The notes beneath the pieces were generated by a model. That model was not told the DNA's origin. It did no database searches and saw only the letters and a list, made by a program, of their open reading frames with translations. A stretch of 64,000 bases of DNA from Octopus sinensis. Taxonomy: Eukaryota. Both the position numbers and the translations under genes were made by a program. This document shows, in pieces, positions 1 through 64,000 of this stretch (positions within the stretch are counted from its first letter, which is position 1; every line of letters starts with the position of its first letter). The stretch is from contig NW_021836126.1 of the NCBI RefSeq assembly GCF_006345805.1, positions 186,001 through 250,000 on the forward strand, written 5' to 3'.

Positions 1-3000
1 ATGCTTTCTTGAAACAATTTGTAATTTTCATTTTTGATACTTCTAACCAAGCTTGATTTATGAATATCTTTCCGTAACTTTTTCGTGATCTACATTGTCA
101 TCATTAATATAAAATTCAATCAATTATGCACATAGGAATTGTCTATACCTGTCTTTGGATGATTTTATTGTTTCTTTAACAAGGGGTTGTAACTTTGATG
201 TTGTATTTGGAGGGAAAAAAGAGTTTGATGTTACTGAACTCTAAATCATGTGAGTGTACGTAGCATTATCAAGCAAAATTAGAATTTTTCTTTTTTGGAA
301 AATCATTTTTTATTCAATTCTAAAAGCCATTCTGAGAAATAACCATATGTCATCCATGCTTTTTTATTTGATTTGTATTCCACTTGTAAATTATTAGTTA
401 AATTTCTCCTTTAAAGCAGCGTGGATTTTTGACTTTGTGTGGATATTGGAGAACCAATCCCTTCAGATGTTTGAAATCCTCACGTGAAAGAGACAGAAGG
501 AGTTGAGTGCAGTCGAGCAGGATGAGTGCGAAATGCTCATCAAACGACGTATTTTGTGGAATATCATGTCCAATCACTGCTCCAAGAGGGAGTTGAAAAC
601 TGCCTTGAGGGAGAAGGGGCTCGTCAGGACGATCAAACTTGGCACAGGACGTCTATAGAATAGTCCAGGACTTGCCTGCCGACGTTATTGACGACTATAG
701 GCACATGGTAATTGCGTGGATGGCCGGTTCTCTTGTTTTTTTATTTTCGAATAATTTTATTAAAGTCAAAAAATGGTGTTATATTCAGCATTTTCTAGAC
801 TCAGCATTTTTTTGACCACATTGTCAATGTGGGAACAGGCAAGTGCCAGCAGTTTAGCCTTGGTCTACGTATGAGCAGGCCACTCAACATAACGGTTTAT
901 TAGACAGATTTTTGTCCGAGTCAACAGTTAATGATCTGTTCGACAAAACATTAAAAAATAATCTAGTTTCGTCCAAATTAAAAACATTTTTTTAACAATA
1001 TTGTTCTAATTTGGGGCATTCTGTAAAATTTTGAATCATAGAGATTTCAACAAATTGGTTATCCCACATAAAGCACGGGAAGCAATGCAATGTCGATTTT
1101 TAAATTTCTCAGCCCATCCATTTGATGCTTGAAATCCTTGAATATTACAAAAAATCTCTGTCGAATGTTGAGACTTGGGCAAGTAAATTTTCTTCTTTTT
1201 TGGTCATATTGAAAGTAAGTATTTTTTCAGAATTTTCTTTTTGCAGCTCAAGAAACATTGAAATAAAGGGATAAATCACGGTCTGTGTAATGTCTATTTT
1301 ATGATAAAATTCGATTATTTCTTTCTTTTGTGAAAATGACAGGCGTTTTCAATTTTCCACGATGCTAACCACTGTAGAGCGTGTAATTTATTTATTTTGA
1401 AGAATTTTAAATATACAGATGTAAAAATATTAAATTTAATATTTATTAGTTCACAAAAAATTGACGTTCATTTTATAATTAATATATTAATGAGATTCAC
1501 TAATATTTGTTTTTGTAGATTGCGGTGACAGATTGCATTAATATTTCCTGTTCACTATGGAGAGCGCTGTCAATAATCAAATTTTGACTAATATATTTTT
1601 AATAATTATTAATTTTTTTGAAGAAATACAAATATATAATGATTCTCTCATCGTGTTCTATGCATTTTGGTTGTTGTGGTTTTGCTGTTTTCAACAGTTG
1701 ATAATTATTTTTTATTCAACATTTTTAAAATAATTTTGCATATGCATTTTATTTTTTTTATACTTTTTTTTTAAACAAAAGAAATTAATTTTTGTGTAAC
1801 TAATTAGCAGTAGAGGACAAGATGGAATGGCAATTCCCACTCAAGATGGCTATTGATATAAGCGTTGGAAAAGCCATGTCCGTTATCGATGATTGTTTTT
1901 CCTTCTGCTTGCCAGATTCCCCAATTTAATGAGAAATTTTTTAGTCATGGGACCGAGGACAGCATTTTATTGAAGATTAAATATTGGGTACATGTAGAAT
2001 ATCTTGATAAAAGTTATTTTACAAGTTAATTTGTGTCTATTTTATTACTAATTTCAATTCAATGCATTTTTTAAATATCGATTGTAGTTTCTTGTATGCC
2101 TTGTTTTTATTAAACTTTGATTTAATTGCTGTAAAATTTTAATTTCCTTATCATTTATAATCTATTTTCTATATCGAATTGTTTTTAATTTAAAGAGAAG
2201 GGGATAACGCTGTCACATGCGCGATTTTATCGAACAGAATGTTGTTTTTACTGTTAATACTGATAACCTCATTGATATCCACATTCATGTTTGATATTTT
2301 CATGCTAATGAATTCGCCAGTAATAATTTGTTTCGGTACTTATTTTTGCACCATCAGTGCATATTCCACAACATTTAATACATTTTGTCTCAAATCAATT
2401 TTATTAACAATTTCTTCAATTGTAGATCGTAAAATGGGTTCACAGAAATAATTGATTGCCTTTTCTGAAACCATTATAATTTTCCATCAAAAAGATGGCA
2501 ATTAGTTAACCATTTCAGGATGTTTTGTTTGGAAATGTCCTTTTAATTTATTTGAAAGCATTCTTTCGTTATTTAAATATTCGTCATAAATAATGAAAAA
2601 GGGACAAGGCACATTTTTGATAATCTTGACAAAATTCATATAAATTAAATTAATTTTTTTATATTTAAAATTTTTTGCGACGCACCAAAATATATTTACC
2701 TACACAAAAAAGCGTAGGCTGAGAACTTTTGCTTTCATACACATATTTATACAATATTGTGATTGTAAAACCAAAAATTATAACAACCATTGCACTTCTC
2801 CATTCCCATAAGCGAGTGTCTAAAGTTTTGCTTGTGCCAGCCACATAATTTTTACAAAAAAGAGAGCCAGAGAGTTAATTATTTTTAATTAATTTCAAAG
2901 TAGGAGGACCATTAATTATGCTTCTCTTATAGTTTCTCCAGCTTGACAATAAACTTGGAGTCTTCGAAATATGAGTGGAAAGTTGATCAATCCAATCGAA

Positions 3001-3139
3001 CGCTTTGCTGATTTTGAGAGATACAATGTATCAATCGGATGTATACAAGAAACAAAGTTCTTGGAAGGGGCTGGGGAGTGCCGTGCGAAAGAATTTTGAA
3101 GCTATCTTTAAAAAAATATTGGAAAGAAGGAATTTCGAT

Positions 3140-3400
3140 TTCAAAGTAAGAATCAAGACTTTATTTTGGCCTGAACTGTTTTGGCTTTAAAGTTATTGTC
3201 TTTGTCAACAATATTCTTTATTAATTTGAGTAGTTTATTCCGATCAATCCAATCGAACGCTTTGCTGATATCAATTCCGAGAATATGGATCACGACTTTA
3301 TACTTCTAACATAACGCAACGAATTAACGTCGGCTTTAAACTAAATCGGCTGTGGATCTTTCAAAACCACTTTCGCCTAAGCACAGATTTGCATGACGTA
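3140..3400 (-). mobile_element. RTE-like LINE RT fragment (homolog at 62590-62850)
   Basis: Minus strand GIDISKAFDWI with an RSTAD-type motif upstream. A small plus-strand APE piece (RYNVSIGCIQETK) lies at ~3020-3065. Confidence 0.6.
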
Positions 3401-5163
3401 TTTTGATATTCTGTCAAATGCAATAATTGACAGACATTTCTTTGTAGTAGTCACCACAACATTCGGCTTCAGGTCACTCCTTCGTTTTTCCGGATTTTGA
3501 ATAGGGATTAATAATCCCTATCCCAATGGGAGCAAACAATGATGTAGAAAACAGCTGTTAAAATTTAAGCTATTATCATCGAGAGTGAGTCAAGTGCATA
3601 TTTTAGAAGTTCAATTGGAATTGAATCAGGACTGTTCATATTTAAAGGTAAAAATGCTCTTTTATATTTTATAAAAAATAGCAAGCCTGGTTAAGAGCAA
3701 TGGAGACGGAATGGAATGGTAAGAGCAGGATAAGAGTTCCTCAACTGTGTAAAGCGATCGTTATTGGTAGAAAAGTTATGTCCATATTTTTATGTTTAAT
3801 AGAGATAAATTGTCTTTTAGCACCTTATTAGGCAGTTTCTAAGCCTTCTTCTGAAATTACGAAACTCTTGTATTTTAAGTAGACTTTAATGGCGATATTT
3901 CATCCATTTTTAAGATTTTTCCAAAGAGGGCTTATCGGCTTTTCAGCCCATCAATGATTATAGGCCGCGAACTGCACATTTTATAAAGACATTCATTTTA
4001 GCACCAATTTTAGGAACAGGAAGAATGGAAGGAGTTGTGTGAAGAGCCATTCTGTGTTCACTTCAAAGAATCTGACTTGGCAATTAATTCGTTAATTAGT
4101 TTTTCTTAATTAATAGAGGTCAAAGACAAGTCTCATAAAAATTGGAAATATTATTTTTTTCCATATTTATTAATTTTTCATTAAAAAATTTTGAAAAAGA
4201 TTGAATTCAATGTACTTTTTTCAATTTTTCTTTCCGAAAGAAAACAAAAAAAAGTTACATTATCAATTTGGATTTGTCAGTGGCTGGACCGCGTACCAAT
4301 ATTAATTATTCTCGTGCCATAGAAATTTATTTACGTTATTTTTCATTTTTTGAGCAAATAAAAATAAAAAAGTAGCTTTTCGTATTCATTACTAATTAGC
4401 TCGACTTAAATGAATAAACAATGAATATGTTACGGGAAAAGTCATTAATCTGGGCAATTTTGTTAAGTCCCAGGATTAATGTTAATTATTTAATTTTTTT
4501 ACAAATAGTTAGTTAGTTAGTTAAAGCCGTAATCAGCCGTGTCCGGCCATTGGCTGATCCTGAGTTGTCAAATGCCTCCACGAGTTCGAGTCCAAAGCAG
4601 AGATCGTCCACGAGTCCTTGTCCTGTGAACAATTTGACAAGAGGATTTTCTTAGAAGAGATGATAAAGGGGTAGGATGCCAGGTCTTTAATACAAATAGT
4701 GAATGTTAATTTAATCGGGTTTCGGATTACTTTTTTCATGTACAAAATAAAATGAAAATATTATGTCGCGAGCGCTGCGAGCGACCGAGCGCTGAGAGCG
4801 ATTTTGACGCCTAACAAGCCTGTCATCAACAAATATATTTATTAAATTATTTAAAATTTTAACATGATTTAAATTAAAATTGAAATAACTTAAGTTTTCC
4901 ATTGAATCCCATAAAATAATATATAAGTAGACCTTAATATAAAAAGTAAAATCAATGAATACTGAACGCTAATTTGGTTTAGGTTGTGAGGGGGGTAATA
5001 ATTTGACAGATCTCATTGCTATTTCTCGTTTCAATCTCTAAAATTAGGTCTTCTAATCACAAATGAACTGTGCAGACAGGCTTGCTCCTTCAGAAGATTC
5101 TTGTTTTGACATTTTAATAAATTATGAAGCATTTAGATTTTTTCTCATTATTCTAAAATATCA

Positions 5164-5407
5164 ATTATGAATTTTAAAATATTATTTTATTTATGAAATC
5201 GGTTTTAAAGCTCATTCTGCTTTGGCATCGATTTTAATTTTTGTTATCGAATATATATAATCCCAAATACAAGCCTGGGTATTTGAATTTTAAAATATTA
5301 TGAATTTTAAAATATTATTTTTATTTATGAAATCGGTTTTAAAGCTCATTCTGCTTTGGCATCGATTTTAATTTTTGTTATCGAATATATATAATCCCAA
5401 ATACAAG
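5164..5407 (+). repeat. ~110-bp direct duplication (5164-5273 / 5297-5407) around the first target motif
   Basis: Two near-identical copies of ATTATGAATTTTAAAAT...CCCAAATACAAG are separated by CCTGGGTATTTG plus a short filler. Confidence 0.9.
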
Positions 5408-6384
5408 GCAGCAAACAAAGTCTAGTGGAGCCCTGCGGTCGGCATTGTATCAATTGTGACCGCCCCGGCCACCTCGCATCGTATGGTGGATGCCCTACGG
5501 CCAAAGCTGCAACAGCAGCTAAATGGGCCGCCCGCGCAGAAGCAATGCCTCGGTCTCCTAACCCAACCCGCATGGTAATGGTAAAAGCTAAGCCGGTCAC
5601 GCCTATCTGGAAAGTACGGCCGCTAATAACCCCGTGTGTGGCGGACGCCCATACCCAGACGACGCAAGTCGTTGAGGTTGGTGCGCAGAGCATGCAGGCC
5701 CCTGTCGCCGAGGCTATGAAACCGAGGCCCGTCAGCCCAATAAGGAACGGTACTCAGCAGGCCAAAACGCAGGCGAAGGTAGACTCTCAAAACAAGGATG
5801 CTCTGTTGGAATTTTACCAACGCTGTGTCGACGCACTGCTGAAACTGGGAGTCAAACCCAAGAAGCTAGTAGAGCTCCTATCAGAGAGGAGCTCGTCAGC
5901 AAAATGACCACGCCACTAAAAATCATCGCTGTGAATGCCCGATCTGTCAAGAGACGGCACCTCGACTTCGTTGAGATGGTAAACAGCGGCCATCCTGACT
6001 TAATCGTCGTCAACGAGTCTAAGCTGAAAGAAGGTCAATGCTTCGAATTGCCAGGATACTGCTCCCTTGACCTGAAATGGAGAAATAAGTCTACGCCGAT
6101 CTACGCGCCCCGCTACCCAACTGGGCAGAGGAGAAATCTCCACTAATCGAGAAAGTCATCCTTGATTCCATCCGAACTTTTCGTCGGCGGTCTCAGGTGA
6201 CCGATCTTTTCGTGGATCGCGTCTGAAATTCAATCAGAGAGTGACTCTTCAAAAACCCGGCTCATATATTCCCTTAGGACGAATCTCGGCAGAGCTCGAC
6301 TGTCTTCGCAGTCGTCTCGTTTAACCTCGTCCAACCTTTTTACTTAGTCTCTGTTTTACTTACAATAAAACTTTCCATTCCTTT
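5408..6384 (+). mobile_element. LINE copy E1: 5'-truncated, internally deleted non-autonomous element
   Basis: ORF1 C-terminal part (CINCDRPGHLASYGGC knuckle, stop at 5907) and ORF2 APE N-terminus (IIAVNARS...VNESKL). The sequence jumps at ~6090 to the ORF2 C-terminus (PLPNWAEEKSPLIEKV...VTDLFVDRV*, homologous to PIPPWLEAKTPTVGEI of E2). It ends in AATAAA and a (TTCC)-like tail. Confidence 0.85.
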
Positions 6385-6443
6385 CCTGGGTATTTGAGTA
6401 TTTTGCATTTGGCCATCTTGATTTGTGATTTGGATACTGTTTC

Positions 6444-7604
6444 ATGGTACGTTTGGCTTCTCGTGGTGCAAAGAATAAAGTGAATAAAAATTCAAAATCT
6501 TCCGATTTTCAGGACCAACGGAATACTGTGTGTAAAGATGATATTTCTCTCAAACATGAGACAGAGGTTCACTCTTCCATAGACACCTTGAACAATCGCA
6601 ACGCATTTGAATCGCTCGTCCTCTCTCTGGAGATAAAAAACCCTGCGCTTGGACGGATTAAATGTTTCAATATTTTAACAAAATCTTTGACTGCTCGGAA
6701 GGCTCGTATAACTGCAAAGAAATCGGGGCATTTTACCCTAGAATTCAATAACCGAAGTGACAGGGATTCTTTTGTGAATGACCTGAACAATAACAAGCCA
6801 TTTGGTCATGATGGCCATAAAATCTCGGAATGTTGTTTGCAACCCTCGACAGTAATTTTGAAGGGAATTCCTTTCTGGGTTTCCGAAGAAGACCTGGAGC
6901 TTTACCTAAAGGAGACTCTCCAGCCTGGCTTTTCTTTCCAACGGTTTAATAAAAATGGAAGGAATATGCCAGTTGGAAAATTGACCTTGAAGTCAAGGGC
7001 AGAAGCCACTTCACTTGTCAGAATGGGAATTGAAGTGGGTTTTCAAAAAATACGCTGTGAGTGGTTCAAAAACCCTGCTACAAGATGTTTTCGATGCCAA
7101 AAATTTGGCCACATTTCAAACTACTGCAAAGAGGTAGAAAGATGTCTTTTTTGTGGTGGAGACCATAATATGAAGTTCTGTTCAATTAAAGAAAAAACAG
7201 AGAATAAATGCATTAACTGTGGTTTAAATGGACATTTGGCTTGTTACGGAGGCTGCCCTTCAGCTAAGGCAGCTACTGAACAATTACGCATAAAAAGCTC
7301 AACTAGAGAGCTAAATAACAACAAATGGGTCAAAGCAGAGCCAGTCAAATCTGTATGGGAAAAATCCAAAGTGTTGCATTGCTGTGAATCCGCAACACAA
7401 ACGGATGTTTATGAGGATACTATTATGTCCTCCTTTACCAAAAATTCGGAGTTTACAACTCACGTTAAGCCTCAACCGTCAACCATCGATGTTGAGCTTA
7501 CCTCTATGATTAAAAAAATAATCACTATATGTTGGGAAAAAGGATTCGATATTCACAATCTGTGGCCCCTTTTCTTTGAAGGGCAAATGATTGACCATTC
7601 ATGA
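6444..7604 (+). CDS. LINE E2 ORF1, gag-like nucleic-acid-binding protein, 386 aa
   Basis: Three Cys/His knuckles: CFRCQKFGHISNYC, CLFCGGDHNMKFC, CINCGLNGHLACYGGC. Confidence 0.92.
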   Translation: MVRLASRGAKNKVNKNSKSSDFQDQRNTVCKDDISLKHETEVHSSIDTLNNRNAFESLVLSLEIKNPALGRIKCFNILTKSLTARKARITAKKSGHFTLEFNNRSDRDSFVNDLNNNKPFGHDGHKISECCLQPSTVILKGIPFWVSEEDLELYLKETLQPGFSFQRFNKNGRNMPVGKLTLKSRAEATSLVRMGIEVGFQKIRCEWFKNPATRCFRCQKFGHISNYCKEVERCLFCGGDHNMKFCSIKEKTENKCINCGLNGHLACYGGCPSAKAATEQLRIKSSTRELNNNKWVKAEPVKSVWEKSKVLHCCESATQTDVYEDTIMSSFTKNSEFTTHVKPQPSTIDVELTSMIKKIITICWEKGFDIHNLWPLFFEGQMIDHS

Positions 7605-10234
7605 GTTCATATCTAACTATAATTGCGGTGAACGCACGCTCTCTAAAGAGAAGACGTGCAGAAATTGAGAACATGTTATCTACTAATCCCGTGGACCTTT
7701 TAATTGTGAATGAAACAAAATTAAAACAACAGGATGATTTTTATCTGAATGGCTATTACTCCCTAGATATCAAATGGAAGTCGGGTTCGATAGCTGGAAC
7801 GGGGACTTCTATATTTTACAAATCAACTTTGAGAGTGAAAAATTTGAAAATTGTTTCTGAAGAACTCTGTGAATTTGTCACAATCGATGTTCGACTTGAA
7901 AAAACATGGATTAAAATTGGAGGGATGTATTCGAAATATCTTTCTAAATACCCATCGCTTATCAAGAATTTTTTCGCTGATAAGCACAAGCCATTATCAA
8001 TACTCCTTGGAGATTTGAATGCTAAGTGCTCCTCCTTCGGCTGTATGGGGACTAACAGGGATGGTCTCATTCTTAAGAAACTTTCAACATCCTTTGGATT
8101 TTCAGTCTTCACATCCAAAACACCGAATCATTACTCTCCAGGAGGGTGGGACTATTTGGGCTTGGCTTTGGTGTCTTTGCCTGCCCTTAAACTCTTGGAA
8201 GAACCGATTACTATCAATGACATTGGGAGTGATCATCTGCCGATCTTATATAAACTCAACGTCACCCCGTTGAAGGTTACGCCTACTTTCATACGATACA
8301 ACCTTACTCCCATAAACTGGGATCACTACAGAAAATGTTTTGAAATTTATCTGAACAAATTTGCCCCTCAACTTGGGGATAATTCTTCAGGAGAAGATTT
8401 GGAAAAGTCGAGCAATTTTCTTATTGGCTTCATAAAGTCTTATCTAGAAATATACTCTTCCAAAATCACCTCTAACAGTAAGAAAATTCCGTTGACATGC
8501 AAAAATGTTGCAGTCCTTTTAAAGAAAAAACAATGCCTAAGGAACAAACTTTGTCGTTGTGTGGACTTTCACGACCGATCTGTTCTAAAAAACGAAATAT
8601 TTGCCATTTCCCAGGAAATAAGAAGGTCAACAATTGCTGCTAAGAATAAAGAATGGAAGGCTGAATGCAATAAATTACATAAAGCAAATCCAAACTTTTG
8701 GAAAGTTTTCGGGAAATTATCCACTTCAAAATCCGAGGAAGCAATACCGAAACTGTTAAATCAAGATGGATTCCCTGCTTCTCTTGAAGAAATACCAAAT
8801 ATATTTGGAGACAGTCTTAAAGGAACTCAGGAGGTCAACCCGGACTTACTGTTATCTGGACCAGCACTGTGTCATATGAAAAAAGAATTGGATGGACTCC
8901 TCAGCTCGTTGCCTTTGTGCACGATAGCTATAAGTTGCAAAGACGTGGAGGACGCAATAAAATGCTCGAAGGATAATGCCCCAGGAAGAGACAAGATAAC
9001 AATGCGATTGTTCAAAGAAGCACCGAGGGAACTTTATGAATATTTGAGATGTCTTTTCTCCTGTAGTCTTCATCTGGGATACGTCCCCTCCTCCTGGAAA
9101 TTAACGGAGGTTAGGATGATACTGAAGCCAGGAAAACCTCGCTACTTGCCAACAAGCTATAGGCCGATAAGCCTGATTCCTACCATCAGCCGAATCATGG
9201 AAAGGATATTGCTGTGGAGACTCTCGGAACATGTGGAGAGCAAAAATATTTTAAAAAATGCGCAGTGGGGTTTCCGCAGCAATCGCTCTTGTGGGGACTG
9301 TCATTATACGGTTAATTCGTTAATTATGAAGGCTCTGGATACCAAGGGATCTCTGACGATGGCATGTCTTGACATTTCGAAGGCATTCGACAGTGTATGG
9401 CATTTTGGCCTTCTGAGACATCTGGCGAAGTGTCAGATAGATAGAGAACTGTTTCTATGGCTACAGGACTTCCTCCGCGACAGACGATCAGTGGTTAGCT
9501 TACTGAACCATGACTCGGATGAGCTAAAATTAAAAAGAGGTGTCCCCCAGGGATCAGTACTCAGTCCTCTGTTATTCAACATTGTAATGAGTAATCTACC
9601 TTCTCCAAATGATGTACGGACGGAAATTCTAATATATGCGGATGATGTGGTCATCCTCGATGTTTCACCGAAACCTGCCTTATCTGAACAACGAATGCTG
9701 TCATATATGGAAGAGATCGAACATTGGTGCAGAAATAACATGCTGACTGTCGCACGTGAGAAGTCTGCCCAGTTGAGAATCACAGAAAGTAGAAATCTTA
9801 AAAATTCACCATGTCTGATTACTAACATACCACGACAACATTCAATAAAATACCTGGGATTGCAAATTGAAGAAAATGGTAAATACACTGAATATGCGAA
9901 AATTCGGAAAAAGAAAGCAACAAACGCTCTGTTTTGCCTAAGAAAGTTTAATCTGGAACCAGATACTTTCCTTTATGTTTTTAACACGGTGATCTTACCA
10001 GGACTTATATTTGGAAAAGAGGCATGGTACTTCTCTAGAAAGAGGAGTTCCATTATCGAGAAGTTCGAAAAAACTCGGAGACTGGCGTTAAAAATCGCCT
10101 ACTCCCAAAGCCCGGAATGCCCGATTCCCCCATGGCTCGAGGCTAAAACGCCTACGGTGGGGGAAATCGTTGAAAAAGGCATCAAAAACTACAAACTTTG
10201 GTCAACAGTCACTGGGACTTACCTGCAAAGGTAA
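7601..10234 (+). CDS. LINE E2 ORF2, APE endonuclease-reverse transcriptase, 877 aa
   Basis: APE motifs NARS, NETK, GDLNAK and SDHLPI. RT motifs SYRPISL, LDISKAFD, GVPQGSVLSPLLF, YADD and KYLG. No RNase H or C-terminal knuckle is evident. Confidence 0.97.
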   Translation: MSSYLTIIAVNARSLKRRRAEIENMLSTNPVDLLIVNETKLKQQDDFYLNGYYSLDIKWKSGSIAGTGTSIFYKSTLRVKNLKIVSEELCEFVTIDVRLEKTWIKIGGMYSKYLSKYPSLIKNFFADKHKPLSILLGDLNAKCSSFGCMGTNRDGLILKKLSTSFGFSVFTSKTPNHYSPGGWDYLGLALVSLPALKLLEEPITINDIGSDHLPILYKLNVTPLKVTPTFIRYNLTPINWDHYRKCFEIYLNKFAPQLGDNSSGEDLEKSSNFLIGFIKSYLEIYSSKITSNSKKIPLTCKNVAVLLKKKQCLRNKLCRCVDFHDRSVLKNEIFAISQEIRRSTIAAKNKEWKAECNKLHKANPNFWKVFGKLSTSKSEEAIPKLLNQDGFPASLEEIPNIFGDSLKGTQEVNPDLLLSGPALCHMKKELDGLLSSLPLCTIAISCKDVEDAIKCSKDNAPGRDKITMRLFKEAPRELYEYLRCLFSCSLHLGYVPSSWKLTEVRMILKPGKPRYLPTSYRPISLIPTISRIMERILLWRLSEHVESKNILKNAQWGFRSNRSCGDCHYTVNSLIMKALDTKGSLTMACLDISKAFDSVWHFGLLRHLAKCQIDRELFLWLQDFLRDRRSVVSLLNHDSDELKLKRGVPQGSVLSPLLFNIVMSNLPSPNDVRTEILIYADDVVILDVSPKPALSEQRMLSYMEEIEHWCRNNMLTVAREKSAQLRITESRNLKNSPCLITNIPRQHSIKYLGLQIEENGKYTEYAKIRKKKATNALFCLRKFNLEPDTFLYVFNTVILPGLIFGKEAWYFSRKRSSIIEKFEKTRRLALKIAYSQSPECPIPPWLEAKTPTVGEIVEKGIKNYKLWSTVTGTYLQR

Positions 10235-10422
10235 TTCTATACTGAGACGTTGGGGTCCCTCTTTTCTTTTTGTTTCGCGGAAGAAGTCGGTAAGCAAGCC
10301 TTACCGTTTCATTAATTATTACCCCACATACTATTCGTTGTTACCTAAATAAAGTTGTTACCTTACCTTACCTACCTACCTGGGTATTTGTATTTTGCAT
10401 TTGGCCATGAGAATAATTGGGC

Positions 10423-11591
10423 ATGACACGTTTCGTTTCTCGTGGTGCAAAAAATAAAACTATCAAAACTCAAAATCTTCTGTGTCTCAAGAGCTTGAAC
10501 GCAAAGATGAAATCCGTATCAAAGATGAGGAGGGGTCACACTCCTCTCAAGTCTCTTTGAACAATCCAAACTGTACTGAGTCTCTTGTCCTCTCGCTGCA
10601 GATAAAAAATTATGCGATTGGACGAATAAAGTCCTTTAATATTCTAACCAAATCCGAGACTGCACAGAAGGCCCGAATTACTGCCAGGAAGTCTGGGGAC
10701 TTTACCCTCGAATTCTCAAATTCTAGTGATAGGGACTCGTTTGTGAATGACTTCGAGTATAACAAACCATTTGGCCAGGACGGCCATTATATTTCTGCGT
10801 GCAGTCTGCAACCATCGACCGTAGTCTTGAAGGGAATACCATCTTGGGTCTCCGAGGAAGACCTGGATCTTTACCTCAAAGAAATTCTCAACCCCGGTTT
10901 TACTTTCCAACGGTTCTACAAAAATGGACGGAGTATACCTGTTGGAAAGTTGAGTCTGAATTCGAGGGCAGAAGCCACTTCGCTTGTAAGGATGGGAATC
11001 GAAGTGGGATTTCAAAAAATACGATGCGAATGGTTTAAAAACCCAGCAACAAGATGCTTTCGCTGCCAACAATTTGGTCACATTGCTAACTTCTGCAAAG
11101 AAGTGGAAAGATGTCTTTTCTGTGGTGGTGATCATAATATGAAAATGTGCCCGATTAAAGGAAAAACTGAGAAAAAATGTATAAACTGCGGTCTGAGTGG
11201 GCATTTGGCTTGCTACGGTGGCTGCTCTTCAGCTAAGGCAGCCACTGAACAACTAAAAAAGCAGCTCAGTGCCAGGGACAGACTGGCCAAAGCAGAACAC
11301 TCAAAAACTGTATGGTCAAAAGCGGAGGCCGTTGAATCTGTATGGCGAAAACCCACAATTTCCCGCTGTTTTGACTCCTCAACGCAAACAGATGTTAGTG
11401 AAGACGCAACTTTGCCTCCCAATACACAACACACAGAGCCTCCAACCCGCTTTAAGAGGAAAGCACCAACTATCGACGTTGAGCTTACCTCTATGATTCG
11501 CAAAATAATCGCTATATGCGATGAAAAAGGCCTCGATATCAACAATCTGTTGTCCCTTTCTCTTGGAAGGGAAAGGATTGATCAGGCGTGA
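10423..11591 (+). CDS. LINE E3 ORF1 gag-like protein; probable ATG at 10423 with a 1-nt frameshift in an A-run near 10460
   Basis: MTRFVSRGAKNK at 10423 is homologous to E2 MVRLASRGAKNK. The track ORF from 10482 carries three knuckles. Confidence 0.85.
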
Positions 11592-14218
11592 GCCCCTTTC
11601 TGTCTATTATCGCTGTGAACGCACGTTCTCTAAAGAGAAGGCGTTCAGAGATTGAGGATATGTTATCCCATAACCCCGTGGACCTTTTGATCGTAAACGA
11701 AACAAAAATCAAAAAACATGATGATTACTACTTGGATGGCTATCGTTCCCTTGATATTAAGTGGAAGCCGGGCTCGATCGCTGGAACAGGCACTTCTATC
11801 TACTACAAATCAACTCTAAGGGTGAAAAATCTAAAAATTGTGTCCGAGGAATTGTGTGAATTCCTCACAATCGACGTCCTTCTGGAAAAAGGGTGGGTAA
11901 CAATCGGAGGGATGTACTCAAAATCCCTTTCCAATTATTCATCGCTTATCAAGGACTTTTTTGCCGATAAACACAATCATTTGTCAATACTCCTCGGGGA
12001 TCTAAATGCCAAATGCACATCTTTTGGCTGTCTGAGAACCAACAGGGATGGCATCATTCTTAAGAAGCTTTCAGAATCTCTCAGTTTCTCGGTCATCACA
12101 TCAAAAACCCCAAATCATTACTCACCAGGAGGGTGGGACTATTTGGGCGTAGCATTGGTCTCTATGTCTACTCTTCAATTTATGGAACAACCGTACACCT
12201 TAAATGATATTGGAAGTGACCATCTACCAATTTTATACAAACTCAACCTTGGACCTTTAAAGGGTAAACCAACTTTTATACGATATAACCTCTCGACTAT
12301 AAACTGGGAACACTACCGAAAATGTTTTACACTTTATCTGAGCAATTTCGCTCCTAAACTTGACGAAAATTCTTCATCTGAGGACCTCGAGAAGTCTAGC
12401 AATTCCCTTATTGGATACATAAAGTCTTATCTGGAAACATATTCTACAAAAATCGTCTCAAACAATAGGAAAACTCACATGCCAAACATGAATGTTGAAA
12501 TCCTACTAAGGAAAAAACAATGTCTAAGGAACAAACTCCGGCGCTGCGCAGATTTTCGTGACCGGTCCGTTTTGGAAAGTGAAATCTTCACCATTACGGA
12601 AGAAATAAGAAAATCGGCGAAGGTGGCGAAGGATAAAAAATGGAATACTGAGTGCAAAAAGCTACATAAAGGAAGTCCAAATTTTTGGAAGGTCTACTCG
12701 AAATTAACCTCGACGTCTGAGAAAACTATACCTAAACTGCTAAAACAAGATGGATCCCCTGCATCTCATGAAGAAATCCCGAACATATTTGCTGATAGTC
12801 TCAAAAGAATACAAGAAGTCAATCCGGATACAAATCTATCTGATTCAGCTTTGTTTGATATGGAAAAAGAGTTGGAAGACAATCTTAGCTCATTACCAAT
12901 GTGCTCGGAATCTATAACGTGCAAAGACGTGGAAAATGCAGTTAGATACTCCAAAAATAACGCTCCGGGAAAGGACAAGATAACCATGCGCATGTTCAAA
13001 GAAGCTCCCAAGCAACTTTACGAATATTTGGGATGTCTCTTCTCCCGCAGTGTGAGCTTGGGATACGTCCCTTCTTCATGGAAACTGACGGAGGTAAGGA
13101 TGATACGGAAGCCTGGAAAACCTGGTTACTTGGCGACAAGTTATAGGCCTATAAGCCTAATTCCTACCATCAGTCGAATAATGGAAAGGGTAATGTTTGA
13201 ACGACTCTCTGAACACGTCGAGAGAAATGGTTATCTCAAAGACGTGCAGTGGGGCTTTCGGAGGGGTCGTTCCTGTGCTGACTGTCTTTATACACTCAAT
13301 TCGTCGATTGTAAAGGCTCTGGATTTCAAAGAGTGTCTGACAATTGTGTCTCTAGACATCTCAAAAGCCTTTGATATGGTTTGGCACCTCGGTCTCCTTA
13401 GACATCTGGCGAAGTGTCACATAGACAAAGGACTATTCCTATGGCTAAAAGACTTCCTCCGCGACAGGCGCTCTGTGATAAGCTTTCTGAACTATGACTC
13501 GGATGAACTGAAACTTAAAAGAGGCGTCCCTCAAGGATCAGTCCTCAGTCCTCTATTATTCAACATTGTGATGAGCAATCTGCCGTCTCCTGTCAACACA
13601 CGGACGGAAATTTTGATATACGCCGATGATGTTGTAATCCTTGACATTTCATCGAAACCTGCCTTATCCGAACAAAGGATTATATCATATATGAATACAG
13701 TGGAGCAATGGTGCGATGAAAATATGTTCATTATTGCGCGTGAGAAGTCCGCATTACTGAGAATCACAGAAAGCAGAAATTTAATAAATTTACCGTGCCT
13801 GATCAAGAACATACCTCGACAAAACTCAATTAAATATCTTGGCTTGTTCATCGATGAAAAGGGAAACTATCTCGAAAACGCAAAATTAAGTAAAAGGAAA
13901 GCAACTAATGCTCTGTTCTGCCTGAGGAAGTTAAATTTGGAGCCTGATACTTTCCTCTACGTTTTCAATACGGTGATCCTACCGGGACTACTATACGGAA
14001 AAGAGGGATGGTACTTCTCTAAAAAGAAGGACACCATCTTAACTAAATTTGAAAAGTCTCGCAGGCTCGCTTTGAAGCTTGCTTACCACCAAAAAGTTGA
14101 AGATCCAATCCCCCTGTGGCTTGAAAGTAAATCCTCCATGGTCGGTGAAACTGTCGAAAAAGCTATAAGTGGTTATAAATCCAACTCAATTGTCACTGGG
14201 ACGTACCTGCAGAGGTAG
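11588..14218 (+). CDS. LINE E3 ORF2, APE-RT, 876 aa, GTG start
   Basis: Uninterrupted ORF with the same APE and RT motifs as E2 (YADD at ILIYADDVVIL). Confidence 0.95.
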   Translation: MSPFLSIIAVNARSLKRRRSEIEDMLSHNPVDLLIVNETKIKKHDDYYLDGYRSLDIKWKPGSIAGTGTSIYYKSTLRVKNLKIVSEELCEFLTIDVLLEKGWVTIGGMYSKSLSNYSSLIKDFFADKHNHLSILLGDLNAKCTSFGCLRTNRDGIILKKLSESLSFSVITSKTPNHYSPGGWDYLGVALVSMSTLQFMEQPYTLNDIGSDHLPILYKLNLGPLKGKPTFIRYNLSTINWEHYRKCFTLYLSNFAPKLDENSSSEDLEKSSNSLIGYIKSYLETYSTKIVSNNRKTHMPNMNVEILLRKKQCLRNKLRRCADFRDRSVLESEIFTITEEIRKSAKVAKDKKWNTECKKLHKGSPNFWKVYSKLTSTSEKTIPKLLKQDGSPASHEEIPNIFADSLKRIQEVNPDTNLSDSALFDMEKELEDNLSSLPMCSESITCKDVENAVRYSKNNAPGKDKITMRMFKEAPKQLYEYLGCLFSRSVSLGYVPSSWKLTEVRMIRKPGKPGYLATSYRPISLIPTISRIMERVMFERLSEHVERNGYLKDVQWGFRRGRSCADCLYTLNSSIVKALDFKECLTIVSLDISKAFDMVWHLGLLRHLAKCHIDKGLFLWLKDFLRDRRSVISFLNYDSDELKLKRGVPQGSVLSPLLFNIVMSNLPSPVNTRTEILIYADDVVILDISSKPALSEQRIISYMNTVEQWCDENMFIIAREKSALLRITESRNLINLPCLIKNIPRQNSIKYLGLFIDEKGNYLENAKLSKRKATNALFCLRKLNLEPDTFLYVFNTVILPGLLYGKEGWYFSKKKDTILTKFEKSRRLALKLAYHQKVEDPIPLWLESKSSMVGETVEKAISGYKSNSIVTGTYLQR

Positions 14219-14375
14219 AAAAGAAAAAAAAAAAAAAAAAAAAATTTACTTGAGGGGGTCTCTTTTTTTTCTGGGAAGAAGTCGATAGGGTAGTCCTATT
14301 GTTTCATTATACAAACTCCCCCCTAACCTTTAACCCTTCTCTGTTTCCAATAAAACTTCCTATTCCTCGTTGTGA

Positions 14376-14905
14376 ATGAATACGTGGAGCAATGGTGCGA
14401 TGAAAATATGTTTCATTATTGCGCGTGAGAAGTCCGCATTACTGAGAATCACAGAAAGCAGAAATTTAATAATTTACCGTGCCTGATCAAGAACATACCT
14501 CGACAAAACTCAATTAATATCTTCGGCTTGTCATCGATGAAAAGGGAAACTATCTCGAAAACCGCAAAATTAAGTAAAGGAAAGCAACTAATGCTCTGTT
14601 CTGCCTGAGGAAGTTAAATTTGGAGCCTGATACTTTCCTCTACGTTTTCCATACGGTGATCCTACCGGGACTACTATACGGAAAAGAGGGATGGTACTTC
14701 TCTAACAAGAAGGACACCATCTTAACTAAATTTGAAAAGTCTCGCAGGCTCGCTTTGAAGCTTGCTTACCACCAAAAAGTTGAAGATCCAATCCCCCTGT
14801 GGCTTTAAAGTAAATCCTCCATGTCGGTGAAACTGTCGAAAAAGCTATAAGTGGTTATAAATCCAACTCAATTGTCACTGGGACGTACCTGCAGAGGTAG
14901 AAAAG

Positions 14906-14937
<32 letters not shown>

Positions 14938-15074
14938 ACTTGAGGGGGTCTCTTTTTTCTGGGAAGAAGTCGATAGGGTAGTTCTATTGTTTCATTATAC
15001 ACAAACTCCCCCCTAACCTTAACCTGTAACCCTTATCTCTGTTTCCAAGCAATTCCTATTCCCTATTCCTTTCC
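14376..15074 (+). repeat. Indel-rich duplicate of the E3 3' end (13691-14370)
   Basis: Direct repeat with many 1-nt indels and a somewhat different tail. It is either a 5'-truncated extra insertion or an assembly overlap. Confidence 0.85.
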
Positions 15075-15334
15075 ACGGGTATTTGTCAATTTATGAATTT
15101 TTATTGATCGCATCTAAGAAATTGAGTGATCGCTCGCTGCGCTCGGTCGCTCGCAGCGCTCGCGACTATTAGCTTAAAAAAATTTAATCGGGTAGACTCA
15201 TTATTTAAGCTTGACATCTCATTATTTATGCTTAGAAAATTTAAATTTAAAATAATCAATTCTAATTAAAAAGTTACATTTTTAAAATCTCTAAAATTTC
15301 ATTATATCTTAATAATAAATGGTATGGTGTGGTG

Positions 15335-15395
15335 TCTGTCTGTCTGTCTGTCTGTGTTCTGTCTGTGTGTCTGTCTGTCTGTCTGTCTGTGTGTG
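15335..15395 (+). repeat. (GTCT)n/(GT)n microsatellite near the Helitron 5' end
   Basis: GTCTGTCTGTCTGTCTG..., read directly. Confidence 0.9.
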
Positions 15396-15419
15396 CACAC
15401 CAACTTCAAATTGGCAATA

Positions 15420-16490
15420 CGATGTCCTCGACTTACATGATGAGGTCCTTAAAACCTTCCCCCCAAAAAAATTAAAAAAAAATTTTCTGCATTTGGTTAA
15501 AATGAACAACTACAATGTCCTCGACTTACATGATGAAGTCCTTAAAACCTTCCCCCCAAAAAAAATTAAAAAAAATTTTCTGCATTTTGGTTAAAATGAA
15601 CAACTACAATGTCCTCGACTTACATGATGAAGTCCTTAAAACCTTCCCCCCCAAAAAAATTAAAAAAAAATTTCTGCATTTTGGTTAAAATGAACAACTA
15701 CAATGTCCTCGACTTACATGATGAAGTCCTTAAAACCTTCCCCCCCAAAAAAATTAAAAAAAATTTTCTGCATTTTGGTTAAAATGAACAACTACAATGT
15801 CCTCGACTTACATGATGAAGTCCTTAAAACCTTCCCCCCCAAAAAAATTAAAAAAAAATTTTCTGCATTTTGGTTAAATGAACAACTACAATGTCCTCGA
15901 CTTACATGATGAAGTCCTTAAAACCTTCCCCCCAAAAAAAATTAAAAAAAAATTTTCTGCATTTTGGTTAAAATGAACAACTACAATGTCCTCGACTTAC
16001 ATGATGAAGTCCTTAAAACCTTCCCCCCCAAAAAAAATTAAAAAAAAATTTTCTGCATTTTGGTTAAAATGAACAACTACAATGTCCTCGACTTACATGA
16101 TGAAGTCCTTAAAACCTTCCCCCCCAAAAAAATTAAAAAAAAATTTTCTGCATTTTGGTTAAAATGAACAACTACAATGTCCTCGACTTACATGATGAAG
16201 TCCTTAAAACCTTCCCCCCCAAAAAATTAAAAAAAAATTTTCTGCATTTTGGTTAAAATGAACAACTACAATGTCCTCGACTTACATGATGAAGTCCTTA
16301 AAACCTTCCCCCCCAAAAAAATTAAAAAAAAATTTCTGCATTTTGGTTAAAATGAACAACTACAATGTCCTCGACTTACATGATGAAGTCCTTAAAACCT
16401 TCCCCCCAAAAAATCAAAAAATTATTTTCTGCATTTTGATTAAAATGAACAACGCGAATGTCCTCGACATTCATGATGAGGTCCATTAAA
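15420..16490 (+). repeat. Tandem array of ~94-bp units, 11 full copies plus a partial
   Basis: Unit AATGTCCTCGACTTACATGATGAAGTCC...AACAACTAC starts at 15420, 15514, 15608, 15702, 15796, 15890, 15985, 16081, 16176, 16270, 16364 and 16457. Copies differ mainly in homopolymer length. Confidence 0.97.
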
Positions 16491-16714
16491 ACCTTCAAGG
16501 CAAAAATCTCACGTATTAAGAATATCCTTGATGAAAACGACAGCGAGAATATTAACAATGATGAACTCCCAATTATTCGCGATAAAGAAATTCAATTCAT
16601 CCTATGTTTTTCTCTTTAAAATTAAATGCATATATCATTATCGACCATGAATCAAAATTAAAGCTATTATCATATTTGACTTTGACAGAATGTGCAATCA
16701 CAGATTGCACGACT

Positions 16715-16912
16715 TTGAATAGAGTGTGCAATTAACAGATTTTGAAAAACCACTTTGATAGTTGAAACCACATTAGCACAATCATTAACACAATTTACCA
16801 CCAATTGACGCACGACCTTGAATAGAGTGTGCAATTAACAGATTTTGAAAAACACTTTGATAGTTGAAACCACATTAGCACAACCATTAACACAATTTAC
16901 CACCAATTGACA
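16715..16912 (+). repeat. Two-copy ~100-bp direct repeat inside the Helitron
   Basis: TTGAATAGAGTGTGCAATTAACAG...CACCAATTGAC occurs twice. Confidence 0.85.
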
Positions 16913-17271
16913 GCGCAATCAGAAGAATTTGCGTAAAAATATTAACTATTTACTTGAGTTTTTCGTAAAGATAGAATTTATTTTCGGTATGCCTCTTTTC
17001 CTAAACTTTTTTATTATTCAAAAATAATTTTTTAAATAGATAACCGAAGGAGGAAAAACGAAGCTGAAGAAAAAACGGTCAGCTTAATAAGGTAATTAAT
17101 TAAATCTTTTTTGTGTGTCGCTTTCTTGCCTGCCGCATTTCCGCCTGCCGCATCTCCCCCTGCCCCATTTCCGCCAGTAAAAAATAAAAAAAGAAAAAAA
17201 AGGAAATTACAAAGGAAAAATGAAAAAATTAAATATAAAAAAAAATAAACCACAAAAAATGAAAAAAAAAG

Positions 17272-17460
17272 TTTGCAATGACAATAAACAAGGCCCAGGG
17301 ACAGTCATTAAAGGTAGTTGGGTTATTTTTAGAGAGTGAGTGCTTTTCACATGGACAGCTGTATGTGGGATGCTCGAGGGTAGGCAGAAGAGAAAATTTA
17401 TTCATATATGCCAAGGAAGGACGGACGACAAACATCGTTTATCAACAGGCGATAGAATAG
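17272..17460 (+). pseudogene. Helitron Pif1-like helicase C-terminal remnant
   Basis: FAMTINKAQGQSLKVVGLFLESECFSHGQLYVGCSRV...TTNIVY. Confidence 0.9.
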
Positions 17461-17879
17461 GGTTACATTAAACCAGGTAGTTTTATACATCTACATAAAC
17501 TTATAGTTGTTTGATGAAACAGGCCCTCCGCAGGAGCTAGGTCGCGGTGAGCGAAGCGAGCTGCCGAGCTAGTAGTTTAATAAATGTTCTAGATCTAGAT
17601 ATTGAAAAACTACATCGATCTAGATATCGTTTAGACACCTTTACGCTCCTTTTGAGATTGGAATGAGTAAATTTGTCAGTAATAAACTATTAAGAAATAT
17701 TTTCATTAGATGGTCCAGAAGATTGTTTCGCTTGTGACACGTGTGGGATTATAACTTTGTTTATGTTCCTACAGAATGTTTTATAATAATACTCACATAT
17801 TATTATTAAAAGCACTCCGAGAAGTCATAAAACTAATTAAGCTTCCTTGTGCCGCGTGAACAACAATACGTCCCACAAA

Positions 17880-18290
17880 CTTCTCCAGGTGCCTCTCCTC
17901 TTTGTCAATTCTCTCAGGTTGTCGAGATCATCAGCATTTTCGAGTTTTCCTCCCAATAATTTTGAGATCCTGATTTAGCACCGATGGGAGTGTTGTCCTT
18001 GGTCTTCCTCGGAATGCGTCTCCGCATTGCATGAAATATGTTTCCATAGCAATGTTAGGGAGTGGCGACGTCCATCCGCAGAATGTGCCAAATAGCCTCC
18101 ATCGTGATTTCAGGATTTCGATCGAAAGAATTTCTGAGTTGCATAATTTGTATAGGTTGTGATCTTCTGCGGGGTAGCGGATGTTGGTGCTGCACGTAAT
18201 TGAGATCTATGGAAACTGTCTAGTTTCTGATTTTCCAGTTTTGTGAGTCCCCAGGTTCCACAGTTTTTTAGCCTAAGGAGGCCGTCGAGT
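17880..18290 (-). mobile_element. RTE-like LINE ORF2 C-terminal fragment
   Basis: Minus-strand remnants of the GTWGLTK and RWRLFGH motifs, as in 61661-62056. Confidence 0.65.
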
Positions 18291-18539
18291 GTGTTTAGTT
18301 GAAATTTACTTTTTAATTGTTCTTTCCTTTAAATTCCTAAGGCAAAGGGGTGTCACTTCCTGGGGTATTTCTCAAAGGAGAAGTGTCCTGAGTACAACCT
18401 GTCCTGCATTCTGGTAATGCCCCACCAACAGAGGACTAGTTTGTCGGCATTATAAACATTTTCGGAACCATATTCATTTATTTTTGAAAAGATAATTTTT
18501 TTTTAAGTCTTCGATTCGTCTTTGAACTAATCCGCAGAA

Positions 18540-18850
18540 TATTCCAATTCACCATAAAAAATTCTTAGTTTTATATTCAAGCCATCCTTTACTGGATTTA
18601 AATTCGGGGAGACCGTTTAAACGCAGCAAATTCAGCTGCTTTAGATTAAATTATCTCATCATTGAGGCAAACTCCAATAGATTCCATGAAATCTATCCAG
18701 GTAATGATTTTAGGATCAATTGATGAATATCTGAGTTTTGAAAAACGATAACTTCTCCCATAAATTGGATTAATTCCAAGAATCTTCTGTTTGTCCAACA
18801 ATCGTTAATTGCACGTCTCGAAATTTATTTTTTGAAACGCAACGAAAAAT
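18540..18850 (-). mobile_element. pogo/Tigger transposase N-terminal (CENP-B HTH) fragment
   Basis: Homologous to the plus-strand copy at 46690-46980, which reads FKSSKGWLEKF. Confidence 0.7.
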
Positions 18851-20668
18851 TTCTGAAACATGACTTAAACTCAGAGAAGAGTTATCAATAAGATAATTTA
18901 TAATTTCTCTTTTTTGATCATAAAATAATCTAGAGCACTTCCTCGTGTTACACAAAAAAATAATAAATTTTAATTTTTTAATACTAAAAAGTGGCGAGTA
19001 AGAGAATTTTGCGAGCAATGGACTTTTTTTAGTAAAAATGGCATTTTTTCCCAAAAGTGGAAAGAAATAGAGGGTAAACTGTAGTTTGTTTTTGGCAATA
19101 ATTAAGGATATCTAAAATAAATGCTTGAATTATCAATACCTCATATGAGCTAGTAGACATAATTATCTATTGGTCTAAATCCGAAAGTTTTCAAGATTTA
19201 TCATTTTAGTTCTTTTTGCAATAAAACTGTCGACAGTGTCAAGATTTTGTGGGTGAGTTTTTTTCCTTATGTCATTTTAATTGTGCGGCTTCAAAAGTTG
19301 TTTCCCATTATGACGTCGCATATCATACACTGCGCTTAATCGACGTTTTCAGATCCAGTATATTGGGTAAATCACATTGGACATGAGGATCATTGCTAGT
19401 AAAATTAACTAATTTTTAAAATAATTAATAACAAAACAATTGTCAGTTAACTAAATTAACCCAGCCGAACGGATTGCTTGCGCGTTCCCGCGCACGATTG
19501 CGAGCGAGATCCTCTGCCACAACCAAGAGGACTCGCGAGCATCCATCTTCTTCCGAGCGATGAGGATACCGAGGTCTTTTAAGAAGCATGTGGTCTGCGG
19601 ACCGGAAGCGCCTGATGTCTCAAAAGCCACAGGCACGAAGGAATGCTGAGTGGATTAACTAATTATATTTTTTAATTTAAAAAAGATATAAACACAGACA
19701 TAGATAATTTAAACTTCGGCGCATAAGATGGCTTGGAAGTTACTTCGAATGATTGGTTTTAGTTTCACAATAATTTAATCTTTTTTACATTTTAACATTT
19801 AATACTTCTTGGATTTTTCTATAAAACTCTATTTCTTGCCTATTTTTATATTTATTAAAATTTTACTATATGAAAATTCAATAATTTCATTATCTATTTT
19901 TTGTTCTTTCTCAGTCTCTGTTTTTGAATGAGAATTTTGAGATGTTAATATGTCGCGAGCCGCGAATAAAACCGAGCCGAAAGTGAAACTGCCATCAATT
20001 TCAATCCTGTCAATCATTGTCAAAAATATAATAATCAATTATTTCAAAGAAACATTAACTAATTATTGTTAATTATTTTTTCGATGATGCACTCTCATCT
20101 CTTATTCATTTTTTATAATAAAGAGAATTCAAATCTACCCAAAGGAAAATCCAATTTTTAATTATTTTTTCTAAAATTATAACGCTTACTTTATGTTTTG
20201 GGACTGTTTTTACTGCCTGGCTTTATACTGCCAAGACTTCTATACTTGAGCGAACATCAAAAGACAATAGAATTGGATATTCTGAATCGCTCGATAGTTC
20301 TCTAAAGTTGGCAGCTGAAAAAATCTCTAACATATGCTTTAATCACGCTCGATGGACTTGCTGCAAATCATCACTACGCCCTTTGAAGTTGGACTACGTT
20401 CGCCACTGAACATGACCCTTCCTGTCTTTCTTTCCTCAGGCGCCAGCTCCCACGTTTTCATCACCCGAATCCTACGTTACTCTCGCGGATTGGAAGAAAT
20501 CGGGTTTCTACATCGAGAATTTTATAGTCAATCTCAAAACTTGACTTTGCTTGAGATCAATGACTTCACCAAATTGTCGGAGGGACAGAAGACCACATGG
20601 AGAAGCTTTCGTAAAAGATTGAGTTGAATCTAGGTTATAACAGGTGTTTTGGTTATATATGGCGGACA
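18699..20668 (+). repeat. Segmental duplication copy A (~2 kb), composite of Tigger, CRE, MITE-end and RTE-APE fragments
   Basis: Near-identical to 34725-36705, from AGGTAATGATTTTAGG to TATATATGG(C/A)GGACAG. Confidence 0.95.
19441..19650 (-). mobile_element. CRE-like (RLE-type) LINE 3' fragment
   Basis: PVAFETSGASGP...WLWQRISLAIVRGNAQAI. Duplicated at ~35480-35670. Confidence 0.8.
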
Positions 20669-21224
20669 GGACAGGACAGTAATTGAAAGCGGACTCAACC
20701 CATTAAAACTCATCGCTCCCCACACCATAGCTCCTTTTCTGTAATGAAGCTTTTGATTTATGCATGAAGGATGAATTGTTTCATTTCTTTTACGCCAAAC
20801 ATACGTACCTTTTCACCAATTGACAGCAGAAACTTAGATTCGTCAGAAAAAATAACTTTGGACCACTGTTCTATAGTCCAGTTTATTTTCCTTTAGCCCA
20901 AGCTATCTTTGCTTCTGTTATTTTATGTTAGGAAGGGCTTACAAACAGGGGTTCTGGAAAAAAATCCAATTGGTTTAGACGTCTGCTTATTGTCATTCGG
21001 CTCAAATTAATTCCGTGAGGAATAAGTTTTTTTCGGAAATTTCCTTAATAGAGATGAATCTATTTTCCATCAAAACTCTTTGAATAACTCTTTCTTCTCG
21101 TGAAGACGTTATTTCTAAGAGACCTCGTGACAGATACATCGCTGATTTGATAGATCTTAGACGTACTCCTCTCTAAATGATTCTTTTTGCTGGGTATTAC
21201 ATTAGATTTATATTTTTAGATTTT

Positions 21225-22027
21225 AGTAATTATAGACTCTTTTTCCAAGTATGTTGTTGTGGAAAATGCCAAAAACGAAGACAGCTGAAGAAATAACAGT
21301 CTATTCCAGCGAGCGTTTTTATATATTGGTAAGTCCATTTCCAATAAGTGTTCTATAGGGCCTCCGGTCATTTTGCACACGGACAATGGTAAGGAATTAA
21401 GAATACCGCTATGGATGAATTATGCGAAAAGTATTTAATAAAACATGTTTTCGGCAGAGCAAGAGCTCCATGGATCCAGGGCCAAGTTGAAAGGTTTAAA
21501 AGTTATCGTTAAAGAAATAGATTAATCAAACGATTAAAAGATGGATTTCTTCCGCAAGTGGGTCACGTGAGCAATTCGGACGTTATCTGGACATTCTTAA
21601 AGATATTGTATTTGATTACAACTCCACTGTTCATGAGACAACTAAGAAGATTCCTTTTTATTTGTTCATGGGCCAGGAAAAACCCTCAAGACATCCAGAA
21701 AAAAGACCGAAATGATTTGCTGGATATGAAGACCAAGAGGAAATTTTAAATGCGCGAAAAGTTGCTTATGACAACATTCTTATGGCAGCGGACAAAATGA
21801 TAAAGAGACGAAAGTGGAAATACGACGAAGATGCGATAATTGAGGGAGATCGGGTGATTTTAAGAACTGATTCGGACGCAAATCGACCAAAGCTCCCTTT
21901 ATATGATGGACTAGATACTACACTCTATTCTGTCAAAACCGTCAATGGAGATATCTATGTTCTAGAAGACGATACAGGGAACATTATTACTGACGTGCAT
22001 GTTTCAAGATTAAAAAAGCTTAGCTGA
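21225..22027 (+). mobile_element. Ginger/GIN-like DDE integrase pseudogene with mini-introns
   Basis: VIIDSFSKY...GPPVILHTDNGKE...GRARAPWIQGQVER|(L)NQTIKR. GT-AG introns at 21329-21358 and 21494-21520. Confidence 0.8.
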
Positions 22028-22184
22028 CTTTATTTTAGAAATTTTTTGTTACGAATATAAAGTTCAAAATCTGGTTGATTTTTAAAAACAAAGCTTTGTA
22101 AAGTTAGGGCTTAATAGGGGTTATGTCAAGTTAGAGCTGGTTTTAATAATTAGGATTTAGTAAAAGTTTGAAATTAATTGGATT

Positions 22185-22303
22185 GGTTACAATTAGGGTT
22201 AGGGTTGGTTACGTTAAGCCTTAGGGTTTGGTTAGGGTTAGGGTTGGATTGGTTACAATTAGGGTTAGGGTTGGGGTTAGGGTTTGGTTAGGGTTAGGGT
22301 TGG
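22185..22303 (+). repeat. Interstitial degenerate (TTAGGG)n tract
   Basis: TTAGGGTTAGGGTTGG blocks, read directly. Confidence 0.85.
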
Positions 22304-23149
22304 CTTTTAGAATTACGCTGATATTGTTAATTTAACTTAGTAGTTTTTTTAAATAAAAGTAATTTTTAATTAATTGTAATGGATAACACTAAAATTAATA
22401 AAATACGTTAATTAATCAATATTCTTTTTAATTGATGGGTTTGTTGGTTTGTACATATCTAATTTTTCAGAAGTCACGAAAACCATTAAAAATAGCTTTA
22501 AGATGGGACTTAGAAAAAATTAAGACATATTTTGTACGGATAGAATTAATAAAAATGACATTTTGAAATTGGTCATTCGACGCGTGGTCCATTCAGCGGA
22601 CGGTGACATTAAATTATAATTTATTTTTAAAAAAAAGTCGATATTATTACAAATCCAATTTTTTTTGTCAGGCACTGTACTAAAAATGAAGAGCTAATGC
22701 AATTAAAAAATCTGAATAAGCTGATACATTACAGTCAAAAAAGTTGAATCGGTTGGTGATTTTATTTATAATTAGACATAAGAAACAATTTTTGAAGAGG
22801 AATCTAATGAAAAAAGAGTAAATCTTTCAGAGCTTTTAGATCTCTAAAGGTGAATACAACTTGTGCTTCTCAGGAAATGTAGATATAGATGATCACGCAA
22901 ATATCATGTGAATTACGAAAATTTTGAATTCGACAATTTGGTAAATTTGAGAGGGTCTTTATCAATTTTAAAATTATTTTCTTATTTCAATATTAAATCA
23001 TTGCTTGTGTAAATTATTAAATTTAGAAGAATAATCTCCACCACGAGATTTTCTCAATACATCAGGATTTTCTCCATTGACAAAGTATTTTGACTTTTTT
23101 TTTAATGGATTAACTACTGACAAGAAAGAAATTAAAGATAGCTAAGTTA

Positions 23150-23340
23150 ATTAAAGGCCTCACGAGACACCGGCCAGCCTCGCGAATGGCGAAGCCGTTC
23201 CCTCGGATCACAGCAATCGACAGACGTTCCAGAGCCAAGAAAAACTCTCTTGGATCGTGGCTAGTCCTTGAAATCCGTCGACCGAGCGAGCGAAGGAAGC
23301 GGAGTGTCTTGGGGCCGAAGATCCCGGAGGAAACTTTCGT
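23150..23340 (-). mobile_element. CRE-like LINE 3' fragment
   Basis: SGIFGPKTLRFLRSLGRRI...LERLSIAVIRGNGFAIREAG on the minus strand. Confidence 0.75.
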
Positions 23341-24109
23341 GTAATTTAAGTTTGGGAGAGGCCGACTGACTCTAAAAAAGAATTATCTTGCTGCAAAATA
23401 AACGTGTTTAAACCCATTTTAACGCTGATTTTTCGAGATTATTTAATAAAATATTTAATTTACTGTTTTTACTATTTCTTATAAGTAAATTTAATGACTT
23501 GTTCAATATACCAGATGACGTCCTCATCCTAGACACCTCAAAGGGCGCAAAGATTTCAGAAAAAAGACTTGCCACCTACTTGAAGTGATAAAGGAACGGT
23601 GCACCAATAAACGGCTCTCGCTAACGGTGCACAATAAACGGCTCTCGCTAGCAATAGACAAATCCGCTTATCTGCAAATTAACACCCCAAAGTCACCAGA
23701 TCAGAGTCCTGGGCCTCTAGCTGAAATTGACCGTCCCAGCTGCTTGCTGTGCGTGATGGAAGAGTGGTTCTACTCCAAAGATCTTGGGAAAATTAACAGA
23801 AAATGCAAAATAAACCCGGCGCTATGCTCTGAAGCTAGCTTACAGGCTTGATTCACGAGGATCTGGTTTGCAAGCAGGACGAAGACCAAGCCCCAGAGAT
23901 ACGTTAAAATTTAAAATAATTAAAGCATTAATGAAATAGCCAATTCATATACTTCATAATTTTAAATGAATTTTTTGATTGTCATCTTTAACAATAATGT
24001 ATCTTTTTCGGACACTTGCGTACCCAACTTTGTTACTCATTTTTTAATGGGATTAATCTCATATTTCGTCAAAAATAAAATAATTTTAATTAAGTCTACG
24101 CAGTTCAGG

Positions 24110-25300
24110 GAGCCCTCCAGCCTCACGGATTGCGAAACAGTTGCCGCGGATTACGGCAATAGAGAGACGTTGAAGAAGCCAAAAGGACTCTCTCTGGTCG
24201 TCCTCCTTTTGGCGATTCTTCTCCCCAAACAGCGTAGAAAACAAAGCGACACTCGGCCAAAGACCCCAGAGGTCTCAACGGCGGCTGTGTTGGTGAAGTT
24301 CGGGGTGAGTTCTTCGTACAAAGAACGACATACAATCTCGTCCCACTGGCGCTGGTAGTGCTCAGACTCAGGCCGCCTCGAGTAAAACCGGGCCTTCCAT
24401 AAGAGACCTGCCGCGGCAAAATCTGCAGTCAAGATGGTTTCGGAGAACGATGTCTAAGAGAGTGCGGGAGGCAGAATGAGAGGACAGATAAGCGGAAGAG
24501 CCAAATCGGAACAGGATCTTAGACCAAGGGCCGCTCAGCGCACAGGTAAGGTCGCTGAGACCAGCCAGAATCGTCAAAACAAGATTGCATAGGGAGCTCA
24601 TACCGAGCGTAAGGATATAATCCAAATCAGATAGGAGGTCACTTCTGTGGAAACAGGGTGCACATCTTAGCGTGGATAAATTAGACTTTTCGGTAATACG
24701 AACGTCTGGAAGAATATTGCGGCAAACAGAGGCGGCGGCAGAGAACAAACTTTGTTGAAGGTGGATATTCACAATTTCAGATTTATTTGCGTTAATAGAA
24801 AGGCCAATGGCCGAGAGGGATAGCAGGATAATCCGGAGGTCGTCAAAAACAAACTTCGGGAGGAGCGCAAATAGTTGCGTCGTCTAGGTACCAAATGTTT
24901 ACAGGGGATTGGACAGAATGGGGGAGACATTCACGAAAAAGATACATTATTGTTAAAGATGAAAATTATGAAGTATGTGAATTGGCTTTTTCATTAAAAG
25001 CTTTAATTATTTTAAATTTTTAATAATTAAAAAAAGATTTATTTGCATTAATGGATAGGCCAATGGCCGAGAGGGACGTCGTCAAACATAAGTATGCTTG
25101 GGTATGCGAAAGGAGCCATTTCGCGGCAGTAAGTGATCCCGTCTGATGGAGTTAAAAGCATTAGATACGTCCAGTTTGACCATGATAAACTCCTCGGAAG
25201 ATTCTGACAGTTCACGAAAGGAATGGGCCGCAGCCTCGCAACCTTGAAACGCCGACACCAAGTTGAGCGGGCAGATAATTTGGAGACAAACAGCATGACA
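24110..25300 (-). mobile_element. Decayed CRE-like LINE (RT and RLE pieces)
   Basis: VKLDVSNAFNSIRRD at ~25150 and AAVETSGVFGRVSLCFLRCLGRRIA at ~24250. Confidence 0.75.
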
Positions 25301-27500
25301 GAAAGGAAATGCTACCATTTGGCTTTCATCCCTGTGGAAAATGTTTTATTGGAATTTGAAAATTTTTCTCTTGATGCGACAGGAAAAGAAAACAACCAAA
25401 AAATAATAAAAAAATTTTATTGCTGACCCATCTTGTTTTTGGAGTTGTTTTCATCAGGTATTAAAGTCAATGCCTAGGACAACTAATTCATTAAAAGGTT
25501 GGCATTAGCTGTTGAACAGTTCTTTTAACAGAGCGCACCCAAATTTGGCAGCTTTTGTCAATGTTTTGGCCAGGGAAGAACAAAGACTTTTTGTGATAAT
25601 GACACAAATTAAGTAAGGAAGGTATCTTGAAGTGTCTGCGACAGACTGCAAAAAGGAACTTGAACTGAGAATAGCATGTTAAAATTTTCATGAATTTGAA
25701 GTAGATTGCTATTTTAAGCTAATTGATGGTTTGATTTGCTTTAAATGTTCAGAATAAAAAGTAATTGTTTTAAAATTTTATTTACCCTTAAAATATTTTT
25801 CTTCGTAAACGAGTTGTCGCCAAATAAATTTAGGCGAGTTGTCGCTTAACGGTTTGGTGAGGAATAGATGGCTGAAGAGCGGGAAAAGGACTTTGAAAAA
25901 ATCGCAACTTTTCTCCTTGTCAAATTCAACTCGGAGGAAAAGATAATTTGTGCGTTAGCGGATTCACATCTGTCAGAGTTAGTCAACACGTTTGTAGAAT
26001 GGACTCAAATTGGTAGAATTCCGCAGGTTTTGTGGAGTAAACATGTTTGACAACAATGTTAAATATCTTCCATACCTTAACTAATTCCGTGACTGTTGTT
26101 GATAAAATTTGACAGGTCGGGAGGTATTTGGACTCACATAGTGCCATCGTAGATACGTGTGTCCTCGATTTGAAAGACACCTATGCAGATCAAAAAGTAG
26201 ACATATTTGTTCACATTAGGAAACGGCCACGATATTCCAGTCTAGATGTACTGAGATCCTCACAGAGGCAGTCAAATTCGCCCTTTTCCATACAATTATC
26301 ATGCGGCGAACTGGCCATGGTTCCAGGAGATTTTGAATTCAAAATTAAAGAATTGCAATCTGTACAACTTTAGCTTTCTCGACAAAGTCATCGGCTTCTT
26401 TACGAAGACTATTCTGGAAGCAAGAGCAATGGCTATATCCAATCGCCAACCTCATGCTGCCGACCTGGCCAAGGAAATAAATCGTCTCAGGAAATCCAAC
26501 CATTTAACAAGGAATTGAAGACTAGTAAATACAGATACATTTGTTTGAAATGGAATCAGATCCTTACAGCCGTGAACCGAAATCGTTCAACAGCAGAAGT
26601 ATGGAAAGCAATTCGGCACGTGACCAAAATGTAACAACAAAGCATATTCCTTCAATATCATTATGAGAATAGAGAACATTAATGCACCAATTGATGTAGA
26701 AATGAAAGCTCTTTGACCATTCATTAGAGAAGATGCTGAGGAAGAAATTCAATTTTTGGAGGATCGCAACTATTCTCTTAGCTACTTGCATCTAATATTG
26801 TTTCTGATTTAAAAAAAATTGTTGGAAATAAAGTAACCGATAATGAAAATATTACGAAAAATTTGTTATCAAAATACGATAAAATAACGAAAACAGCAGA
26901 AAAAATGAAAAACAAGCGAAAATAGAAATTCAACGAAAATGACATTAAGGTTGTGTTATTATACGGATTAAGGTCAGGGATAAACTTTATTTAATAATTC
27001 TTTATTTTTAAAACTATGATTGATTAGAAATCTATGCCAAAGGCAAATAGCTGGGTAATCTAATATCTGCTATTAATCTGATTAGTCCTGGGTTTGATTT
27101 CCAGGGGCTGCCTGTGCCAGAAGCTCCGATTAGGTTTGAAAACTGACGCCGTCATGACATCTAATACACACAGATTCCAAAGATACGTTGCTGTGATGAT
27201 TGGATCAATAAATTTCCCTAAAACAACATACCTGACATTGTTTAAGTCGATAGAATCTCCTCCTAAGAAGAACATGATTGCGAAGATAGGCGACGATGCA
27301 CTTGGAATAATTTGATTCAAAACGAAAATTTCTCTTTGTTAATTTTAAATTCGCAAATTATATGAAATAAGGTAATTTTTTGTTTAAATTTTAGCTTACG
27401 AAATACTTAAAAATCTTTAACCCAATTCATTCCATGTCACATGTAGAGTTCATCTATTACACAATTGTTCTGAGAAATGGTTATTTAATATTTATTTATA

Positions 27501-28790
27501 CAGTAAACCAAAATAAAAAACGAACACTACATTTTTCAAAAAATTTCCAAGAAACGAATCAAAAAAATATCTAAATAGAATTTTAACAATATATAAACAA
27601 TAACTAATATTTTTATTTTTGCAAAAAAAAATATTTACCGCCTTTTTACGGCAAAAGTATAATCTGAACCAAAATAAAAAACGAACAAAATTTTTTATTT
27701 GTAAATGTTATTAAATATATGATTTTTTTAAAACATTATTAATATTTTGCACGCTATAATAACTTATTATGGCCAGACAATTGAGTTTTGAAGAAAAGGG
27801 AACAATTACCGGTATTTACAAATGCGGAAAGACGTATCGCGAAATACAACGTATAACTAAAAGATGGTGTAAAAGATCACTTGATACCATATCGAAAACA
27901 ATTCGAAAATAAACAAAATATTCCAAGCACAAGAAATATGGTTCTGGTCGTCCCCGGCTCCTAAATGAACAAGATTTTAAAAAATCAATAAGGCAAAGGA
28001 TTGAAGATCAAATTTACTGAAAGAAGAAACTGGGAAAAATGTACACCTGAAACAATCAGAAATACACTAAAACAGAGAGGTTTCAAAGCATTCCCGCCTA
28101 CTAAAAGACCACATCTTACTAAAAACACAAAGAACGAAGAATGGAAATCTGTCAAAGATGGAATATGCTATTGGAATCATGTTATATTCAGCGATGAATG
28201 CAAATTCAACTTAGTAAACAACGACGGACGAAGATTTGTATGGAGACAACAATCCGAAAAGTTTGTTTCACGTAATATTACTGAAACCGTAAAATTTGGA
28301 AAAGGAAGTGTGATGATATGTGGTGCATTAACGTCTGAATATTTTAGTAATCTGGTTTGGATAAAAAAATAATGAATGAATCATTGTATGTTAACATTTT
28401 GGAAAACAATTTGTTGCCATTTCTGGAAAAAATAGGATTATTGATCAAATTTTTCAACAGGACAACAACCCAAAACACACATGTGTGCTTGCAAAAATAT
28501 TCTTTGAGACTAATAATATCGAATTGCTACCTTGGCCAGCGCAAAGCCCGGATCTTAACCACATTGGAATCAAGGAATCATTAGATCATTCAAATCGCAT
28601 TTCAACAAATTTAAACATATAATTAAAAAATAAATAACGGTGAAGCAAATATTGAATGCTATAAAATATTAACGCTGAAAGATGGAGTCTTATTTTCTTA
28701 TCTTGCCTGGAAAAATGTGTCGATGAATACAATATCAAAATGTTTTCAGCACGCCAAATGGGAAAAAGCATTGAAGAACCTATTAAGTGA
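27501..28790 (+). mobile_element. Tc1-family transposon, decayed
   Basis: TA|CAGT left end at 27501 with an internal direct repeat at ~27664. MARQLSFEEKG at 27769, GSGRPR, WNHVIFSDECKFNL, F-Q-DN-PKH and WPAQSPDLNHI remnants. Confidence 0.85.
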
Positions 28791-30489
28791 GACCATAAAA
28801 TTAAAAAAATTCGAACAAATTATAGATAAATTAATCCCATAAAAGAAGAGGAGTTTATAGCGTTTACGTACTCTGAAAATGACAAACTTCATGAATTTCT
28901 ACAAAAACAATAACGATGAAAATGGCAATTTAGACAGTTCAATTATTAAAGATTGTGAAAGAAACGAATATATTACACATCGAGACGCGATAAAAAGTCC
29001 TCGGACCTCAAAAAATATTTTTCACATGACGATCATTTTAATGTGAATATGCATGAAGGTTTAATAAAAATGCAAAAAAATATAGAGAAAAGATCATTCA
29101 AAAAAACTATTAATAATTACTTTACTTAAAATTTTGGTTTTTTAATAAATGTTTCAGATATTTATTTTAATGTTTAGAATCATTCAAATAGGTAGTTAAA
29201 AGTTATAGAAAATTTTTTTTTGACAGAAGATAGGATATTGATTATTTCTTTTACTCGACAAATTCTCTTAGTCGCCAAATTTGGCTTGGTCCCAATTGAC
29301 TAAATTCGTAACTATCCAATGAAGATCAAGAACCAAGACTTATACTCCATTTTCAAAACAGAACAGTTAGATGCAACTATTACGGGGTGTGTGGCACAAG
29401 CGACGAGAAGATTGTAACATTCTTTCTTGTTGTTGCGGATGTGCAATTAATAATAATTATTATTATTCGATCACAGACTTTATGCGCCCTTCGAATAAGA
29501 TTTAATATTAGACGAATTATTGATTAGACGAATTGTCTTTATTTCAATATTTCTTCGAAAAAATTTTGATAATGTCTAAAACGAGAAGCTTACATTAGAA
29601 AAAAACATTCAGGGGTCGGTAAATACTTTAAAGAAGAGTTAATTTTTGAAAGTTTCGAAAAATTATTTCTTTCACATATTTTGTAATTTAGGAAAATGTA
29701 AAATATCCTGTATTATATTCTCTTCAACGGAATTAATTTTTTCGAACAATATCGCCTTCACAAGATAAAAAATGTCATATTTCAATTTCTTTGAATTTTA
29801 TTTATTTAGAAGTTTGCTTTTGAAGCCGGGAAACAACTTTCTTGGGAAAGACTCTCTCTCAAAGAAAACCTTAGTTTCTTCTGCTTTTAGACACGTTCGG
29901 CGGCAGAGAAGGATGTTCTTTGAAAATTTCGAAGTAGAGCCATTTGGTTCATTGTTTCTGCTTTTGGCTATTGCCGTGGAGACGTCTTGTTTTTTTGCGC
30001 CAAAACTTTCCTAACCTTAATAAAATTGGCGGTTTATGGATCCGTCGTTCCAGTGATTTTAGGAATTTACGTTTCTGATCCAGAGGATCTCGCTGGTCGT
30101 CTTACGCGGGAATTGTCTATCAATCATGCGGCAAGTTCAGCTTAGTCTTTTTCTTTCTTTCGTTTATTATGATTTTGGTTTTTAGAATAAAAGTTTTATC
30201 TTTAAAAAAAGTTTATCTAGATGTCACATCAACCGTAAAATAAAATTTCTGCATCCATTAGCCCTAAGTTCAAGGAGGCAACCCGACAAGTAGTTGAGGA
30301 TGTAATCTCGAAGGTAAGTCGCGCCTTAGCGTCGCGCCTACTAAAAATTATGTAGGAAGACGAAGTAGCGGATATCCTTTATACTGCACTTTGTCTCCCT
30401 AAGATTAATCTCTATTAGTGAAAATCAATTAAATTGTATAAAAATTCACGATTTATTCCAAAACTTATGTATTGATTATTTTACAATTT

Positions 30490-31100
30490 ATCATGGAAGA
30501 TATTGGCACCTGTCAAACTTGTAAAGGCGGGTCCGTACGTAGTTGATGGCTACAACTGCTGTCACATACCCTGGAAACCGGGGTCAATATATGGCACGGG
30601 AACTAGCCTCTTCTACAAGCCGTACATCGCTTGGCAAAGTTCAGCTTTATGTTCTTGTAGCCTATCTGAATTCTTTCAAGTAAGGATTTGCATAGGTAAC
30701 TTTACATTTTACCTAGAGGCGATGTATTCGAAGAACTTTAAAAGTATTCCTGGCACGTACGGGAGTTCTTTCGAAAGCATCCGAAGGCGATGTTTGTTGG
30801 GGATCTGAATGCTTGGTTTCAGGGTAATTAACGCGCATGGTTTGGCTCTGAAGACGCTGGTTGAAAACCTCGGGCTGGAAGCAAGATTTCAAGTGAGCCA
30901 AACCATATCGACTCGCGAGGAGGACGAGCCTGGGACTTGCTCTGGTCAGCCCTGGAATGCTCCCGATTAACCAGTTTGAACATAGGTCCCACACATGTAC
31001 GGAAAAATTTTGATTCCTGCTCTGTGGTGACGAATACAGTCGCCTCACAACAAAAAATATTTGGGATCTGCACAGTCTTACCCATCATGTTGAGTCTCAT
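30490..31100 (+). mobile_element. APE fragment of the same LINE family as E2/E3
   Basis: DGYNCCHIPWKPGSIYGTGTSLFYK compared with E3 DGYRSLDIKWKPGSIAGTGTSIYYK. Confidence 0.75.
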
Positions 31101-31329
31101 TTGGGGTATTTTCTTTTTTCTCATGAATTGAATTTTTACTTTTACTAGAACAGGGATGTCAAACATGCGGCTCTCAGCGTACTTTTGAAAACATAAGCGC
31201 GGTCTGATTTAATCGCTATAAAATACAAAAAATTATTTTTTATTTTTTTACATTTAATTAAAATTTTTAAGTGTATTTTCCGTGTCATATGTTCCTCACG
31301 TAGAATCTGATTGTATTTTCCGTTTCCTC

Positions 31330-31800
31330 TGTTTTTCACCTCACGTAGAATCGATCGTATCAACCTGTATAAACAAGATCAATTTTGTAAAAGCTTTCCT
31401 TTGGAACTGTGGGAGAACTTATCCGCCAGGGGTAGAGACCCTTTACAAGCAGTATATCGAGCCAACAATAGGCTATGCATGTGCTGATTGGGGCTATAAC
31501 CTGGCGGCAACGAACCGGCCAAAAATCGAAAAAATTCAAGAAAGATCTATCAACCTACTGAAGGACCATACCGATAGGGAAATTGTCCATAGAACACTGG
31601 AGTCTCACGTAGAGGCAAATGGGGGGATCGTGGAAATGGACCACAAACCATTCACCGTACATACAGAAAGTGTGTGGGGTCACGGTCGGAACATCGTGAA
31701 AAGATGGCTCGACTGTTGAGAAGTGTCGGAATCACCTGAACGTGTTAGTTAATGGTTAAGACGGTGATTTTGTTTGGCTTAAATAATAATAATCATCATT
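31330..31800 (+). mobile_element. LINE 3' end (RT C-terminus plus (AAT)n tail)
   Basis: LYKQYIEPTIGYAC..W..KIEKIQER followed by AAATAATAATAAT. Close copies lie on the minus strand at 63130-63480 and 63500-63990. Confidence 0.8.
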
Positions 31801-31849
31801 TGCTAATTTTCATTGTATTATTCATCAGCAATATTTGTGCTCAAGGATA

Positions 31850-32538
31850 ATAAAAAATCCTTGACCAACACCGCCTGGCATGCCTTCGTGCGGCATCCGC
31901 CCCTCACTCTGGCAGCTGGCTGAATGCTCTTCCTCTTTCCGCATCGGGACACGGCTAGACGATGCTGCCATACGCATCGAGTGGCTCACCGTCTCGGCCT
32001 GAATGTTTGCGCAGACACCGCTGCAGATGCGGTGAGAACGTTGACGAAAAGAAACTGCACCCACTTTCCTGCAAGAGGAGCGCAGGCAGAGAACACAGAC
32101 ACAAGGCCCTCAATGAAATCGTGAAGGGCGGTCTCGAACCGGTCGGACTCGATCGGAGAGACGGCAAAAGGCCTGACGGGATGACAATATTCCCGTAATC
32201 GTCGGGGAAGGCCCTCGTATGGGACGTTACCGTTGTGGATACCTTTTCAAAATCGAGGATCCATTCTTCCGCCGCAAACCCTTGTTCAGCTGCAAACCAC
32301 GCCGAAAAGATGAAACTACAAAAATATTCTTCGCTCGCGGACCGCTACCGCGTTACGGCAATCGCCCTGGAGACCGCTGGAGCAGCTGGAAAGGAGACTG
32401 ACTCGTTCCTCAAAGAGGTCGGGCAGTCCATTGGGAGTAAGCTCAAGGACACGAGAGAGGCCCTCTGGTTCCGCCAGCGCATCGGTCTGGCCATTGTTCG
32501 GGGCAACGCACACTGCGTCCTTGCCGCTGGGACTTAAC
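31850..32538 (+). mobile_element. CRE-like LINE 3' part with restriction-like endonuclease
   Basis: HPLSCKRSAGREHRHKALNEIVK, KRPDGMTIFP*SGKALVWDVTVVDT, then ALETAG and FRQRIGLAIVRGNA. Confidence 0.85.
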
Positions 32539-32629
32539 GATTTTCGGTGTTAATTGATAAAAAAATTAACGATTAATAATACATTTTGTAACAAAAATTT
32601 TTGGTTGAAAAAAAAAAGATAATAAAAAT

Positions 32630-32760
32630 CGAAAATACCATTAGTTTGGTCACGAAAATAGTAAACTATATCAGAAGTCATCCCCTCAACCACCGAGATT
32701 TTACTAAACTGCTGATAGATATTAATAATCAGTTCAGCGACATTCCTTTTATAGTCCAGT
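32630..32760 (+). mobile_element. hAT (GTF2IRD2/SPIN-like) transposase fragment
   Basis: LVTKIVNYIRSHPLNHRDF. A hAT-like terminus CAGGGATGTCAAAC lies at 31150. Confidence 0.55.
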
Positions 32761-33322
32761 CAACTCAAAGAAAATTTTGAAAGAAAGAAAAACGTAAAAA
32801 AGAATAAGTCCCAAGAAACGAACATGATAATTTTAATTCCTGATTAAACAATTGTAAAAAAATAATAAATGTTAAAGACCTAGGGAATGCAAAGTTCGCA
32901 TTAAAATGATATAAACCTCAAGAGCTTTCAATTCTTTATCACACTCTTTACGGTGCATATTGAGCTTTTCAGTATACTGCTGTTTTTGATAAAATATTTA
33001 AGTGCCTCTTTTACACTTTATTTGTGCCTTTGATAGCATTGATTGGTTATTCAATAAATATTGATCACGTAATAGTATTCAGATTAAATCAATAACTCAA
33101 TTCAAAAAATAAAACTACAAAAATGACAAATCCAGTATCTATTCAACTGATTTTAGTGAAAAATTCAAAAAACAAAATTAAATCATGAAATAAACTAGAA
33201 AATTCAGCTAAAAATATTCTCTCCTAAAGTTGTTGTGGTGTTGTGCATGTCCGTTCCTAATGATATGAGGAAATCGAATCCTAGGGGCCTTCCTGCGAAA
33301 AAGGATAAAAATAACATAACAA

Positions 33323-34724
33323 GTGCAGGAGTGTCGTCTCTGGGGCTGGATAACAGCACAAGGACTAGTATTCATGACAATCCAATTGCTGGGAATCCTA
33401 CTATCCCCAACTAACTTGCATTCCCTTTCGGCCATTATCGATGATGCTATTTGTGTTTCTGAAGCTGAGTGGGTGTCTCAGATTGTTTATGCCACGAAGC
33501 AAAGAATTGGGAGGATACCAAGAGGTGGATGGAACCTTATCCGTGAGAAGTTTAATTCAAAATTCTTGAAGAGTGCAAGTCTCAGTCAACTCAAAGGAAT
33601 GGTTAAACCAATGAGAGTGGATAGTAATTATGGAAGCAATTGCCATCAGAAGCAATTTCTTGAGAGCTCAGAAATTTCCACTTTTAGAAAGTGTCTAGAA
33701 GAGTTGAATATACAAATTAAGAATATTGAATCGATTCCAAGGGATTCACGTAAACCAACTCCAAAAATTCAAAATAAATATTTGAAAACTGATATATTGA
33801 CAGGATTGAATTCGGCGATATATTATATTACGAAAGATAATCATCCTAATGATATCAATAGCATTTCTGATATTCTATATGCTGCTCAATGTGCGTATTT
33901 ATCTCTAACCATGAGAGACAAAGCACAGAGCACATGGGTAGAAAATATTGAAAAGAAAATTTCAAAATTATCTGCAGAATTGGAAATTGTTAATTCTCAT
34001 TCCAATCAAACACTACCTCCATCTGAAAAGCAAAAGGTAATGGATGTTCTCTGTCGCTATGGGTATAAGAAAACTAAGAAAGGTGAGCTGTCGAGGATTC
34101 AGATATTATTGCAAGACCTGATTAGGATTAAAAATAAGAAAATAGAAGTTCATAATTCAAGGAAGCAATTTTGTAAGGATAATCAGTGCTTTGAATTAAA
34201 TCGAAAAAAATTCTATCGAGACTTAACAAAGAAAGAGGAAGTGACGCTGTATGGATTTGATGATGAAGAATGTGTCTCTTTTTGGCAAAAAGTCTGGAGC
34301 GAGAGAAATGGGAGGCCTCAATCTTATGACGTTGTTGGAAAACGAACTACTTGTGCTGAACATATGCTTCCAGAGTTTACGGAAGAGTTTTTTGGAAATG
34401 TTATTAAGTATCTTCCTGACTGGAAGGCATGTGGATGTGATGGGATATATAACTTTTTCATTAAGAAGATGGAGTCATTACATGGATTTCTGTGTCACGA
34501 GATAACCCGAATAATTAATGGAGAGTACATGCCTGAAAGTTGGTTTTACACTGGAATAACATATTTGATTCCTAAAAAAGATGATTGTGAGACCCCGAAG
34601 GACTTACGTCCTATAACGTGTATGCCGACATTGTATAAACTTGTCACCAAATGTGTTAATGTAAAACTGGCTGATTTTGTCGAGGCATTTGGCCTAATTT
34701 CAGACAACCAACTTGGAACGAGGA
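33323..34724 (+). mobile_element. R4/Dong-like LINE, RT N-terminal half, truncated by duplication copy B
   Basis: FELNRKKFYRDL, FWQKVW, WKACGCDGIYNFFIK, GITYLIPK and DLRPITCMPTLYKL. The reading frame runs into the duplicated segment at 34725. Confidence 0.85.
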
Positions 34725-36705
34725 AGGTAATGATTTTAGGATCAATTGATGAATATCTGAGTTTTGAAAAACGATAACTTCTCCCATAAATTGGATTAAT
34801 TCCAAGAATCTTCTGTTTGTCCAACAATCGTTAATTGCACGTCTCGAAATTTATTTTTTGAAACGCAACGAAAAAATTTCTGAAACATGACTTAAACTCA
34901 GAGAAGAGTTATCAATAAGATAATTTATAATTTCTCTTTTTTGATCATAAAATAATCTAGAGCACTTCCTCGTGTTACACAAAACAAATAATAAATTTTA
35001 ATTTTTTAATACTAAAAAGTGGCGAGTAAGAGAATTTTGCGAGCAATGGACTTTCTTAGTAAAAATGGCATTTTTTCCAAAAAAGTGGAAAGAAATAGAG
35101 GGTAAACTGTAGTTTGTTTTTGGCAATAATTAAGGATATCTAAAATAAATGCTTGAATTATCAATACCTCATATGAGCTAGTAGACATAATTTATCTATT
35201 GGTCTAAATCCGAAAGTTTTCAAGATTTATCATGTTTAGTTCTTTTTGCAATAAAACTGTCGACAGTGTCAAGATTTTGTGGGTGAGTTTTTTTCCTTAT
35301 GTCATTTTAATTGTGCGGCTTCAAAAAGTTGTTTCCCATTATGACGTCGCATATCATACACTGCGCTTAATCGACGTTTTCAGATCCAGTATATTGGGTA
35401 AATTCACATTGGACATGAGGACCATTGCTAGTAAAATTAACTAATTTTTAAAATAATTAATAACAAAACAATTGTCAGTTAACTAATTAACCCAGCCGAA
35501 CGGATTGCTTGCGCGTTCCCGCGCACGATTGCGAGCGAGATCCTCTGCCACAACCAAGAGGACTCGCGAGCATCCATCTTCTTCGAGCGATGAGGATACC
35601 GAGGTCTTTTAAGAAGCATGTGGTCTGCGGACCGGAAGCGCCTGATGTCTCAAAAGCCACAGGCACGAAGGAATGCTGAGTGGATTAACTAATTATATTT
35701 TTAATTTAAAAAAGATATAAACACAGACATAGATAATTTAAACTTCGGCGCATAAGATGGCTTGGAAGTTACTTCGAATGATTGGTTTTAGTTTCACAAT
35801 AATTTAATCTTTTTTACATTTTAACATTTAATACTTCTTGGATTTTTCTATAAAACTCTATTTCTTGCCTATTTTTATATTTATTAAAATTTTACTATAT
35901 GAAAATTCAATAATTTCATTAATCTATTTTTTGTTCTTTCTCAGTCTCTGTTTTTGAATGAGAATTTTGAGATGTTAATATGTCGCGAGCCGCGAATAAA
36001 ACCGAGCCGAAAGTGAAACTGCCATCAATTTCAATCCTGTCAATCATTGTCAAAAATATAATAATCAATTATTTCAAAGAAAACATTAACTAATTATTGT
36101 TAATTATTTTTTCGATTGATGCACTCTCATCTCTTTATTCATTTTTTATAATAAAGAGAATTCAAATCTACCCAAAGGAAAATCCAATTTTTAATTATTT
36201 TTTCTAAAATTATAACGCTTACTTTATGTTTTGGGACTGTTTTTACTGCCTGGCTTTATACTGCCAAGACTTCTATACTTGAGCGAACATCAAAAAACAG
36301 TAGAATTGGATATTCTGAAATCGCTCGATAGTTCTCTAAAGTTGGCAGCTGAAAAAATCTCTAACATATGCTTTAATCACGCTCGATGGACTTGCTGCAA
36401 ATCATCACTACGCCCTTTGAAGTTGGACTACGTTCGCCACTGAACATGACCCTTCCTGCCTTTCTTTCCTCAGGCGCCAGCTCCCACGTTTTCATCGCCC
36501 GAATCCTACGTTACTCTCGCGGATTGGAAGAAGATCGGGTTTCTACATCGAGAATTTAATAGTCAATCTCAAAACTTGACTTTGCTTTGAGATCAATGAC
36601 TTCACCAAATTGTCGGAGGGACAGAAGACCACATGGAGAAGCTTTCGTAAAAGATTGAGTTGAATCTAGGTTATAACAGGTGTTTTGGTTATATATGGAG
36701 GACAG
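34725..36705 (+). repeat. Segmental duplication copy B
   Basis: Near-identical to 18699-20668. Confidence 0.95.
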
Positions 36706-36959
36706 TACATCCCAGGCCAACTTTGAAGCCTTACTCCCAGTCAAGATCATTGTGTTTGACCTCTCTTTTTCTAGCCGGTAGCAGGACGACGGTACTTTAA
36801 ATTGAGTGCGAACATGCTCACGTAGAGTAATGTCTTTTTCATATCTTTTTCATGTATAAGCTTTGATTGATGCGCCAATAATACAGCACTTAAATCGATG
36901 AAAGTTACTTATTAATTAAAAAAGCTGCCCATTTTAACAGCAATTGTATGCGGTGACTA

Positions 36960-37986
<1,027 letters not shown>

Positions 37987-38016
37987 TAAACACTCCTTTT
38001 GTTGGGAGTGACTCAC

Positions 38017-38622
38017 ATAGTGCGAGTAGTGAGGCCGCAAATATCTGTCCTTCTTCATAAACTCCTCCGTCTCCCCCAACAACACTGTTTGTAGTGGCAC
38101 TGGTAGAAGGAATTGAACAACTCCCGTGGCAAAGGCAGGTCGAACAGGGCTTCCTGGATATCCTGATCACGTCCTTCTTCATTTCCCGACGGTCGTAGGC
38201 AAACACGTACGAGAATATCGTGTATGTCGCCAACTCCCGTAGTCCATCAACTCCGTGCTCGTGTATGTCGACACTCCGTCACGGAATGAGTCAGCAGCTC
38301 CGCGGAAGTCGCGGATTGTGAGTAAATAAAGTCCACGGTAAATCTTGAGACGGTTTCTCTGTTCCCAGTCCCCGGCGTCCTCCACAAACCTACAAATGAG
38401 GAATTCAACTCACTTTTGTGCCCGTTCGATGGTTGCCCGCATGTTCTCACTCTCCAGGTAGAAGAAGTGTATTCATCAGGAAGTGGTACTGCAAGTTCTG
38501 TCCCACCGTGTTGGCCACTGCAAGTGCAGTTTGGGGGGTGTTTCTCAGCTCGAAAATCCACTTCGCTCGAAAGCCACGTCCAGGTTTGGTATTTTCTCAC
38601 ATATTTCCTCGCTGGCAGCCAT
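38017..38622 (-). pseudogene. RPN7: 26S proteasome lid subunit RPN7/PSMD6, internally deleted and frameshifted
   Basis: [36 protein letters not shown] and PHYSHY. A 24-nt intron lies at 38390-38413. About 100 N-terminal codons are missing. Confidence 0.85.
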
Positions 38623-39119
38623 TTCTAGTTGTTATACGACGTAAACATGCCCACAGCAATGTCACTATTTTATTTATTATTAATAAATTAGACAAATAAT
38701 ATTAATTATATTGCTATATATTTTTAATGCATTAACTGTACTTTATTATTATTATTTGTACTATAGAGACCTATTTTTACACTCCCTAAGTAGCACTGCA
38801 GTGTGTCGACATATTATGAGACAGTCGGCATACTTCCGTTATTGACTTAGTCTTTACTAGTTTTCTCAGATATTATATAAGCAGTTGATTTTTGAATCCA
38901 TTTAAACTAGCAAACAGATAGTCATTGAGAGTATCTTTAATACGTTCGAGTGTTATGAGCAAGAAGATTTTCAGAAATATTATCAGACAGGCTGTTTTTT
39001 AATCCTTTTTTTCTGTCTTATTTACAAGGGATAATGCGAATTCATGAACCTTTGTTTGTCGACAATTTAATTATTTTCAAATTTCTTTTTCCTTGTCGGA
39101 ACTCTACAGGACCGTAAAG

Positions 39120-39362
39120 CAAAAAACTCGCCGTCCAACATCCATCTTGCTCCGAACGATAAGGAGGCCGACGTCCCTTGCGTTCCTCTGATACTCGAGA
39201 CTTACGGAGGCTTTAATTTACAAACATCGAAATTACTAAAAGACGTCAGCTTCCTTATCGCTTGGAAGAAGATGAATTCACACGAATCCTCTTGGCCGAA
39301 ACAGAGGATCTTGGTAGGATCGTGCCCGGCAACGCGCAAGCTATCCGCCTGGCCGGAAGTTA
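39120..39362. mobile_element. Short CRE-like 3' remnants in both orientations
   Basis: ...GNAQAIRLAGS* on the plus strand and a related piece on the minus strand, similar to 19441-19650. Confidence 0.55.
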
Positions 39363-39813
39363 ACTTGATTTTGCTGATAAAACATTACTGATTAAAAAAA
39401 ATTTTAGAAAGAAACCTGAAAACTATTACTCGATTAGTTAAACATTCAATTAAATAATTATCAATAAACAACTGAATTAGATAGACACAATACTATATAT
39501 TTTCGGTAAATAGCCTACGCATTTACGCGCAAAATTAAAAAGTCAATAATCAAAGTGCAATGTTACAATTATTGGAAGACCAACAGCAAATGTTTCGGAT
39601 AAATTTACATTAAAAGACAATTGGTTTATAATTTCGCCATTTTAGTCCGTTGAGTGATCAGCAATAGTTGAGTGTCAGATCGTGAGTCAGTTCAGTGTTA
39701 GTAATAGAATCAGCTGAGTGGCCCAATGAGAGAAAATCTGAATACATGGAAATAATTGAAAATTAGTGTTTATATCGAAAGTAAGTTAAGATCGGATCGG
39801 TTTAGTTTGGGGG

Positions 39814-40263
39814 TTAAAGAAATGGTCGAAAACTTTGTCGACAGAGTTGAAAGCATCTCTGCTGTAAAAACGACGTGCATTGCGGGAGATTGTCGTCCTC
39901 AAACATCATAAATCGAGACAAATTTAATTTGTGTATGTTCCGACTGAATTCGTTCATCCGATTCTTTGCATTTTTCAAATTTTTGCGATCCTTGCGACTG
40001 AGAAGGAAGAAATTGGAAAATTCGAACTCTTCTTGATCGTAGTAATTGGCGTCCTTGTACGACTTTGTGGTGCCCTTTTCTAATCTGTATTTATTCCTCG
40101 ATTCCTGGTCTTTTATGGTTTCATAGGCTTTGTTGATCTCTTTAGTTTTTTCAGTAGCATTGGCCGCTTTATTATGATTAGGATGGAATTTGATGGCCAA
40201 TTTGGGATAAGCCTTTTTTATTTCTTGGTCAGTGGCGTCTAGAGTCTTGTTCAGAATCTCATG
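39814..40263 (-). pseudogene. DnaJ/J-domain protein fragment with HPN in place of HPD
   Basis: HEIL...ATDQEIKKAYPKLAIKFHPNHNK...KEINKAYETI. Confidence 0.75.
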
Positions 40264-40284
40264 TTATTGTATTTGTTCGATTTG

Positions 40285-40620
40285 TAAATAATAATACGAT
40301 TGAGGTACACTTCTTATGCTGTAAACAAATAAACTGTACGACCAAAGGAGAAGATATATTCAATCTTGTATCTACATATTTTGAGCAGAATAATATATCA
40401 TGGAAAAATTGTGTTGGGATTTGCACAGATGGTGCTCCCTCAATGGTTGGATCTAGCAAAGGATTTGTCGCTTTTGAAAAACAGGAAAATGATGAAATTA
40501 TCACAACACATTGCTTCACTCACAGAGAAGTGCTGGTTTTTAAAACTCTTGGAAAAGAACTAAGAAATGTTTTTACTGACGTTATCAAAATGATCAATTT
40601 AAATCCCGAAAGCGTACAAC
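40285..40620 (+). mobile_element. hAT (Buster/ZBED-like) transposase fragment
   Basis: TKGEDIFNLV...WKNCVGICTDGAPSMVG...THCFTHRE. Confidence 0.85.
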
Positions 40621-41524
40621 AGTCATCTTCATAGCTATTTTCTGATAATTTACAACCCAGATGAATAATTTGTTTAAATCGTCTTAACACATATTTCATT
40701 TTTTAATATACAATTTCCGCATGCTATGATTTGTTTCAAATCATTCTCAAAATTACTAAAAAGTGTGTTTTAAATTATTCAAAATTGTGATCTATTCGTA
40801 TGACGGAATAAATCACTTGTAAATATAATAAACAAAAAATCAAAATTAAATACCAAAAAATGGATTAGTTTCACAATTATTTTCACTAACGACTGATTAT
40901 TTTCTCTCTCAATAATTTCTTTAAACTTTCAGAATCAGCAACAAACTTCCTCATGCCCTCCGACAACTTTTCATTTGCCATTTGGTCTTCATTAAGAAAC
41001 GAAATTCCGCCTCATCAATAAACACTTGTATCTCATCCGAAGCCATTGCTAATAATCAGAATCTCATATCACACCATTTTCGACAGTCAAGACTGCCTCA
41101 ACTGACTCATTCGAGGAATCGAGTTGTCCAAACAAGTTCGAACTAAGAAATAAGATTTTTATATACGAAATAGTGAGCAAGTCACAACCAGCCAGTGCCT
41201 TAATTTGTCCAATATTTCTGAACGAAGCGCGCATAATACTCGTTTTATAACCATATTTTTAAAATAATTGTAAATTCGAGTGACAGAGAATACACCTATT
41301 AATAAATCCCCAAATTAGCAAACCAGGATCATCTCTAGGACCGTACTCAATTCCCGTCTCCTTTTTCCACCAGTCATAAATACAACACTTAAAAAACTGA
41401 AAAGCAACACAAGTCCAGGAATCAATGATATTCACGGGAAACTTTTAAAACAGCAGCCAACGTCTCTAAAGTATTAACTAGGCAACATTTTCAATGAAAT
41501 ATTTAAGAAACACACTGATATTTG

Positions 41525-41725
41525 TTATTTCTTTTTTGCAAAAAGTTTTCTAATATTCGAATCCATGTTGCTAAGAGCGATTCGCATATTATCTCCAACT
41601 TTCAATCGATTACGAGATTTATTTTTAATTAAACAAGACATCGCAGTTTTGCATAAGTATGTTGTTGGATAAGGAATTAAATATTGCATACTAGCCATAG
41701 TCAATAACGAATACTTTGGAATCAT
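41525..41725 (-). mobile_element. hAT transposase C-terminal fragment
   Basis: LIPYPTTYLC...KSRNRLKVGDNMRIALS. Confidence 0.75.
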
Positions 41726-41984
41726 TTTACTCCATTATAATTCAATAATCATGATTAAAAAAGTAGCTGAATATAAAAAATAAAAGTAATGTAAATTTTC
41801 TTATAGCTTGTAAAATAGATATAATAAATATGTATTTATTTTAAAATTATAATAATTTTCCTGTGCATAAATACAAAGAACCCTGTATTTGATTGTTAAA
41901 ATAATTATTGTGAAAAAATTGGAAAAGACCAGAAGATTTGTGTTGTGTTGTGGTGGTGGCGTTGCGGAGTAGCAACTTTTTTTT

Positions 41985-44900
41985 ATGTATTCAGTCAGTT
42001 TGTGTATTAAAAATTCTAAACTTGGTAATTTGACAATCATTAACATATTCAATGGAATAGATTGTGTTAGAAGAGCGAGGATTTCTCGACGGCATACTGG
42101 CGATTTTATTCTGCAGTTTAAGAATTTGGACGACTTTGAAGGGTTCAAACAATCTTTGGAGGTTAGAAGTCCCTTTGGACAAGGTGGACATGAGGTGGTA
42201 AAAGTTAAGCTGCTTCCTTCCACTATTATTCTAAGAAATGTTCCGACATGGATAGAGATGGATGAATTAAAAGATTTTCTCAAAACAAAGTTGACAGGAG
42301 AGTTTCAAGTTGAAAGATTTGTACGCCGTGAAGTTATTTTACCTATTGTTAAGCTTGTCCTAACAAGCAGGGGAGAAGCAGAATCCATAATCAGATTGGG
42401 ATTGATTATTGGGTTTTTAAAGATAAAGGCAGAATAGTTCATAAAACGAGAAATTCAATGTTTTCGTTGTCAGCAGTTTGGACATATTGCTCGGTTTTGC
42501 AAGAACTTGGAAAAGTGTTTACATTGTTCAGGACCATATAGAAGATCGGAATGTAAAGAATCACGTGATTTGAGAAAATGTGTTAACTGTGGATCGACTA
42601 CACATCTAGCGAAGTATGGAGGCTGTCCGAAAGCATTAGAAGCTCGTCGTGAGAAGATGAAGAAATTTGTAGAGAAGCCAAGAATCTCACATAAAGAAGA
42701 TAAAGAACCTGCCAGATTAGGAAGTAATAATATTCCAAAGAAAGCTAAACTTGATTTTCTAAATGGACGGACAAGTTGGAATACTGCAGCGGTCGAAAAG
42801 AAGGCAGAAGATGCTATTACACAGACAGAAGAACCTGCAGAAGAGAACAAAAATAAAATCTCAACATAGATGATAAGTACGAAATGTCAACTAGATTACT
42901 CACAAAATTTGGAGAAATTAGAAAAAAGCATTATAGAAGTAACAAAAACAAACAAGGATACGAAGCTTTTACTGGATTTGGTGGCGATTCTAAGAAAAGG
43001 GATCAGCCACCAAAAAAATCAGAAGTAATCAGGATAACCCTGATCAATGCCCGCTCTCTTAGAAAGCGGGCCTCAGAGCTGACTGCATTGGTCAGCACAG
43101 TGTGTATGGATGTTTTTGATGGTAAATGAGACAAAGATCAAGAAGGGTAGTTCCTTTAAACTCAATGGATTTTCATCAATTGATATTCCATGGAAGGATG
43201 GTTCTATTTCTGGAACTGGAACTTCAATTTATTATAGAACTAATTTTAAGACAAAGAGGGCTAGAATTATTGAAGAAGATGTATGTGAACTAGTCAGCGT
43301 TTAAATACAAACAAATATTGGATGGATAACAATTGGAGGTATTTATTCGAAGAAATTACGTGAATACCCATGGATTATTGATGAATTCTTTAACAAAAAC
43401 GTGAATCCGATTTTGGTTGGGGATTTGAACTCGAAGCATGTTGATTACGGGTGTGTTACAACAAACCAAGATGGAAAATGTCTTGTAAAGTGGATGAAAT
43501 CAGGAGAACTGAAAATATTGACGTCGGCAGAAATAAATCACTATGCAACTTATAGTGGTGATAGACTTGGACTGTTCATAATGCCTCAAAAGATGAGTGA
43601 AATGTGCAATCCTTCATATATTGAAAATGACGTAGAAAGTGATCACATTCCACAAACGATTGAATTAAGAACTGGCCCGGTTCACACACAGCACATATTC
43701 GTTAGATATGATATCAGTAGAATTGATTGGAATCACTTCAATTTTTTCATCAGAATGAAACTTGGTGGTATAGATTCTTTGAGGATTTCGAAACCGAAAG
43801 ATATCGATAACCTGGATAACAAATTAAGATGCTTATTACTGAGTTATCTGGAAAATTATGGAAAAAGAAAAAATCTCCTACAGCAGGAGAATATGATAAT
43901 AGGAGTAGAAGAACGTTCTCTACGTCAGGAGAAGAATAAATTAGAAAATAAGTTAAGGAGGTGTTGGGATTTCTTTGACTCCCAAGAACTTAAAGTTCAG
44001 ATCAAGTTAATAAAGAGGAAGATAATAGATGTTGTAAAGAAGAATGAAGAAAAAATATGGAAAAGGGAATGTTCAAAGCTACATCGACAGAATCCAAAAT
44101 TTTGGAAACTATTTGCAAGAATGGTTTCGCCAAGTAATGAAAAAGAAGAAATTTCTCTGAAATCAGATGATGGTTTCACTATTCCGAAGGAAGAAATACC
44201 GGATATATTACGTAAATAATTGTCCAGAATTCAAGAAACTGATCCAGCCACCTTTATTCCACAAGAAGTGCAAAATACAAGAAGTAATTATAAAGAAACG
44301 TCGAAACTGAATAGTCCCTTGTGCCAACCTATAACACAAGAAGAAAAAATACTGCGATAAAAAGTTGCAAAAATAAAGCACCAGGATGGGATTTATTCCA
44401 ATGAGTATCTTCAAGAATGCGGACCAGATTTTAGTTGGATTACTAAATATATTATACAATTCCTCGTGGAGTTTTGGACATGTTCCGTCGACCTGGAAAC
44501 GAACAATTGTACGTATGGTCGTGAAAAAAGGAAAGCCTAAGTCAAAAGCAGATAGCTATAGGCCAATTAGCTTAATCTGCTCAATTTCGAAAATTATGGA
44601 GAAAATTGTTTTCAATCGTCTCTCAAGGCTTGTTGAGGTTAATAATTTTCTCTCTGACAATCAATTGGGTTTTCGACATAAAAAAGGGACTGGAGATTGT
44701 CTCAGAGAGCTAAGATCTGCAATTGATAGTTCGAGGAGAAAAAAGGAATTTCTTACAATAGCGTGCTTGGATATAACGAAGGCCTTTGACAGTGTTTGGC
44801 ACTACGGACTTCTTGATACGTTATCAAAAGCAGGAATTGGGAGAACCGCATTATTATGGATAGAAAACTTTCTTTCAAGAAGGAGGTCGTATATACGTTT

Positions 44901-45710
44901 GGAAATTTAATTTCTAAGAAAATTGAATTACGAAGAGGGGTTCCGCAGGGATCAATTCTCAGCCCGCTACTCTTCAATTGTGTAATGAGTGAGTTACCAA
45001 AAACTGAGAGCATAAATAGTCGTATGATTATTTATGCTGATGACATTCTTGTGCTTGATTCAAGCATAAGTAAACAAATTTCATGGAAAAGGGTAGAAAC
45101 CCATATAAAAAACATTGGGAGGTGGTGCCAAAACAATGGGTTGACTCTGTCAAGAGAAAAATCAACAGTCACATGGATTGCAAGTAAAAGAAAAAATATT
45201 GATGAATATGTAAATACAGGAGATATAAAAAACTCTGGAAAATTGAAGTATCTCTGAGTATCGATAGATCGAAGAGGATCTTTTAAGGATCATATCAAAA
45301 CACGAAGAGAGAAAGCTACAGGAATGTTGAAATTTTTAACTCGATTTCATTTGGAGCCTGAAACTTTCCTTTTTGTGTATTCTACATGTATTGAGCCATT
45401 CTTGATATATGGCTATCAAGGATGGTATAGATCCGAAGAAAGTAGCATTTTTGTAAAAAAATTGGAAAAGACCAGAAGATTTGCTATTAAATTGGCATTT
45501 GGATCGGACTTAAATTCAAAAATCGAAAATGCTTATGACGTTAAAGTCAGAAGGATAGAAGATTTGTTACATCACTTGTGGAAATTATGATGTAATTTTT
45601 TCTTTTGGGTATATGCGAAGAAGAGACATGTGGTGTCTCATAAAATGACCCTATACAATGAAATCAAACCCACATTAATTAGCCTCTTGTTCTGCTTTTG
45701 GCTTTTTTCC
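41985..45710 (+). mobile_element. LINE E4: degenerate, 5'-truncated relative of E2/E3
   Basis: Broken ORF1 (CFRCQQFGHIARFC, CVNCGSTTHLAKYGGC) and broken ORF2 (INARS, WKDGSISGTGTSIYY, GDLNSK, SYRPISL, GVPQGSILSPLLF, YADD). 3' hairpin at 45623-45639, then AATAAA and a TTGT-type tail. Confidence 0.9.
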
Positions 45711-46689
45711 TAACATTAATTTATGGGTTTGTTGGAAAATAAAACTTGTCTTGTTTTGTCGCTTCTCGGCCTTTTGGCTTTGATCAAAGTGTAGTATCTG
45801 TTCTTTCCAGCTTTATATCTGGGACGCCCTTACACGCGGCAAGATATAATGCTTATTTTTGTGCCTTTGTGTGTCCTGCGAAGCTTCCTAACTCCATTCC
45901 ACGCGTCCTCCCGGTATTGCATTACTTTCGGGTTGGGCGCATTCCCTTTTGGGAATTTTATTTTTTTAAAAGTGATTAGTTTATTACAAAAAGAATTTTA
46001 TTTTTTTAAAAGTGATTAGTTTATTACAAAAAAGAATTCGGTCAAGTGTTGAAAGCTTCATGGAGGGGAAGACAACGCGGCTTTGAACGTTATTTTAATA
46101 TGTCTGATTTTTATACACTTTCTTTTACTTACATGTATTCACAATATTATCCCCTTCAGCTCCTCCCTTCCAAGATGCATTTGGTGGAGTGCACAGGCTA
46201 TAATCCACAAAGATAGAATATAAGGAAGACTTTAGTACATTTGGTGGAGTGCTCGGGCTGAGGTTCTAGCCAAGGAGTGACTCTAACGCTTCCTCCACCA
46301 ACCTTCAATCAGCAAAATATATAAACCCGAAGCTCAACCGTCAACACACCAGTCAGGAACCTCACTATGCTGGCTCGATTCAGCCAGGTACTCCGAATTT
46401 GTTTGTTTTCTGGATCGCATTCTGCAGCTTCCAAAAAAGGGTATATGTTTTTCTTGTATCAGAATCAATAATGAGGTAACTGTTTAGCGATTTTGAAAAT
46501 ATGCTCACCATTTTTAAGGTCAAAATGCATGGTAATTTCATAGGCTTGATCGCTTTCATGATAAACCTTTTCACTTTTTGAATACGGGCAATACGTTTGC
46601 TTTTTTCTAAGTAATAACTCTTTTGCTTTTTGATATGATCGTTTATAAAATCCTGAAGTCTTGTCTCTGAGTTTAAGGCGTGTTTCAGA

Positions 46690-47215
46690 AATTTTTTTGT
46701 AGCGTTTCACAAAATCAATTCACAAACGTGCAATTAACGATCTTAAATTTAACAAACAGAAGATTCTTGGAATTAATCCAAATTATGGAAGAAGTTCTCG
46801 TTTTTCGAAACTCAGATATTCATCAATTGATTCTGAAATCATTATCTGGATAGATTACATGGAATTTATTGGAGTTTGCCTCAATGAGGAGATAATTTTA
46901 TCTGAAGCAGCTAAATTTGCTGCGTTAAACGGTCTCTCCGAATTTAAATCCAGTAAAGGATGGCTTGAAAAGTTCAAAAAAGGCACAATATAAAGCTAAG
47001 AATTTTTCATGGTGAATTGGGATATACTACGGATAAGTTCAAAGACGAAATCGAAAACTTTTAAAAATTATCTCTTCAAAAATAAATGAATATGGTTTCG
47101 AAAATGTCTATAATGCCGACGTAACAGGCGTATTTTACAAGATCATTCCATCAAAAAGTGTCTGCAGGAAACACCAACCAGGACAAAAATTACTTAAAGA
47201 TAGGGTTGACATTTT
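46690..47215 (+). mobile_element. pogo/Tigger transposase fragment
   Basis: EFKSSKGWLEKF, HGE, and ENVYNADVTGVFYKIIP. Confidence 0.8.
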
Positions 47216-47699
47216 TTAGCCAATTTTCAGATTTTTATTAATGGAAGAATTTGGTTGTGGAGAAACTGACTCGAAAGACTTAATTCACTACTTTGATTTG
47301 GCCAAGTCGGTGAGAGACTTTTTAGGCTTCTGTGGAATATGACTGCTTTCTATTACAAAAATAATCTTTACTTTTGTTTCATAGAACACCGACAGTTCGT
47401 TTGCAAACAGGTCGCATTTGTACAAAATTCTTCACTTTAACTCGCTTTAAGCTGTCGTGTAAGATAATGTCCACTTCAATTAAAGTTACAGTAAAACCTT
47501 TTTAATATACCACCGAAAAATAAGCTCCTTTTTTACCGAAAAATGAGATTCTGTTTTTCCATTTTTTTATAGAACTCTTTTTTTAATTTGCTTTTATTCG
47601 AATTTGAGCTTCCGAGTTTTAAAGCTAATTCTTTTTGTTGCTCTAAAAAGTCTCTAAATTTTTGTTTCTAGGAATTTCCTAGTATCAAATAGTCCCAAT

Positions 47700-48620
47700 T
47701 GGCAATTATTTTTAAATATCGAAGATATTCACAAGATCAATTGAAGGGGTGCCACTGGTTTCAACCTCATGTAGACGTTTAGAAATATCTTGTTGGTATC
47801 TCTTTTGCCAATTGTCAAAGTTCAATATTTCCACAGCCAAACGTCCATTTAGAGACGTACTTTTTCTCTTTACTGCCTCAATTCTGAATTATCGTTTAAG
47901 TTTCAATCTGGCAACTGTCAGTTTATAGTCACTGTAATTTATCGTTCTTCCATAACTTATAGAGTCTGACAACAATCTCTTTAATAGATTGGGAAGGTAA
48001 CATAGTCAATTTGATTATACACATACAGCTGCCATTTTTGGATCTCTTGGTGCCGACCCAAGTGCCTTGCAGAGTTTTCAAAGGTGATAAAGCTGATGAA
48101 TTACAAAAATCAATGAGTGAGTGTCCAGAGAGATTTCGAAAAACTTCGTTTTGTCTTCTCAAGCCAGCTTTAGCATCTCAATCACTACAGATAAAAGTCA
48201 TTTTAAAATTATTAACTTGGCGGTATGTTTTCGCGAAGATTTCGTAAAATTCGTCCAATTCATCATTTTTAGAAAATTCTGCTCATACGTGGAGCATAAA
48301 CGTTGAAAATGGTCATCATGAAATTCTCCGTGGATGATAAATGTCATTGCATAACAGCAACACGGTCATTGACTGTCCATATTTTATGCAGGCAAATCAT
48401 TAGGTTCAAATTGATAGCAAAACCAAGACCGCGGAGACGATTGTCAGGCGCGAGTAAGAGAATACGATAGTTACCAAAGGTTCCTTCAAATCCAAAAGCG
48501 TTCTTCGTCTATTGAATGCAACAGATACCAATTTGTAGCGTGGCGGATCCTCAGCCAATTGTTTCCTCTTCGAACATTGTATGTGACGATGGTGATCAGG
48601 GATTTTGAATTTTAGCATGC
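47700..48620 (-). mobile_element. RTE-like LINE APE domain, decayed
   Basis: IGICCIQ*TK...GLGFAI...FNVYAP...ELDEFYE...DAKAG...YNQIDY. Confidence 0.75.
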
Positions 48621-48945
48621 TAAATGTATGATTTTTCCTGAGAAAAACTGAAGCACGTCACCATTTCAATCAGTATATTTTCCTGTAAATAAAATAAAAT
48701 TGGATGAGCAATCGCAACTATTTATGATTATTAAACGAAAATGTAGTGGCGATAATTTGGTAAATACTTGTATGTTTTTAATGGAATTCGTTCATTCCCA
48801 GCATTTATGTTTATTATTGTTATTTTCGCACTGACGAAAAATCATAAGCTAAAGTTTTCCTTGTGGCACGGTTAGTATTCTTTTCCAGATGGGTTTCTAT
48901 GTCTCTCTGTTGTTTGCTAGTGTTCGTAGTGCATAGAAATCCTCT

Positions 48946-49508
48946 TCAATTTGCAATTTTTTGTTTATTCCTGCTAAGCCTTTGTTTAATGCGGTAAGTA
49001 GGGTGGCTCTGGGCTTTTAACGGAATGCCCCTTCGGGTCTGAAAAAATAGCTTTTCATCGCGATATTCGGTGGAGTGAGACTGTCGAGTCAAAATTTGGC
49101 CAAAAAACCTCCATTTAGAATTCAGGATTTCCATGGAAATGGAAACGGCCAGCGCTACGACGGCAAAATAGGGAATTCTATGTTTATAATTCTTCTCAAT
49201 TAATTTTGATAAAATTGTTTAAAACTGTTTATTTAAGCTTTGGTGATTCCCCATGTCGATCTGTTATACGTCAGGACTGGAACAACAAACGCCTTATAAA
49301 TTTTTAGTTTTGTCTCTGTATTTAATCTTCTTTGACGCCAAATGTTTAAGAGTTTATTATACATAGCGATTGATGGTATCCATCTATAGGTGACATCTCC
49401 AGAGTCACCTAGCAGTAATCCGACTTTTTTGTGCTTTCTCCAGGATTCATCATAAGTGCGTTTAGCTAGAACAATTTTCGTGTATGTCACAGTCCAGACA
49501 TGAGCCAC
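48946..49508 (-). mobile_element. RTE-like LINE RT C-terminal fragments
   Basis: KLKIYKAFVVPVLTYN.STWGITK and KWRFFGQILTR. Confidence 0.75.
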
Positions 49509-49744
49509 GCCGGACGTGAGTCACTTTTCAAAAATTAATGAAAATAAATAAAAAATAACTAAATAGATATAACTTACTCCAATTATACCATATTAGTGTT
49601 TTTTATGTTTTTTTTGGATAAAAGTTAATAATATTCACCCACAAAAAACAAACATAACGCATTTTTGGCCCGACTTTTTAATTTCCTTAGCCGACTAAAA
49701 TGTACTTTTTCAATAATTTCCCCCTCTTTATTTTCTAAATCTAA

Positions 49745-50432
49745 TGTGCCACCGTCCTGTTTTATCACTCTGTATGCAGATGTATCTATCTGGTCATACA
49801 GAGGATATTTTCTTGTGTTTTCATTTATATCTTAATCCATCCGTAAAAGTGCGTAATGTCCAACTGATATTTCCTCTTCATCAAATCTCCATCTTCTCTT
49901 TTTTTTCAATTTTTCCCCCGCACTTTCCAAATTGTTAAGTACGTCTTCTTGAATTTTATTTACTTCTTCGCTTTCTTGATACACAAAATCTACTTCTTCG
50001 TATTCATTTTCTCCTTATCGTAAAATAATTTCATAATTACCAGTAAAAGCAAATAAAGACTGCATAATGTAATCATCTAGTTTTTTTTCATATCCCACTC
50101 CCATAAAAATGTTAAATGGAATATACTTTGTTGTGTCATGTTTAGAATTATTATATTCGTAGACAATTCTTTTAATAATTGGATGATATTTCGCAAACAT
50201 TCCATTTGAAGCGCTTCGTTTTATAGATTGGTTAAATCTTAAAATTAACAAAATAAATATACCGTTCTACCTGACCTTGTATCCATGGGGCACGTGGTCT
50301 TCCACATATGTGCTCAGGGCCAAACTTTGTACACATTTCCTCAATCATATTGTTTTTGAACTCCTTTCCATTATCTGTTTGCAAGATTAATGGAGCTCCA
50401 ATCATCATAAAAATGTTTTCAATAATAAGCAC
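49745..50432 (-). mobile_element. Second Ginger/GIN-like integrase with mini-introns
   Basis: GAPLILQTDNGKEF...GRPRAPWIQGQVER|FNQSIKR. Introns at 50238-50262 (25 nt) and 50014-50040 (27 nt). The C-terminus is homologous to 21782-22027. Confidence 0.8.
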
Positions 50433-51866
50433 TATTTCTATTCTGCCATTATAAACTGCTTTCGTTACTGCTCGGCAATTGTCGTGTTAAAGTCAGTCCA
50501 TGCCCTGGTTCGACTACTGATGAACAAGTTTCCCGAAGTCTTTTCCAATTCAAAAGTCGTCCTCATCAGGAACGAACTTGAAGAACTGCAAACACTAAAC
50601 AATTCCTTCAACAAGTTTTTGAGTGAAGCCTTCGTGAACACCGAGATGTTGAGTGGTGTCTTTATTTCTAGGTTGAACTATCAATGTGATATACAACTCG
50701 TTGTTCTTGCTAAAGATTGGGATGGAGTGTTATCCGACATACGCTGATCTATTTTTGCCTCAGGCATTGAGATGCGCACGAAAACTTGTCACTTATTTCA
50801 TCGATAATCAGCGTTTCCAGTGCAAAGGGTTGCACTCAGCTCTGTCCAGTAATGGTGCATTCGAATGTGTGTAGTCACTGATTTAATTTCAACTGCTATA
50901 CACATAATCAAGCATCGTTGTGGAGTTATGAATCCCGAAAACCAGCGATAATTCCTAACTATGCTACAAGAACTAATATTAGGGACAAATGACACCAAAA
51001 TTGTGACTTCGATATTGAATGCTGTAGAAACGTGAATATTGAATGCAGTCAGATCTCCCCTTTACTCATTTAATTAGTCTAGCCAGTCCCAGTCACTATT
51101 TCCTAGTGAACAAAACAAAAATTCTCCAATTGAATCCGAAAATGTATTTTTTGACGGCTTTATAATTTTACAGGAGGAAGAAAATCCGGACTAATTTAAT
51201 AATTAAATTTGAAAAATTTGTTTATCCTTTAAAACTTGAACAAATTGAAGATCCTTAATTTAGATTTGTATTACATTGCTCAAAAATAATTACGATACTT
51301 CTCGTTTTCGGATTTTATAATTTAATAGGGATCATTACCAACACATTTTGTTTTATTGTTAAAAAATCCTGAGTATTTACTATTTTTAAAAAAGAATTAA
51401 AAAATTGTCATTTTAATTTTCAGCCATTTGTTCTAATTATAACATTTGCATTATTATTTTGTATTGAATGACGTCGCATTGTCATCTTTAATTATTTAGG
51501 GGGATAGTCATTAGTTTGGTATTATTATCTATGCAAAATAAGTTGGCCGATTTCTGGACTAAATGGCTACCCACATATTGATTACAGTTGTAATTCAAAT
51601 AGCCAGATAAACGCTAATAAAACTCGATATTTGGTATAAAAATGAGGCAATCGGAGAAAATGTATTTGGCGACTTTGTTTATCGTTTTCTAAAAGTCGAC
51701 ACGAGTACAAATATGTGGTCAATGGGGTCTGGAGGGTCAATCACAACGAGGTGGAGCGGTTGTTTATTTGGGTAGAAAACTATTCAAAGTCCTTTAAATA
51801 CTCTTAATAATGTGATTTCAATATCCAGGGGGACTTTGATGTGCATGAAGTACTTAAACAAGAGTT

Positions 51867-53600
51867 GTTGTTGTTGCATAACCCCGGTCTCACATTAGGG
51901 TATGAGACCGGCGGCTAGCAGAAACAACAGCGCCTTCGCGGGTTGCTCCCAAAGGACCTCGGGGGAGTGGACAGCAAATTTCCTGCGGACAGGGAGGAGA
52001 ACAGGGCAGCGGAAAAGGTGATCAGTTGAGTGATCTTCGGCACAGCAGAGGTTGCATAGCGGGGAGATCACGACGTTCAATGAGTGAGCGTAGGAGTTTA
52101 GTGAGTGGTGATGGCCCGAGCGGAAACGAGCATGGTTGATCTGAGCGGAACGCTCCAGAAGCATTTCGGAGGGGTGAACTTCCGGAGGAAGTTTGTTGAG
52201 GACAGAGTTAGGCTTCAGCCTTAGAATGGACGACGTTGAAATGAAGTCGTGGATTTTTTTCATTGGCTGTGAACATTGGTTTAGGCCATTGATTTTGGCA
52301 AGTACCCGGGAGACTTGGCCCTAACGCCATCAACGCTATAGTGTCTATTTTCAACAATTCCGTTGTAAAAAACGAAATTCCATCTCTTTGGAAAAAATCA
52401 CGTATCATCCCGTTAATCAAACCGAAAAAACCGGCTGGCATTCCAAGCTCCTACCGCCCAATCTCTCTTTTGTGCACGCTATCTAAAATCCTCGAAAGAC
52501 TAATCCTTTCACGAGTCTCGAAACACTTACCAACATCCCACACCCAACATGGCTTCAAACCACTGCACTCAACAACCACTCACTTAACAACGCTTTCCCA
52601 GTTCGTCCTGGACGGCTTCAATGTGAAGAGGCCCCCTAAACGAACAGTTCTAGCTTCCATCGACATATCTAAAGCTTTTGACAGCGTCCCCCGTTGCGGT
52701 CTCACCAAGAAAATTCTCACGACCGGCCTAGACTCAAACTACAAATCCTGGCTTGCTAACTTCTTATCGGGCCGCATGGGCTACGTCTCCCTCATGGACC
52801 ATTGTTCCAAACAACGCTATCTTCCAAACGGGGTACCGCAGGGTTCCGTGCTGTCTCCATCCCTGTTCAATCTTTACTTGCACGACTTCCCGGCAAACGA
52901 CCCTAACAACTTGACACTATCTTACGCTGACGACATTATTATTGCCTCAAAACACGAAGACTACAAAGCTGCCTCCTTCAACCTTCAGCAACAACTCCAC
53001 TCCGTTGAGAATTGGCTCTGAGAAAACAGGCTCGAGGCCTCGTCCTCCAAGTCCTCGGTCACCCTACTATCTTCCGACAGAAGACAATCAAACATACATC
53101 CCAACCTATCTCTCTTTGGCTCTGTTCTCCCACTATCAAAACACCCCACTGTTCTCGGACTAACCTTCGACCCAACGATGTCCTTCAATAAACATGTCTC
53201 GAAGATCTCTGACAAGGCTAACAGGCGTACAAATATCCTGAAAGCAATAAGTGGTCGCATCACTGGTGCGCAGAAACCACTTCTCAAACGTGTGTATAAA
53301 CAATACATTCGCCCTGTCCTAAGCTACGCGAGTCCGAGTTGGGCTCCCTGTCTATCTATGAGCTCCTCTGTGGCTCTCCAATCAATTCAAAACAAAGCCA
53401 TGCGCATCATATCCGGGTGCCTGAAATCAACACCCATCGACCATCTGCACTGTGAAACCAACCTCCTCCCGATAGAGGAACATCTAAACATGAGAGGAGC
53501 ACAATTCCTATTCGCTTCGCGAAAACTCTACCACCCTTGCACTGCCCTAAACACGCTAAATGACAACGGCCGTGCATTGAAGAACACGCCTGGCAAACTA
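51867..53600. mobile_element. Ingi-like LINE insertion with 5' inversion (twin priming), 12-bp TSD
   Basis: The 3' part is on the minus strand (RFRSGHHHSLNSY..CNLC..HSTDHLFRCP, (CAA)n tail at ~51867). The RT part is on the plus strand at 52300-53600 (YRPISLL, DISKAFD, GVPQGSVLSP, YADD). TAAACAAGAGTT occurs at 51855-51866 and 53601-53612. Confidence 0.85.
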
Positions 53601-53719
53601 TAAACAAGAGTTTTGGACGGAAAGAATGACAATACCACAGAAAGCAGTGGATTATTGTATTTATTTAATTATTTAAATATTATTAACTATTATATATAAT
53701 TAATTATTTAATTAATTAG

Positions 53720-54046
53720 CTGAATATTATGAGGATGATGAAGGATTCTCTCAGGAGATATCTTTACGGTACACATTCGAGAAGAAAAAGCCTCAAACCC
53801 TGCCTATCCACCTCATACCTTGTGTTTAAACGAAAATCTGCCTATAAATGTAAATTATATTAGCCATGGCAAGGTAGAACCCAACCTCCTGCCCGAGCCA
53901 AGCCATGCTGTGTTACAACACATGTTTGTTTTGTCCATAAAAGTAGTTTTGGTGGTGTAATCTGCCAAAAAGGAGTCCTTGTGATGAGTGCCTTTAATCG
54001 CTATCGGAAAAAGTTTTTTACTACTCTGTTATATCGGCTTGCCTGA
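53720..54046 (+). pseudogene. AMPK/SNF1 beta subunit C-terminal (ASC) fragment
   Basis: EPNLLPEPSHAVLQHMFVLSIK...GVLVMSAFNRYRKKFFTTLLYR, with a 1-nt frameshift upstream and no N-terminus. Confidence 0.8.
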
Positions 54047-54220
54047 TTTGTTTTAATAATAATACTTTTTAACATTTATTATTATATTTAAATTCTTTTT
54101 TAATTAAATATATTTTTATAATAAAATTATTCACCTAATTAATTACCCTAATTAATTGTTGGTGATTCTTGGGTTAAATAATAATAAAATTATTGTCATG
54201 TCGTGTGTCATGTGACTGAT

Positions 54221-55198
54221 ATGGATGATGTAGAACAATCAGAAAATGAGAATATGTGTGGTATTATCCTTTTTATTACAAATTAAAGACCGAATTATAG
54301 TCAGTGGTGGTTTGGATAACAGAATAAGATTATTTAATAACTTCCCAAACTCAATCAGATCACTCAATTTCTGGTCACACGTAAACGACCTGGAATTCAG
54401 TCCAAAACACGACATCCTTGCCGTGTCTGGACATGAGGTGGTCTTCCTCTACCACTACCCCACCCTCCGAGAACTCTTCGGCGCCAAACTGGGCTCTTCC
54501 AACGTCATTTCCATCAAATTCCGTCGTGACAACCTCACCATGTACACTGCCTCAGACCAATTCCACAAAGCACTCAATTTGTGCGATATTTCCCGCCATT
54601 TAGAACCCATCACGTCATTCGATTCGAACGCCATCCTGTCCTGTCTGGAATACAGCCCCACCATGGTTGGCCCCCACCTCCCCACTCCCAGGACACGTGC
54701 CTAACTGGGGACTTGTTAGGCCGGCTGATTATGTATGACTGGAGGTCCCCCACCAAGATTATCCTCCACTCTGTGCCTAATAATGTGTGTGCCATTTCGA
54801 TGAGGGGTGACCAAGTGGTAGTAGGGAATAGTGGGGGCTATATATATTCGTTTGATGTGAGGAAGTGTGATGAGTATGTGGGTCTGTATTCGATGGGGAG
54901 GGGGTGTGTGTTGTCCTGTCGAGTGGGGGATCGGTTTGTGTTTGCTTCCTCGTCTGTGGGGAGGGTGGTTGTGTTGGATTCGAGGACATATGCGTTTTGT
55001 TATATGTTTGAGGATGAGTCGGCCAAGTATATATATGATTGTGTGCCTGTGAATGATGAATGTAGATTGGTTACTGCTAGTAATTCCCTTATTAAAATGT
55101 GGGATTGTACTACTTTTCGTGTTATTCATACGTGTAGTATCCACACTGAATCAGTCACGTGTCTTGCTTATCTGCCAAATGATCACGTCGATTTTTAA
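54221..55198 (+). CDS. LST8: TOR complex subunit LST8-like WD40 protein, apparently intact (~307 aa; join 54221-54260, 54289-54665, 54692-55198)
   Basis: Removing 28-nt and 26-nt GT-AG introns gives one ORF. IIVSGGLDNRIRLF, VNDLEF..HDILAVSGH, NVISIKF..DNLTMYTASD, VVGNSGG and IYDC..LVTAS..IKMWD parallel the LST8 blade pattern. Confidence 0.7.
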
Positions 55199-55429
55199 TT
55201 TTTTTATGTTTTATTATTTTTTATTTAAATTAGTTTTACAAAGACTTTTAAAAGTAGACAGAATAAAATAAAGTTGAAAGCGGTCAATTCTGGGGAAATT
55301 TGCAATATTTGTGGCCTGAGGGCAATTAGTCGACGATTAAATAGCAATCTGAGCATTCCATTTATTTGGTAATATTTTCAAAATGAATCAAGAAGGTTAT
55401 TTTTGTTATTATTCCCAGTTCTTGGAAAA

Positions 55430-55975
55430 GGGTACTACATGTTCATTATTTTGGGGGGCTTCACGTTTATTTGTCCCAACTCTCATCGTGTCAATCTAAG
55501 TCTAGTGATTGTCCAGGTAGTACAAACTGACGATAAAAACATTTCTGGAAACGTGCTTGTTTTAATGACTAATTTCAAGTTTATTGTGAAATGGAATTCT
55601 CTCGAGCGGGGAATGGTCCAATCCTCGTTTTTTCTGGGATATTTTTTGATGCAGTTCACAGGGGGAATGGTAATAGAAAAATACGGACCACCGACGACAG
55701 TCCACGGTGATCGGACTTATATTTCCCGGAATTTGACGTTGAGTAGACCACCAGGAGCTCAACTGGGGGCTGTGTTTGGATTCCTTCTGACCTCCGCTAT
55801 TGCTCGACTGCCGAATTCGTGGTCATATTCATTTTACATTCTTGGTTTGATATTGTAATATTCAGGCTGTTTTGGCTTGGTTTTGGGGACTGTTTGGCAT
55901 GTGTGGATGGACAATTTCCCGGAGGACAACAAATTTATTTCTGAGCGAAAAAAACGGTATATTGTTCAGAACTGC
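55430..55975 (+). pseudogene. MFS SLC17 (sialin/anion-cation symporter)-like fragment with internal deletion
   Basis: RVNLSLVIVQ, W...GMVQSSFFLGYFLMQFTGG...EKYG, then almost directly GAQLGAVFG, W..SFYI and PEDNKFISE. Confidence 0.65.
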
Positions 55976-56714
55976 AAAGAACCAATAAAAATTAAGTTTT
56001 CGGTTTTAAAATGACTTTTGTTTGTACAGCAAGTCCCACTAAAGTCAATATTTTTGTCCAAACATTGCATTGCTGTGTTTGCGAACGAATTCACTTCGAT
56101 GTAGACCACATTCACCAATCTGACTATTTATCCCAAATATTTATACGCAAAATTCGGATTTCTTACAGAAAATGTCCATTTTTCTCTAAATTTTTGAATG
56201 TGAGTTCTGAAATTGTCAAAAATGTGAATGTCGTGAGTAGGGAGTTGGAAAGATTCAACAACTTACGGACACTTATTTGGACAATTCAAATCGTGTGTGG
56301 AGAAGGGTGGATGACTGTAGTACAAGAATGAGATGTGAGTTGAATTCTTTTGCTTTTTCCTTCAAGTCGTTCAAAGAAGTAGTTTCTGTCATCACATCTT
56401 AGCGGTTGTTGGCCTCGTTGGATAACGAGCCTGTGGAAAATAAGGAGATTAAGGCGTATATTGGTGAGACTGATCATTTGGGACTGTACAAGTCCACTTT
56501 GGAAGGGTTGTGTCGAGTATATATGTATATTTCGTGGGCAAGTATATCAGCACAATAGAAGGAATGAGAAGTTCAGCATACTTAAAGGAGATTGAGAGTG
56601 TCACCTCACTTATTCATCAAAAGGTGGTCCAATTGTTTATTCCAGGTCTGTGATCTCACTTCTCAATTGCGTGTCGAATTTAAGAACTTTGTTGAACGCT
56701 TTAATGACATGGAC

Positions 56715-57327
56715 AGGAGAAACACACTTCTTCATGTGGTGTGAGAGTAAAAAATTTGACCGGAGAGTGAACGAATGGAAGACACCCAGCAAGCGTCAAA
56801 TAATGAAATGTGCACTCAACTCTGCCCAGGTGGTGATTGCACTCTCCGGGGGGCAGATTGTGTACTTTGAATTGGATGTGGTTGGGTGTTTGTATGATGG
56901 ACAGAATGGCCAACTGAACGAGTTCACTAAGAGGAAGGAAATGATGAGTGAGATCACGTGTTTGGCAATCGGGAAGGTGTCCACTGGCCAGCAGAGGAGT
57001 CGGTTCTTGGCGGTGGGGTTGGCGGACAGTGAGGATACTCTCCTTGGACGTCCACTCCATCAACGTAGCGCTTTCCCCCGACCGTATGATGAGGGACTTG
57101 TCTTTGCAGTCACTCCCCACATTGCCCGAGTCACTGTGCATATCCAACATGTCATGAAGAGTGGGGATGACAGTCTGTATTTGACCACCGATCTCCAAAG
57201 CGGGGTGTTACTGAAGGCAGTGCTCGACCCGGTGATGGGGGACTTGTCTGACACGAGGACGCGTTATTTGGGGGGAAGACTATTTCCCGTGACAGTGCAG
57301 GGCGTGGAAGGGGTATTGGTGGACTGA
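56715..57327 (+). pseudogene. SF3B3: Splicing factor SF3B3/Rse1 internal fragment
   Basis: RVNEWKTP, QVVIALSGGQIVYFELD, SRFLAVGLAD and GVLLKAVLDPVMGDLSDTRTRYLG. A 24-nt intron lies at 56881-56904, with small deletions and frameshifts. Confidence 0.88.
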
Positions 57328-59214
57328 TTGTGCAGGTGTTGGGGTCGTCCAGCACCCAGCATCAATCAATGCAAGAGTGGTCGCGTTGAAACAGGCAAGG
57401 AGAATACTCCATAATAAGGGACTGATTATACCTCAAGAAAAATGTCGATCTGGGATGAAGCTCCAGTTGGATTGAACTATTAAAAGCTTTTTTGATCATT
57501 GTCTCTATCTCTTGAACCTTTCTTCCTCGTGAGAGACGTTTCCTCCATTCCGCGGCAGTAAATGAAGACTGACTGTATAATGCTTAAAATTATTTCTTAT
57601 TTGAAAAAATCCTCATTTAGAAAATTATAAATAAACAGAGTAATTTTTCATCTGTTTTTAACAGATCATTATTTCCATTTTTATGAAAAGAAGGGTTTGT
57701 GTCATCCTTTTTTTGTGACACTTTCGTTTTGAAATGTTGTATTTTGTTTGTCGATGTGAGTCACCAACAGCTACGTGGCTTTGTCTTCCAAATCCTCGGT
57801 CACCTTATTATCATCCTACAAAAGCGATTTTCTTTATGAAGGACTGGATATTCGGACGTATCCTTTCTTAGTTCCAAGTTTAAATTTCTCCCAATAAAGC
57901 ATTGAATTTTTATTCATGTTTATAGGTCATTGTTCAAGAAAAGATACAATCGTTTTTATATTCGCGAAATCATGCCATTACTAGTCTTGTATTTTTTGAT
58001 TAGCTGTCTTTCAAATAATCTTTTCTTCAATGTCAATTTAGCAATCCTTAATTTTGTTTCGTAGCTGATAACCATCACAATAAAAGTATAAATAGACGCG
58101 AAAATGACCAAAGAAAAAAACTATTAAATACCCGAATGCTTTGGAATTGATTAAACTCAGGGACATCAGGCTTTGTATTTCAACGATTGAAAAGATGAAG
58201 TTGTTGGGGTTGGTCATGTTTTAGGGACGGATGGATAGAAATGCTTTTGGTGATCTTCTCTTCAAATAGCAATTGCTGGTTTCACCAGACACCGAAAAGT
58301 GTGTTCGCCCCTGTGGCCCTCGTCCACGGAGAGAATAGCTCATAATGTGTGGTCTATCTTCCGTACTAATGGAAACAAAATGGGAATCAGCTTTGAAAAC
58401 GGATCGATGTTTGTGTTTAGACCACATTTGTTTAGTATACCTCTTTCGGGAGATTCATCACAGGATTATTGTGATGAGATTGCAAAGACTTCTAGTTTGA
58501 TTGTTTGCATTCTTCGACACCAATTGGTTTATTTTAATGATGGAGGTTGTAGGAAATGATTGGACCGGGGAACACCATGCGGTCATTCGAGTGGTGGCCT
58601 GTCACTCGCCAGTGATATCTTCTTCCGATTATATTCTCAAAGAACGCTACGGAATTAGCTCCAAGAGTTCTCTTGTGAAAATGACCGTTTAACCCCAAAT
58701 TTACTTGCAGGGAGACATTTTGACATTTCGTGGAAGATTGGTTGCAATTCTCGACAATTCAGACACTTCCGTGATTAATCGACTCGACTTGTCTTCATGT
58801 GCTTATTCAACGGGGATTTTTGCGTTGGAAAACTTGCGGTAGTTTTTCATTTGATGTGTAGGACTCAAGTTGTGCGGATTTGAATTGGGCAGTCCGACAA
58901 ATATATACATGTCCCAGTCCTCGCTTGGTTGAGCGACTGGAGGACATTTGCAGAGGATATGAACAGTACGGCAAGTATTTGTGGGAGACCAAGCAGGAGA
59001 GCATAAGAAAGCTGAACAGTCTGCTCAACTCAGTGCGGAATGTATGTGCATGTGAGTAATGACAGAGAAGACAAACACTGCGACACGAATATAATCACGC
59101 TTATCTACCACACGTACTTCACTCGAAAGGCCCATCTCTTCCACGGGTTGTCGGCTGACTTGCAAATAATCCGATCGAATGTCGACAAGTTCAAAGGACT
59201 GACTAGCATTTATT

Positions 59215-59630
59215 TATTTTTATTTATTAAACACCAAGACCACAGTTAAGACCGAACTAATTAGCATGTGATCCCGACGCACTTTGACGGAGATCCTCCG
59301 GAAAGGTTCAATCCTATGCAAAGTGCATCGTCCTGCGACGACGATGTCCCAGGGGGTAGGAGAGCTATTGGTCCTTTTTCGGTGAGCATTAGGTGCCCCC
59401 TCGGCGTTTCCAAATCCAGTCGAAATCTCCAAGTGAATTTGGTGGACCACGTAACGCCTTTCTAAGGCCGGATAGGAAGGAGATCCCTTTTTGACATACT
59501 GTGTCGTGCCAGATGCTACTCGTCACCTCACGGGCAAAGGAACTTCGACGAGATTAACCCCGACTCCAAAGTAGCCTCTTCTGGATTCGAACCCACGACG
59601 GCTGAATTCCAGTATCCAGGAGTTGAGTGT
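59215..59630 (-). mobile_element. SINE-like or LINE 5'-derived repeat with tRNA B-box-like head (diverged relative at 62340-62570)
   Basis: Minus strand GTCGTGGGTTCGAATCC at ~59585-59602 and an A-rich (TAAA)n end at ~59215. Confidence 0.45.
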
Positions 59631-59851
59631 TCCAGTTATAATTCAGGCGACTTGCAGCCACTCGCCGATAGTCTTGGCCATGTCTACAACATGTTCCCTA
59701 CCAACACGGACGAGTGCACTCGTCAACACATTAAAAGTCTTCCTCATACGTCATCTTCGCTCCCGAGTTGAGGCACTTGGCCCATGTCCTTGGTTTATGG
59801 CTGAGAGGGAGTTATTCCGTATTAATTCCTCCAAAGTAATCATCCCACCCT

Positions 59852-60141
59852 ACTAGACCCCCCCGAGACAAATTAGTGTGTGTGCAAATGACGCGAGTAA
59901 TGTGTGGTGCAAATGACGCGAGTAATCACTGCCATTCTGGCTACACAAACACACCGACATGCTCTTTCCCGTCATTATATACGTCATTTGCAAGGCCAAC
60001 CCACCACACTTGCTCCACAACTTGCACTTTGTCCGCTCATTCGGAGACCTCACTGGGGAGAACAACTACTGCTGGACTCAGTTCTGCATGGCTGTGACCT
60101 ACATCACAGAGAGCTTGATTAATGAAAAGAACTTGTTTTAA
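59852..60141 (+). pseudogene. VPS9-domain (Rab5 GEF) C-terminal fragment
   Basis: PRDKLVCV...DMLFPVIIYVICKANPPHL...GENNYCWTQFCMAVTYI, with a ~25-bp internal tandem duplication. Confidence 0.75.
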
Positions 60142-60189
60142 CAGCTAATGTCACATAAAGTAGCTAATGTCCAACACAATAAGAACATG

Positions 60190-60771
60190 TCACATAAAAT
60201 AGTCGCGGAGGTCAGTGTGGTTGGCGGAGAGGGGTGAGTGAGTGAACTGTACACTGGAAATGAGGGGAGGGAGTGTACAAAGTAGTGTGTAGGTGTGTGT
60301 CCAACTTCATGAAGGCAGCCATGTTGCCACTGCGGTAGCAGTAATTGGGGGCGGAGAAGAGAGTGAGGACAGCTTGGTGGTGACACCAATTGTATCCCTG
60401 TGAGTGAGAAATGGGGAGAACAGTCATGGCGAGTTGGTGAGCACGGGCAATGAAGTGTATGTGATTGTGGTGGACGAACAGAGTGGTGATATCGGGACCA
60501 AAGACATAGCCGGCGCCCCTGGGAGAGACATTCCAGGAGGGGAAGTCGTCGGGGTCAGACCAGAGAATGTCAGTCATAGCACCCTGGAGTGAGTGGAGAG
60601 TATACTTCGTGGGGGATTTCCTGGATTCGGTCGAGAGTGCGAATGTGGTCAATCGAGTCGATGGAGGGAGACAGTCCTCCGTGCACGGCAAACACTCGGT
60701 CGTCGATGACAGCGCACAGGGGGAGGTAGTCGAACACGTCAGTCAGCAGTCTCCACACTTGCACCTCCAAA
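60190..60771 (-). pseudogene. PP2A-type Ser/Thr phosphatase catalytic subunit, 3' part with three mini-introns
   Basis: [40 protein letters not shown] and C-terminal DYFM*. Introns at 60584-60605, 60398-60421 and 60254-60278. The 5' part is replaced by a LINE remnant. Confidence 0.88.
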
Positions 60772-60789
60772 GCTGAAATAAACAGTTTG

Positions 60790-61600
60790 AACCAATTTCA
60801 TCTGAATGATGGCAACTTCTTGGCCATAAGACTGGGCAGTCTCATTGCGGTGGAAAGTTCTTTTGTCCGATCTGAAGGGACATTCCGTGAAAGACCCAGA
60901 GCCACCGCAGCTATAAACAAAAAATTGCAAAGTGGAGAGAATCTCGACGCACTACAAACAACATGTCACTGTCCTACGCAGACTACATTATTATTGCTTC
61001 TAAACACGCAGACGACATATCAGCTTATTTTAACATCCAGCAACTACTATACTCCGTCGAGAATTGGCTCATTGAGAACAGGCTCGGTCACCTTATTATA
61101 TTCCGATAGAAGACAATCAAACCTACACCCCAAGTTATCTTTCTTTGGTTCTGACCTTCCGTTGTAAAATCCGACTATCCTCGGACTTACCTTTGATTTA
61201 ACTACGTCTTTAAAAAAACATTTCTCAAACATTTCTGACAAGGCAAACAGACATCCTAAAAGTAATAACTGGTCACATTACTGGTACCCAGAAGCTACTC
61301 GTCAAACAAGTTACAGTATTAAGTAACGCGAGTCCACGGTGAGCACCCTGCTTATCTACAAGCTCGACAATGACACTTGAATCAGTACAAAACAAGGTCA
61401 TGCGCACTATATCTGGGTATCTAAAATACTCCAATCGATCACCTCCATTTTGAAACATACATTTTATCGATTGACGAACATCTAAATATGCGAGGAGCAC
61501 AATTCCTATTTTCATCTTGGAATTTGTATGATCCTTGTCCTGCTCTACATTTGCTAAACGGAAATGGTCGTTAACTAAAGAATACGCTGGCGACTCTATA
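60790..61600 (+). mobile_element. Degenerate Ingi-like RT fragment (same family as 52300-53600)
   Basis: ENWLIENRL...DRRQSNLHP...LGLTFD, colinear with 53000-53600. Confidence 0.75.
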
Positions 61601-61660
61601 TTCTCAGACCCTTGCTAAAATTGATGGTCTGCACAGATGTTCACATCCAATTAAAAACAT

Positions 61661-62056
61661 TCACAATTCAATCTCAACGTCAGAAATTCTCAAGCCGTCA
61701 GAAATTCTATATTTATAGTATTCAGTATGGCCGAAAAATTCTTCCATGGCCATATTGCAAGGTGTTTCTTTCTTCATTCGTAAAATATGTCCAAACAGGC
61801 GCCAGCGGGTTTCAAGTACATTTAGACTTATAGGCCCGCAGTTAGCTAACCTGTATAATTTATCATTTGATATTTTCTTGGGCCACGAGTAGCCGAGGAG
61901 TTTTCTCAGTTGACCCCTGTGGAAAGAGTCAAGTTGCTCCATGTTTTTCTTTAATGTTCCCCAAGTACCTGCGTTGTACATGAGGACAGGTCGGACAAAT
62001 GCATCATATAATCGTAGGCGCATCTTAGTCAAAATTTGGTTAACCACTATGCACAC
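61661..62056 (-). mobile_element. RTE-like LINE RT C-terminus
   Basis: LRLYDAFVRPVLMYNAGTW...FHRGQLRKLLG..WPKKISN...RWRLFGHILR. Confidence 0.85.
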
Positions 62057-62250
62057 AAAATGGACATCTCCCCCTTATATAATATTTGCTGTGCTGACAA
62101 ACACTCAACTGCTCATCTATTCCACTGTCCTGGTCTTGTTTTACTCCGCGAAAAATTTGATGCTCACTCCCCCGAGGTCCTATGGGACCAACCTTAAAAG
62201 GCGCTGTCATTTCTGCTAACTGCTGGTCTGATGATCGGGGTTAACAACAA
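62055..62250 (+). mobile_element. Ingi-like LINE 3' end with (CAA)n tail
   Basis: NICCADKHSTAHLFHCP...EVLWDQP followed by AACAACAAC. Confidence 0.75.
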
Positions 62251-63129
62251 CACGGAAACGCAAAGGACACTAACCGTGAAACAAGGAAAACTAAATTAGC
62301 TTACATTTAAGCACATTTTATTGACCAAAGGACCAGGGTAAACCAATCAATTATAATCCCCCGTGATCCCCGATTCAAGCGATGGAGATCCTTCTGAAAG
62401 GTTCCTGCCAACAATGATCGGACTGAGATGACAATGTCCCAGGGTCAGAGTTCTAGAAGTCCTTTTCGGTAAGCATTAAGTGCCTCCTGAGCGTTTCCGT
62501 ATTCGATTGGAAGTTCCAACTGATATGATAGACCGCATAACGCCACGCTAAGACCGGAAGCCTTTTTTGCCTCCGAATTTACACTCTCTTCGATTTCAAA
62601 GTGAGAATCAAGACTTTATTTTGGCCTGAACTGTTTTGGCCTTAAAGTTACTGTCTTTTTCAACAATATTCATTAGCAATTTGAATATTTTATTCTTATC
62701 AATCCAATCGAACGCTTTGCTGATATCAATTCCAAAAATATGGATCCCGACTTTATACATCTGACATAACGCAAAGAATTAAAGTTGGCTTTAAACTACA
62801 TCGGCTGTGGATCTTTCGGGTATAAAACCACTTTCTTCTAAGGACAGATTTTGCATGAGGTATTTTGATCTTAGCCATCCAACAGGACCACTTGTTAAAA
62901 GACCAAGACCTTAGCAACCAGAAGTACATCACCCCGATTCAATTCCTCACAAAAACTGTTCCCCGCCCGTCCCGCTTTTGCGTTGGGTCCAGAGTCCAAC
63001 ATCGGGAAAAGCTGAGAAAGATTTTGAGAATTGTTGGAATCACCTAATTAATTACCCTAATTAACTGTTGGTGATTCTTGAGTTAAATAAAAAAATGATT
63101 ATGTTACGGGCAAAGTCATTAATCTGGGC

Positions 63130-63990
63130 AATTATGTTAATTATTATTATTATTTAAGCCAAACAAAATCACTGTCTTAACCAATTAACTAACACGTTCA
63201 GGTGATTCCGACACTTCTCAACAGTCGAGCCATTTTTTCACGATGTTCCGACCGTGACCCCACACACTTTCTGTATGTACGGTGAATGGTTTGTGGTCCA
63301 TTTCCACGATCCCCCCATTTGCCTCTACGAGAGACTCCAGTGTTCTATGGACAATTTCCCTATCGGTATGGTCCTTCAGTAGGTTGATAGATTTTTCTTG
63401 AATTATTTCGATTTTTAGCCGGTTCGTTACCGCCAGGTTCCAGCCCCAAGCAGCACATGCATAGCCTATTTATTGTTGGCTCGAATTCCCGGGCATTATT
63501 ATTATTATTTAAGCCAAAAACAGAATCACCGTCTTAACCATTAACTAACGTGTTCAGGTGATTCCGACACTTCTCAACAGTCTAGCCATCTTTTCACGAT
63601 GTTCAGACCGTGACCCCACACACTTTCTGTATGTACGGTGAAATGCTTGTGGTCCATCTCCACGATCCCTCCCACTTGCCTCTACAAGAGACTCCAGTGT
63701 TCGATGGACAATTTTCATGTCGGTATGGTCCTTCAGTATGTTTATGGATTTTTCTTGGATTTTCTCGATTTTTAGTTGGTTCGTTGCCGCCAGGTTACAG
63801 CCCCAAGCAGCACATGCATAGCCTATTGTTGGCTCGATATACTGCTTGTAAAGGGTCTCTACCCCTGGCGGACAAGTTCTCCCACAGTTCCAAAGAAAGG
63901 CTTTCACAAAATTGATTTTCTTTATACAAGTTGACACGATCGATTCAACATGAGGTGAAAACAGAGGAAAGTATCAAACGTTACACCCAA
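63130..63990 (-). mobile_element. Two tandem 5'-truncated copies of the LINE 3' end seen at 31330-31800
   Basis: ORF 63554-63937 matches 31282-31719. ATTATTATT tails lie at ~63140 and ~63500. Confidence 0.8.
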
Positions 63991-64000
63991 TATCTTCTGT

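Follow-up and report, generated by a model that had tools for sequence, protein, structure and literature searches.

How did several divergent LINEs come to lie head to tail at one position in the genome of Octopus sinensis, with the same short sequence recurring between them? The locus lies in the stretch of 64,000 nucleotides analysed here (VCDQ01001570.1:186001-250000; 'the window'). The assignment to O. sinensis comes from a full HMMER search and from the match of the sequence L089 to the window; an SF3B3-like ORF was a false guide to the taxon (46% identity, Schistosoma among its matches). A sequence-only reading had described it as an array of three divergent elements, all inserted at one 12-bp motif, and had proposed a new sequence-specific retrotransposon system. 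The answer depends on what the elements are, on whether the motif belongs to them or to the host, and on where other copies of the same lineages have landed.

Four LINEs of one octopus clade

The stack consists of four LINEs, arranged head to tail on the plus strand, of which E1 is truncated and has a deletion, E2 is intact, E3 is nearly so and E4, missed by the sequence-only reading, is 5'-truncated. E1 (5409-6386; tblastn) belongs to a GC-rich lineage, begins within ORF1 as a result of 5' truncation and has an internal deletion; it retains the ORF1 carboxy terminus, ~63 codons from the start of ORF2 and the 3' UTR, and ends in the tail ...AATAAAACTTTCCATTCCTTTCC. Its amino terminus is identical to XP_029656756.1, and it shares 98.7% identity with a full-length copy at another locus of the genome (L088, see below). 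E2 (6399-10380) is full length and extends from the leader TATTTTGCATTTGGCCAT to a 3' UTR hairpin and the tail (TTACC)2(TACC)2. Both of its ORFs are intact, as had been reported: ORF1 (6444-7604) has weak RRM similarity and three CCHC knuckles, and ORF2 (7601-10234), which overlaps ORF1 at an ATGA stop/start, contains an endonuclease and a reverse transcriptase with all catalytic motifs present. E3 (10391-14368) is likewise full length, begins with the same 18-nt leader as E2 and ends in ...AATAAAACTTCCTATTCCTC; its ORF1 start codon (10423) is put out of frame with its ORF by a frameshift after the ATG, and its ORF2 (11588-14218) is open but has GTG as first codon where E2 has ATG. E4 (14376-15074; tail ...TTCCTATTCCCTATTCCTTTCC) comprises the last ~700 nt of an E3-lineage copy, matches the E3 3' end (13691-14366; blastn) at 94.7%, and carries a stop codon and several indels that shift the frame, the changes being polarised with E2 as outgroup. 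Decay is maximal in E4, amounts to two ORF defects in E3 and is absent from E2; the ORF pieces that remain in E1 are open. The divergence noted previously is real: E1, E2 and E3 represent lineages that lie far apart, and E2 and E3 have a DNA identity of 75%, with a dS of 1.2-1.4 and a dN/dS of 0.11-0.16.

Judged by their sequence features, E1-E4 are non-LTR retrotransposons (LINEs) of one octopus clade with an APE-type endonuclease. ORF2 matches the Pfam families Exo_endo_phos / Exo_endo_phos_2 and RVT_1 (1e-40), and the catalytic residues N11, E38, D138/N140 and D211/H212, together with YADD, are present in both E2 and E3. The hallmarks of LINEs are also found, namely 5' truncation (E1, E4), no LTRs, an ORF1 of the nucleic-acid-binding type and a 3' tail. 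The tails are short TTCC/TACC-type repeats downstream of AATAAA, although they do not all end in CC, as had been claimed, since that of E3 ends in CTC. ORF2 is without the carboxy-terminal CCHC motif carried by the ORF2 proteins of R1, Tx1 and L1. Compensatory changes between E2 and E3 in the 3' UTR are confined to a short hairpin after GAAGAAG, and folding z-scores for the whole 3' UTR are not significant for E2, E3 and a decayed relative, E5 (described below), with a value of -2.4 for the 3' end of E1.

Relatives outside the genus are distant. Among the best 150 matches in a library representing ~15 billion public proteins, the nearest proteins outside Octopus are ~25-31% identical over their full length and bear uninformative names. 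An exact look-up of E2 ORF1 and ORF2 returned no record because the genes are unannotated, and a PDB sequence search returned only generic L1/R2 reverse-transcriptase matches and retroviral nucleocapsid knuckles, which assign no clade. Two Logan contigs (L001 and L002) from a word-index protein search with E2 ORF2 (best match 26% identity) were set aside as unrelated elements. A scan of metagenomes and viruses for the 18-nt leader gave 81 + 1 chance matches, none of them preceded by the motif or coding for a LINE.

The landing site and the recurring motif

The host sequence is a 134-bp tandem repeat (TRF period 134, 1.8 copies), whose unit is represented 2.1 times at the site. Unit 1 (5150-5273, plus strand; TRF and blastn) has the 3' end ...CCCAAATACAAG, and unit 2 (5286-5408, plus strand) is a 123-bp copy of it, with 95% identity between unit 1 and 5287-5407 (blastn). 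Unit 2 stops at ...CAAG, where the LINE stack adjoins, placed exactly at CAAG^CC. The sister unit reads CAAG followed by CCTGGGTATTTG without a break (5270-5285), and its uninterrupted motif (5274-5285, plus strand) is an empty paralogous site of the kind that the sequence-only reading had advised looking for. That reading had taken this copy for the left flank of E1, which does not hold, since E1 starts at 5409, 123 bp further on, after the second repeat unit; its placement of the motif at the E1/E2 and E2/E3 junctions and in the right flank (15077-15085) stands. The unit-1 motif forms the centre of an imperfect 21-nt palindrome (5250-5270 / 5279-5299, 71% complementary, 8-nt spacer).

On the 3' side, the stack is followed by the target copy ACGGGTATTTG (15075-15085, plus strand), which has AC in place of the T of the other copies. 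The sequence then runs on (15086-15166, no strand assigned) into the start of a partial third 134-bp unit, TCAATTTATGAATTTT (compare 5161-5175), and into the right arm (15129-15166) of a 38-bp GC-rich inverted repeat. The left arm lies at 4765-4802 (no strand assigned; blastn, 94.7% to 15166-15129), and the host segment between the arms measures ~740 bp once the LINEs are subtracted. The arms have no further copy within the window (blastn) and are a candidate transposon terminal inverted repeat. The rest of the window and ~75 kb of paralogous loci hold no further copy of the 134-bp unit or of the motif, and a comparison of the target with Rfam (the window, and both flanks permissively) found no known RNA gene, a U2 snRNA being the sole match. 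Two other readings of the site were rejected: the 134-bp duplication is not a long target duplication made by a LINE, because the right flank begins a third unit and units 1 and 2 directly adjoin, with nothing inserted between them; and a likeness of motif and leader to spliced leader, 5S and U1 sequences is too short for meaning.

The motif CCTGGGTATTTG occurs at 5274-5285, 6385-6396 and 10379-10390, three copies against 0.26 expected, and none of 100 shuffles reached three. Its 9-mer GGGTATTTG is also found at 15077-15085, giving 4 matches against 0.44 expected, and at a single preset position the 9-mer has a chance probability of ~4e-6. Between the elements, the spacer TGGGTATTTG with two extra bases (AG) separates the E1 tail from the E2 5' end (6387-6398, plus strand), and TGGGTATTTG separates the E2 tail from the E3 5' end (10381-10390, plus strand). 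The head-to-tail units therefore share an identical spacer starting at 6387 and 10381, with GGGTATTTG 3' of the array from 15077; the exception is the E3/E4 junction, where a 7-nt filler, GTTGTGA (14369-14375, plus strand), stands without the motif. The spacer precedes both full-length units (E2 and E3) and is absent from both 5'-truncated ones (E1 and E4), and the E1 5' junction shows no duplication. At the outer junctions of the stack, CAAG meets GCAGCAAAC and TTTCC meets ACGGGTATTTG; these have no repeat in common, that is, no single duplication flanks the stack. Motif and leader together (30 nt) are kept between E2 and E3, the remaining 5' UTR being unalignable, and an AG indel falls exactly at the motif/leader boundary of an otherwise identical 18-nt leader.

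The motif is target DNA, and neither element DNA nor a chance occurrence, because its counts lie far above chance, it is contiguous in the sister unit, E1 starts directly behind the CAAG that closes unit 2, the right flank enters a third unit, and E2 and E3, with a dS >1, yet share one leader with the AG indel at its boundary. It is best read as a target-site duplication recurring between stacked elements, which bears out this part of the sequence-only reading. Motif spacers were seen at one locus only.

Other copies and stacks in the same genome

For comparison, four further loci of the same genome (L085-L088, ~75 kb) contain copies of the same or related lineages, with one clean E2-lineage 3' junction among them. 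GGGTATTTG, the conserved 5' leader and the left half-site are absent from all four. The E2-lineage copy in L085 is 96-97% identical (93% in the endonuclease protein), has the 3' junction ...TACCTACC / AATAAAGAAACC and its own 7-bp repeat, AATAAAG, from a cut at GGTT^AATAAAG. Related lineages in L086 and L087 have the 3' junctions ...TTCATTCATT / ATTACAATAAAT and ...CCTTCCTTT / ACGTGTTTGATA, respectively, and the E1-lineage copies in L088 are not located at the motif. The 3' flanks of these copies are unlike one another. Outside the stack, the motif follows the 3' end of none of the copies in L085 (E2 lineage), L088 (E1 lineage), L086, L087 and L088-c, nor of E5, in what is a small sample. Random flanks at other copies are the outcome that the sequence-only reading had itself named as refuting its proposal. 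Dedication of the family to the motif sequence is not supported, judging from copies that lie elsewhere, and the same holds for the suggestion that E2 might serve as a site-specific integration tool. With E2-lineage, E1-lineage and three related-lineage copies at unrelated 3' flanks, the claim of a sequence-specific family or system is weakened rather than refuted, because the sample holds one clean E2-lineage 3' junction and R1 too has off-target copies.

L088 is itself a second head-to-tail stack, in the order b, H2B retrocopy, c (truncated inside ORF1) and d, all fused directly, with no clear spacers at the junctions; the c family ordinarily has its own ORF1, as in L087. The H2B retrocopy and d (E1 lineage) have in common a TTGCA box 4-6 nt from their 5' ends, and both of these 5' ends may be H2B-derived. 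In E2 and E3, a TTGCA box lies 4 nt from TATTTTGCA, the putative 5' start of these elements as read from the stack's own full-length copies.

A further fusion is found within the window. E5 (41985-45757, plus strand) is related to these elements, within one clade, and is decayed (ORF1 41%, ORF2 37-50% identical to E2 in amino acids); its tail ...AATAAAACTTGTCTTGTTTTG adjoins U2 snRNA at nucleotide ~2. The U2 sequence fused to it is full length (45758-45947, plus strand; Rfam RF00004, 118.9 bits, model positions 1-192). The flank upstream of E5 (41869-41907) resembles the empty site, with a score equalled by 0 of 500 shuffles in a narrow test but with p = 0.037 in a wider one, in DNA that is AT-rich; we regard this likeness as unreliable. 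E5 lies directly 5' of U2 sequence, as do Keno and Utopia, the U2 snRNA-specific LINEs. However, insertions of Keno and Utopia leave U2 from nucleotide 39 (PMC4640811), whereas E5 adjoins nucleotide 1-2 of a complete U2, and a chimeric retrocopy fits better than U2 targeting. This octopus clade concatenates readily, as the L088 stack and E5/U2 illustrate, and the L088 stack, without clear spacers, may mean that stacks in the O. sinensis genome arise in single events.

How the stack may have formed

Our preferred explanation, held tentatively, is a local pile-up in which a locus-specific target-site duplication was regenerated at full-length insertions, by re-insertion combined with template switching. 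The target strands would be nicked 10-12 nt apart, the nick positions being deduced, and each full-length insertion (E3, E2) would leave a copy of (CC)TGGGTATTTG before its own 5' end TATTTTGCATTTGGCCAT; the new copy and the untouched left flank would together recreate the site. In the presumed order of events, target-primed reverse transcription (TPRT) would begin on a defective E4 RNA, switch to the 3' end of an E3 RNA at the 7-nt filler and proceed to the E3 5' end, producing the first duplication. E2 would then enter the upstream copy of the duplication, with two untemplated bases (AG) and the site regenerated, and a deleted E1 RNA would enter the same site, 5'-truncated, joining at CAAG without duplication and so destroying the site and capping the stack. 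The terminal CC of the tails could pair with GG at the primer end. Re-use of CAAG^CC TGGGTATTTG would follow from its regeneration, and presumably from its being a favourable site (palindrome centre, CC microhomology). The local pile-up has its own difficulties: an endonuclease whose cut in L085 fell at GGTT^AATAAAG would hardly be expected to strike a single phosphodiester three separate times, and the E3/E4 junction needs an additional mechanism, template switching. The confinement of motif spacers to one locus, their absence from the L088 stack and the AC for T in the right-flank copy also count against it.

Insertion into a 5' duplication has a precedent in R1, whose tandem arrays carry a target duplication between units that is made in this way (PMC2718515; PMC5932611); the duplication is 14 bp in Drosophila R1 arrays and 33 nt in a D. 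melanogaster array (PMC2718515, PMC5932611). Like Drosophila R1 tandem arrays, the octopus stack consists of head-to-tail APE-type LINE units with identical target-duplication spacers, and it resembles them in its precise 3' and variable 5' junctions and 5'-truncated members (PMC2718515, PMC5932611). R1, however, is mostly found in the multicopy 28S rRNA gene, whereas the octopus stack occupies a low-copy 134-bp repeat, is made up of three deeply divergent lineages and has one other same-lineage copy elsewhere. The stack also recalls the L1/U6 chimeras and the bipartite and tripartite MGL chimeras of Magnaporthe, which are same-orientation fusions of different RNAs made by multiple jumps (PMC2104539, PMC4476161). 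Template-switch chimeras also link a complete upstream transcript to a LINE that lacks its 5' part, and fusions of this general kind are seen here in E3/E4, E5/U2 and the H2B/LINE stack of L088. Published chimeras, in contrast, have one flanking duplication and no internal target copies, the reverse of the octopus stack.

Could the whole stack, then, be a single event? Serial template switching from E4 to E3, E2 and E1 within one target-primed reverse transcription is a minor possibility, and it is no more probable that, at the complete 5' ends of the E3 and E2 RNAs, the 12-nt top-strand overhang was copied and a new LINE RNA engaged without ligation, the motif copies being that overhang. The multi-template chimera in L088 is hard to build by separate insertions, LINE double template jumps are documented (PMC2104539), and jumps of this sort would account for the E5 tail joined to U2 nucleotide ~2, for the tail-to-internal E3/E4 junction with its filler and for the restriction of spacers to points where a full-length unit had been completed. 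Untemplated addition during jumps would explain the extra AG, as microhomology would the common CC, and endonuclease specificity is unneeded, in line with L085. Such an event, however, would have to switch template three times, copy the overhang twice and yield ~9.7 kb of cDNA, E4 and E3 would owe their different states of decay to the source RNAs, the outer ends of the stack are without duplication and the L088 junctions are without clear spacers; we know of no precedent for the re-copying of an overhang. It would amount to an undescribed failure mode of TPRT, in itself unlikely, that multiplies elements and target duplication together.

Less probable again is true sequence specificity, in which the E1, E2 and E3 lineages target (CAAG)CCTGGGTATTTG in a multicopy host repeat and copies elsewhere are off-target or secondary. 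Tx1L of Xenopus is such a case, an APE-type LINE that as a rule occupies a site inside the Tx1D repeat, which has terminal inverted and internal tandem repeats, with a target duplication. The octopus stack likewise lies inside an inverted-repeat-bracketed segment with tandem repeats, at least three lineages sit at a single nucleotide position within a repeat unit, many R1 copies lie away from the 28S rRNA gene that R1 targets (PMC2718515), and the counter-sample is one clean E2-lineage 3' junction elsewhere. A family-wide preference is nevertheless not supported: that E2-lineage copy (L085) lies at an unrelated site with its own repeat, the L088 E1-lineage copies lie away from the motif, related lineages have no common target, neither motif nor 134-bp unit was found in the rest of the window or the paralogous loci, and stacks containing H2B and U2 form without a dedicated target. 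We also doubt, slightly more strongly, that transcripts of the E2/E3 lineage themselves begin with TGGGTATTTG, the elements having been stacked by template switching or tail-directed insertion, with the identity of the flanks due, just as doubtfully, to homology-assisted joining or to an old 5' remnant. The 30 nt of motif and leader conserved next to an unalignable 5' UTR would be explained, as would the missing motif at the E3/E4 junction, where the downstream unit is without its 5' end, and the full-length E2/E3 copies examined are the stack's own. Yet the motif stands without a LINE in unit 1 and in the right flank, with host repeat sequence next to it, and LINE remnants retain 3' ends, not 5' ends; the AG indel sits exactly at the motif/leader boundary, and, as a weak point, the spacing of the TTGCA box in L088 and before TATTTTGCA in E2/E3 would make the motif extra. 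An origin at the DNA level, by unequal crossing-over, gene conversion or mis-assembly of separate insertions, is very improbable: a tandem-repeat host can misalign and the assembly is a contig-based draft, but the units are at least 25% divergent, in one orientation and with exact termini, the spacers are identical, and tail-to-5'-end precision three times over is not expected from collapse or a chimeric join.

Had this been a LINE dedicated to one site, its intact copy would have been a candidate for targeted integration; the evidence does not support such a LINE. What remains is a LINE clade of Octopus of which E2, at least, is intact and which has a marked tendency to form head-to-tail concatemers, among them fusions with histone H2B mRNA and U2 snRNA and one stack with a recurring target duplication. 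If the stack did arise in one event, a single insertion would be able to produce a tandem LINE array without a sequence-specific endonuclease. Such loci show tandem LINE arrays starting without specificity of the rDNA type, which is relevant to the origin of satellites and repeat-rich regions in cephalopod genomes.

Architecture of the stack and its host repeat

Our analysis reveals four LINEs stacked head to tail at 5409-15074, where the sequence-only reading had counted three. All are of the class with an APE-type endonuclease and a CCHC-knuckle ORF1; a carboxy-terminal CCHC motif in ORF2 is absent. E1 (5409-6386) is 5'-truncated inside ORF1 and has an internal deletion; E2 (6399-10380) and E3 (10391-14368) are both full length, the former intact, the latter with ORF1 frameshifted past its ATG and GTG as the start of ORF2; and the additional member, E4 (14376-15074), is a 5'-truncated E3-like copy, 95% identical to the 3' end of E3. 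The two ORFs of E2 are complete, as had been claimed: ORF1 (386 aa) contains three CCHC knuckles, ORF2 (877 aa) has the full set of endonuclease and reverse-transcriptase catalytic motifs, and the two overlap in an ATGA stop/start. Decay is worst in E4, which carries several frameshifting indels and one stop codon, followed by E3 with its two ORF defects; the ORF pieces retained by E1 are open.

The 12-mer CCTGGGTATTTG occurs at 5274, 6385 and 10379, always on the + strand, whereas about 0.26 matches are expected in a search of the window and three were reached by 0 of 100 shuffles. A fourth copy of the 9-mer GGGTATTTG lies at 15077 (0.44 expected in the window); at any single position fixed in advance, this 9-mer would turn up with a probability of about 4e-6. 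These counts far exceed chance and the motif, whose recurrence had been noted from the sequence, is therefore real. Its copies coincide with element boundaries.

The stack lies in a tandem repeat of 134-bp period. An unbroken CCTGGGTATTTG at 5274-5285 follows unit 1 (5150-5273), whose last bases are ...CCCAAATACAAG; unit 2 (5286-5408), 95% identical to unit 1, has the same CAAG end, with the first LINE directly after it. The right flank (15075-15085) reads ACGGGTATTTG and leads into the first bases of a third, incomplete unit (TCAATTTATGAATTTT). Since the motif at 5274 is intact inside unit 1, it marks an empty sister site, an uninterrupted repeat unit rather than the left flank of E1. Thus, of the array anatomy proposed earlier, the head-to-tail order and the boundary motifs hold, and the left-flank assignment and the element count do not. 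In unit 2, the entire stack is inserted precisely at CAAG^CC, which is also the midpoint of an imperfect palindrome of 21 nt. The host segment, about 740 bp long once the LINEs are subtracted, lies between the arms of a GC-rich 38-bp inverted repeat (4765-4802 and 15129-15166, 94.7%), with TAT next to each arm on its outer side. These arms may be the terminal inverted repeats of a small element; a second copy was not seen. To the right of the stack, a (TGTC)n run (15333-15394) precedes a 94-bp satellite (15418-16496, 11.4 copies, 96% matching).

The junctions differ in a regular way. E1 directly follows CAAG. At E1/E2, the E1 tail ending in CC is followed by TGGGTATTTG, AG and TATTTTGCATTTGGCCAT..., and at E2/E3 the E2 tail, also ending in CC, by TGGGTATTTG and TATTTTGCATTTGGCCAT.... 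At E3/E4, a tail ending in CTC is followed by GTTGTGA and an internal position of E4, and the E4 tail, in CC, runs into ACGGGTATTTG. The statement that each tail ends in CC therefore applies to E1, E2 and E4, and E3 departs from it. The spacer is present upstream of both full-length units and absent before both truncated units.

Divergence and relatives of the elements

E2 and E3 are divergent, as had been stated, with 75% DNA identity and, in both ORFs, dS of 1.2-1.4 and dN/dS of 0.11-0.16; judged by these values, they are old lineages evolving separately. A small 3' UTR hairpin after GAAGAAG keeps its pairing between E2 and E3 through compensatory changes. Despite this divergence, the motif and the next 18 nt, the leader, are identical in the two, the AG indel, placed precisely where the motif meets the leader, being the sole difference.

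A word-index protein search gave a best identity of 26% and nothing closer. An exhaustive HMMER search recovered XP_029653915.1 (Octopus sinensis), 94% identical to E2 ORF2 residues 25-399, and three more O. sinensis proteins from related lineages, one of which shares the E1 ORF2 amino terminus; the locus of one such protein matches the window without a difference across 29,441 bases, which places the window at VCDQ01001570.1:186001-250000 of assembly GCA_006345805.1. Outside Octopus, nothing closer than about 30% identity was present among the best 150 hits in a library representing some 15 billion proteins.

Other LINE-family fragments in the window lie at 30521-30955, 33320-34774, 52320-53417, 24371-24883(-), 61664-62074(-) and 63221-63973(-), and none is associated with the motif. 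The endonuclease of the family found truncated at L088 and also at L087, two other O. sinensis loci, shares 55% identity with the fragment at 30521. By eye, the open-frame translation of 28395-28619 looks like a Tc1-like transposase remnant and that of 50018-50486(-) like a retroviral-type integrase remnant; with the LINE fragments added, the region seems rich in repeats. A degenerate, interstitial TTAGGG-like telomeric repeat lies at 22193-22301. Host-gene-like ORFs (54246-57327 and 60573-60797(-)) resemble a WD40 protein, an SF3B3/RSE1-like beta-propeller and a PP2A-like phosphatase exon. Identity of the beta-propeller to SF3B3 fragments in databases reaches only about 46%, unexpected for a gene of an octopus and perhaps a sign of a paralogue or pseudogene.

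Origin of the stack

The motif is target DNA, because it is present without a LINE in unit 1 and in the right flank, each followed by host repeat, because LINE remnants retain 3' rather than 5' ends, and because the AG indel marks the join of duplication and element. That the motif is instead the element's own 5' end is quite improbable given these LINE-free copies.

A sequence-specific family, as the sequence-only reading had proposed, is improbable. The flanks were compared at four paralogous O. sinensis loci (L085-L088, about 75 kb), a small sample. L085 holds an E2-lineage copy, 96-97% identical and 5'-truncated near nt 87, whose 3' junction joins ...AATAAAGTTACCTACCTACC to AATAAAGAAACCAATC, with the same AATAAAG at its 5' junction. 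This copy is split by two nested insertions (7767-9639 and 11248-14190, about 1.9 and 2.9 kb), and its ORF2 remnant is named 'uncharacterized protein LOC115227140' in RefSeq. In the related lineages at L086 and L087, the 3' junctions join ...TTCATTCATT to ATTACAATAAAT and ...CCTTCCTTT to ACGTGTTTGATA, and the E1-lineage copies at L088 have no motif after the 3' end. GGGTATTTG, the 18-nt leader and CCCAAATACAAG are absent from all four loci, and metagenome and viral scans gave chance matches only. Unrelated flanks are the outcome that the earlier reading had itself named as speaking against its proposal, and the trait that defines target-specific families, a majority of copies at a single target, is not seen in this small sample; R1, however, likewise has many copies away from its target (PMC2718515).

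Re-insertion into a regenerated site is the account we prefer as the simplest, though we hold it tentatively, at somewhat less than even chance. Each full-length insertion would make a 10-12-bp target-site duplication (TSD) and so recreate the site upstream, as in R1 tandem arrays (PMC2718515); the element proper would then begin with TATTTTGCA, the TGGGTATTTG ahead of it being the target copy. E4 and then E3 would have arrived in one event via a template switch, E2 in a second, and the truncated E1 in a third that closed the series without a duplication, an order that fits the decay of the units. On this account, the earlier suggestion that each insertion leaves a TSD for the next would hold for the full-length units; the truncated units lack the spacer. 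Both processes are known, the stack working like TSD-separated R1 tandems and like template-switch chimeras. The weak point is that an endonuclease which also cut an unrelated site at L085 would have struck one phosphodiester three times here; the palindrome, pairing of the tail-terminal CC with the primer, or ascertainment by an oddity-seeking reader are possible reasons. The main rival, which we consider unlikely, is that the reverse transcriptase switched templates serially within a single event and recopied the top-strand overhang after each completed RNA. It requires no specificity and accounts for a spacer only at full-length units, but is without known precedent, and the stack at L088 shows no clear spacers of this kind. 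DNA-level artefacts have a very small share of the probability.

Stacking and chimeras in the clade

The L088 stack begins with satellite and continues with the final 164 nt of an E1-like element, a complete H2B-like retrocopy (Pfam Histone, 2e-12), an ORF1-truncated LINE and a full-length E1-like element, all joined directly, tail to 5' end. The family of the truncated LINE has a normal ORF1 at L087. At 5186-8602 of this locus (VCDQ01007076.1), the H2B-like ORF lies between the E1-like tail and the ORF1-truncated LINE, whose ORF2 is intact; the segment is either a chimeric retrocopy of several templates or a LINE in which H2B took the place of ORF1. The E1-like 5' UTR and first codons at 8603-8660 (AAAAACTTGCAAT...ATGGCACCTAAG, MAPKK...) are similar to the sequence with which the H2B retrocopy starts at 5186-5225 (AAACTTGCAAAT...ATGGCACCTAAAG, MAPKV...), and the E1 lineage may have taken its 5' end from a histone gene.

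In the window itself, the tail of E5 (...AATAAAACTTGTCTTGTTTTG), a decayed relative at 41985-45757, directly abuts nucleotide 1-2 of a full-length U2 snRNA (Rfam, 118.9 bits; 41985-45947 with U2), whereas Keno and Utopia insert at U2 nucleotide 38/39 (PMC4640811). The pair has the look of a chimeric retrocopy of a LINE and U2 or, alternatively, of a LINE inserted where U2 begins. Just upstream of E5, 41908-41959 contains a 33-nt copy of its ORF2 3' region (45451-45483, 97% identical) and a tail-like TG-rich run; a second head-to-tail pair may exist here, with this tiny stretch as its upstream member.

The H2B and U2 fusions are signatures of template switching by LINE reverse transcriptase (PMC2104539), and stacking is a habit of this LINE clade. 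Head-to-tail order alone is therefore uninformative on target specificity here.
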